A stretch of DNA of 64,000 bases, taken from Lytechinus pictus (taxonomy: Eukaryota). Location: positions 6,264,001 to 6,328,000 of the forward strand of contig NC_087245.1 in NCBI RefSeq assembly GCF_037042905.1. The letters run 5' to 3'. Shown one piece after another: positions 1 through 64,000 of this stretch; the first letter of the stretch is position 1, and each line of letters begins with the position of its first letter. A program made the translations under genes and the position numbers. A model generated the notes under the pieces. It was not told the origin of the DNA and did no database searches. It saw only the letters and a list, made by a program, of their open reading frames with translations.

Positions 1-1701
1 CTCAGCTTGAAAAAAAAAGAGCCATCACTATATAGGCCTAGTGTATTAGTGATGACAGTGAAGCCTGTCAGGGAGAATCCTTAAGGACAGGCGATAACCT
101 TTCTATTCATTCATTTTGATCATTTCAATCCTTACAACAACTCGAATAAAGAATGTTCATCCAACCAATCAAAAGATTATTCATTTCCACCAAGGTTTCT
201 CAAACATTTCCCTCAATAAATTTGTAGAGATACTCTCCCTAAAGAATTAAAAGCCAGAGAACTATCCAGTTTTTCTTTTTATTTGTATGAAAACCTAACA
301 AATTCATGGAAAGCAAAACAAACTTCCATCATTTTACCAATAATTGCAGCATTTTTGACAACACAGTTCAATTGAGAGATTTATAATACATCATAGCAGG
401 CAGGGTTACTACAATACTTTTTTTTTTTTGGGGGGGGGGGAGGTGGGAGCATTTTAATGATGAATTAACTGAATACTGCATACCAGTAAGTACTCTAATT
501 TGCTAGGAAAGTGGGATTTTCGAATTTCACAACAGGGGTTAATTCAATTTTTTTTCTAGAGTAAAAAAAAAATTATCAAAATAAATCATTTGCATATTCT
601 TTTTTTTTTGTTTAGGTTTAGAGCCACTTCTCAAGCATAGAATGATTTGACAATTTTAGGATGTAAGGTTTGTCTTTGCTTTGGAATAACAAATCAATTC
701 ATTTGGAAGAAAATTCAATCCCAAATTTTACAAATATAGGATAAAAAAAAGGTTCACCTCACAACTTTGTAAAAGAATGTTACATGATGCTACATGTATG
801 ATAAGTAATCCTCTACCGAAGCTTTAGACATGCCTTAAGGGCCAATAGGCACAATATATTGGATGCATCTAGTCTGACTGATGAATATAGTGTATGTCCT
901 CTGAGCATAATCTAACCAATGCAGTGAGTTGTTATATACCACACAGAACCAGGATATTAAAATTCATTTTTCACATTTGACTTTGTGAAATAGTCATCAG
1001 GACAAATTAATATAAAAAATATTGACATTGGTGCTACTTGACCACCACATTTACAAACTAAATCACAGAGTAAACTCACAAAAAAGATCCTTCAGAAGTT
1101 GGATCAACCCAAGAAAATTTCCATCATCCTTTGAAATTTAGTATCCATGGCTGCTGAAGCACACGCTCATTTCATTGCCTGTAAAATTAGACATTTTGCA
1201 TTTCCAAAGCATCATATCATGATGCAAGCATACCGGTATAAGTAGTTTGAATAAGGAAATATATAATAGACTTCAAGCGTTGAACATTGAATCACCACAT
1301 TATATGATCATCAGTTTTTTTCCCCTCGATCCAACAAAATACATCAATCACATTTCTGCAACACAAGCTCCTTCTTTGCCTAACAACAATCACAGAAATC
1401 CAAGCTCTAGATGGATTAATCCATAACAAGAAAAGATACAATTGGAGTCACAAATGCAATCAACTTAACAAGGAAACATGAATGTAAAAAAAAGTGCTAT
1501 CAACATTGTGTGACAACAACAGAAGGCATATCAGATAAGATCAGGACTAAGGTTATGTAAACTTTCAGTTTTTCTGACCTATCAATCCAAACAGCAAAGT
1601 AGATCACTAAATAATTTGCAAGTGGTTTCACCTTAATGAAGCTATCACAATACAGGTAACACAATACCAGAGTTTTTCCTGTGCACTTTCATGTATCCTT
1701 G

Positions 1702-1846
1702 TTAGTTTGATGCCGCCAACGATTTCCTGAGTATGAGTATGTGTGTGTGAGTGTGACTGTGTTGCAAAATAGATTGATAGGTAGGACAAGATAGGACAGG
1801 TATGTCATCTGTTAATTCTGGTCGCTTTGCCAAACAGCTCTGTGGT
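1702..1846 (-). CDS. Candidate terminal coding exon (RPQSCLAKRPELTDDIP...LAASN*)
   Basis: Acceptor TGTTTTTGTCAG|; phase-2 entry gives ~48 open codons to TAA; followed by repeat-poor UTR-like sequence. Confidence 0.4.
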
Positions 1847-3041
1847 CTGACAAAAACAGCTAAACCATCAGAATTCATGACAGTTCAATTAGCATTGTAA
1901 TATGATGCCTCTCTGTTCCATCCCGTTAGCATTATGTCACACACACGAACCAGTACACAAAGGGGCTGTGCACCACAGTGCAGATCAATACAATGCTTGT
2001 TGTATGAACAGTGGGAACAGAAGTGTGTAATCTCACATCTGTTCATTTTCTAGGGGTTGGTGTTAAGCCGCAAGATCTATGCGTCATATCTCAAGTTTTG
2101 AATATAAAATGAAGCCTTCATGCTCTGAAGATATCAACACAGCCATATCACTATAATCAAAACGTTAATACTATGTGCAAACATATCAAATTATAATGCT
2201 TGACATAGGGTACACGTTTCAAGGAAGATATACAAAGGAATTTGTTAAGAAAACTGTGTTTTTCATTGGAACAAGGTGATCAAATAGCAAAATATTTTCT
2301 AATATTTATAATTCACAACTATTATCCAAAGTGAACATATCACTTAAATCCACACAGATGAACAACCTTTTGAAGGGGTGCAAGAAAGTTTTTTTTTTAA
2401 ATTAAGTGTCAGACACTCATAAATAGTTAATCACACAATATTTTATATCCAAACTGGTTGGACTTTCTGCCGTTTTTTTAAGACGAGGCTCTTTATGTAG
2501 TTCTGATAGGCTTTTAGCATTCAGGTATTTAAAGGACAGAAATAAAAATCAGTAAAGCACCTAAAATATGAATTTTAACAAGGAACAAAGTTTTAACATA
2601 CAACAGATGCGACTGCTGTTCAAGACAAAGAAACTAGATACACTTTCTGACCCATCTGCCTCATGCAAACACCAGTTTATATATCCATGAACCTACTAGG
2701 CCCACAGTACATCAAACACAAGTTCCACTGAAACCTAACCATTTTCAAAAGTACCTGACTTCTAACGGCTTAAACTCATTTTTTTCCCTTTAAAGTACTG
2801 CATACAAATACACATACAGTGTATGCTTTGCCAAAAAATGCATGGACTTTGTTGCAATACTAATGTAAATTTGTATTAAAAGAGAAAAAAGCTGGTATCC
2901 CCTATAAAGGTCATTTACAAAGTGATCAAAACAATGGAAATATTTTCCATGCTACATTACACAATTGCACAATACTGACAATAGCATCAAACTTGTTTGA
3001 AAAAAACAAAAACAGAGAAAGACAATGCATAACCTCATGAC

Positions 3042-4641
3042 CAACGAACGTAGAGGGCAGCAACACACAAGCGTGTTGCTATTAGGAAGGTCCACTCGAT
3101 ACGCGCATACAAATGAAGTGCGCGAGCAATTTGGTAGTCATGCCAACGAAACCATGATCCGATACAATACACTCACGGAGTGACAGCAAAATATAGGTAA
3201 ACTAATAGATTATGACAATAGTAGATTAAAACAATGAAAACAAAAAATATATAAAAAATTAAATAATAATGTACCAAATTCTTAAAATAATATATCTCTA
3301 AATTATTGTCACAATTTTTTTGTACATCTTCAGTAAAACAGGATTAAATTCTGTCATAAATAAACCAGTCTGCTAATTTCACCCGGATTTAGCCAAGTCA
3401 TTTTGTGACCACCGAAAACCTCTCAGAGCACTTTTTTAGTAGATTGTAGAGTTGATTTATTTTCATTTCCTCTTTATCATTATTTTTGCTTGAAATGTTT
3501 TTACATTAAATATCATGCTTAAAAATATGAAATACTTGTTCCTGTATTTTTCGTAAAATATTACATGGTGGTGACAACAGTTTTATGACTTTGCATATCA
3601 ATATGATAACAAGTATACGTGAGGTTGATACGTCTTCATCTAAATTTCGCTGCATCATAATGCGCCTACACAATCCAGCACCGCCTCTTATACAAGCGCC
3701 ATGGCTGGCATGACCGCGCCGGCGCCCCGGGCCGGTCGGTGCTGAGGTAGGGTACGGTGGGCTGCATGCATATGCTAACACAAATTTTTGTAAAATTATG
3801 AAATGAAAAAAGTAGATGTGACATAGACTTTCGCCCCTTGATAGTTCGTCTCAAGTCAAGACCCGTCGGAATATACATAGCTCGATAATGAACCAGACAA
3901 TTGCTGTCTAATATTATGTTGGCTTGGTTTTGGACTTGGCTTTGCTGTTTAGTGGTCGTATTCGATCTTGCCTGATGGATTGCAAAATGTGGGTTGGATT
4001 TGTGGATATAGCATAATTATTTTAGATTTTCAGACTACAATCTACACTCTAAGTGAAAATTAAAATTCTAACCTTGAATATTTATCGTTGCTCATCCGCC
4101 ATAGTGCCACATCAATGACAGACCAAGTCTATATCTTTCAAGTCCATATCTAGCTAAGTCGAGTCACTTCGAGATTATCATGCCAGTGCAGTGCAGTCAG
4201 CATTATCATTCACGCAGCGCAGTACGCGCACCGAGGTACAGGTGACCGGGGAAGTTTCGGCGCGGCCAGACCAGAACATCACGGTCTTGGCTCTGGCGTT
4301 AGCTTGTGTAGATTTGGTAGGGGCAGCGAAATTAAGCAGAAGAACGGTAACACAAATGTCATCAGTCTATGTATTTTTATTGCCTTGTAAACTACAAGAA
4401 TCATGATTACCTTTTATTTTACAATTTTTAAAAAATACAAATATTCTAAAATGATATTATTTAACATATTTTCTTGGAGGTTTTATTATCAATAATAAAT
4501 AGTAAAATTGAACAAACGAAAAAAAATCAACTCTACAATCTTCCAAAAAAGTGCTCTGGGAGAAAATGGTCACAAAATCTGAGTGGAGTGGACCTTCCTA
4601 AAAGCAATACTGCAAAGTGTTGCTGCCCTCTACGTTCGTTG
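3042..4641. mobile_element. Non-autonomous DNA transposon with 8-bp TSD (P- or hAT-like)
   Basis: Perfect 25-bp TIR CAACGAACGTAGAGGGCAGCAACAC; TSD CTCATGAC at 3034-3041 and 4642-4649. Confidence 0.9.
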
Positions 4642-4726
4642 CTCATGACTATGGGAAGGCCTTGTGTGAGAGCAGGATCAAGGTTGATAAAACTAAGATT
4701 GTGGATTAGAAAGAGTGAAAGGAAGA

Positions 4727-4745
4727 TTATGGGTTTGGTGAAGAT
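4727..4745 (-). CDS. Alternative candidate terminal exon (RSSPNP*)
   Basis: TATTCAG| acceptor in matching phase 2; weak pyrimidine tract. Confidence 0.25.
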
Positions 4746-6016
4746 CTGAATATATATTCCCTGCTATGATTTCACAAGTGAAATTTAATGTTTTCTACAT
4801 GTAGGTACAGTATCTTTTTTTTTTAAAGAAAAAAATAGTATGGGTATTGCCCAGTACCCCCCCCCCCCCTTTCTGTCTCTCTCTGCCAAAATTTGAAGGG
4901 GGATGTTCAAATAATTCATAACTACAGAAGACATTAGATAATGCAGTTTTAATAACTGGGCAAGAAAAGAAAATCAATCATGTTTCAGACTGGGCATATA
5001 ATTACCGATATAAATAACTATTCTTTAAAAAAAAACAGATCACACTTTCTGATCTAATCCCATTAAACTGTAAATGGGTTCTCTGAAAAATAATATGATT
5101 TGAACAGATAAAGACAAAAATAGACAACCAATCACCAAATATTTGATCAAAATGGGACCTGGAATAACAAGTAATGATATTTTCAAGATTTGCATGTCTT
5201 TATGAATATTCAAAGAGTAAAAAATTAATTAATGATGTCCCATCCCCACTTGTTCTTTTGTATTTTATTGCAAGAAAATATCTTTATTCAAATTTTGCTC
5301 TTCAAGAATTAAAAAAAGGACTGAAAACTGATTAAATACACTCAATATTCATTGCTGCAACTTATTTTATATAAGGTAGACAAAACATAAACATGTATGA
5401 AAATATGAATTACTTATGATTTCATGTAATAGCATAAGAAAAAAAAGAGGGGATATGATATCAGCAGCTCTTCTAATGAATACTCAAGACAACATGCATA
5501 TACATGTACTTGTAACTGTTTTCACAAAATACTGCTTACTTAATTTAAAAATTCAACTAGAACTTTTACTGAAGGTGTTTAATATCCCCGCTGTATGCCA
5601 TTACCATGGCAAGTTTCCAACACATGAAAAAAAAATGTCTTGCCTAATTTCACCCCAAGACCAATGTGTAAGCTAAATATCATGATAATTGCTTAAAACC
5701 AGATGAAGTAGTTAAAACTGCAAGATTTTTGCCTAATTTTTGACATATAATATGTTGTTACCATGGCAGCACGATTTTCGACAGATGGAAAAATACATTT
5801 ATGTCGTGCACATCTTTACTTCAAAACCAATGTGTGAGCCAAATCTCATGGGAATTCTGAAGAAGTATTACGAACCGCAGGATTTTACCTAATTTTGTTA
5901 CCATGGCAACACAATGTCTGACACACACAAAATATGTCTCCCACATCTTTACCTCAAAACCGATGTTGATGAAGTAATTCAAACCAAAACATTTTTACCC
6001 AATTTTCGCCATTTAA

Positions 6017-6590
6017 GGCCGTTCCAGTTGTGTTTGTGCGCATTATGATCTGCACATATTTTATGCTATGCGCATTAACGTCACAAAAGATTAACAAGTG
6101 ATTAATCAGCTTTAAATATCAGCTGATTTATCACATGACCTGCATTCTAAATGAAGATCTGATGAATTTCTTATAGAAATTTCATTTTTTTTATGATTAT
6201 GTTTTTGTCATCTTTCACACCATTTGAAAGAAATGAGGGTGCTCTTAGCCTAAAAAGGGCATACAAATTGCAATATGAATGAATTATACATTTTCAGTAT
6301 ACAATTCGGAACTATACTGTAAAATTCGATATAATTTACATGGACATTGACTCAGTAACAAAGGTTTTACCTCAACGTAGTGATCTCATGGGGTCTAAAA
6401 ATGCCAAGTTCCTTTAAATGCGCAATTTTTGAGAACTTCCAATTGGGTGAACTTTAAAGCTCAATAGCAAGAAATCAAGCACAAGAACCCCATGTAAATT
6501 TTTGCATCTTTGAAGTATTAAGGAGCTAAAGTAACTGTGTGCAAAATTTGATGAAAATGACATGGATTTCATTTTAACTGTGGAACATCA
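6017..6590. mobile_element. Decayed TTAA-targeting MITE
   Basis: TTAA-GGCCGTTCCAGTT ... AACTGTGGAACATC imperfect TIRs; interrupts the HINE repeat array. Confidence 0.45.
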
Positions 6591-6596
6591 TAATAA

Positions 6597-7006
6597 AGAT
6601 GTATGTAAATACCAGTTGCAGTAATGACCTGAAAATGAATTCGAACAGAATCCAATAAAATGACCACCAACATGTTTGTACATGTATGTATAAATAATAA
6701 AAATATGTGCCAATTAGCTCTGGAAAAATGTGAAATTGCTGAGAAATAAACAAAATTAAGCACCGAATTCCATAAAAATGTCGGGTATTTTTCCAAGCAA
6801 TATTAATAAACTGTCCCACATATGCCTTTTTGTGTTAGTTACATGTATCATCAGAATTATCAGTTTTCAGCTAAGATTTCATGATTTCACAAAGATGAGT
6901 TGATTTCAGTGTACCAGACCTAGATCTATGATATTTTGGTAATTAATCTTGATTTGAAAAGCTTTCTCATGAAAGAAGCGTTTGCTGCAATTACTTTCTT
7001 TTACCT
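6597..7006 (-). mobile_element. Kolobok-like MITE, same family as 44808-45197
   Basis: Reverse-complement similarity to 44808-45197 along its length; ends TTACCT-TTAA. Confidence 0.75.
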
Positions 7007-7865
7007 TTAATAGGTCATTACCATGGGGACAACATGATTTCTGACATGCACAATATGTCATGCACATCTTTACCTCAAGACCTAATGTGTGTCAAATATC
7101 ATGAGAATTGCTTAAAAACTGAGAAAGAAGTTCGATGCGATTTGCATTGAACCGACCAATAGACCGACTGACCGTACACTGGTTCCTATAAGCCTATATC
7201 TCCTTCAAACTTTGTTTGGCGGGGGGTATAATTTCATCAGATTTCGAAAAAAAAATTCAACATTTTCCCTACTCTATTTATTTAGGAATGATCATAAAAC
7301 TGGAGTATCCCTTTTTTCATGTCTTCTGGTACTATTAAGTGTAAGAATGCCAGATATTTTCCAAATGTAATAATAATCATTTTAAAGAATAAGCAGAAAA
7401 GAAATCAGTGAAAAATAACATCTATCGATCAAGCTATGCCACAGCGAGCCATTCCTTCCTAACTCCCTCTATTCATCCATCTACATGTATATCCATCCAC
7501 CCATCCCCTGATCAATAAAAAATATATATTTTTCACTCATTCATCCATCCAAGTCTGTCACTCACACACTTCTCGACCACAATCATTCTATCTTTGAAAT
7601 GCACATCATGTCAATAAACTTCCCAATTTACATTTTCTAGAGTAATATGAATTTAAAGGTGATTCAACCAAAAGGAAATATATATATATATACTAGACAC
7701 AGAGAGAATGAGAACAAGTTTGAAATTTAAAAAAAATGGTAAGGAAAGAACAAGAAACAGTGGGAAAATGTTTATTGAGAGTAAAAGAATAAGAAAAAGA
7801 ATAACTACATAGATATAAAACAAATGAATGTAACAAATGAATGAAAAACTCAAGTGAATACAAAC

Positions 7866-8036
7866 CTAGAATAAGAGTGTCCACTTGTATCAGTATCAGA
7901 CGAATCTGAAACATTGCTCATCCCCATCTGTAAAAGATTCTGGCGCCGCCGATGGGTAGTGTGCTGCTGCTGACGATGCTGAGTAGCTAAGGCAATCAGA
8001 TCACTGTTTGTCATACGACGATGAAGCGGCTTATCT
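7866..8036 (-). CDS. Coding exon, 171 bp, phase 2-2 (DKPLHRRMTNSDLIALA...SDSSDTDTSGHSYS)
   Basis: Acceptor GTTCAG| at 8037; phase 2 matches previous donor; candidate donor TAG|GTTTGT, otherwise read-through to the stop at 7850. Confidence 0.75.
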
Positions 8037-8210
8037 CTGAACATCACAATGAATATTCATGAGCAGAGACAAAGAAAATTTTGATACATGTAAATGATTA
8101 CAATGTAAGACTGATTGATTCAAGTTCATGAGAAAAAATAAAACTGCATGAATTTACTTTATCTAAAAATAAATCAGCAACTACTGTTAATCTGCAAAAG
8201 ATGTACTTAA

Positions 8211-8778
8211 AGGTCAAGTCCACCCCAGAAAAAATGTTGATTTGAATAAATAGAGAAAAATCAAACTAGCATAATGCTGAAAATTTCATCAAAATCGGAT
8301 GTAAAATAGGAAAGTTATGACAACTCAGTGACATGCAAATGAGTCAGTTGATGATGTCCATCACTCACTATTTCTTTTGTTTTTTATTGTTTGAATTATA
8401 CGAAATTTCATTTTTTTTTACAGATTTGACCATAAGGACTAAACTTGACTGAACCAAATAGTATTAAACAATGCTATTAAATTCCACATGTTCAGGGAGG
8501 AATTAATCGCTGTTTCACTTGACAATGTGGAGAAAATTTGAATATTTCATATTTCATATAATAAAATACACAAGAAATAGTGAGTGGATGACATAATCAG
8601 TCTCCTCATTTGCATACCGACCAGGATGTGTATATAACTGTTTTGTGAAATTAAGCGAAACTTTAAAATGTCATAACTCTCTTATTTTCCATCCGATTTT
8701 GATGAAATTTTTAATGTTATGCTTGTTCGATTTTCTCTTTTTATTCAAATCAACTGTTTGTTGGGACGGACTTGTCCT
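8211..8778. mobile_element. Kolobok-like palindromic MITE family A
   Basis: TTAA TSD both sides; termini AGGTCAAGTCC / GGACTTGTCCT; long imperfect TIRs; at least 7 copies in the window. Confidence 0.9.
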
Positions 8779-9063
8779 TTAAAGCACTGTAAAATTGCAG
8801 AACCCTGGGTTATCATTCAAAACTTTTCTTCCTGTAAGAAGAACACATGGGTGAAGAGTGGCAGATGTAAAACTGTGCCTTGCCATAAAGTCCATTAATA
8901 AGTCTACAAAACAACGACACCTATTGAAAGCAAATCATGCAGCTATTATAGCGAAATTTGAAGAAAAAAACAGAGATAAATAACTCTTGATTGCAGAATG
9001 TAAGAGTTGACATTAAATACACAATGGTCAGGCTCTCTTCTCATTAAGTGCATGAATGTGTAC

Positions 9064-10265
9064 CCGGGGGGGGGGGGGGGGGTACTCGAATTATAATACA
9101 TACCTAAGTGCCGCGCCAACTTAAATAGGGGGCTCTGGAACTAAATCTTGGTCTTAAAACGGGGGTCTCCGGAATGGCTCTTTGATCAACGATTGCTAAA
9201 AATGCAATGCTCTGGAATGGACTACATATGTAAATAAAACATGGGTCTCCGGAACTCATAGATCGTAGGCGCAAAACGCGCGCGCGTCTTGCTAGATTCA
9301 TATCGGGCCAGCGCAAGTTAGCTGCAGGCGCGGGGGGAGCTTCGGCGGGCCGACGTGGCTCCGCGCTGATCGAGCTCGCGCCGCCAGTGCCAGCACTCTG
9401 GGGGGGGGGGGTACTCGAATTATAATACATACCTAAGTGCCGCGCCAACTTAAATAGGGGGCTCTGGAACTAAATCTTGGTCTTAAAACGGGGGTCTCCG
9501 GAATGGCTCTTTGATCAACGATTGCTAAAAATGCAATGCTCTGGAATGGACTACATATGTAAATAAAACGTGGGTCTCCGGAACTCATAGATCGTAGGCG
9601 CAAAACGCGCGCGCGTCTTGCTAGATTCATATCGGGCCAGCGCAAGTTAGCTGCAGGCGCGGGGGGAGCTTCGGCGGGCCGACGTGGCTCCGCGCTGATC
9701 GAGCTCGCGCCGCCAGTGCCAGCACTCTGGGGGGGGGGGGGGTACTCGAATTATAATACATACCTAAGTGCCGCGCCAACTTAAATAGGGGGCTCTGGAA
9801 CTAAATCTTGGTCTTAAAACGGGGGTCTCCGGAATGGCTCTTTGATCAACGATTGCTAAAAATGCAATGCTCTGGAATGGACTACATATGTAAATAAAAC
9901 GTGGGTCTCCGGAACTCATAGATCGTAGGCGCAAAACGCGCGCGCGTCTTGCTAGATTCATATCGGGTTAGCGCAAGTTAGCTGCAGGCGCGGGGGGAGC
10001 TTCGGCGGGCCGACGTGGCTCCGCGCTGATCGAGCTCGCGCCGCCAGCGCTCTGACCGGCTGAGTAGATCACAACGGGCGCTCTCTCAGTCTCTGGAGCG
10101 AGAAATCACAAATTCGAGGGTCTCCGGAACGGGAAAAAATTGAAATTTCTATGGTTTTCTGAATTGGTGATGCTCTGGAACGGATATTTAGGCTGAAAAT
10201 GGGGGTCTCAACCGCGGCACATATGTATCATACATTTATACTGAGTACCCCCCCCCCCCCCCCGG
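9064..10265. mobile_element. GC-rich DNA element with CCGG-polyG-TACTC termini and a triplicated left end
   Basis: TIR CCGG(G)nTACTC / GAGTA(C)nGG; 7-bp direct repeat TGTGTAC at 9057-9063 and 10266-10272; three ~330-bp units starting ~9083, 9412, 9743. Confidence 0.85.
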
Positions 10266-11137
10266 TGTGTACCTTCTCTATGCCCTTACTTACAACTAGC
10301 ATATCTGTTTTGTACTCTTTCATTATAAACATTACTGACTGAAACACAGTGCTATCTGTTTTCTATACATTGCATCTACACAAATATAACATCAATCCAA
10401 ATTGAAAGTAAAAGGAATCTTCAATGAGAAATCTTATCCATCACCGGAAAAAAAAATTCAATAATTAATGCAGCAGCATGTATCCAACCCTCATTTTAAA
10501 ACGAGCTCATGTAACACTCTATTTCATCTCTATCCACACCACAGTATGTTATTACTGCTTAATGCACTCAGGAAAGCAGTTCCAATCCCTCATAATACTG
10601 TTGAATCAAGACATAATTCATATGATCAATCTGATTCCCTCGATTTAAGCTCAAGTATTATTGGAAGATTTCATGCTATATTTAACTGCACACAATTTAA
10701 TTAGAAGAAAAGAACCTTTGGCTAGCATATAATTCCAGCCCCCCCCCCAAAAAAAAAAAAGTGAAAGAAGTCTTTTTTGAAGGAGAGGGGATTGGATTTT
10801 CATTTTACATTTGTTTCAAGGCAACAACAGGTTTGGTGCTAAAGTTTTGATCTCTCCTAAGATTAAATCTCACTACACCAATATGCATGTACATGCAGAG
10901 ATAACTGCATCCATTTGTCACCAAAATTATTTATGAACCGTATTAAGAGTAGAATACTGCTATCATATCCTTTAGGTGTTGGTTGCAACTCTCTTGTACA
11001 AACAAAACTCTAAATTTATCTAGATTATTTGCATTGCTTTAACTTAACGAAATGAAGCATACAGTAGAATAACGATTTAATTGCATGAGTTTTTTAAAAG
11101 TGATAGTTGATGCGCTAACAAGTCCGAATAGCCTTAC

Positions 11138-11255
11138 TTATTTGGAATCGGAAGTGTATCTTGCATCTGAACAGAGCCCTCTGTTGGTGAACTCCTTCCA
11201 TCTTGAGAAGGTGAAACAGATGAGGATCCATGATAGGCTTTCTCCTTGACCAGCC
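11138..11255 (-). CDS. Coding exon, 118 bp, phase 1-2 (GLVKEKAYHGSSSVSPSQDGRSSPTEG...PIPN)
   Basis: Acceptor TTTCCTTTGTTTTTTCCAG|, donor TAA|GTAAGG; open in the frame inherited from the 26372 exon. Confidence 0.75.
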
Positions 11256-12129
11256 CTGGAAAAAACAAAGGAAAACCATCACACTGAAACTATCATTAGT
11301 ATTTAATTTTCTTTTTTATAAATAGAAGTTCTAATAACTCTTGCTGGTACCTTTTCAAACTATCCCAATTGGATAAAAATAGAATTTCATTATTTTCACT
11401 TGTAATTCAATGAATTTCAGCAGAAAATTTCAAACTATCCAAATATCCAAATCACTTGTACTTATATGTACATGCACATTAATATATCTGAATAATTTAT
11501 TTTCATTTCTAAATTCTGGGAAGTGTGTTACTTTAATTCAGTTCGTAACTTGACATTTAAGCAGTGCTCAATGCGAATGCAACCTGGTAAAACTAAAGTT
11601 TAGAGATGAATATATGCACATGAACAAACATAACAAATAATCACTGTAAATTTAATTGTGTTTGAATTCCCATCTATGAATGTGAAGTACAAAATTGAGA
11701 CAAGGTGCTAAACATGTAAAACACATTATTACATATGTAGTTGTACCTGCTTGGCATGGGAGTCTTATGCTCTTCCACAAATAATTCTGAATGATAAAAA
11801 TAAGTCTGCATCGTGTTGTCAAGCAATGAACACATACTGGCTGGTGACGCTTTCTAGAGAGTACTAGCAATCTCCGGCGCTTGAGACGCAGTCGGTCAAT
11901 TTTTTTTACAGTTTGGTTGGGAGTATATTGCCCCAAGAACAACACCATCTGTTGAGTATTCCAAGGCCATGGTAGACATGCCTTTATGTCTGTATATTCC
12001 ATTCACGTATATCCATGGGAAGGCTTCCAGTGGTCTTAACTACATTTTAAAAGTGTTCAAGATGATGCCAATTTATTACCAGAATCAGTGCATAATCCAT
12101 CAGGGAAAAACCAAAAAAGAGACACTTGT

Positions 12130-12226
12130 GTTGTCATAGAAACCTGTCAGATAACAAAAGCTACTTTGATATGTCTTTCCTCAAGATGAAAAATGTATTA
12201 GATCACATTCAGGTCGCTATGGAAAC
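12130..12226. promoter_or_regulatory. Pair of RFX X-box-like motifs
   Basis: GTTGTCATAGAAAC (12130-12143) and GTCGCTATGGAAAC (12213-12226). Confidence 0.4.
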
Positions 12227-13251
12227 TGAAGAGGGAGATTGTAATTGATTCTCAGGACTATGGCTTTGAACAATGTCCTGTCATTGAAGATTACCTCATA
12301 AAAACTCTTCTGTTTTTCTCATTTAAACACAAAGATAGCATCATCATTTCATAATGTGACAACATTGTACTTTTAAATGAAAGTAATGACTCCTAGTGAA
12401 AAGACATGCAAGCAGTAATAATCATTAATTCCATCACAAAAAGAATAAAACAGACTGCAATAAGTCTTTCACAAATAATATGTTCCTATCTACTATTGAT
12501 TAGCTAACAGCTGATTACAATGCTCTTTCCATATTAGATTTTTTATTCAATGTTCCAAGTTTTCCAGAAAGACAGTGAACTATTAATGGAAAGTTTTTCA
12601 TTGTTAAGTTTACACAGAGGTCCACTGGTCACTTCAATACTAGTGGATTGTATCATCTTTTGTTCCTAATAAGACCATCATATCAACATCTCAAAACTTA
12701 ATTATGAAGTGCACCTAAGCCCATTCAAAGTGTCACAAAAATGATATCTATAATAAAAGCAGAATGTAACTGGCTAAAAAATAAAAAGATTTTGACACTT
12801 CTTCCAACTGCAATGTAACAGCTGTAGGTACATGTAGGTCCTTCCTCCTGTGGTAACATCTTCTGGAATCTATCATCACAAGCATGACTTTCATGACTTT
12901 GCAATCTGAAAAGGGTAACCTAAAAAAAAAGCTCTTCCAGGAATAAATCCAACAGATCCAGTTGATACCATATACAGGAGTGGAAGTACTCAAACCATGC
13001 ACCATCATAATTCAACCTTGATAACCACAAGAGACTGACACACTGGTAGAACAACACAGTATTCAACACAAATTTGATTCTATGTCAACTCATGCATTCT
13101 AGGGACTGGCCATCAAGATTGTAATATACTAAAGTTAAACCACATGATTTATTGATCTCTGAAGTTTTTACAGTGAATTATAATCTTCATGTTACACAAA
13201 TCAAATCCTATAGGTTTAGAGCTGGCTCACTGATTCAAAGTAAGATGTTAA

Positions 13252-13840
13252 AGGACAAGTCCACCCCAACAAAAAGTTGATTTGAATAAAAAGAGAAAAA
13301 TCCAACAAACATAACACTGACAATTTCATCAAAATCGGAGGTAAAATAAGAAATTTATGATAATTTCGAGTTTTGCTTAAATTCACAATATTCACATCCT
13401 GGTCAGTTTGCAAATGAGGGGACTGATGACATCACTCACTATTTCTTTTGTATTTTATTATGTGAAAAATGAAATATTCTAATTTCTCCATGTTGTCCTG
13501 TGAAACAAAGTTTTATTTCTCCCTGAACATGAGGTATTACCATTGTTTTAACATTTCATGGTTCAGTCAAGTTGGTCCTTATTGTCAAATCTGTAAAAAT
13601 TGAAATATTGTATAATTCAAACAATAAAAACCCCAAAAAATAGTGAGGGACATTGTCGAATCTTTGATTTGAATGTCACTGAGTTGTGCATATAACGGTT
13701 TTGTGAAAAATAAGCGAAACTTTAAATTGTCGTAACTTTCTTTTTTTTACATCAGATTTTGATGACATTTTCAGCTCTATGTTTGTTTGAATTTTCTCTA
13801 TTGATTAAACTTAGCATTTTTTCTGGGGTGGACTTGACCT
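13252..13840. mobile_element. Kolobok-like MITE family A
   Basis: TTAA-AGGACAAGTCCACC ... GGTGGACTTGACCT-TAA. Confidence 0.9.
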
Positions 13841-14359
13841 TAAGTGATAATTACTTTATATTCCTAAATAAGCATTGGAAAGTTACTGGAACATGCACAA
13901 TTAAACAGTGGCATGCATAAACAGCATAATTTTTAATGCTTACTTGTGTACATGTAGATTTTAAGTGAAATGTCCAGTGGCCTTGACCAAAAAGAACCCC
14001 TTTCACTACCAGTGGAAGTTTAAAGCAATTATAATGCCATCTAATGAATGCTGGTACATGTGCATATAGGTCCTACATGTTCTTACAATGAAACTGTTAC
14101 ATGTATTAAATGCAGTGTTAATCATGCCTTCAATAATGAATCTTGTTCATTCTTTAACTATTTTGTCAAGAGATATGTGTTAGAACAAAATTGAAGAGGA
14201 GATTCTTTACCATGCCTCTATTGAACTATACATGTATCTAAATCCCTCAATTTTGAAGGATGGTTTATTTTTTTGTTACTTACATGTACATGTAGGTATA
14301 AAAGATGAAAGTATGAAACTGGTATCATTGAAAAGCTTGATTATTCCTCTTTGATTATA

Positions 14360-14465
14360 ATAATAATAATAATACCAACAATGATAACAATAATAATAAT
14401 AATAGCCATTTATATAGCGCCATCTATCTAGAAATATTCTATTCTGAGGTGCGTTGTTATTATTA
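14360..14465 (-). repeat. L2/SINE-type 3' tail with (ATT)n
   Basis: Minus strand GGCGCTATATAAATGGCTATTATTATT tail motif. Confidence 0.5.
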
Positions 14466-14679
14466 TTTAATTAATTATTTACAATGAAGTGCCATCTGCT
14501 GTGATTATGACATTATGGAATGTGCAGTTTCCCTGAATAGGGAAAGTCAGAAGTGGAATGTTCCAAAATGCAATGTTTTCTAACCAGAGTCTCCATTTCT
14601 ATAGAATTTTGATCATGAAGGCAGGTGATGTTGAATGTTCTGCTTGTAGTGAAGGCTTTCATAAAATTATCAGTATTAA

Positions 14680-15281
14680 AGGGATGCGCCAGGCAGAAAA
14701 TATTTCTATCTAAATAGATAGAGCAAAATTCACAGAGCAAAATGCTGTAAATTTTATCAAAATCTGAAAACAAATAACAAAGTTATTGAATTTTAAAGAT
14801 TTGCATTATTCCGGTGAAACAGTTCTAGGCATGTCATCATGAATATTCATTTGGTGGGCTGATGATATCATATCCCCACTTGTTCTTTTGTATTTTATTA
14901 TATGAAATTAGGTTTATTCCAAATTCTTCTACCAAGAACTAAAACAATTGGATTTATAACTGAAAGTGCATTAGTTCTTTATTGCTGCAACTTAATTCAT
15001 CATAACGGAGACACATCATTTACACATGTATGAAAAAATGAAACATTAATGATTTCAAGTAATAACATGAGAAAAAAGAAAGTGGGAATGTGACATCATC
15101 AGCTCGCCTAATGAATTTTCATGACAATATGCATATAACTGTTTTCACAAAATATTTATAAACTTTAAAATTCAATAACTTTGCTATTTGTTATCTGATT
15201 TTGATGAAATTTTCAGCATTTTGCTCTGTGAATTTTACTCTAATTATTTAGTTATAAATATTTTCAGCCCGGACCATCTCT
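14680..15281. mobile_element. Kolobok-like MITE family B, related to family A
   Basis: TTAA both sides; termini AGGGATG / CATCTCT; internal similarity to 33307-33896 and ~5090-5555. Confidence 0.85.
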
Positions 15282-16084
15282 TTAATGAGACTAACATCTC
15301 ATCTTTTTTTTTAAATTCAACATCCTAAAAACTGTTTGAAATGACAAGGTTCAAAATTATTCCAAACACATTCAATCCATTGCGCCAATGAGAATTCACA
15401 ATGTGGGATTTTCAGGCATCAATGCATCAACATCGTTCAAACTTGGTCCACCCTCGAAACAATGGGAAATTCGCTATTGGAAAGAACAAATTTTGCAACA
15501 TTTCACTTTTGACATTGCTGCACATTTATCATGTCTGTGCATTCAATGATAATATTTATAGCATTACAATTGACACATGACTGTAAGGAGGAATATTCAT
15601 GCTTTCAAATGATACCACTTTTACAACATGATGATGGCACACTAAGAATATCATCAATGCTCAAACTTGAGTTGCAGAACTGTTTTTGAGGGGTTTATAT
15701 AGTACCTGTGCTTTTGCTACAGTGAAATAATCATGCACGGTGGATCAATTTCATTTTATAGTAGAAATGGTTAATATTTTAAATGTATGGTCTCTATAGA
15801 TAGCAAGGTAATTTTGCTTTAAATCCCTAAATTTCTTTTAGTTGGTTTGTCATTTTGAGTTCTGGAAAAAAAATTGTATGTGTAAATATGACAAATTAAT
15901 TATTTTTTATTTGTGTTTCATCATAATATTATGAACAGTATTTGCTAATTAATTTTTTGCCATGAATCTACCAATGACGAATGCTGAAAGTGAAAAGTGA
16001 AATTGACAAATCGATAGAAAGATTATCAGCTATTTAATGATACTATGGAATTTTCAAGCATTTTCGAAATTATAATTATGTCCA

Positions 16085-16341
16085 TATCAAGCACTGTTAC
16101 TATGTGCATACTCAACTGCGCTTTAATACGTGGTATCATATTATTACCCCGGCCGTAGCAGAGCCGCCATATCGGCACTGACGTGTCAAGGAATAAATCC
16201 TACCGGGTACCCATTCACCTCACCTGGGTCGAGTGCAGCAGTGTGGATAAATTTCTTGCTGAAGGAAACCACCATGGCAAGGATTCGAATCCACGACCCT
16301 GTTTTAAAGGTGAGTCACAGCCACTAGACCACGACGCGCCC
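16085..16341 (-). mobile_element. tRNA-derived SINE
   Basis: A box TGGTCTAGTGG, B box GGATTCGAATCC, body ACCCAGGTGAGGTGAATGGGTACC; similar copies at ~25.0 and ~50.0 kb. Confidence 0.85.
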
Positions 16342-17419
16342 ACATTTACCAGCTGATTATTTGGTTCAGAAACAGTCTACTTGTAATTTGTGAGCCACGA
16401 AACTGAGATTTTAATAAGTGATCAATTAAGATTCGAAACAGTTCGGATATGTACACAATCAAGTCAAATTACTTGCATTATTACTTTTTTCTTTTATTAT
16501 TTACATTGCAATGAATCTATTAAAATTATATTTGTTGATGGATCCATGTTACACTTGTTTCGCCAAATTAACTGTTGCCAGGTTCAGTTGTTTAGTTTTA
16601 AGTCATATGTTTCTTTTTATGTTCTTATACTGACCTGGATGGAGGTAAAGGTGTATGGGAAGGAAGACCTGTGGGTCATGGTAATTTGCTAAACTTTTCC
16701 TAACCCAGGCAGCCCCTTCATCTCTATTCCAGGTCCGTTGTATTATGTCATGTATATCCCATTGTTTATGTAATTTGTATTGTATTTTTATAATTCATGT
16801 ATTTTGAAATGCCTAATCAATAATAATAATAAGAATAATCAGTTGGAATTCTATGACATCAATAATGATTTATAGTTGTTGTGATGACGTGCAGCTGCCT
16901 ATATTTAGACAGTTATTTTCTTGTTTTCCACAACATCACAGAATTAGAATTCTAATAAACTTGTATGTTTTCAATGGGAACCTCCGGGTAAACCATATTA
17001 ATTTTCAAATCACCCTTTTTTGGGGTACCGTACGGTTCATATGTCAGCAAAAACTATTACCTGAATGCTTAACATTTATGCTGCATCAAATAAGTGGCAA
17101 AAAAAGGCCCTACAATCTGCTGGTTATCGATAAAAATGCACCTATACACATGTAGTTGTTTTGGCTTCTGATACTTCCTATTTGTGTTAACAGCCATACT
17201 GTGAACAATACATGTACCCCAATAAAACGACCTTTTTAATAGCAGAAACAGCTAATTCACCCTTCAACCTAATTACTCAGCACCATTTATGAAAGTTACT
17301 GGTATCTCTTTAAACAACGAATATAAAGTACAAGACTACAAGTACACATAATCAATGCCTAAAGTGTGTAAATTAAAAAAAAAATGTTTCTTCAGAACTC
17401 ACAAAATGACGAATATATT

Positions 17420-17925
17420 ACACTTCAAAGGGATCTTGTTCATCAGCCTTTTGCGAGAACAAATATCACTCTGACCTCCTTTCACATATCCTGCATTAAG
17501 GAATGGAACAGTTTGCCAACTGATATAAAAAATAAAAAAAACAATACACCCTGTACAACCTTTTCCATATTCAAAAGGTTATCCAAAACTTACTTTCTTG
17601 AAAGGTTATGATTATTTTCCTTCAATATGTATTTTTCTTTGTGGGTGTGTGTGTTTGTAAATAGTTTCCAACTTTCCATTCTAGTTTAGCATCTTGACCT
17701 GATATAAACTTATTTTTTTCTTTGGTATTCTGTAGGTTAGTATCTATATTTTGTGTTATTAATCATATAAAATATACCAGGCCCCCTCTCACAAGCCTTG
17801 CTTTTAAAGGGGTCCTAAAACCAATTCGTCTATGCTATAACCTAATTGATGTGCTTATGTACTCATATGCATTGTATACATTTTTTTTATTTTAATGAGA
17901 TGTTATTTTGGTTTTAAATAAATAA
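17420..17925 (+). mobile_element. 5'-truncated CR1/L2-group LINE 3' end
   Basis: ORF2 C-terminal signature SF...IKEWNSLPTDIK...FKRLSKTYFL; 3' stem-loop ~17779-17816; AATAAA tail. Confidence 0.75.
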
Positions 17926-20900
17926 GCTCGAACTAATACTGCTCATTGAGATTTACATGTACACTTTTTTAAGCATTTCACAGAAAGAAATTGCTTCAAC
18001 AAATGGCCAGTACATCCAAACTTGATAGAGTTACATAAAAAACTTTCTATAGACCAAATTACAATATAATTATAATTTTAAATGTCAGCAATAATTTATC
18101 ATGGAAATTTATTTTAATGTTTAATAATCATTTATGTAACAGTCATTAATTATAATAACTAAGATCAATGTGAATTCAATGTCTTTTTCCAAAGAAATTT
18201 CAATGTTTATACTTAAGGTGACTTCACCTCACAAAGGCATTTTTTTTTTCTAAAGAATCTCATTACACTTCGGAACTCTTCAAGTTTTATAGTAATTAGT
18301 ACATTAGCACTTCCCTGAGTATCTTTGGGTGGTGACACACATAATGTACCTGTACACCGAAATTGGGCTGAAGCCAGCTTTAAACCTCCCTTATTTTGAA
18401 AGCTGGACTGATGCCGGCTTGGACAGTCTACCTTTTGATATGGTTTGAAGGCGGCCGCTGGCGGCGTCAGTTCTGCGATTGGAATGTGTATCACCCCCCC
18501 CCAGTGGACTATAAAGGCATACCAAAAATAGTTCTTTTTTTATAAAGCACACGAACAAAGTAAAATGTTGATATTAAAAGTCCGGGGACTTGTGTCACAT
18601 GAATAGGCAACATGACACTTATCAGGGGGATGATGATCTCGAGGCGTCTTCAGTCCACTTTCGGCATATGTGTATCACCGCCCAAAGGCCACTTCAAAGG
18701 CAGCCTCGGAAGTGGCTTCAAACTCAACACATGTGTGTATATCCAACTATTAAACAAATTGAATCATTTAATAGAAGACTTTATACAAAAGAAGATTTCA
18801 TGGTCCATGATCATTGTTTGTATCCATGTTCATCACCTGTCTGTCCAGTCCAGTATTCTTGAACATTCCAACAACAATTACCCCCCCCCAAAAAAAAAAA
18901 AAAAAAAAAAAAAAAAATAGAAATTGGACCCTCATCCTGATATAAGAGTAAACATATTATAGTTGCTAACTTCAGAATAAAATGTTGAAAACATGAATAT
19001 ATAAAGGTTAAAAAAGTAAGAGTCGAGTCAGAATATACAAGCTTGCTATTAAGTGGTTTGTAATCCATTCTAAGCACCATTTTAGTATCACAGCAAAGTA
19101 TCCATATCAAAGCTAAATTATAGCACTTTCAATACATTGGGAAGTAAGCTACATGTACATGTACATGTATTTACATTTGAAAAAATAAAAAGGAGCATTT
19201 CACAACTGAATACAGTAAAATATCCCCTTTCCAATAAACAAGAGCATATCTTTGCATTTATATACATGTACAGTAATGCAATAGATTACTATCACAAGTG
19301 TACATAAGGGCTCCAAATTTTTGCCCTTTCTCTTTTATATGGATGTCTGACTTTGCTCCAATATTACATTGTGTGTCTGCTAGTAAAAACACCTCTATAG
19401 CTCCCCAACGGACATGGCTTAAAACAAAGTGTAATGAACTAAACAAATTTCACTGTTGAATAATTCAATAACATTCACAGGTACTCCAGAGCAAGATGTC
19501 ATTATTTTTTATATCAAGTGCTTGCTCACATAGCAGGCAGCAGCATACATCATTGAGCAGATAGCATGATAGATAAATCAGATGATGAATAAAAAACAAA
19601 GTTACAAGATGAAGACAGAGACAGCTGGTCTTTGTGTATATCTCAAGCCAAACTTCAAGTATGAATGATATTAAATAGTAATTTAGACTTCAACACCAGT
19701 ATGCAGAGGATCAGAGTGAAATGCACTCCATCTGTATGTAAAACTTCACCTTTATTGACATTTGAGTATTCATTGCTTTGTCAACAAATTTTACACTCAT
19801 ATGTGTAATGAAAAAAATGTCTGTTACGGGCTAGAAGCACATATATTTCTCTAAAAATAAATCATAGTCATGTAATTACCAGACAGATTTAAGAGTGAAT
19901 TAATGTGTACCAAAGTACAAATTAGTCTTCTTTGATAAACTTTTGATACCATGTTATCATCTGTTGAGGTTGAAACCTAGACCAATGAGAAATGATTCAA
20001 TCACATCCTTCATCTCCATATGATATTAGAATCAAAAATTATATTTTTAATGGTTTAATCAATATTCAATAGTAAAAACAACAGAAGTTCCACTGAAGAA
20101 AATGCTTGCCTGCAGATTTCTGCAAAGTAAGTTAGCAAAAGGGATAAAACACACATTTAGTTTACACACTGCAAAATTTCTATGGACACAATTATTAAAT
20201 GACTTTGAAGATTGCTCCAAGTAACCAAGGAAGTTCCAAACGGTTTCAAAATTCAAATCAGTCGAAATATTCTCTTTGGATGCTCTCCATCTCATTTCCA
20301 AGTATATCACTCAATTTTTTAAAGATAACGAGTAAACAGCTTTTCCATGTTGAATTCGTGGAAGTGACAAACAAGAAAATCCAAAATGAGAAGACTTGCC
20401 AAGCAATACCCTAAGATGCGCACGCATACAGGTATATGATCAAGACAGGTTGCATAGTAAAGTTTCACCAGTAAGAATCCAGCAGTCTAAGATTACAATC
20501 TGACACCAACTCCATGGATAGCAACATCGATATAATGTAATTAGATAATAGCTGATGAGGAAACTAGGTGAGGAAGGCCAATTAAGATGAGAGACCAACA
20601 AACAAGAGCTCTTCAAATCTTATTTATCACCATGGTCGATGTCGCCATACTTGGGCAAGGATGTCTTTAATAAAGGGAATCAGGTCTTCAAGGTATAGAG
20701 CAGAAGTATAATGTTAAAATCCCTCCACATTAGTTCTCAAACTGAAAATACCATCAAGTCTGCCCTTGATCAAAGACAGAATCTTTCTGCCTATTAGACA
20801 TGGAATCAGCAAAGTTTTGCCACCCGCAGCTTTAATTTGAAGCAATACTGAACAACTGAGAAAAAACAATAAATAGAACAGTGAATAATCCAGCAAGCAT

Positions 20901-21612
20901 TATGTTACAAAAAATACTAACACTTCACTATTTCCTCTCTCTCTCTCTCTCTCCCTCTCATGAGACCTACTGAACAACGTCTTCTTTTCCCCCTAAGTAG
21001 CCATGTTCATACCTCCTATCACTATTCATCTTAAACTTACTGTCAGGGGTAGATCTGAACTTCTCTACATGTGGTATTTTGTTTCTGCCGTTATAAAAAA
21101 AAGATCCCACAGTTAAAATTTAATTAGTAAGAATAAACATTTATAAATTTTTACAGGTTATAAAATATTAAATCGCAATCATGGAATGGCAGACCTGTGT
21201 GTTGTGCAGTGAAGCACATAGAAATGAACTCCATGCTCTATTATTAAAGGAGGGACTCCTGGTTTAATATTGTTCTACCATTCATGTTTGTTTTGGTTTA
21301 CAACAGATTATCAAAGTGCATGAGTATAAAGTTTATGCTTCAAGTTTCATTCTAATTTTATGAACTTTTGAAAGGGTAACAAACATTGGCATCTGCAACA
21401 CAGAGAATTCTGTTCATATTTTAATATTTCCCAAATGGATATCACCAAAAAAAGATAATTTCAAAATACGAACATGGCTAAACATGGGTTTTGCTTCATT
21501 AAAGTATTATTTTGTTATTACCAACAGCAAAAGAGAAATTGGAACAGGGCATGCGTGAAAACAACCTATGGGAGAATAATGTAGATTCACACAGAAAAGA
21601 AGAAAAATGCCA

Positions 21613-21656
21613 TCAGCATCTCCATGACTTCATTGCATAGCCGGCCTTGCTTCCCA
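21613..21656 (-). CDS. Candidate alternative terminal exon (VGSKAGYAMKSWRC*)
   Basis: Good acceptor TTATTTTTCTACAG|; phase 1 compatible with the 26372 donor. Confidence 0.3.
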
Positions 21657-22190
21657 CTGTAGAAAAATAACATCTTTAGACCTATTGAAAGTAAGTATTA
21701 AAGAGCACCTTCAAATATCATGAAATACACTTGACTATTTGCAGCTTTCTCACACTAAAAATATTAGTTTTTGGTGGATAAACAGACATAAAAAAAACCA
21801 TAGGAATGAAATTCGAAATGAAGCGTCTTCAATTTTACCTACATGTACATGTTTTCTATAAAACCCCTAAAAAGAAAAAAAAAATAGCTGAAATGTAGCC
21901 TGGAATGAGCTCACATCTTATTTAGATAACAGTGAAACACAATGAGCATTCAGGAGGCATAAACATGTGAAATACGGTTCAAGCAGTGTTCATAAAGAAA
22001 AAACTTTTGAAATCAAATTCACTGTAGTAGAGATACTGAATACAGGTGCACCGATTAAAGGTACTAATAGTCGTTGCCATGTTTTAACATGAATCAAGCT
22101 TTAATAGTGTTTTTCACAGAAGTATTCCCACCTTGTCAAATGAACACTGATTTGTACAGTCTCTACCAAATACATGTAGTATGCAGTTAA

Positions 22191-22798
22191 AGGACAAGTC
22201 CACCCCAACAAAAAGTTGATTTGAATAAAAAAGAGAAAAATCCAACAAACATAACACTGAAAATTTCATCAAAATCGGATGTAAGATAAGAAAGTTATGA
22301 CATTTTAAAGCTTCGCTTAATTTCACAAAACAGTTATCTATATGCACATCCTGGTCGGTATGCAAATGAGGAGACTGATGACGTCATCCACTCACTATTT
22401 CTTTTGTATTGTATTACATGAAATATGAAATATTCTAATTTTCTCCTCATTGTCAAGTGAAACAACGATTAATTCCTCCCTGAACATGTGGAATTAGCAT
22501 TTTTTAATACGGTATGATTTAGTCAACTTGGTCCTTATTGTCAAATCTGTAAAAAATGAAATATTGTAGAATTCAAACCATAAAAAACAAAAGAAATAGT
22601 GAGTGATGGACATCATCGACTGGGTCATTTGCATGACACTGAGTTGTGCAGATCACTGTTTAGTTAAAAATAAGCAAAACTTTAAAATGCCATAACTTTC
22701 TTATTTTACATCCAATTTTGATGAAATTTTCAGCGTTATGCTAATTTGATTTTTCTCTATTTATTCAAATCAACATTTTTCTGAGGTGGACTTGACCT
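22191..22798. mobile_element. Kolobok-like MITE family A
   Basis: TTAA TSD and matching TIRs. Confidence 0.9.
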
Positions 22799-23109
22799 TT
22801 AAGCTCTGGGTTTAGATTGAATCAAGATTTTAATTTCACATCATTTCAATTTAAACAAAAATAATATTCAACAGGAATAAATTTCAATCTTGATAGATAT
22901 CATCTTGTGATCATTGAGCAAGGGGCATTGCAAATGTTTCATGATGTACAGGAAGTGTTTTTCATTGTTCAACTTAAGATCCATCAATGACAAGTACATG
23001 TAGACATTTCACACTTTTAATATAAAGGATTTATACCTCATCAATGAAGAAGGGAATAAAATCAGTCAGGTCAGTAAACCAGTAGATTTATGTGTATTAA
23101 ATTATTATG

Positions 23110-23675
23110 CATAAAAAGAGAAAAATACAACACAGAACATTTCATCAAAATCAGATGTAAAATAACAAAATTATGGCATTTTGAAGTTTCACTTAATTTC
23201 ACAAGAAAAGTTGTATGTACATGTATGTCCCGGTGGGTATGCAAATGAGGGAACTGATGACATCACTCACTCACTTTTTTTTGTATTTTATTATGTGAAA
23301 TATTCTATTTATCTCCTCATTGTCCTGTGAAACAAAGTTTTATTGCTCCCTGAACATGTGGAATTACCATAATTTAACATTTTATGGTTCAGTCAAGTTG
23401 GTCCTTATTGTCAAATATGTAAAAATTCAAATATTGTATGATTCAAATTTCAAACGATAAAAAACATAAGAAATAGTGAGTGAGGGACATCATCGATTCT
23501 CTCATTTGCATGTGACTAAAAATTGTGCATATTATTTTGTAAAAAATAAGCAAAATTTAAAAATGTCATAACTTTCCTATTTCACATCCGATATGACAAA
23601 ATTTTCAGCATTATGCTTAAGTCTGATTTTTCTCTATTGATTCAAATCAACATTTTTCTGAGGTGGACTTGACCT
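23110..23675. mobile_element. Kolobok-like MITE family A, left end truncated
   Basis: Colinear similarity to 22191-22798; right end GGTGGACTTGACCT-TTAA. Confidence 0.85.
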
Positions 23676-24134
23676 TTAAGATCCATTTTGAGTTCTCTCA
23701 ATTCCTTTCCAAACATTTAATAGAAAATGTGCATTACACCACTGTATGTACATGTAGGCTCATCCGATTTAAACGCTATTAATACTGGACCATCAGTTGA
23801 AGGTTTTTCTCACAATTTGATGTCTCAAATGGCATACTCACTTTTTAAAACACCCTTATTTATAATTTACATGCAAAAATTGGTGAGTTCTTTAATACTT
23901 CCTGACTTGTTTTAATTTTCACTCTCTCTCTTTCTTAATAATACAACTGTACTCCCAGTCAGATTTGTATTTGCAATCCTTGCAGTAGTTGGTACATGTA
24001 GGTGGTGACTTTTAAATTTTGAGAAAACAGTTAAACAAAAGTAATTTTCTAATAATGAAGGGTCTATAGACAATACTAATTGTTTGAGACATTAACAACA
24101 TTTTGACATACATCATGATACATGTATATGTTTA

Positions 24135-24627
24135 AGGAGAAGTTCACCCTGACAAGTAGTTTATTGTATAAAAAGAAGAAAAAATAATAAAAATATTAAA
24201 GGATTGAGGAAAATCCATCAAAGATTAAGTTATTAGAAGTATTTTTTTTTTGATATGTGATGTCATATGCATGCAGCTTTCTACATGTATGTATCATAAA
24301 TTTAAAAAAAAATCAATGAAAATTGAAATGTCATTTTCTTAAAAAATGCAAATGTTTTTTATTGTACCTTCAGTATATCAACAGAAAAATCATTTCACAT
24401 CAGCTACTGCAAGAAAAAATTAATTCAGTCATTAAGGACCGTTAAAAAATAGAAATTAATGCATTTTATATTTATATCACATGGGGCACCTGATTTTTCA
24501 AGATGTCACAAATCAAAAACTTGAAATTCTAATAACTTTCTTAATGTTTGATGGATTTTCCTAAAACCTTAACCGATATTTTTTTTCTTGTATTTTGAGA
24601 ATGTTTTTGTCAATGTGAACTTCCCCT
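24135..24627. mobile_element. Kolobok-like MITE family C
   Basis: AGGAGAAGTTCAC / GTGAACTTCCCCT-TTAA; similar to 34904-36070. Confidence 0.8.
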
Positions 24628-24970
24628 TTAAAAAGGAGGATTTTTTTTATTAGACATGCCATGCAATAATCATATTGGAAAATGTGTCAAATGTTGCTTG
24701 CTTCTCCTATACTGATGTTCACAACAGAGGGTGCTCACATATGTTCAAACTCTGTAGATGATCAAGTACTAAACGTGTTTTTGCCAAATGATTGTGCATT
24801 CCAACACAAGAGGGCATTTACTAATTTAGAACAGATAACATATTGATGCATACATTGACAACAAGTTTATTTAATTTTAATATGAAGGTGGTGTTTCTTA
24901 ACCTTGACTTTTGCACCCCATTGCTGTAATGTCAAGGACAGCTAGTAGACCTGGCACTGAATACCTAAAT

Positions 24971-25250
24971 TAATAATAATTTGTATAGCGCAGCTACTAT
25001 AATTGCATTACACTCCACTGCGCTTCATACTTGGTATCATATTATTACCCGGCTGGAGATGAGCCACCGTATAGGCACTAAAGCGTTCAAGGAATAAATC
25101 CTACCGGGTGCCCATTCACCTCACTTCGGTTGAGAGCAGCACAATGTGGGTAAATTTCTTGCTGAAGGAAAACATGCAATGGCTGGGAATCGAACCCACG
25201 TCCCTCTGATCGAAAGACCAGAGTCGTAACCACTACACCACAATGCCCCC
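24971..25250 (-). mobile_element. tRNA-derived SINE
   Basis: A box TGGTGTAGTGG, B box GGTTCGATTCC, shared body with 16085-16341, (ATT)n tail. Confidence 0.85.
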
Positions 25251-26371
25251 AAAATTACCATTTACATAGTTTGGAAAAGGTGATTAATTTGAATAATTTG
25301 TGTTACTTTGCAGAAAACTTGTGATTCTTATTGCAGGGACTGCAGATAACATGACCGATACAGCTACGCCCACAAAGACTTACTAGTTTATAGAGCATTG
25401 AAAAATTAATATCACTGCAGAACAATTTTTCTATAAAATAATACTGAATATCATTTTCAAGTGTTTGTGTTCTGAATAAAATTATTCCAAAACAATTTAT
25501 AATTATGTTCCGAGTGTAATGTATGTACTTTGAACAGTGGAAAAGTGATATCTTATTTCAGAAGCTCAATTGGGATTAGAATAATATGTAAAGGCATACA
25601 GATGGCAAAGAAGAAGGGTTACAAGTGTTTTTTATTCGGTAAGATGGTTTTTAGGAAAACCTGGCATGCCACTTTTTCTTTATTGAAAAAAATATCATAT
25701 TTTGGTCAATTGGTCATAGATAAACCAAACTTTTCAACTCCCTACATGTACCACTTCATATTCAAACATCCCCTTCCCTCCAAATCTTCAAAAGACGCCT
25801 TTAGGCAACACCAGATCCATTGAACAAATTAAACCATAATGACCACTGTCTTATCATGTTCTTTTTTTTTCATTGCTTGTTATGATTTTTTCTCATCATG
25901 CTTTGTCTTTGTGTTTACATATTATTTTCCTTGTTATATACTCATTTAATTTATGATTTTTTTTTTCTATGAAGAGCGTTGTCTTTATTTTTTTTCATTC
26001 ACTGTTTTTATTTCTGTATTTGTTATGTTTATCATGTATGTACATTTTGACAGGGCTCCCTTGTAAAGCAGGCCATTTGGCTTGAATGGGACAACCCTGT
26101 CTTTTAAAGAAACGTGAATAGATAGATAAATAAATATATCTTTGTCTTCCTGTTTGGTGTTAATGCATCCACTATTATTGGCTTTGCATGAAAAATATAT
26201 TTCAACAGCGAATGTAATTGCCATGACTGAAAAGATGGGTGATATTAAGATGAAATTATTTATTGTGTAACCACAACCCACTTCACAGCTCGCAGTGAGA
26301 TAATAATAAAAATAACTGAAATGAAAGGAAAGAATTGCATTAAATCAATCTCTTCAAGAGTTCCTCCTTAC

Positions 26372-26629
26372 CCTTTGGTTTAAGTGGAAGTTTAACTGCA
26401 TGCAGAGTCCTGTTATTCTCATTCCAGCCATATTTCATTGACATTGCTTTTTGATTCTGTTCTGCAGGAGATGTTGGTTGTGTGGAGTGTTGTCGTTGCT
26501 GTGTCAAGGGGTGTGAGGACTGTTTTTCTGGTAGTGGCAACAATGTCTTGTCAGCATCGTCCCCTGATTCAAACCATGCAAAGCTTCCAGAAAGACTGGA
26601 GAGGCTGGACAGCATGGACAAATTGGAAC
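26372..26629 (-). CDS. Coding exon, 258 bp, phase 1-1 (SNLSMLSSLSSLSGSFAWFESG...LPLKPK)
   Basis: Open frame; acceptor TTTTTTCCTTTGCCTAG|, donor AGG|GTAAGG; phases match both neighbours. Confidence 0.8.
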
Positions 26630-29102
26630 CTAGGCAAAGGAAAAAAGGCATAGTGTTTTAGAAACTTGTGATGGTGTTTATAATCACAATCATCATAAAT
26701 CAATACCAGATTATATCTATTTTTTTTAATGACACGCTGTTATCAAATGAGAAAAAAGGACGATTGACTTTAAAGCATGAAGCACACCCTCTCTCCAAGT
26801 GAAACTGATCATCAAGTCAGTGAAGTGCAATTATAATGCTCATTCAGCTGGAGGGTGTGCTAGATATCATTAATCATTGATATAAAAAGCAGATTAAGTG
26901 ACAAAATGTCATAAATGGAAAGTACATTTAATGAATACTTCTTGGAAGCTAAAAAAAAGAGGAAGAAGTGATGATTACATGTAGTGCAGGGAGTGCTTTT
27001 AAAATTGCACTGAAAGAAAAAAAAGTTTACTTTATAAAATTTTTTTTCAGAAAGCATTTTGAGCTGTGTAAATGGGGCAATTTGAAACCTTGCCAAGCAA
27101 TGTGGGTAGGGGAATCATGGGGCTATCTGGGGTTTAATTGGTGATTCATACCTTACCTACCATGAAACTAGTATTGATAGGAACAAACTCCTACACAGAC
27201 AAACCACATGTCTGTTCAAGAACAAGAATCATGGACAAAAACAAAATGTACAACATGTATTGTAAGAACAGAATGTTGCATGCCTGCAGGTAATTCAATA
27301 TGCATAACACTGTACACTGTCTACTACAAAGTGGAATACCATTTAAATTTTCAATAATTATGAATGAAGAGCCCAATTGAAGTATAGAAAATTTGCTCTC
27401 TTTTTGCACTGCCTTGCAAGGGCCTATATTTCATATGGATGTACAATCAGTATATCACCATATTCATTGAGGATAATGCAGTAAATCTTAAATGGTGCAG
27501 CTTGTACAAGTGTATTTTGTTTCAGTTTTGGTTCATGTGCCAGTATTCCTTTAGCATACTTTCAATTCTTTTTACTGATGACTTTGTTTCTAAAAATAGA
27601 AAGCAAACAACCTACATGTATTAGCTTTTCAATATCAAAGTTTGAGGTTTAGCACATTAACAGGAACAAAGCACAATTTGATAACTTTATAGCTTTTTAT
27701 ATGAAGTTAATGCATTGCCAACACCTTGTCTGTCACCAGAACCTACCCAGCCTGATGGAACTGTAAGCTTACAAACTTTAATATACATTTTTTTTTAACG
27801 ATGAAAGCAATAATGTTTTTTTTTTCAGGCTTCTAAAAACATTGAAATTCAAATTTTTATTTCAATGAAAAGGAACTCTAAAAAAGGCATCTGAAAGCTT
27901 GGTTTACATGCAGAATAAGATTATTTTCTTGCTTAAATTCTATTAGATCTCATGATTTCATGAAGGCTCCAATTTAATATATTTTTCACAACAGAAATCA
28001 CATGCAATTTTTAGATAATCTGAGCTTTCAGTATTAATTACAGACGCCCCTATGTACAACATGACAGCCTTTGTTACATGTAGCAGGAGACATCATTCAT
28101 ATAAAAAAGGAATCAGAAAATGAGGAAATTTGGTACAATTGAACTGATAATAAATCTGAAACCTGAAACTCAGTGTAATTCAATAAAGAACATTTTATGA
28201 CTACATGTAGGAACATGAATATTAATGGTTTCCATTTTCCTGCTTAAAAAAACAGATCTCATTTGGTGAGATGCCATAAGAATCCGGAAAGGAAAATAAA
28301 CTGATATGAAATAGCCTTTAAGCATCATTAATGACCATACATGTAGAATGGAATTTCCCATTTACAAAAAAAAAAAAAAAATATGCAGCAAATATTTCAG
28401 CTGGTACATGTACTGTATGCATGGAGTCTTGTATGTATACAATTAAAGTAGCAAAGTTTTGTATCAAAATCTCATACCACATTCATTTACAGGAATCTGT
28501 TTTCTAATCTACAAATACTATGATATCAACGCTATTTATTTGTAGGGCATTACTATAGAACAAAGTCCAATCCATGTTTGATTACAGGTTTGCTTGATTT
28601 CCTGACATGACCATGGAATAGACGTGGAGGCAGCATGGTAATCAAGAAATATGACTCCTAATTTCATAAACATGAGGGTACTAAGGAATAACTGACATAT
28701 CTAACAAGAATAAAAGGGACAACATTACACAAAGTAATACCAAAAAGTAATAATCCACTACTATACATGTACATGTACATGTATGTCATAACTGATGATT
28801 TATTTTTGACAGACAATTACTGTTGATATAATTTTCAATTCCTTGTAATGGTATCTATAGAAAATTTCCTTTCAGTTCTTAACAGGAAAATTATATTTTT
28901 CAGCTCATGACAAACTTTAAAAAATAGCCAAAAGAGCAATGCAACTGTCTTCTTTTTTTTTTGCTCAAGTACTGGGAAATGGCTAAATATGTATTAAGGA
29001 AAAGCCACAAAATGCTTTTACCATTGCTGTATGGCAAAAGATAAGGGTAGATTGCTGATATTTCCATTATTAAAAATGTCAGACTTCAGAAATCAAACTC
29101 AC

Positions 29103-29675
29103 TTGAAGTACTTGGGACACGTTTCTGTGATGTCATCCCCTCTGCAAAGCTAAGACTCCCAGACTGAGTGAAATCTCTCCGTCTGTCATAAACCTCAGAC
29201 CAGATCCGTTGCCTTTTTGCCTGACCGATGTTCTTGTTCTGAACCTCTCCTTGTATCGGTGGCTCTGGAATGATTGGGAGAGCGTTGACGTAATCTGCAA
29301 CGCGTTTCCATGAACGGTGGCTGGGTGGCAGCTCCCGTCTCTTTTGGTCTAGGATGCGTTTCTGTTCATCGATTTCCGGCTCCATGGAAGGAAAGAAGAC
29401 ATCGGTATCGGACTGAGCAGAGTTGCGTCTCTCTTCAATGAAATCAGAATCACTGGTCATTTCTGAACCACTACGGAATGTAGACCTGGAGCTACTGTGA
29501 CAGTTATTACCATTCAATGTTTCCTCCCTCTCAAGGTATTCCTCAAGTGTTTCCCCAGTTCTCTGTTCCTCATCTGCACTACTACCAATACGGTATCTGC
29601 CATTGCTGATGGTGTTACCATGGAAATCACTTGACTCCTTCTTTACATTTGTGCCTGTGGTGCTTCCAGTTCTCC
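29103..29675 (-). CDS. Coding exon, 573 bp, phase 1-1 (GRTGSTTG...KRVADYVNALP...KRVPSTS)
   Basis: Open frame across 191 codons; acceptor TTTTTTTATAACTAG|, donor CAA|GTGAGT; GC above flanking introns. Confidence 0.85.
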
Positions 29676-30132
29676 CTAGTTATAAAAAAAGAAAGAAAAA
29701 GAACCTTACGAAGATATTGAGGATGCCAGTACATGTACGTAAATGTAGTTATTCAGCCATGGCTGATGACATACCTTATAATCAGATTTTTTTTTTCTTA
29801 AATGAATTTCAAGAAAGCAAAGTAAGTTGAACCAGTACATTTGGTGTGTGACCTCTAGATCATTCACTATGAGTTGAAGTTCTGTCATTGTACTTTGGTA
29901 TATAATACAGGTAGATAAAAACCATGTATAAAAGCTATTTTATACCATGATACCAGATTGGTGTCTGGTACTTTGCTTGACACTGTCAGTATCCAGTTAA
30001 AAAACTTCTCAGTTAGTGACTAATATGCATTTATTGGCAATATCCTATGACTGAATAAAGGTATCTAATTCAAGATGGAAAGTGTGCTATACAAATCTCA
30101 TGTATTATAATTATTATTACCTTTTGTATTAA

Positions 30133-30708
30133 AGTGATCATTTCACTTTGTTCTGATTTAAAAAATTCTCATTTTGGTTCCTGAAAATGGGCTAAACATT
30201 AGGCTTATAGTGTAAAAATACCATCCCAAAAGTTTCAAAGTATTATATTTACAGGATCAATTTTAAAACCTTGGAGATGTAAACCAAAGTTTGAAATAAT
30301 TGGGAGTTGGTTTCAATGACTATGTGTATACAGGGATCTGTGCACCACAACACATTAATTCTAGATGAACACAGCATGACCTACATACAGTGTGTACAAT
30401 GTATACACTGAATGTACAGTGCAGAAAATAGTGTGTGTATAGGAGATACACACAACAGAAGGCAGTCAAAATAGCGGCAGCCAACAGACTTTTTGAATTG
30501 GAGAAAACTGGTCATAAGCTGAACCCGTCTACTAGACGGTTCTCAAAATCAGGCTAATAAATTGCTACTTGTATCTAAATTAGAGTTTTTCATCCTATAT
30601 TGTGGTCTGTTTCAGGGTTTTTGAGGACAAATACAGGCACTCATACGCACGTTTCAACTCAGTTTGAGAATTTTTTTAATCAGCTGCTCACAAAGTTAAA
30701 CGATCCCT
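30133..30708. mobile_element. Kolobok-like MITE, distinct family
   Basis: TTAA TSD; TIR AGTGATCATTTCACTTTG vs reverse complement AGGGATCGTTTAACTTTG. Confidence 0.75.
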
Positions 30709-30929
30709 TTAAGTATCAATTGGATTTCAAGCAATCATTATTTAAATTAAATCCAAATAAATTAGATTCACCAATAATGCTTCTGGTCTTTTTTTTGGGG
30801 GGTGGCTTCATTTTATAGAGTGAAAGAATTTTCAAAATATCAAAAGCTTTGCAATCTGTAGATTTATCACAATTTGGCTTTGCTACCAAAATAATGTTTA
30901 GATTTTGGTAAGGTTTTCATCTACATTTG

Positions 30930-31045
30930 TCACTCTGCACCCAGGTGTAGTAAATGAGTACCCAGTAGGAAAGAATTCCTTGAATGCTCGAGCACCTGAT
31001 ATTGCTAGTTGAGCTAAAGCCAGAGTAATAGTAGGCAGCGCATAG
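30930..31045 (+). mobile_element. SINE body fragment
   Basis: CACCCAGGTGTAGTAAATGAGTACCCAGTAGGAAAGAATTCCTTGAA matches the SINE core in the opposite orientation. Confidence 0.6.
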
Positions 31046-31160
31046 AATCATTTAATATTATATTTTATGAATGAACCATTTATCAACGTTTATATATTCG
31101 ACCATCACAATACAGTACTTTACAACCATCTCATCTACAATCTTGAGAACAAATGCTCAC

Positions 31161-31182
31161 CATGTGGACGACATGTTTCCAT
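31161..31182 (-). CDS. First coding segment (METCRPH-) within exon 31161-31226 of an uncharacterised Ser-rich protein
   Basis: Acceptor TTTTTTTTCTACCTTGCAG| at 31227; in-frame TGA upstream of gctATGg; donor ATG|GTGAGC in phase 1, matching the next exon. Confidence 0.65.
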
Positions 31183-32348
31183 AGCGATCTTTACTTGCTG
31201 TTCATGAAGATCACAAGCTCAGTCCCCTGCAAGGTAGAAAAAAAATTCTCAAAAATTAAGTTGTTCATCATCGTGTGGTTAGAACTTTTAATTAATTTTC
31301 TGTAATTAAATATCCATTGTACTTTGTAAAATGGCAATATCACATTTACAGAATAAGTACATTGACCTTCCATTCTTACATGTACATGTAGGCCTAAAGG
31401 GTATCCTAATACAAAATATGTGAGATAGAGCAATCACAGCAAATACATGAACAGTACCCGTACAGATAGATTGATATCATTGATTGATTGAATGATGCTA
31501 TTACAGACTAAAAATTAACCACAGCTTTCTTGATACATTGTAGATGTATTGTGATCAGAGGTGAGTCCTGTGGTTAGAATGGCAATTTTATTACACTCAA
31601 TGTTAAGCTGAGCAAAGTACAGCCACATGTACAATTCATTATTTTCTTCTGTCACCCTTTTTTGAAAGTCATTACTGGGACTCTGAGAGGGTAAATAACT
31701 CCCCCAAACTGCAATATTAGTACCCCTTCCATTACATGAATTTTATACAACAAAATACCGGGAGGAAATGACCCCTACTTTACTGTACTGTACAACAAAC
31801 TCGCCAATCTGTATTTTAATCAGATACTACATGTTTTGAAATGAAAAAAAAATAACAGCTTTTTAAATGCATCACTGTAAAACAGAAATAACCTTTCTTG
31901 TCAAAATAGGCCTAGTTGTATTAACATGTACAATAGAAAGATGCTTTGGAAGGCCAAGAGATCTTACAAACTTAAAAGCTCAAATGAACAATAACATGAA
32001 GGACGAGAGAATGGATCAAAAGAAGAAAACATAGCAGGTGGAAAAAACACAAAAATGCTGTATGTCTAATTTTTCAAGAAGGGATATATGGATACACTGA
32101 ATGCTACAAGCTTTCCTTTCACTACTCATCTAATTATGTAAATTCTTCTCAAAACATTGTTCCATTCTCATAAATGTAAACACTAAATGCTGTTTAGATT
32201 GATTATTTTTACTTTCATCAGCTAAAATAAATTTATTTAATATCATAATCATACTTCAAAAGATTCGCATATAAATTTGGCAAAAAAAGAAAGGAAAAAC
32301 GTAGGGTAAAAAAACAAAGAAATACATAAGAAATTACTTTTCAAACCA

Positions 32349-32518
32349 GGTGGATGTTTCATAAAGCTGTTCGTAAGTTAAAAGCGACTTTTTTTATAAG
32401 AACGACTGGTGATCCTTTCTTGTGGAAAATGATTCATTGGCGATAGTTTAAGCGTTCAAGAAAGGTTCACCAGTCGTTCTTAAAGTCGCTCTTAACTTAC
32501 AAACAGCTTTATATAACA
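32349..32518. mobile_element. Short hairpin MITE (Harbinger-like)
   Basis: Arms TAAAGCTGTTCGTAAGTTAA...AAGAACGACTGGTGA and their reverse complement. Confidence 0.7.
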
Positions 32519-32867
32519 GTAATTTCTTATGTATTTTATTGTTGTATGAATTTCTTATGTATTTCTCCTTTTTCAGTCGGCCGGGACTTTTTTTAATTTG
32601 TAATTGTTAGCAATGATATAAAGAATATTAACACCAAAAATTGGCATTCTAGGAGCTTTGTTTTTGTGTGTGAATTAGAGCAAAAAATATGATTTACGCA
32701 TGAATTAGCATAATTGATTCACTATAAAAAATATATAATTTCAGAAATATTAACCATACGGCCTTGTTAATCACATCGCACACAATTATCATGCCAATTT
32801 TCTCGGCGGTCGCGCAATCGGCAGCCGAGATCTAACACCCAAAAAAGCCCGACCTGGTTAGGGTTAA

Positions 32868-33896
32868 AGGGATGCAGACCTGCCAACCTCTGGCAATGAA
32901 AAAGTGTATTCTGTGATAAAAAAAAGTGTATTTTTCCCCAAAAAAGTGTATTTCATAATAAAATGTGTGGCGCACTCCCTCATCGCGGCGCTCAGGCTGC
33001 ATGCAAGCTAAAATGCGCACTGCTCTTGCAGATGAAAAAGAAAAAACATTTAAACACGTGTATATCTCACCCTGGTTTTAACAAAATGATTGAAAAAAAA
33101 AAACAAGTTACCTAAAATTACATTGGTCTAATAACCATATTTGTGTAAGTTTTATGAAATAGAGACATATAGAGATGATTTTTCTCAATAAATTACGATT
33201 TTGTAAAAACAAAAAAAAACATATTTTTTAAAGAAAAAACGTACTGCCGTATTTTGGTTGCAAAAACGTACTAAATACGCCAAAAACGTACTGGTTGGCA
33301 GGTCTGGGGATGGTCGGCGATAAATTATTTATAGCTCTAAATAAATAGAGTAAAATTCACATAGCATATTGCTGAAAATTTCATCAAAATCGGATAACAA
33401 ATAACGATGTTATTGAATTTTAAAGTTTACAAATATTTTGTGAAAATAGTTAAATGTACATATGAATATTCATTTGGTGATGTCACATCCCCACTTTACT
33501 TTTTCTTAAATGTTATTACATGAAATCATAAATGTTTCATATTTTCATACTTGTGTAAATGATGTGTCTCCATTATGATGAAATAAGTTGCGGCAATGGA
33601 TAACTAATGCACTTAATCAGTTGTCAATCCAATTATTTTAGTTCTTGGTAGAAAATTTTCGAATAAACCTAATTTTATATAATAAAATACAAAAGAACAA
33701 GTGGGGATATGACATCATCAATCCATCTAATGAATATTCATAAAGATATGCCTAGAACTGTATCACCAGAATAATGCAAATCTTTAAAATTCAATAACTT
33801 CTTTATTTGTTATCCGATTTTGATCAAATTTTCAGCATTTTGCTTAGTGAATTTTACTCTATTGAGATATAAATATCTCCAGCCTGGACCGTCCCT
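32868..33896. mobile_element. Kolobok-like MITE family B with an insertion in its left TIR
   Basis: TTAA-AGGGATG [insert] GGGATGGTC...GGACCGTCCCT; similar to 14680-15281. Confidence 0.8.
32875..33306. mobile_element. Unclassified MITE with 6-bp TSD
   Basis: TIR CAGACCTGCCAACC / GGTTGGCAGGTCTG; TSD GGGATG at 32869-32874 and 33307-33312. Confidence 0.85.
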
Positions 33897-34420
33897 TTAT
33901 AAAACCAAGAACTTAATTTACCAGTCCCTTGGATGCTTTACTATTAAGCTGATATTTCTTTTAAAACAGTCACATGATCTTTAATTTGCAATTTATCTGG
34001 TAAGATAAAGATTAAAGTAAGGGATTGACATTTGTGACTACGAATGGATGGCACTTCATGAGGATTCCCAACATTTAGATGTAATTGCTTGTTGACTTTC
34101 TGGTGCTCTGGGGTAAATCAAGTTGACGGGTAACTGATATCCCCATCCTACTGATTGCTTGTCACCGAGGGGACCATTTTGTTGACACTACTTGAGAAAA
34201 CTCAAGGAAAGAGATCGCTGCAGAACTTCTTTAAGTTACACGGCACATGGATTAGGTTTCATCTGAGTCTGCATGCCAAACATCAACCATAGAGTTCAAA
34301 TGGAAGCTTAACAAACATATTACCAGAAACTGGAGATACTGATTTACATGAACTGAATATCAGGTTAATGAATTCTATGATGTGCCTTGGTAAACAAGAT
34401 GGTCTTTATATACTGTAGTA

Positions 34421-34565
34421 CAGTGCGAGTCAGAAAAAAACTACACATTTATAAATGGAAAGAAGGACGGTACTCTGTCTAAACTGACTAAACATGCAAA
34501 ATAATTTCATTTTCTCTTTAAAACAAAGGGTAAATATGAAAGTATTTTTTTTTCTGACTGCACTG
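34421..34565. mobile_element. Tc1/mariner-type MITE
   Basis: TA-CAGTGCGAGTCAGAAAAAAA ... TTTTTTTCTGACTGCACTG-TA. Confidence 0.75.
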
Positions 34566-34903
34566 TATACCTAATGCTGCCACGCTTGTCATCAAACTCT
34601 GAAGAAAAAAATTCAAAGTTTGGATAAATTATAAAGTACTACTACACATTCTCTAAAAAAAATATTCATACAGTTCGCATTCTCTACATGTATATCTTAT
34701 TAATACTACAAAAAATGTTGAATTTATAGAACTTATTACTTTTTAAATTATAGACGAAGAACATCATGTACTGTACATGTATCAAAGAAGCAACTTCATA
34801 ATTGTGTATTGGAATGATTTAGAGGTGCTGATTGGTAAGTACATGTACATATATGAGATTAATCTCATGGGGTCATTCAAATGAGCAGGTCAACCTATTT
34901 TAA

Positions 34904-36070
34904 AGGGGGTGTTCAACCTGACAAAAAGTTTATTGTAAACAAGGCAAAAGCGATTTTTTGTCTCACCCACTTATGAAAATAACCAGAAATATCATGATTT
35001 GCGAGGGCACGCAACAGAAAGGTATCGAAACTTCATTTTGAAATGACTGGGATGGAATAACACTTGTCATAAGAGTCTTACACGTAAACTTTAATGTTGA
35101 CCTGAAAATGACCTTTGACCTTACCATGTGACCTCTGACTGCAGCATGACATGCAGGTTCCCCCAAGTCCATCTACCATCCAAGTTTGGTTAAAAAGTGA
35201 CTAACGGTTGCGGAGTTAGGTGTCATAAGAGAGTTTTGCATGTTAACTTTAACATTGAACTGAAAATGACCTTTGACCTAACCATGTGACCTTTGGCTGC
35301 AGCATAACATGCAGGTACCCCCAGTCCAACTATCATCCAAGTTTGGTTAAAAAGTGACTAACGGTTGCGGAGTTAGGTGTCATAAGAGAGTCTTGCATGT
35401 AAACTGTAACGTTGACCTGAAAATGACCTTTGACCTTACCATGTGACCTCTGACTGCAGCATAACATGCAGGTCCCCCAAGTCAATCTACCACCCAAGTT
35501 TGGTTGAAAAGTGACTTACGGTTGTGGAGTTATATGTCATAAGGTTTGTGACGGACGGATGACAATTGGATCCCTAAGTCTCGCCTTCACCTCTGGTGGG
35601 CGAGACAAAAATGGCAGAAAATATTATTTAGCGAAGGTTTCACGAAAACCCATCAAAGATTGTAAAAGTTATTTGAATTCCCTTTTTTTAGTGACATACA
35701 TGTACTGCAAGCAGCTCCCTGTATCTTGAATGAAAAAAATCAATGAAATGTCATTTTCTCAAAAAAATTGAAAATGTATTTTATTATACCTTCAGTACAC
35801 ATGTATCAACAAATTATTTCACAACTGCACCTGAACGATGAACATTTTCAGTCATCATAAACCATTAAAAATTGAAATTTATGCATTTTACATGTATATT
35901 ACATAACATATGGGGCAGCTGCTTGTATATGACGTTACAAATCAAAAACCTATAATTCTAATAACTGTCTTTAATCTTTGACGGATTTTCCTCAAACCTT
36001 CAGCAATATTTTCTATTATTTTTTTCTGGTATTTTTTACAACAATCTTTATATCACAGTGGACTCCCATT
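34904..36070. mobile_element. Kolobok-like MITE family C interrupted by a HINE
   Basis: Similarity to 24135-24627 resumes after 35607. Confidence 0.75.
34939..35607 (-). mobile_element. Helentron/HINE-like element with three ~158-bp repeats
   Basis: subTIRs TGTCTCACCCAC and GTGGGCGAGACA; terminal hairpin 35578-35606; ACGG microsatellite; inserted in an A/T run without TSD. Confidence 0.8.
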
Positions 36071-37485
36071 TTAAGAAAAAGAAGCATAATCATGATCAGA
36101 TGTGATGATGTGATTCGAGTGGTATTGCTCCAGAATTCAATATGTATTTTGGTAGACTTCTTTAATAAAAGACAGAACCGTTTCAAATAGGTTATAAAGT
36201 TCAAAATGAATGTTTGCAACCAAAATAGCAATGTACTAGCCATGATAAAGTGGCATGCATATATGTACATGTAGCTTGCAAGTTTGAAAGATATGAAATC
36301 TCCAAGAAAGATCAGGAACTCTAAATCATGTACACCTCTCCAGAAGGTGTGGAGATGTCTGACTGCATTTGCACAAATTGAAGCTGAATGACTTTCTACC
36401 CAACCACTGTAAACTAACCATACCGTATGTCAAGGCCCCGGAAATGTACCCATACCGCTGCTGATCTCAATGGGACAAGATTTCAACCCTGAGTCATAAG
36501 TCTACCTTACATGCATTTGATTGAATGTGGAGTGGAATTGCATGCAGAATTAAGCCTCAATTCTTTCTTCCTTACTTAAAAATATTAAAATCAAGCTTAA
36601 ACCCCAAGTTGGTTGATAACGTTAATTAAAAACTAGGTATAAAATGTAGACTGGCTTTCATTAGTTTTGCAAAAAGTTCAATGTTCAGTATACTGTATGC
36701 ATATATTTTGGGCTATAATTTAGGTATTATGCATATAAGGAGTAGACCTGTCTGTGATTTTGCATGATTGTTTTTGCAGCCTGCAACATGACTCTTAAAA
36801 AAAAGACATTTTGCATGGACTCAACTTTATCATGGATTATAATTTAACCATTCAAATCATTTTCATTATGAATCAATTCCTTATAAAAATGTGAATTTAG
36901 CTATTGAAGTATTCAGCTCTTCGTGATCCTTCAAATTTTTATCTCAGGCTCAATTCACACTGTACATGTACCTGCCACTTTTGATTTCATATTTTTGGGT
37001 CTGGGTCTACTCATACACAAAATATTCACAGCACATTGCAAGAGTTGGAAGCAAAAATGAAAAATTTGATCTGAAATATTTTTTCTGATAGGCCCACTCC
37101 TGTCTGAAAATAATATTCAAAATCAACTATGACTTTCATCAGTTCAAAATGATAAGACTAAAAAAGATTGTTGTTCATGATTATGGATGGAGAAAATGAT
37201 TCATCCACATCATTTATCACTTATCTTCCATGCCTTTCACAGAATGTGTTTCTTGATATCATCCATGCTCCATTTCTCATTTCCTATCCAAAGCTTTCAG
37301 TCTAACCTTCACCTGCCGTTTCTTGTACCTCTTCAGCAAAAAAACAGGAAGCCAATTATGCGCTGCTCTCACAAATGAGACATGTATCTCAACCATCAAC
37401 CAAGTAAACAATAAAAGTTGTTCAACTCCATTCCTCCTTGATGCTACCGCATCTTCCACCTCTTCCTAATGGATGACTCTCCCAT

Positions 37486-37498
37486 GTTGCTAGGCAAC
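37486..37498. promoter_or_regulatory. RFX X-box GTTGCTAGGCAAC
   Basis: Near-consensus RFX palindrome in unique sequence, ~170 bp upstream of minus-strand donor CAG|GTGAAG at 37313. Confidence 0.5.
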
Positions 37499-39286
37499 AA
37501 TTAAACACACTAAACTACGACAATGCATGCACCAGCCTCGCATGGAGGGAGAATTGAATGGATAGGGTGAATTACTAAGCCACTCTTAGCACTAATGGAG
37601 GGTATTAGGTGGCTCTAATTAAATCCTGTCTGTTTTTATTATCTTCTAGGATGAACAGTCATTGAAACATCAATTACTTCACGCAATAAGGCCTAATGGC
37701 TGAATGCATGTAGGTTTCCAATAGGATCTGTACAAGGACACCTGTAGTCCTGTACCATATTACATGTAATTATGTCTTTCTAATCAGTCTTGCTCATTTA
37801 AAGCAAGAGAGAACAACATCATGAAATATATAAAGTGCATCTTTCAATCCACAATAATTTCAAAGTGTATTCAAACCATTTTGAATATGATGACTTTGAA
37901 AGACTTTCTTTTGCAAAATTCATTCTATCCAAATCATAAAACATGATTTTCAAATAACTTTATTTTGCAAAATGCAGGCAGCCTACAAGTACAGTAGAAA
38001 TCTCATTAAAATATGATATGCCTACATTTTATATTTGGGTAAAATCTCATATGGAAGTTCATACATGTAAGGGAGATCATAATCAGCCTTAAGAAAATCA
38101 GTCTTATGCAGCTTCATAAATGAGAACGTGAACCATACAAACATATATGTTAAGGGCTATATACATGTACAGTACATTTTACTTCATTTCAACAGAAAAA
38201 TATTGTTTGTTAAGTAAAATTTTCCAGTTGGATATATCTAAAGTCATCATATTAAAAGAAAAATGCAAACAAAACTTACTGGAAGGTTTAAAAAAACGCT
38301 CAAATTTGTTTTGCTGGACAAAGTGAAATGCGACTGACAGAGTTTTTCTAGCTTCAAAAGTAACTTGCAGTTGCTCATCAAATTTGAATGTGAGACTTCT
38401 ATATATGCAAGTCATGATTTGCAAAGATTAGTGAATTCAAGTGAACTACAATACTTGATGTGTCAAGAAAGTATAGGCACCACTTCATAAATACTGCGAA
38501 CTATTTCTGGATAATACAGCACAGATCTGGCCAGACATCCAGACTGATAGAAATTTGTTTCCAAGAAGTTGGTGGAACAACAAGTATCCTCTTCAGACAG
38601 CTGACTTACAGATAAAGCAGACTATATGAATCATAAGGAAATACTTTTTAAAAAGAACTTGGACCACAATGCACACCAATCTACCACAGGACCATGGATT
38701 GGGGGAAGGATTATTCTCGAATCAGTTGAATCTATTGCGATTCCTCACAGATAGTGAACATTTTACATCACATGTTGTGAAAGTGTACATGATCCTAGTA
38801 CCTAGAAAGAAAAGAGGTCAAGGGCTAATGAAGTCTCTTTTAATACCTTGGAATTAACTTGCAACTAGAGGCAAGTTAATTGCAAAACAACTACATGTAC
38901 CCCATTTTCACAGGTTCGATATAGAGAATAGCTTCCTCCCTTGAGGGTTCCATGGACAGAACATGTAGGTCAGACATAGGGTTGGTTCTCAATCAAGAAC
39001 AGTAGACCTTCTTTCTTCCAGAAGAAAGTCATAAAGCTTGATAGCAGATTACAAATTTCTTGTAACAGAATTGGGAGTTTGAAGTTAAGAAAGCTAACAA
39101 TTAATCTGAGAATGAGACCAAACTTGCTGGAGGAGTTGATAGAAAGAGTTCAGATCTGATTGAAATGGCTAATGTGGAAACAGGGTAGGTAGTCAGGGTT
39201 CACAGGAAGCCTGTATGTCAGCAGCCGGAAGAGAGTTCACAAAGCATCTACAATTGTTGGCATCATTCCATTCCCTAGTCCACGTA

Positions 39287-40036
39287 GACCCCCGTTACAT
39301 CTGAGAGATTCCCTACCTCGGGCCGGCCCGGGGCCTACCTCGGGTCGGAAAGAAATCAGATGTAAACATCCCAAACCTACCTCGGGCCACCTTTTAGCGA
39401 ACCAACCCGAGACCACATCCAGAGGTAGTCTCGGGTAGGTATCGGGCCGGCCCCGATCCACCGATTCGTAGATGTAAACGCACACAAGCTTTCGAACCTA
39501 TCTCGGTCCGTTCGCCAGCTGTCAAATTACGTCATAGCGCGCGCTATCCCCTCCCCAGCCCCGTCGCTCTTCGAATGTTTTGCGGCATGCGAATTGTGAT
39601 TGATAAAGTCTTTGATGTGAGTGGAAAGAAGGAAGCATTTTAAAATTATCCTTTTCAAGTCGATCATATCTTCAACGACTTCTGGGATCATCAGCATTCT
39701 TCCAGAATCTCGGGTAAAGGTAAAGAGTCGTTTCGACTCTCTCTGGAAATGATCGGCACATGTCCCACCCTGTCAGCCGACGAGTGTAACGAAATGTAAA
39801 CAACTCAATTAGCGCGCGCAAATTATTCAGAGCCTAGATCGAGAGCGCCCTTTGGTGTCAGCAATCGGATACCGCTCAAAACCGTACCGATAGGGGAGGG
39901 AATGATCGCTGTGATGTAAACAGACCACATTTCGGACTCGGTCCGTTCGCGAAGCTAATCCACCAATAATCCAGTCAAGGTTGCAAGTGGACTCGGTCAG
40001 GTCTCGGATAGGAAACTTTCAGATGTAACAGGGGTC
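39287..40036. mobile_element. GC-rich TIR element (Harbinger/ISL2EU-like or TA-targeting)
   Basis: GACCCCCGTTACATCTGA / TCAGATGTAACAGGGGTC flanked by TA; internal GATGTAAAC and CCTACCTCGGG repeats. Confidence 0.8.
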
Positions 40037-40744
40037 TAAGGCTTGTTTTCACTAGCCTAAAGATGATTTCTACATGTAAATGCTTATTCTAGTACAGCTA
40101 TTTTTTAATATTAAGCACTACAGTTTATAAACCAAAACACCTACAGTATTGGCCACTTCGCCATTGTAATTCACCCAAGCAACAATCATCCTTTGATATG
40201 AAATATATATTTGTTATCACACATGATAATTGGCAGAAGACTGCATGTACATGTACACTTTATCCTTTTATACTGGAAATTCCTGTGACATACCAAATGA
40301 CAACACAGAAATTCAACTCATGTACATGTATTTTAAAAACAGTCGAGCTTGCTTCAAGGAGTTTAATGGTAATACAGCTCATCATGAGATCTCATTGTTC
40401 ATCAAGGCTTATACCCTGTTTATGCTTTCCGTTAAGTTTTCCTACTTGAATAGGCCTTTAAGAGTTCAGGAACCTCAAGTTATGCCTTTTAAAATACACT
40501 GTTCGGCAGATTTTGAGGGAACTTTTGAATGACTCAACAGATGGTTTTATGATTATGGTAGCTTTGGCCATACATACTTGTAGGCCTACATGTGCATGTA
40601 CAAATGTAATTTTTTTGGGGTGAAATCTTGAAAGCCAATCGAACTATTCCACCTACCATTCCAATAATGGCAGTAGAATCCCACATTAGTCCCCATGGCT
40701 TACAAAGTAAACAGAACTATACAGTTCAATCTGACTGATCATTA

Positions 40745-41600
40745 GGCGGTGCTGCACCATCCCGAGTTTGCTTAATCTCGAGATTTTAGCCCGATCAGCC
40801 CTCTTCGCGATTAATCTCGAGATTCAAGAAACCCCGTCTGCACCATCCCACGAAGAGCGATTCCTGCTCAAGCGAGGCAACAAGCCCGATATTACGAGCA
40901 TGCGCACTTTCGGATCTTGGAGTTTCAACGGCCCGCGCTCTTGAATAACTTCCCGCGATATGCAAGCAATGTACTCCTTTCACTAGCACTTTCGCCGAAT
41001 TCAACCGGTGTTATGCAACAATCCTCTCAGCTCAGCGAGTGAAGAAGTGATGTATTCTTCGTTAAATATGATGGCGGAGTAGGAGGCAACGACAGAGAGA
41101 GAGAGGGGGAGAGAAGGAGGAAAGAAATGCTATTTGCTCACATTTTTCGAAGGAATAAGACAACACTGCTGTCAGTGTTGTTATTGAATATGACCATCGT
41201 CGATGAGCGCCTCCCCCTCCCCCCCTACGGTCTGGTCTCTCCCAAAATCCATTCACTGGTGGGACACCATCGTTGCTTATGAACGCTATTCGCATGTATA
41301 AAGTTGACTTTCGCACGTGTTTATGTTTTGACCAAGGCGGAAGTGGAACGCGAATTGCATTATGGACTGACGTCATGAATAAATTACCCCGAGTCCAATC
41401 TCGAGTGCGTCTGCACCGACGAATTAGCGGGATAATTCGTAAAATAGCGCGCTATTTTGCAAATAAACCCGAGTTGACTTGGGATTGCAATCTCGAGATT
41501 AATCCTACGAACTAGCGCGATAATTGCGTCTGCACCGCCAACTATCTCGAGATTTTTCAGATCGGGATAATTTGAAAACTCGGGATGGTGCAGACGGCCC
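40745..41600. mobile_element. Harbinger-like MITE
   Basis: TIR ...CTGCACCATCCCGAGTTT / AAACTCGGGATGGTGCAG...; subterminal ATCTCGAGAT and CGTCTGCACC repeats. Confidence 0.8.
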
Positions 41601-41980
41601 TATTGGAAGTAGCCTAATCCTAAATCAAAATAACAGTCACAAACAATGGTCTCTGTGGGATGGTTCTTGATTCTAGAGGCTAATGAAGTAAACACAAAAT
41701 GAACTAGAAAGATTCACCAGAAAGACAGCCTTGTTAACACAAATATATGCAAACTTATGTGTATTGTCTATAATTAACAGAATATGAATAATAAGATGTA
41801 GAACAAGACAAATTTGCCCTCTAACACTTAGTAACAGCCTTGTTTTATATGATACATGCACATTACTGTACGGACTTTCTTATTTAATTATGTGACTTTG
41901 ATGAAATTTGTGTATGTTGTACATGTACATGTACAAATAATAACAATAAGTTTTTTGTTTCATGTTTGTTCTCACTTCTG

Positions 41981-44396
41981 CATGGGTGTAGATCCCGGGG
42001 GATGGGGGGTATATACCCCCCAATAATTTAAGGTCGAACATCATATTTTGATACCATGAATCATATGACAAGTATTTAATCATAATACTATAAATATTTA
42101 CACTATTATTAGTAGTATTATTAGTATCGTTATCAGTATCATCATCATCATGTTGATTTGATCATTGTGATGGTGGCGATTCCCATATTAAGGGACTCAT
42201 TCATCACTACATTCATGGGTATCGATCACGGGGTGGGGAAGATATCTCCACATTTCAGGTGGGGGAATGGCGTGTTTTATCAATGATGGTAACATTGATT
42301 GTTGTATAGTATACGCATGATGACCAATTTTTTATTCTCTCTTGAATTTACTTTTGCATATTGTTATTGAATGAAACCATTCCTTTCAGATATCATTAGA
42401 AGCAGAGAGAGAGATTTTTTAAAAATCCAGGATGAAACAGAGTAACATGTTAATGTCTTTTAATATACATGTACATGATAATTTTTTTAATTTACCCCTC
42501 CCCACAACCAAGTGCTTGGGGTGTACGTGCCCCGTCTATTTAACCACCCTCTTGAAATGTCACTTCATTTTTTGTCAGTAATCTTTATCCCGATTTATGA
42601 TATAAGTTAATGGAGAACATAAAAGAATGAGAATTAAGATTTTAAAGAGTGTACAAAGGAGTAATAATCCTGAAAACCGACAAAAAAAATTCCTCAAAAT
42701 GGCTCATTTTCAGGTCAATTAAAAAAAAACAGCTTGTGCTTCGCGCTCGCATTGATCACGTACATGTACGTAGTACTTAGTCTCGTTGTAGAAATAAAGC
42801 TAACTTGTACACTGCAGTCTTTAGGACTACCCCGCTGGCGAGCAGATATGGGGCATAAGGACCTTGGAAGAAAAAAGGTGAATTTGATAGGGGAGAGTGG
42901 GGTAAATAAGGCCACCTTTTTCACAATTCCATTCATGTCTTTTTAATGCATACCTGCAGAGACGTGATTAGATAATATAAGGTCTTCAGTAGACCTACAT
43001 TATACAATAGAAATATAAGAACTAATCAATCTCATTTGCATATTAATGAGCATTAAACATAGTTGTCAGATGGCCTTATTTGCCCTATCAATGGGGGAAA
43101 TGAGGCCCCTTGATTAAAAACTATTTTGTGTTGCTATATGCAAAGTAAAAATAGTTCAGTTGGTTTGATACAATCACTGAACATTTTCTGGTAACAATCG
43201 CAGGATTAAATTTTAAGTATTTCCCTAAAGGCCCCCATTTAAGACTTATTTATTAATCTTATACAATATACTGAAAAAATGATTGTCGGATTGTGTTTTC
43301 AACTGTCAAAGTTATATTATCATATTCCTACGTGTTTATTGGAAATGAACCCTTTTGGTGTACATGTATATTAAAGCAAGTGTGGAGATGTCTTCACTGC
43401 ATTTTACCATTTTATCAGATGTAACCATACAGTATTAATTATGGTTTAATCCAAGGGGGGGGGGGCCTCATTTACCCCATCAGGCATGTTAAGTTCATAA
43501 ACTTCCAGTCAGAAAAAGGAGGGAAAGTGGTGAATATTACAACAGTACTGTAGTCTGGTACGTACAATAATGCCTTACAAAAGTATAACACATTATTGGG
43601 TAGATACAGTACCGTACTTGCCTCTCTAAAGTGGCGATGTTACTTTCAAAATTTTGATTTTGACGTGATGCTAGGTTTGTGCTCCTCCTGGCCATGTGCA
43701 TTGGGGAATGAGACATTAATTATACTAAAGATATGTGCTTAGAAACTGTCTCAAATAATTCCTTTGACACTGGTAAACTTAAGCAGTGAGCTAAAAACTA
43801 ACTGGGGGCCTTATTTAGGCCTACCCTGTGGCTTTAATAGTTACCCCACTCTCCCCAATATGTATATACATGTATTTTTATTAAAAACATATGTCAAAAT
43901 CTGTTACAAACTTAGATTTTTGCATTCAAAGGTCAAAGTTGTGCTCACTCGCTTGCAGTTTTTTTTAAATTATAGTTAGTTGGTCTATTACTTCATGTCT
44001 GGCCCTCAAAAAAATTTAGACTCATTACACAATTGCCCCTCTCAAACAATAGAACAAAAAAAAATCCCTCACAGAGAACAAAAGTTGGATCACTCATCCT
44101 GTGGCCATATGTAGCGGGGGGGGGGGCAGGCAGAGGGGCAGTTGAAGCAGTTCCCCTTAAAAAAATTAATAACATTTTTTACTGAAAATATTTACAAAAT
44201 TAACCATTTAAGTGTGTATGGAATCCTTCAATTTCACTTTAGAAAATGTATGCACAAGTGCCCCAATGGCAAGCTCGGTCACGACCTCGCTTTCGAGTTT
44301 TATTGAAAATGTTTTCACACCCCCCCCCCAGAAAAAATTCTGCTCACAACCAGTCATACCCCCCCCCCCCACCATGAACACAAATCAACACCCATG
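41981..44396. mobile_element. hAT-like composite element
   Basis: TIR CATGGGTGT(A/T)GAT; imperfect 8-bp TSD CACTTCTG/CACTTATT; same left end recurs at ~42214 and 63032. Confidence 0.6.
42890..43856. mobile_element. Nested TIR element
   Basis: GGGGAGAGTGGGGTAA / TTACCCCACTCTCCCC perfect 16-bp TIR. Confidence 0.75.
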
Positions 44397-44807
44397 CACT
44401 TATTCAAATCATAGACTTGTCAAGTTTTTTTCATCATTATCATTATTAGGTAATGAATCATGAAACATACTGTATTACTGCGTGTAAATGTAGCAGACAA
44501 TTCTTATTATATGATAGTTGAAACATGCCTTTTACTTTGTTTTTTGCAAGAAATCATTCAACTGAAAATTGCTGACACCACCCTACTGAATAAATACTTG
44601 GCTACAAGTACAATGTATGTACACACAGTGTAGATATTTTCCAGGATTATCCGAGTGACATGAGGGCAGCTTTAATAGGAAAGGAAAAATGAGCTCGAAT
44701 AATTTGTTAAACAGAGGTCCAACCAAAGATTCTAAATTAAAAACAAACAGCTACGTAGTGATAGTAAACATAGATCTGTAGACATAAAACATCTTTGAAA
44801 GTCTTTA

Positions 44808-45197
44808 AGGTAAAAGAAAGTAATTGCAGCAAACAAATATTTCATGAGAAAGCTTTTAAAATCAAGGTTAATTACCACTATATTATCAAAGATCTAGATC
44901 TGGTATTTAAAACAACTCATCTTTGTGAAATCATGAAATCTTAGCTGAAAACCGATAATTCTGATGAAAACTACATGTAACTCACAAAGGCATACAATGT
45001 GTGATAGTGTATTAATTTTGCTTGAAAAAATACCCGACATTCTGTGCTTATTTTGCTAATTTCTCAGCAATTACTCATTTTTTCCAGAACCAATTGGCAC
45101 GTATTTCTTTATTTATACGTACAAACACTTGGGTGGTCATTTGATTGGATTCTGTTCGAACTAATTTTGAGACCGTTACCAGAACTGGGATTTATCT
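44808..45197 (+). mobile_element. Kolobok-like MITE, same family as 6597-7006
   Basis: TTAA at both ends; AGGTAAA / TTTATCT termini. Confidence 0.75.
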
Positions 45198-45577
45198 TTA
45201 ACACGCTATATTTTATAATGAAATGCATAAAACTTGATAACTACTGTATTCAGTATTAAAAATCACTTGACTTTACCCTCAAATGAAGCAGAAAACAAGA
45301 AACAAGTAAACCTGCAATACATTTTACAAATTCTCACTTCGCTGTAATGTACGGTATATATACAGTTAGACATCTACTGACAGACACAATAAAAGCAATA
45401 TTGCTTTTTGTGATCACCCCATATTTATTTGCACCAGGTCATAAAGTCCCAACACGTTCTTGAGTGGGTGGACAAACACCCAAATAATTAAAGTTCTATC
45501 ACAAGGGCTACTTCCTATAATTACACTCTTTATTCATTCAAAGGTGTGCAGAATAAGTTTGGGTGTTCTATGCTTAA

Positions 45578-46171
45578 AGGTCAAGTCCATCCCAGAAAAA
45601 AATTTATTCGAATAAATAGAGAAAAATCAAACAAGCACAACATTGAAAATTTCATCAAAATCAGGTGTAAAATAAGAAAGTTATGACATTTTAAAGTTTT
45701 GCTTATTTTTCACAAATTTATACACACAACTTTAGTGATATGCAAATGAGAGAGTCGATGATGCCCCCCCCCTCACTATTTATTTTGTTATTTATTGTTT
45801 TGAATTATACAATATTTCATACAGATTTGGCAATAATGACCAACTTGACTGAACCAAAAACATGTTAAGACAATGGTAATCCACATGTTCAGAGAGGAAT
45901 AAGTCTTTCTTTAAAGTATTTCATATAATGAAATACAAAAGAAATACTAGTAGTACTTTATTAAAAAGTGGGTGACATCATCAGTCCCCTCATTTGCATA
46001 CTGACCAGCATGTGCATATTCCTGCTTTGTGAAATTTTCCCGCTTTGCGAATTTTTATAATATAATAACTTTCTCATTTTATATCTGATTTTGATGAAAT
46101 TTTTAGTGTTATGCTTGTTGGATTTTTTTCCTTTTATTCAAGCCAACTTCTCGTTGGGGTGGACTTGTCCT
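45578..46171. mobile_element. Kolobok-like MITE family A
   Basis: TTAA TSD and matching TIRs. Confidence 0.9.
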
Positions 46172-48144
46172 TTAAAGATAACCAGGATGCATTTTCTTTT
46201 TCAGAAAAATACCTCGTGCTCTTATACTGTAGGAGCAAATCAATAGAAGCAAAAAGAAAAAAAAAATGATTCATATTCATACAATCACTCGTAAGCTTCA
46301 TGGACCTTACAAAAGAAGAGTGAAGGTATGTAAAATGTTAGATGAACTACAGTATAAATACAAATAAAATTTCAATTGTAATTGAAGTTTTGAAAGGGAA
46401 ATTAATTGTAATTGTAATTGAAAAAATGTAATTGATTTCAATTATTGTCAATTACTTTTAATTACATTCAATTACTTTACAATAAACTTAATTTATGATT
46501 TAATTTCATGACCATTTTCATGTCAACTGCTCCAGCATCAAATAGAGTATCAGGCAAAATCTGTGTTCTTTCAACTACTCTGTAACTTAGAATTATGTTG
46601 AAATAGGTGGTACTATGTACAGAATAAAAATTGTTATAATTTATGACTTTTCTAGAAAGTAATTGAAATTGTAATGTACCAGAAGAAAGATACATGGATA
46701 TACCATTGTTAAATTAAGTGATTTCTGAAACAGAAAAGCCATGGTATAAAGAAGAACATCTCAACAAATATCAAAATTAACATTTACTGCTATTTGGCTG
46801 GATACTTTTTAACAGAGACAAATTGAACAGAACTGGACTTTGAGAGGGTGTGGGTCTTTTTTTGCACAGTAACAAAAAGAATACCTGTACTTTATCTGCT
46901 GGCTCTTTGTATCTTCTTTAAAAAAAATCTTTATTGCCTTTTGGTGTCAAATATTATGCTTGACTTGTCAGGTGATCACCTACAATGTAATCGTGTATTT
47001 ACAGGTCACAATAGTAATAGACAGAAGTCATCATGCTATATTTCTAACAAAACAACAACTCTAAAATGAAATAATGAATCATAGCATTAAGGTACACGCA
47101 GCCCTGAAGTCTTCATCCATTCCATTCACATGAATACATATGTTAATGCTATGAAGATTTTAAAAACTGTTCATGTCCACAGGTTTTCTAATCTACAGTA
47201 TAAACATTGTTTTTTTCTTGTTTGTTTTCTTACATGTAAATCACTTATCTTTTTCTATTCATTAATTCATCCTAAACTCTATTCATTTTGTGTACATTAG
47301 GTTTTTGTAATTCATTCATTCTCTCTTTTCTTTATTTTATCCCAATTATCATATTACTCAAAGTTATTAATTCAAAATATTGTTCATTTATTCAGCAATA
47401 TTTAATATTTTTTGCCCTTCTCAATTAATAAATTTCCACAAATCAAAGGTACATGTAGTCTCCATAGTCTACAAAGTACCGGTAGACTAAAGGGGTCTAT
47501 CACCTTTGAAGAGACCTGTTTTTTTGTTGTTGTCATTCTGAACATGTTGGATCATATTGGACTATGTATGAGGCATATTTGAAATCCTCATCGGTAATCA
47601 CAAGGGTTGGGCTCAATTACGTAATAAATTGCATTTTTTTAGTATTGCAAGTTTAATTGCAAGTTTTAAAGGGAAAGCAAAATGTAAAAATTTTGAGGGA
47701 AAAAAAATGACTTCAAATACAGTAGGCCTACTGGTATTTGTATTTTATATTCAATTACTTTGCAATAAACTACCGGTATCTAGTTTACTCTGGTTTGCAT
47801 ATTGCCTAAATTCATAATTTTGAGAAAAAAAAGAAAATCTACATGAATAAACATTACACTACTGTATGCTGTTTATATAAAAATCTCAGGCCCATACCTT
47901 GAAAATCTTTATTGTTAAACATGAATATCTAAACTTGGCTCTAGCCTCTAATGCAGCCCTTGATTGATATACTGTATCCTACATGTAGTTTAATACTGAA
48001 GCTAGCTCTGCTTTGTGAATATATATAAATGTGCATTTTTCAATTTTCAGGGAGATGATATTTATATTAGCATGAAGGCATTTGCAGATCCGGTATGTGG
48101 GGGCCAAAGCGCCACCCCCCCCCCCCCCATTGTGGCAACAACAA

Positions 48145-49292
48145 ACTAGCACATCAATGATGTGGAGCTCATCCGGCATCTCGCAACGAAATTTAACACA
48201 ATTTTAATTTCAGCCCAGTTGACACTGTAGGTAATGATATTGGTGACATAAATTGAGGATATAATCAATTGAATTTGATGAAGAAATGACATGGAAGCAT
48301 TTTTGTGATCTATGAATAAATTTCATATAAATTAGCATAAATAATTTTCTGGTCAAAAATTTTAAACTCTTGTGTAGAACCTAAGTGATGAACCTCATGT
48401 AGCTCTCAGATGGAACAAAAATAATCAAAATCAATCAACAAATGAATAAGTATTTTTTGTGAGATTTGAAAATATATGAATAAATTAGCATATTAATGAG
48501 TTTCAAAATTCTGTGTTGAAATTTTGTATCACCACCTAGAGCTATCATATAAAGCAAACAAAATTGAAACTGATCAACAAATGAAGGAGAAAAATACTTT
48601 TTTTGTGATTTATGAATAAATTTTGCATAAATTAGCATAAATAATTTTCTAGACAAAATTTCAAAGTTTTGTGAACAAGTTTGGTGTTCCCCATGCAGCT
48701 CTACCAGATGGAAGAAAAAAAATCAAAATTGGTCAACGAATAAAGAGGAAGAGGCATTTTCTGTGATTTATGAATAAATTTCGCATAAATTAGCATAAAT
48801 AAATTTCTACTGAAAATTTCAAAATTCTGTCTAGAAGTTTGGTGAACCTCATGAAGTTCTACCAGATGGAAGAAAAAAAATCAAAATCGGTCCACAATTT
48901 AAAGAAGAAGCATTTTATGTGAATTTTTAAATAATACGCATAAATTAGCATAAAAAAATTTCTAGTCAAAAGTTAAAAATTCTGTGTAGAAGTTTGGTGA
49001 ACCTCATGAAGTGCTACCCGAAGGAAGCCAAAAGATCAAAATTGGTCAACAAATAAAGAAGGAGAAGCATTTTTTGTGAATTTTGAAAAATGCACATAAA
49101 TTAGCATATTTAATGATTTTCAGAATTCTGTGTAGAAATTTTGAATCCCCCATCTAATGCTATCATAGAAAGCAAAAAGAATTGAAATCAGACTTGAAAT
49201 GGCGAAGAAGAAGCATTTTGAAATTGTGGACGGACGACAGACGACGGACACCACGGCATAAGCTCATCTTGCCCTTCGGGCCAGATGAGCTA
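48145..49292 (-). mobile_element. Helentron/HINE-like element with ~156-bp tandem repeats
   Basis: Minus strand: TTTTTAGCTCATCTGGCCCGAAGGGCAAGATGAGCT hairpin, CGTC microsatellite, ~6 repeats, subTIR GATGAGCT, stem-loop CACATCATTGATGTG, then CTAG-TTT. Confidence 0.85.
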
Positions 49293-49841
49293 AAAAGAGA
49301 AAGAAGAAAGGGAAGGACATTAGAAAAAGAAAAGAAAATGTAGTACTTAAAAGGCTTCACATTCATATTAACTGTTTATTAGATTACTCAGCATGTTCTT
49401 TATTTTTAAAAAGTTTAAAATGTCAATTTTCTGATTGTATTCAATATCAAAAACTTTTGCATCATCTATTTACATGTAGGAAGATACTCATCCTTTTGAT
49501 TCTTACAAACTGCTCATACAGACATGTCTCATTTTGGGGTCTAGCTAGATCTAAAAAAAAATAGCTCACACTCAGACAAATCAGAGCTTGGATGTCCAGT
49601 TTTCAAGTAAGTGAAAAACTTAATAGTCAGATAGCCATCCTATTTCATACATGTACATGTATGTAGTTACAAAAAGTGTTCAGAATGACTAGTTTTTAAG
49701 AAGGGAAAAATATATAGTTACATGTATTGTGCTAAGTATTTTAAAAGATCATAACTTTATATCAGATCTTGTTCAAACTACAGTGCTGTTTCACCAATCT
49801 GATTATAGATTTTTTTTCTTTTATTTTACCATACAACTTTG

Positions 49842-50151
49842 ATAATAATAACAGTTGGCTTTTATATGGTGCTTTATCAATCAATGACTACTCAAAGTGC
49901 CTCACATTTATTATTACCTGGTCACTGGATTCATAGCTTTTCAAGCAGCCTGTTAGGCGCACACTTGCTAAACCAACCACAATGATGGTTGTTTCCTACC
50001 GGTACCCAATTAGCACCTGGGTGAGATTGGCAAAGTGTGGATTAATGCCTTGCCAGAGGACGCTAGGCCATGGTGGGATTCAAACACATGACCCTCTGAT
50101 TACAAGGCGAGAGTCAGAACCGCTACAGCTACATGTACATCACAGTGCTTC
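49842..50151 (-). mobile_element. Diverged tRNA-derived SINE
   Basis: CCTACCGGTACCCAATTAGCACCTGGGT core, B-box remnant, (ATT)n tail. Confidence 0.7.
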
Positions 50152-50390
50152 AACTTGGCTTCCCCTTGCATGGCAGTCCAATAGGAATTCAGCCTGCAAT
50201 TCAGTCTCAATTAGCAATCAACTACAATAATTCCCTCTGGGAGCTCACTTCATCAGTAGCTGTATGGCACCACGGGCCATGCATGTACTCACAATGAGGA
50301 CTTCATTTCAATGGTTTTTAGGAATGCAAATTTTCAGTCACAGTCCATTAATCTTACAAAGATAATGGCAATAGACTAATGTCCCTTACA

Positions 50391-50757
50391 GGCCGTTCAG
50401 ACTGGAAAGGGGAGAGAAATCTTATCTCTTTCCGACCGACCGTTCATACATGTACATACCCCGGTGTCCGGGAGATTGGCACCGGGGAATGAGTGGGCTA
50501 GGTCATACGCAGATGATACGCGGGAAATGCAATTATAGTCGATCATGATCGACCTGAGCGGAAGCAGTTCTCTTGACACCACATTTCACGCATGCGCACT
50601 TATGATTAAAACAGGTGCGCGATCTCGGGTTACGAGCCAAGGTCGCTCTTCCTTCGGAAAAACCCTGGGCATAGAACCGGGAGACGGGGGACAGTCCTCC
50701 AGACCGTCCAGACTGTCAATTTTCCGGGGGATGTCCCGGGTGACGGTCTGAACAGGG
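50391..50757. mobile_element. GC-rich Harbinger-like MITE
   Basis: GGCCGTTCAGACTG / CGGTCTGAACAGGG imperfect TIRs. Confidence 0.55.
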
Positions 50758-51402
50758 TGATAAAGTGACTTGCTGGTCTGGACTAGGCCCAGGCTAAGTC
50801 GCAAATTTGGAGTTTATGAACCAAAATAGCCCGGCCTGGCAAAATAGCCCACGCCAGGCCCGTGCTACTTTGGTGCTGCTTTTATCAGCACCAGACCAGC
50901 GCCAGGTCCTCAACATGCATCAACCAAAGAGTTTATGAAGGACAGCAGCACCAGGCCCCTGCCAAAATTCCTCGTACGGACAAAGGTAACAATCAATACA
51001 CATCACCTTGATTGATTTTGATTTGATTGCATTTGTTCTATTTACCACTAAAAAAACAGAACAAAACAAGTACAAAGTTAACATTTGTAATGCACAATGA
51101 TAAAATCTGAAAATCATTTGGTAAAAAAGAGTATATGATATGGTACTTAATTTATGAATGAATAAATGACGCAACTAGAAAGGCAAAGCCTTTAGTGCTC
51201 CTACTATTTTTGTGTGGGTCTCGTGCACACCAAAAATCATGAGTTACTGAAAGCGGTATAAGCTTGTCATCTTTCAACTGATGTTATTGGACCCATATCG
51301 AGTAGGTTCTTCTTATTCAAGCACTGATGTTGACTGAATATTTATGCTGTTTTTCAATCAATTAAGCATGATTGCTTTTGTTCTAATTGCTTTTTGTATT
51401 AA

Positions 51403-51727
51403 AGGTCAAGTCCACCAAAAAAATAAATAATGAATAGAGAAAAGTTCAGAAAGGAATCAAATCTTATTTCACATTATTTTATAACAAGGAAAAAGATCAA
51501 TCTAATATTTCATGAAATAAAATACAAAAGAAATAGTGAGTGGGTAAGATAATCAGTTTGCTCATTTGCATACTGACCAGGATGTAACTTTTTATTGTGA
51601 AATAAAGTGAAACTTTAAAGTTCCATTAACTTTCTTATTTTAGATCCAATTTTGATGAAAGTTTCAGCATTATATTGAGTTTAATATCCAAAATAACTTT
51701 TTGTGGTGACTTGGAGTTGACTTGACC
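51403..51727. mobile_element. Decayed, internally deleted family A MITE
   Basis: TTAA-AGGTCAAGTCCACC start and recognisable internal blocks. Confidence 0.7.
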
Positions 51728-52260
51728 GTTGATACAGGCTTTAACAAGCGAATGATAAATACTGTACATGAACCAACAAACTAGGAAGGAAGTCAGGAGC
51801 TAGGGATTGCATATTTTGTGCAAGAAATAAAAATACAAATGTAGCAACTTGATACCTCAACGTGCCATGAAGGATTTCCTATCCATCTCCAATACCAGTT
51901 CAGGATAAACTGCATCATTATCAAAATTAATATGATTTATCCAGGAACTTAAACATGTTTAATTATTAGCTGAACTTGAAATGCCCTGCTTCTGGAGACA
52001 TTTTCTAACACTTTACCCATAAAACCCATAAATTGGGGATGTTCGACAGGCGACAACCCGGGATGGCCCGGTCGAGATGACCATGCTAATCAATTCCTCA
52101 CCTAATTTCAAACCATGTCATGTCGTAAACTTATGATTTGTAAAAAGGTCCTACATGTATTCAGCCAAATAAACTCAAGCTGTGTGTGTAAGCCAAGGAT
52201 TAGGAAGATTCTCTTGAAAAGTGTACCATGCTGATGTTTTGTATTTACTTTTTGAATAAA

Positions 52261-54732
52261 ACAAGTGGAGCGCCTCTAGCAGTCTCACCTGCATCACGCG
52301 ATTCAATATAGCAGCAGTGCTAACTTTGAAAACTGCTATAAAATAATTATTCACAAAAAACACCATTTATATAATGATACAATACTATGTTCATTGACAA
52401 TAAATGACATTTGACCTTGATCATGCGACCTAAGACTTGTCAGTGATACTTGATTACCCCTACATGTATATCCACATTTTATAAGGTATAAACTTTGAAA
52501 GTTATGACAGCAATCTAATAATTACCTCCAAAATGGCCAAAGTTCATTGACCTTAAATTACCTTTGACCTTAATCATGTGACCTGAAACTCGCACAGGAT
52601 GTTCAGTGATACTTGATTACTCTTATGTCTAAATTTTATGAACTAGACCAATAAACTTTCAAAGTTATGATGGTAATTCAACAAATACCCCCAATTTGGC
52701 CAAAGTTCAATGACCTTTGACCTTGATCATGTGATCTGAAATTTGCACAGGATGTTCAGTGACACTTGATTACTCTTAGTCCAAGTTTTATGAACTAGAC
52801 CAATAAACTTTCAAAGTTATGATGGTAATTCAACAAATACCCCCAATTTGGCCAAGGTTCAATGACCTTTGACCTTGATCATGTGATCTGAAATATGCAC
52901 AGGATGTTCAGTGATACTTGATTACTCTTATGTCCAAGTTTCATGAATCAGATCCATAAACTTTCAAAGCTATGATGGTGATTCAACAGATGCCCCCCAA
53001 CATGACCAAAGTTCATTGACCTTGGACTTTGGTCATGTGACCTGAAATTTGCACAGGATGTTCAGTGACACTTGATTACTCTTAGTCCAAGTTTTATGAA
53101 CTAGACCAATAAACTTTCAAAGTTATGATGGTAATTCAACAAATACCCCCAATTTGGCCAAAGTTCAATGACCTTTGACCTTGATCATGTGATCTGAAAC
53201 TCGCACAGGATGTTCAGTGATACTTGATTACTCTTAGTCCAAGTTTTATGAACTACATGGAGACCAATAAACTTTCAAAGTTATGATGGTAATTCAACAG
53301 ATACCCCCAACATGGCCAAAGTTCATTGACCTTTGTCATGTGACCTGATATTCGCACATGATGTTCAGTGATACTTGATTACTCTTATGTCCAAGTTTCA
53401 TAAATCAGATCCATAAACTTTTAAAGTTATGATGGTAATTCAACAGATACCCCCAACTTGACCCTAAAATAAATGACACTTGATTACTCTTAGTCCAAGT
53501 TTTATGAACTAGACCAATAAACTTTCAAAGTTATGATGGTAATTCAACAAATACCCCCAATTTGGCCAAAGTTCAATGACCTTTGACCTTGATCATGTGA
53601 TCTGAAACTCGCACAGGATGTTCAGTGATACTTGATTACTCTTAGTCCAAGTTTTATGAACTACATGGAGACCAATAAACTTTCAAAGTTATGATGGTAA
53701 TTCAACAGATACCCCCAACATGGCCAAAGTTCATTGACCTTTGTCATGTGACTTGAAACTCCGGCAGGATATTCAGTAATACTTGATTAACCTTATGTCC
53801 AAGTTTCATGAACTAGGTCCATATAATTTTTTTTTAAAGTTATGATGACATTTCAAAAACTTAACCTTAGGTTAAGATTTTGATGTTGATTCCCCAAATA
53901 TGGTCTAAGTTCATTGACCCTAAATGACCTTTGACCTTGGTCATGTGACAAGAAACTCAGGCAGGATGTTTAGTAATACTTGATTAACCTTATGTCCAAG
54001 TTTCATGAACTGGCTCCATACACTTTCCAAGTTATGATGTCAATTCCAAAAACTTAACCTTCGGTTAAAGGACAAGTCCACCCCAACAAAAAGTTGACTT
54101 GAATAAAAAGAGAAAAATCCAAAAAGCATAATACTGAAAATTTCATCAAAATCGGATGTAAAATAAGAAAGTTATGACATTTTAAAGTTTTGCTTAATAT
54201 CACAAAACAGTTCTATTCACATCCTGGTCGGTATGCAAATGAGGAGACTGATGACGTCATCCACTCACTATTTCTATATGAAATATGAAATATTATAATT
54301 TTCTCATCATTGTCAAGTGAAATAATGATTAATTCCTCCCTGAACATGTGTAGATAGCATTGTTTAATACTATATATGGTTCAATCAAGTTGGTCCGTAT
54401 TGTCAAATCTGTAAAAAATGAAAAATTGTATAATTCAAACAATAAAAACAAAAGAAATAGTGAGTGATGGACATCATCGACTGGCTCATTTGCATGTCAC
54501 TGAGTTGTGCACATCACTGTTTTGTGAAAAATAATCGAAATTGTTAAAATTCCATAACTTTTTTATTTTACATCCGAATTTGATGAAATTTTTAGCGTTA
54601 TGCTAGTTTGATTTTTCTCTATTTATTCAAATCAACATTTTTCTGTGGTGGACTTGACCTTTAAGATTTGGTGTTGACGCCGCCGTTGGAAAAGCGGCGA
54701 CTATAGTCTCACTCTGCTATGCAGGTGAGACA
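52261..54732 (-). mobile_element. Helentron/HINE-like element with a long ~152-bp tandem array
   Basis: subTIRs GTCTCACCTGCAT / ATGCAGGTGAGAC; terminal hairpin 54706-54731; GCC microsatellite; about 10 units (GATGTTCAGTGA at ~52598, 52752, 52903, 53057, 53209, 53360 and onward). Confidence 0.85.
54069..54660. mobile_element. Family A MITE nested in the HINE
   Basis: TTAA TSD; empty-site paralogue CTTAACCTTAGGTTAAGATTT at ~53860-53880. Confidence 0.92.
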
Positions 54733-55611
54733 AAAATGAATTAAATTCAAGATTTTATATGAGAATGAACTGTCAGCAAACACGTCCCCACTTAGGCTAT
54801 TATGATAAATGAGTCCCCTACATATATTTGAAGATCTAATTGTGATGCATTCTGTACGGTTCTTAAAAATTTGTAACTTCATTTTGCACCTGAGTCCTGA
54901 GGTCAGCAAAATTACACTGAACTCTGTATACTTGTACATCACATGTGTACCTTCTGTGATTTGTTTACCAATAGACAACAAAAATGCTATAAAATGTGCT
55001 AAAAAAAGTGCCCCAATGAGTCTGTGCAGTACCCTTTGTCTGCGCATACATGTGCGGTTCTAACAAAGAAAGATACGCAGCGACCACAAACATGTACATA
55101 GACAGATAGTCTCTCGCTCAATAAACAGAATGGTGGAAAAATATTGAATTTCAGGCATTTTATTACATTTCCTCAAAATTTCTATATACAATATAAATAT
55201 AATACATGAAAATCAAGGAAATATTTACAATGGAAGATAGCCCATTTCAGTGACATTTACAAAATACCAAGGGGTCCTAATTTAAAGAAAATAACTTATA
55301 AGATGTAAGATTAATGATTCATGATATTTATCGGCTGATGCAATTATTTTTTTTTATCTAAGTTGGCACTGCTCATGATATTGTCGCCCTCTTTAATACG
55401 CGTCTTGTATCTAGGCTACGATTACAAAGACGGCATTAGAATAGTTGGAACATACACTTGAGTATTTTCAAATACAATGACCAAGGGAGTGTTCACACTG
55501 TGTGATGGCCTGGCATAACTTGACATCATTACACCTCCCTTTCCTCAAAGAAATAAATTAGCAATAAAGAAAAAAATAAGGTGAAAATGGGGGTCTTGAC
55601 CGCGGCACATA

Positions 55612-57015
55612 CAGGGTCACCAGACGTCCTGTATTTCCCGTGATCGTCCCGTATTTTGCTCCTTTGTCACGGCGTCCCGACAAACCCTTGCCGGGATGCC
55701 TATTTGTCCCGTATTTCATAATATTGAACAAAATGTAGTTAATACATTTAAAAGTGACAAATTTTCATCAAACAACCAACAGATGACGAAGCAGAGACAA
55801 CAATAAAATCGATCATTTAACTTTTGCAAGTTCTGCTGTGATTTTCTTGCTAACCCAATAATACATTGCAAACGAACTGGCCTTCTGCCTGTGTGTGGCA
55901 GGCTACTAGCTAGCTAGGCATGTAGGATCGGAGCAGATTCTCAATGGTGCAAACAATAACATGATAAACAGTTTTCCACCAAAATAATCACAAAATCGGC
56001 GGGAAATTTATATAACTATATTATGGATTCTCAGATTACTGATTTGGAGATGTAATCGGAGGAACAAGTTACTGAGTTTTCATAACTAGATCTAATTGTT
56101 TCAGATTTCGTTTTGAGTCTTGTTGTGTATGATGCCGCGATCTAATTTCTAAGTTGACAATGTTTCACTTTGAAATTTCTAAAACATTTTAGTTTTTTTT
56201 AATTTTAAAAATATATTTAAAAAACACCAAATATCATTATGATTTTTGTTAGATGATCGGATTGTTTGTTTTTTTAAGTTTGAACTTTTTTCCTCTTTCT
56301 TTCTTTTATATCCTTCTTTCTTCATCCTTCTATTCTTCTGCTTGCCCTTTTTTGTTCCATCTATCTTTATTTCCTATCTTAATGTTCTATCTGTCTTTCC
56401 TGATCCTTTCACTCTCTCTCTGTTCATTTTTCCTTCTTTCTCTTACCTGCCTTCTAAAATTTTCTTCATTCTTTCTTTCCTTTAAACTTTTCTTTGCTTC
56501 TTTTTCCCTTCCTCTCCTTTTCATTTTCGTTCTTTCTCTCCTTCCATTATTTTTTGTTTCATTCTTTCCTCCCTCTCTTTCCTACTTTCTTTCATTCTTT
56601 ATTATGTTTTTCCTTCTAACCCTCCCTCCCTTCCATTTTTCTTCTTTCTTTGTTTCTTTCTCTCCTATCTTTTCCTATTTTGTCTTTCACACATTTATTC
56701 ATCTTCCCTTCCTTTCTTTTTCTTTCTTTCTATATTCAATTCAAAGAATGACGGAAATCTTATTTCTCTTTTTTATTCTTTCTTTCATCCTTCTTTAATT
56801 CTAACTTTCTTTTTTATTTTTTCCTTCATTTTCCCCTTCATTTTTTTCTTCTTTCTTCTCAATTCATCTCTTTTCTTTCTCTCCTTCATTCTTTCGTTCA
56901 CCCTCCCTTCCAATTCTTTATATTTTTTTCACAAGTCTACTACTGTTTAGCCTTCTTTGATGATTTTTTTTTGTCGCTTGTCTCGTATTTCATTTTGTGA
57001 AATTTGGTCACCCTG
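55612..57015. mobile_element. hAT-like non-autonomous element with a pyrimidine-rich interior
   Basis: TIR CAGGGTCACCA / TGGTCACCCTG; perfect 8-bp TSD GGCACATA; inserted into a fragment homologous to 10194-10244. Confidence 0.85.
56285..56920 (+). repeat. C/T-rich low-complexity tract
   Basis: Near-continuous TTC/TTTC/CT runs. Confidence 0.9.
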
Positions 57016-57429
57016 GGCACATACGTATCACACGTTTACACTGACTAAGCGTTAAGAACTAAGGTACCCTTTCCAGGTGTAAATTGCCCTTCCCTGGAGA
57101 CATTTAAACTGATACAACTTCAATAAAACTCCACACACACTGTGCACTAGTATCTTGAATATTAATTTAAGTTAGGGTGGATGTGTCTATCATTTATATC
57201 ATGAACAACATTTTATTTTGCTGACTCAACTACCGTATTCAGATTCTTAATAGTCATAGACCTCAATCGGCATTATCGTGAAATTGGGAACCAGTTCCTA
57301 ATTTCCACCGGACACTTTTTCATGACAAGACATGACCTACCTACCTTTTCGAGCTTGCTCACTGCTTCACCGCAGCTGGCGCGCTGATTCTAAATAAATC
57401 TAATCCTTCAAAGAGCTTAGATTAGAAAG

Positions 57430-57965
57430 ATTGATTTCGTCGCTGTCTATTCTCTACTCGCTAAAACGGTAACCAGCGTGGAAAAGTCCCCTTAGAGTTG
57501 TACACACTGGTTCCCATTTTAGCGAGTAAACTAGTTTTATCTACTCGCCTAAATGGGAACCAGCGTGGAAAACTCCCCATAGAGTTGTACGCGCTGGTTC
57601 CCATTTCAGCGAGTAGATAAAGACAGATTACTAATTATATTTATTTTGTTAGTGATGATCTCTGACAAAATAATTAAATCTCACTAATAAACTCGTGAAA
57701 ATGGGAACCAGCATGTATAATTCAGAAGAATTTTCTTAGGTGGTTCCCATTTGAAGAGTAGATATAAAGAGAGATTGCCAATGATTGCCAGTGATTCTGA
57801 CGAAATGAATCTCACTAATAAAAACTGTCTTTATCTACTTGTGAGAATGGGAACCAGCATGTATAATTCAACTGGTTCCCATTCTGAAGAGTAGATAATA
57901 AAGACAGATTACCAATGAGATTTATTTCGTCAGTGATGATTATGACAAAATAAATTTCACGAGTA
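57430..57965. repeat. Tandem array of alternating hairpins
   Basis: Four AATGGGAACCAG...CTGGTTCCCATT-type stems at ~57453, 57540, 57692, 57834. Confidence 0.8.
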
Positions 57966-58398
57966 CCGTATAGAGTTTAATAAAGTGATTCATCCCCATA
58001 TAGGTCTATATCTTGTTTGTGATTTATTTAGTGATTTGATTTTGTAAAAATTTTTTGTCAACATTGTGAAAGTGGCAGAGTGGTCTTGAAGAAGAGCAGG
58101 GAAATGCATGGTAAATGTATATAAATACAAAAATTATAATTCTGCGGAATCGTCAATGTCATCTAAAAACTTGTCCACTCATGGCAATCTGAGCCCGATA
58201 AATATCGCATAAAAAGAAGTAACCAGTTGTGTGAGGAGCTTCGCATCGTAAACAAAGCCTTTCGCATCAATTCTTTTCAAAATCTCCAAAGCGAAGTTTC
58301 TTTACAATTATCGTGGTGAAAGGAGGTACAAATTCGATTTGGTGACAAGTTCCCAAAGGCCAAAAGCACGGAATGGCTCCTCGATCTATATCTTGTCT

Positions 58399-58450
58399 AA
58401 CCCACGGAGCTCCGGCCCGCTCGTGGGCCGGAGCTCCAGCTCCCTGGGTT
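58399..58450. mobile_element. 52-bp palindromic mini-element with 9-bp TSD
   Basis: AACCCACGGAGCT...AGCTCCCTGGGTT flanked by ATCTTGTCT (58390-58398, 58451-58459). Confidence 0.75.
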
Positions 58451-58519
58451 ATCTTGTCTTGTCTTTCTAGTTTCTGTAGTCATGCCAATAGCCATTATAC
58501 TGTTAATGCCCACAATCAT

Positions 58520-58948
58520 CAGTAGAGGCGCACGGCCAATATTGGAGACTGTCTCCAATATCAGAGACTTTTGTAAAGACAACCCGGTATCCAATTTCAG
58601 AGACAGTCTCCAGTTTTGGAGACCAATTTCCTTTGTTTACATTTGCTGCAAAAGGATTACCTTGGCGGCAAATAAAAATGTGATAAGCAGATTCCTCATG
58701 AAAAATTACCCCTTTTCACCATCTACTTTACAAATTCACCGTCTACTTTTGTTTTGATAAGGATTTTTGTTGTCAATCACACACAAAACAAATGGGCTTC
58801 TGACCTCAGTGAGACAAAATTTTGGGTGAAAAAAATCATGCTTTTGTTGGTGTTGTTTCTTTTGTCCTTTTGCAAAGCAAGTCTCCAATGTGGGAGATTG
58901 TCTCCCCAATTGGAGAGAGTCTCCCATATTGGCCATGCGCCTCTACTG
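58520..58948. mobile_element. Unclassified MITE with 5-bp TSD
   Basis: TIR CAGTAGAGGCGCAYGGCCAATAT; TSD ATCAT; subterminal GGAGAC/GTCTCC repeats. Confidence 0.85.
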
Positions 58949-59178
58949 ATCATTAGGCCTAGGCCCTATATTGATTATTATGGCATATGAACGTCTAACC
59001 CTGCGCGGGCGGGAGCCCAGGAGCTTACCGTGTATTTGACCATAGTCACCGGACTAGGGTGATTTATGGTCTAAATATTTCTCCAAATGAATTGTGAAAA
59101 CAGAAAGTATACAATTACCACGATTATATGGATGAAGGTCTAATGAGTGGCAGTTTCCTGACATCTGGGCACAGACTG

Positions 59179-59307
59179 GAACCTCAAAAAAACGAAAAGT
59201 TCTCTCCTTCTACCCCCGTTTCGATCGGCCATTTTTGTTAAAAATCGTAACAAAATGGCCGATCGAGACTGGGGTAGAGGAGAGAACTTTTCGTTTTTTT
59301 GAGGTTC
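59179..59307. repeat. ~129-bp near-perfect palindrome
   Basis: GAACCTCAAAAAAACGAAAAGTTCTCTCC... / ...GGAGAGAACTTTTCGTTTTTTTGAGGTTC. Confidence 0.9.
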
Positions 59308-61055
59308 ATTAACCCAGGGAGCTCCCTGGGTTATACCTCAGGCGTAGTTCGTGCAGGCTCCACTCCACTTCACTACCGCTACACTACGCTCCACCTACCC
59401 GAACATCGGGACAGTGAACTAGATCGGATATTCCGAGTCATAAAAGGTGGGATGGCAATCATGGTTATCGTAAAAATTAAAGAAAAAAAATATAAAGAGG
59501 GATATGAATGACTTAATATCTTACTTTACACCCGTATTTCACTCCGTGTCCATCCTCCGGTTATCCTCAAAATTGGTGATTTTGGGCCAGTATCTTTTTC
59601 CTCACACGTATTCTATTATTCACGGCCGATTTCAAAACATTGCATGCGATCGCGATCGATCAGCGACCGATCGCATGCGATGTTTTGAAATCGGCCATGA
59701 ATAATACGTGTGAGGAAAAACATACTGGCCCAAAATCACCAATTTTGAGTATAACCGGAGGATGGACACGGAGTGAAATACGGGTGTAAAGTAAGATATC
59801 TGGGGCCCGTTTCTCAACACATGGACAAGTTAGTCATATCTTTATCCACCAACCACGGAGTTAGTTCCAATCTTACTAAACATGTTTCTCGAAAGGTTTC
59901 CTAACTAGAATACCTTGATATCGATACTATCGGTAGAACGAGCAGACGAGACGTAGCCTTAGTCACAAAATAGCATAATATTAAAAAAGAAAAATTATTA
60001 CAAAATTGCAAATATTGTGATAAATTGGGAAATAAATCTTTTCAAAATAATAGCACAGGTGAATTATGCATCATACATACTTAGACCATGAAGACTTGAG
60101 CATTCAATTGCAGAGAAAATTAAATTATGAATAATTCATTTCATGACTAAAAAATCACTTGTGGACGTTGAGATTGGGTACCCCCGGGATATCCAATTTC
60201 AATAGTTTACGAAAGTAAACCATAACGGTTTTCTTTGTAAAATGATGATAATTATGCGGTCTTTTACGATTCCGAACGTCATCAAAATATAGTTTAACGA
60301 AACATTTTTAACCATTGATACCGAAACATACGATATTTGACAAATTATATGCATAAATTAGAGATTAGAATTTATCCAACTGTTAATAGGGGTCTGAAAA
60401 CAACAAATACGAGTTCAGTTATGGATGGCCTGACGTGGTAGAATATTTATCGATTAAATCATTTTACTATTTCAAAATGAATGGTTTTGTGGCGTTTTAC
60501 CAATAGTTTTTATAGTTTCTTTGTATTACAATTATCATTGAATGCATTAACCCACTTGTTTTGTGATGTAATTTCAACCTCTATGATTGATTACGTAAGA
60601 TTATAATTTTAAAATTTATATGCGCTTTTGCATGTCATAGTCTACCCACGTGATGCCACTACGTCATTAAGAAAGAAGTTATGACAGGTTCGGAGGTGTC
60701 ATGAATATTTAGTGAGGTTGTTGTACCCGATCTTGGTAAAGAGGGCTTCGTGAAACGGTTAGCGGACAAGTAGCTCACTATCTCCGATTTAGTCAAGAAG
60801 TTAGACTTATGACGGTGTTGAGAAACGGGCCCCAAGTCATTCATATCCCTCTTTATATTTTTTTTCTTTAATTTTTACGATAACCATGATTGCCATCCCA
60901 CCTTTTTATGACTCGGAATATCCGATCTAGTTCACTGTCCCGATGTTCGGGTAGGTAAGGGTAGGTGGAGCGTAATGATGAAGCGGTAGTGAAGTGGAGT
61001 GGAGCCTGCACGAACATCGCCTGAGGTACCGGGTACCTGGGTTAATGAACGTCAA
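59299..61055. repeat. Large nested inverted repeat (foldback)
   Basis: Outer arms 59299-59514 / 60834-61055; inner palindrome 59516-59799. Confidence 0.9.
59803..60832. mobile_element. Harbinger-like MITE inside the foldback
   Basis: TIR GGGCCCGTTTCTCAACAC / GTGTTGAGAAACGGGCCC; TSD not clean. Confidence 0.85.
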
Positions 61056-61119
61056 GATTGACTTGACCAAAATATACATGATATATAACATAGCCCACGG
61101 TCTTCATGGTCTTGCCTCT

Positions 61120-61640
61120 CACTCAGACTTGGCGCGCTGGTGTGGCTTCACGAACTGACAAAGTCAACTCAAAGAACCAGACCGCCCGGGCATTATTTCG
61201 AATTCGAACACTGCGGTGAGACCCCGGCCGGGGAGCACAGGGTAAGATCTGTACCACGGCACCGGTCACCGGCACCATGCACCAGCACAATAGTCAATAC
61301 GTTCTGAACTTAGTTTAGACAGTTGAGAGGCGTCAAGTATTTCGGCAATGCAATAGAGGTCGATTCATAAAATAGAGCAACTTACCAATAATGTACCGGT
61401 TGAAATTAACCAATAAACAATAAGCTTACAGGATACTGTCTTCGAGCAGAACTAAAGTCCAAAAATTAAGTTCACTCAAAAGTTGCACAAAGTTCGGTGG
61501 CGAGTGTCGAAATATGAAACTTTTTTTGTAAACATCACACATAATTTAGGCGCGCACGCGTGGCGCATACGTATACGGTATAGGTACGAACAGCCCATAC
61601 AGCCTCGTATGTACAGTAGCAGCGCGCGGAATATACTAGC
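61120..61640. promoter_or_regulatory. CpG-rich promoter-like region
   Basis: Local CpG enrichment in unique sequence (e.g. GGCGCGCACGCGTGGCGCATACGTATACG at ~61549-61577) flanking the putative first exon. Confidence 0.5.
61386..61500 (-). other. Probable non-coding first exon (5' UTR) of the minus-strand gene; 5' boundary approximate
   Basis: Strong donor TG|GTAAGT at 61386/61385 inside a CpG-rich, repeat-poor island; no long ORF. Confidence 0.55.
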
Positions 61641-61748
61641 GCTTTTCATTTTCCGAAAGGGTCTAGGATCAGGACTAGGATCGATCAGGGGGAGATGAAG
61701 ATGGAGATCGAGAATGAGGAAGGTGGATCACGTGAGGTTGATCCAAGT

Positions 61749-61770
61749 CAAAGAGATATATATCTCTATG
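61749..61770. mobile_element. 22-bp TIR-TIR relic with 8-bp TSD (P-like footprint)
   Basis: CAAAGAGATATATATCTCTATG between two ATCCAAGT copies (61741-61748, 61771-61778). Confidence 0.7.
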
Positions 61771-61814
61771 ATCCAAGTACTAATATCGACAAATCCCCCC
61801 ACCCCCACACCAAA

Positions 61815-62155
61815 TGAATAAGTAAATAAATACAAATATGATTAAATAAAAAGATGATTGAATAAATAAATAAACAAATAAGTATTATAAGTGAGTAGAT
61901 AATGAATGAATAAATAAATAAATGAATAGATGAATAAACAAATAAATGAATAAATTGATAAATAAATAAATAAATAAATAAGTAAATAAATCTAGTTCCC
62001 TATTCAGAGGTGCAGAGGGAATTATTACACAGGAATGGGAGGGGGTGTTGACATTATGAATAGATATGTCTTGGCTTTGAATAACTCTAGACTTAGCATT
62101 GCTTATTATTGAAGAGAGTGCATTCCACATGCATGGGAGCACTCTTTGCAAAAGC
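61815..62155 (-). mobile_element. LINE 3' remnant with (TATT)n tail
   Basis: MWNALSSIISNAKS resembles the CR1/L2 WNxLP terminus, followed by an ATTT-type microsatellite. Confidence 0.5.
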
Positions 62156-62157
62156 TT

Positions 62158-62305
62158 TGAATGAGTGAATGAATGAATGAGTGAGTGAGTGAGTGAGTGA
62201 GTGAATGAATGAATGAATGTATGAATGAATGAATGAATAATTGAATATATGGATAAATAAATTGATTAATTAATTAATAAATTAACTAATTGATTAATTA
62301 ATTAT
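62158..62305 (+). repeat. (GAAT)n/(GAGT)n/(TAAT)n microsatellite
   Basis: Direct reading. Confidence 0.9.
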
Positions 62306-63031
62306 AGACTGTCTCACGCCGGGCTAACATGGCTAATGAACTAGCTTCGAAGCTTCAAGTAACCTTAGGGGCAGGGGCAGCGGAGACCCGGAGCGGAGAG
62401 AAGTTGAAAATGGGGGGCACAGGGAAAAAAGAGCAAATCTTTTGCTTGGGGGCAGCACATGTAAACTTTTTGGAAAAAAAATCGAAAGCGAGGGAGTGAA
62501 GCGACCCGAAGCTTATCATTTAAGTGCTTTTGTATTTTTATAAGTTGATGGATTTTGTGCGTACTCTTGGTGAATTTGTGAAAATCATGATGTGTTTTCC
62601 AAATTTCGGGGGGGGGGGGGCAACTGCCCCTCCCCCCCCCCCCCCCCCCCCCCCCGCTGCGTGCGGCCATGATCTTAAAACAAAGAAGCAAATGACATAT
62701 CTACCCCACTCACATGACTCATGAAACTTCATGCACGTACATATATTTTTACATTTTTTTTTCATTTACTGTGCTCTTGCAGAAGGATCGAAGGAGAACG
62801 GTGCTAAATCGCCGGGGTACCGCGGGCGATTGAACGGGGCACGAAACGAGTGTTTTTTCAGGACAACTTATCTGATATGAAGAACAGGCACCTATGAGAA
62901 GGCAAAGGGGTACTCGTTATCACATAGAACAGCTAGGTCTTTCTCATGTGAAAGGGGATGCACAGAACACGTTTCTTTGGTAAAAGGGGGCACTGTTACG
63001 TGAAAGGGCACCTTTAAGAAGGCAAAGGGGC

Positions 63032-64000
63032 CATGGGTGTCGATCACGGGGGGGATGGGGGGGATATATCCCCCCCCCCCCAATATTTCAAGTGGGGGGG
63101 ATGGCCTGTATTATCATCCCCCCCAATAATTCAGGGTAGAAAAATTGTAATAATGATGATGAAAAAATGAAAAGTTTGATAATGATGATTATAGTATGCC
63201 ATCAATCAGTTTGTTTCCCTCGCAATATTGTTATTAAATTAAAACATTCTTTTCCAGGGCTTTTAAACAGATGGGTGGAGGTTCAAGATGAAAAAGAATG
63301 AAATGTTTATGTACCGGTATATGATATTTTTTAAACACATGACTTAAAAGGACCCCGACGAAAAAAAAACTTTTGTTGATTGGGTGTTCCATCCCACCAG
63401 TGGTGAATAAATTAATTTTAAGAAATCAATTAATTCAAAAGGGTGGAAAAATAAACGGGTGGAAAAGGGTGGCAAGATAAACAGGGAAACCTCCATGGAC
63501 GTAAATCCTAGAGGGGTAGATCTTGAAAAAGTACAAAAAACTTTTCTCAGATTTACCCCTCCCCACATCCAAGTGCATGATGTTTGTCCCATTTAATCTA
63601 CAACCCTTTTGAATATTAAACATTTTATCATGTGACCCCATCAGATACCTCTCATGAAAATATTGAGGTTCAGTGAGCTCAATATAATATGATCATATTT
63701 TTACAATGCCCATCCAATCGGCTGACAAAAAAAAAACGAGGAAAAGGAGAAAAAGAGGGAGAGAGGAAGGGAATGTAATGGGAAAGAAGAAATTATTGTT
63801 CATTATGATGTTAGATTATACTATAATTCTGTTATTACATAAGACGCATTTTTCATAACTTTATGAAACATAATTTTATTAGGGCCCATGTCTTCATTGT
63901 TCCTGGTGCTCACATTGTCTGTTTAACTTTAACGAGATATATAATCCTGTGGCACTAAAACCTCCTGTTTTCAATATACTTCCTCGCACTTCGAATTATT
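63032..64000 (+). mobile_element. Left part of a hAT-like element (CATGGGTGTCGATC family); right end not seen
   Basis: Matches left ends at 41981 and ~42214, including the polyG-ATATAT-polyC hairpin. Confidence 0.55.

Follow-up and report, generated by a model that had tools for sequence, protein, structure and literature searches.

Three nested families of gene-less DNA transposons mimicking a single foldback element beside a probable first exon of Lytechinus pictus

Architecture of the locus

The locus lies near the right end of the window, i.e. the whole stretch of 64,000 nucleotides of Lytechinus pictus DNA that was analysed (contig NC_087245.1, positions 6,264,001 to 6,328,000 of the forward strand), and all coordinates below are positions in this window (Table 1). 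It holds three repeat families with defined ends, one inside another: an outer element, E, contains a palindromic element, X, which in turn contains a third, H, and the outermost of them is bracketed by a perfect target-site duplication (TSD). The nesting that a preliminary description had reported from the sequence is thus borne out. E with all its insertions runs from 58996 to 61044, beginning with TAACCC and ending with GGGTTA, and the longest stop-free frame between these limits has 77 codons. An Rfam search of the nest gave no match.

The limits of the elements were drawn from other copies. Four public sequencing runs out of 24 were compared with 58900-61600 at 82% likeness, and copy ends and junctions were taken from those listed, 24 of 1312 loose ends and 15 of 109 joints. 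The four runs yielded no second, full-length E or X complete with its two flanks, and BLAST within the window found no further copy of X, of H or of the part of E at 59010-59307. In the runs, repeat depth drops to 0-59 from 61084 onward. Searches of viral, metagenome and prokaryote collections with end and internal motifs returned 12 loci, each matching only a pattern of about 16-20 bases and none of them related. The five end motifs had no match in the literature; the families may already carry names in Repbase or Dfam.

Table 1. Features of the nest and its surroundings (positions in the window).
Feature	Position	Strand	Basis
Left TSD copy of E (ATGAACGTC)	58987-58995		perfect direct repeat with 61045-61053
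Right TSD copy of E	61045-61053		perfect direct repeat with 58987-58995
E core, non-coding, 338 bp, ends TAACCC...GGGTTA	58996-59333		ends and TSD from sequence; depth in public runs
129-bp palindrome, internal hairpin of E	59179-59307		copies cross its left edge; no TSD at its edges
Right end of E with adjacent flank, copied in inverted orientation (short; last part a 24-bp palindrome)	59299-59333		sequence
Second 9-bp repeat, left copy (CCTGGGTTA), E's last nine bases, probable TSD of X	59325-59333		perfect repeat
X, palindromic MITE, ends TACCTCAGG...CCTGAGGTA	59334-61028		loose ends of copies, spanning contig, arm identity
Central hairpin of X (inner arm ends and loop)	59516-59799		single-stem fold as DNA and as minus-strand RNA
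H, 1030-bp Harbinger-group (NuwaI-like) MITE in right arm of X	59803-60832		terminal inverted repeat, flanks of copies
Seven extra bases between right end of X and second 9-bp repeat	61029-61035		sequence; most listed copies stop at 61028
Second 9-bp repeat, right copy, present outer right end of E	61036-61044		perfect repeat with 59325-59333
Probable non-coding first exon of host gene	61386-61520 (5' edge approximate)	-	stranded RNA reads, sequence

The outer element E

The nest had been described as lacking a flanking TSD, a statement that is contradicted by the perfect 9-bp direct repeat on either side of E; the repeat was missed because its right copy sits inside what had been taken for the right arm of the foldback. 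On both strands of the window, the 9-mer ATGAACGTC has just these two occurrences. Between 58900-59350 and 61000-61110 there are four direct repeats of seven bases or more, two of them with nine. When the end motifs of E are taken as given, a perfect 9-bp repeat surrounds one of the 20 ordered end pairs in the window, against 0.00016 expected by chance. A looser scan of the window for any 9-bp repeat combined with a 6-bp terminal inverted repeat (TIR) yielded five hits versus zero to three in 20 shuffles, and the TSD test therefore rests on the ends of E being known independently.

They are so known because two other sequences display them. A sister mini-element of 54 bp (58398-58451), 545 bp away from E, has the same ends, folds into one hairpin and is flanked by a direct repeat of 7 bp, or of 9 bp if the repeat may overlap the end by two bases; it either derives from the E family by deletion or was left behind by excision of a member. 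In run X15, a contig carries the same left-end motif upstream of a part that matches 59005-59140. In addition, depth over 58991-59354 is repetitive in all four public runs. The left end of E is degenerate, with just six terminal bases matching its right end, and the 24 loose ends listed out of 1312 do not include the ends of E itself. In run X1, one contig of 354 letters (depth 3.1) agrees with 61045-61414, and six of its letters stay unplaced exactly at 61045; stopping where it does, this one contig fits an allele without E and may be taken as a hint of one.

Two further structures belong to E. The 129-bp palindrome inside it is real (54 matches, two mismatches and one gap), but it is not the separate palindrome abutting the left edge of the foldback that it had been thought to be, as other copies continue past its left edge upstream. 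We regard it as internal to E because upstream E sequence runs through that edge in contigs, joints and one loose-end row, and because copies without the left arm of the palindrome exist, as seen in two of the joints listed (59165 to 59252 and 59189 to 59252). No TSD was found at its edges. The second structure is a short inverted copy of the right end of E together with its flank: of the 11 bases at 59299-59309, 10 agree with the reverse complement of 61045-61055. In the preliminary description, the arms owe their outer 20 bases to 59299-59318, which leads into the 24-bp palindrome of E's end. A local template switch, at a time when the end of E still touched its TSD, would account for this copy.

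The palindromic element X

Among the loose ends listed, copies of X diverge at two places: before 59334, which every one of the four runs shows (31, 2 and 10 contigs; 68 reads), and behind 61028, shown by at least two of them (37 contigs and 50 reads). The flanks at both limits are unlike, with an agreement of 0.38-0.68. X is placed between these two positions because copies stop matching there and continue into unlike flanks. The foldback that had been drawn from 59299 to 61055 does not exist at that extent, the repeat family ending at 59334 and 61028 instead. X has arms of about 325 bp and takes in both the arms and the 284-bp core of the earlier account. Those arms (59299-59514 and 60834-61055) do align, at 87.4% over 230 columns, but their outer limits were misplaced; similarly, the palindrome of about 720 bp envisaged after removal of the inner MITE is continuous, but measures about 662 bp, the length of X without H.

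The core at 59516-59799 is near-perfect, as had been stated, with 128 matches, four mismatches and one 5-base gap. The DNA fold of 59500-59815 has a z-score of -30, with none of 100 shuffles as stable, and the core hairpin as minus-strand RNA one of -32 against shuffled controls. The inner arms (59393-59512 and 60836-60956) match at 120 of 120 bases with one gap, and between the outer arms there are three indels and three substitutions. At 59439-59506 this copy of X differs from most placed copies at several positions while both of its arms are identical there, as a young subfamily or arm-to-arm conversion would explain.

Arms and core form one family, since a diverged contig spans their junction and joints link the tips of X to its core. 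The contig in question, 262 bases long, is placed whole on 59379-59640 with 24 differences and 12 gaps; several of the joints listed connect X tips with core sequence. Short family members join both tips directly with 9-30 letters between them (joints 59402 to 60988/60993 and 59410 to 60986). On the same two observations, contig and joints, the idea that the core palindrome inserted separately, into a TTAA in the middle of the arms, is not supported. Loose ends at 59179, 59299, 59307, 59515/59516 or 61055 do not occur among the 24 of 1312 listed. In run X2 the depth rises about tenfold, from roughly 250 at 59506 to roughly 3000 at 59518, and loose ends inside the X arm show an agreement of 0.68-0.9, as diverged relatives would; we read the depth step as reflecting subfamilies of X, an older modular origin of the element being a possible alternative.

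A piggyBac MITE at 59313-61041 was also considered and rejected. TTAA together with CCC...GGG is present at 59309-59315 and 61039-61045, yet the family ends at 59334 and 61028, and the left TTAA site belongs to the inverted copy of E's end.

The long palindrome could be imagined as a one-off local inverted duplication or an assembly artefact, given that the inner arms are identical over 120 bases where this copy departs from most others and that no contig of the four public runs spans the whole stretch, but this is extremely unlikely in view of family ends at both palindrome tips in independent runs, short members that join the two tips, outer arms with three indels and three substitutions between them, and an intact outer TSD that brackets the entire nest.

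The innermost element H

The inner MITE had been called Harbinger-like, and this assignment has stood up well: H has a perfect 18-bp TIR beginning with GGG (18 of 18 bases, 59803-59820 and 60815-60832), and the flanks of its family fit a CWG target. Among the loose ends listed, five rows concern H: its copies diverge from this locus at 59800 or 59802 on the left and at 60833 or 60834 on the right, and in every one of the five the neighbouring letters make up a CTG or CAG. The NuwaI group of the PHIS (Harbinger) superfamily is defined by a CWG duplication and a TIR of 12-61 bp starting with GGG (PMC4482050); the TIR of H agrees with this, as does the target that the family flanks suggest. H differs in being non-coding, with a length of 1030 bp, and in that the two triplets flanking this copy are unequal. 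The hosts enumerated for the group are fish, beetle, crustacean, mollusc and anthozoan, with no echinoderm among them (PMC4482050).

The triplets of this copy, CTG (59800-59802) and CAA (60833-60835), differ at two bases, in spite of the CWG target of the family and of surrounding arms that are identical apart from this. In mirror image the intact arm of X reads TAA at the site of H, and the two triplets are spaced as a 3-bp duplication would be. Their inequality could stem from mutation or from the repair of an insertion into a target that did not match the consensus.

A contig of run X2 (joint 60833 to 59332) brings an end of H, the right-end motif of E and the left end of X together within about 40 bases. 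This order is unlike that of the present locus and hints at another locus or a rearranged allele, and at shared hot spots.

Proposed history and the duplication made by X

We propose, with a probability of about 0.8, that the locus arose by three successive cut-and-paste insertions of the gene-less DNA transposons E, X and H, their transposases being encoded elsewhere; each of the three would have been moved by a DDE transposase. Firstly, E entered the intron and duplicated 9 bp, the copies of which flank it today. While the right end of E still lay beside its TSD, fold-back or template-switch repair may then have copied that end and about ten flanking bases in inverted orientation, giving rise to 59299-59333. 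Subsequently X, a self-complementary MITE with the boundaries described above, would have entered the right tip of E, where it most likely duplicated E's last nine bases. Finally H, a CWG-targeting MITE of the Harbinger group judging from its boundaries and the target of its family, would have entered the right arm of X; its insertion is placed last because it is nested inside X.

The long hairpin is the long TIR structure of X and calls for no separate mechanism. The nest as a whole is a tidy case of ordinary MITE nesting, in which stacked elements pose as one foldback without a TSD. The idea that the layers had inserted into each other's symmetry centre is not supported for any of them, as X lies at the tip of E and H about 140 bp off the centre of X, and the arm/core junction of X, shared with a diverged copy, lends it no support either. 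MITEs within MITEs are common, and in rice more than 10% of 6,600 MITEs are present as multimers (PMC5172404). The present nest resembles them in having MITEs inside MITEs, here within an intron close to a gene start, and differs in that three families are combined within 2 kb and that one of the three is self-complementary throughout.

The target duplication of X deserves closer attention. The second 9-bp repeat, CCTGGGTTA, adjoins X on the left, whereas on the right it lies seven bases beyond the element, and these seven bases may be filler, an end duplication or an older footprint. The right-end motif of E is single in the mini-copy 58398-58451 and in one other contig, where unrelated flank follows. 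Because both have the motif once, the doubled end of E most likely arose when X inserted, and it is on balance probable that X made a 9-bp TSD.

A tentative alternative retains the same nest and takes X to be a Tc1/mariner-type MITE with its terminal TA as the TSD, which inserted into an already doubled end of E. X begins and ends with TA, and the other copies listed stop matching at those TA bases; a TA duplication is the norm for IS630/Tc1/mariner elements (PMC10045372), and no filler beside X is required. The second perfect 9-bp repeat would then need a separate origin, and the single right-end motif in the mini-copy and in one other contig argues against a doubling that preceded X. We accordingly treat a TA duplication as the less favoured outcome, and consider it very unlikely that X left no duplication.

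Relationship to known transposon groups

For E, and probably X, the best fit is with non-autonomous elements of the AcademH type, an assignment to which we give about even odds. AcademH belongs to the Academ superfamily. AcademH ends start with a pyrimidine followed by a purine; E and X both start and end with TA. The TSD of E has 9 bp, seen in one copy, and the probable duplication of X has nine as well, although its repeat (59325-59333 and 61036-61044) leaves a gap of seven bases to where the family ends at 61028. For comparison, TSDs of 9 or 10 bp are given for AcademH in PMC10045372. The nest departs from the AcademH pattern in containing neither a transposase nor a helicase gene, and X in having the seven extra bases before the right repeat. 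E and X are not united by their termini: four of the first 11 positions differ in the best-matching comparison, and the Repbase rule for a shared superfamily allows at most one terminal mismatch (PMC4455052).

It is rather doubtful that E and/or X are of the Mutator/Foldback type instead of the AcademH type. Mutator and FB elements classically combine 9-bp duplications with long TIRs. The initial base of a Mutator end is usually G, whereas E and X start with TA; moreover, the TIR of E is very short, and X lacks internal tandem repeats, none being found from 58932 to 59965. TSDs of 4-10 bp are attributed to the groups related to MuDR and IS256 (PMC10045372), which speaks for a Mutator/Foldback origin as far as duplication length is concerned.

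A more far-reaching scenario has X as a long-armed palindromic family of an unclassified transposase or recombinase that homes to the E-type terminal motif without a standard duplication, with E, X and H repeatedly stacked at identical sites near promoters and delivering ready-made double-stranded RNA into first introns; we think this very unlikely. In keeping with it is the run X2 contig described above, in which ends of H, E and X again lie close together.

Very unlikely as well is the original proposal, a TSD-less palindromic family mobilised by a Crypton-like tyrosine recombinase or another duplication-free enzyme. It draws on the fact that a duplication in direct contact with both ends of X is obtained only by counting TA or by skipping seven bases, that the flanks of other X copies are unpairable, so that their TSDs are unseen, and that a CryptonV group is listed in Repbase. 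As set out in PMC3212892, Cryptons have neither TIRs nor long direct repeats, and at most terminal direct repeats of 4-6 bp; E, X and H all have TIRs (6 bp in E, arms of about 325 bp in X and 18 bp in H), the outer element E has its perfect 9-bp TSD, and two TSD readings fit X. Likeness to Cryptons amounts to nothing specific beyond non-coding repeats in an animal group where Cryptons occur.

With successive MITE insertions as the preferred reading, the locus supplies ends and targets for three repeat families without a match to a named entry. If X does target the ends of E, or if unequal triplets such as those of H are typical of off-consensus insertions, this would bear on target choice and donor cutting in poorly studied superfamilies.

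Host gene and hairpin RNA

The nest had been assigned to intron 1 of a host gene, and this is upheld in so far as stranded reads and donor-like sites identify a probable first exon to its right; no second exon was identified. In the RNA run X23, of which about 6% was read, first mates map to the plus strand only over 61357-61538, with depths of 12.1 and 6.65 against 0, and at a depth of 0.2-1.9 over 61084-61356. Since first mates lie on the plus strand, a minus-strand exon followed by a lower intron signal is indicated, assuming the usual type of stranded library. Donor-like sites are present at 61385 and 61429, and no ATG was seen in the probable exon. Neither 12 frames tested for the host gene nor 91 of 123 selected GC-rich minus-strand frames had a Pfam match above the cut-off; of the remaining 32, seven were already among the 12 and 25, mostly in repeats, were left out. 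Two stop-free minus-strand frames, 29086-29679 (197 codons) and 26340-26657 (105 codons), likewise without a Pfam match above the cut-off, may be coding exons of the host gene.

The suggestion that hairpin RNA could form near the first exon finds support in the predicted fold and in the minus-strand exon about 360 bp away. When X plus H is folded as minus-strand RNA, 177 base pairs join the outer arms and 132 lie inside the core, and an intronic duplex of X in the pre-mRNA is plausible on this model. The long double-stranded stems should be regarded as a by-product of the structure of X, any function being putative at most. Positions with A>G or T>C changes, divided by those with C>T or G>A, give a ratio of 1.19 in run X23 versus 0.55, 0.89 and 0.80 in the three other runs (Fisher p of 0.0004, 0.29 and 0.07, respectively); as just 65 of the 1657 placed reads are at least 99% alike, reads are not assignable to the locus and the ratio is no evidence of A-to-I editing here. 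If E is absent from some alleles, the nest would constitute a natural test of the effect of an intronic hairpin on splicing, editing and expression.

Repeats elsewhere in the window

To the left of E, a MITE at 58520-58948 has TIRs of about 46 bp that start with CAGT, and the 5-bp sequence ATCAT is repeated directly on either side of it; among the loose ends listed, the match to other copies ends behind 58948, and we take it to resemble the 5-bp hAT group. Palindromic MITEs of about 500-600 bp lie at 8200-8785, 13240-13845, 14675-15286, 22180-22805, 23108-23683, 24131-24634, 33309-33899, 45570-46180 and 54064-54670. Most have a terminal TTAA followed by AGG or AGA and are presumably Kolobok/T2-like. 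The many copies in the window show that self-complementary MITEs are routine in this genome. Two elements, at 3042-4641 and 55612-57015, look hAT- or P-like: both have 8-bp direct repeats, and their inverted ends read CA...TG and CAG...CTG. A GC-rich, repeat-like stretch at 39290-40050 contains several TACCTCGG motifs, short palindromes and repeated GATGTAAAC motifs, and an array of palindromic units at 57443-57960 has GGTTCCCATT and AATGGGAACC motifs in both orientations.
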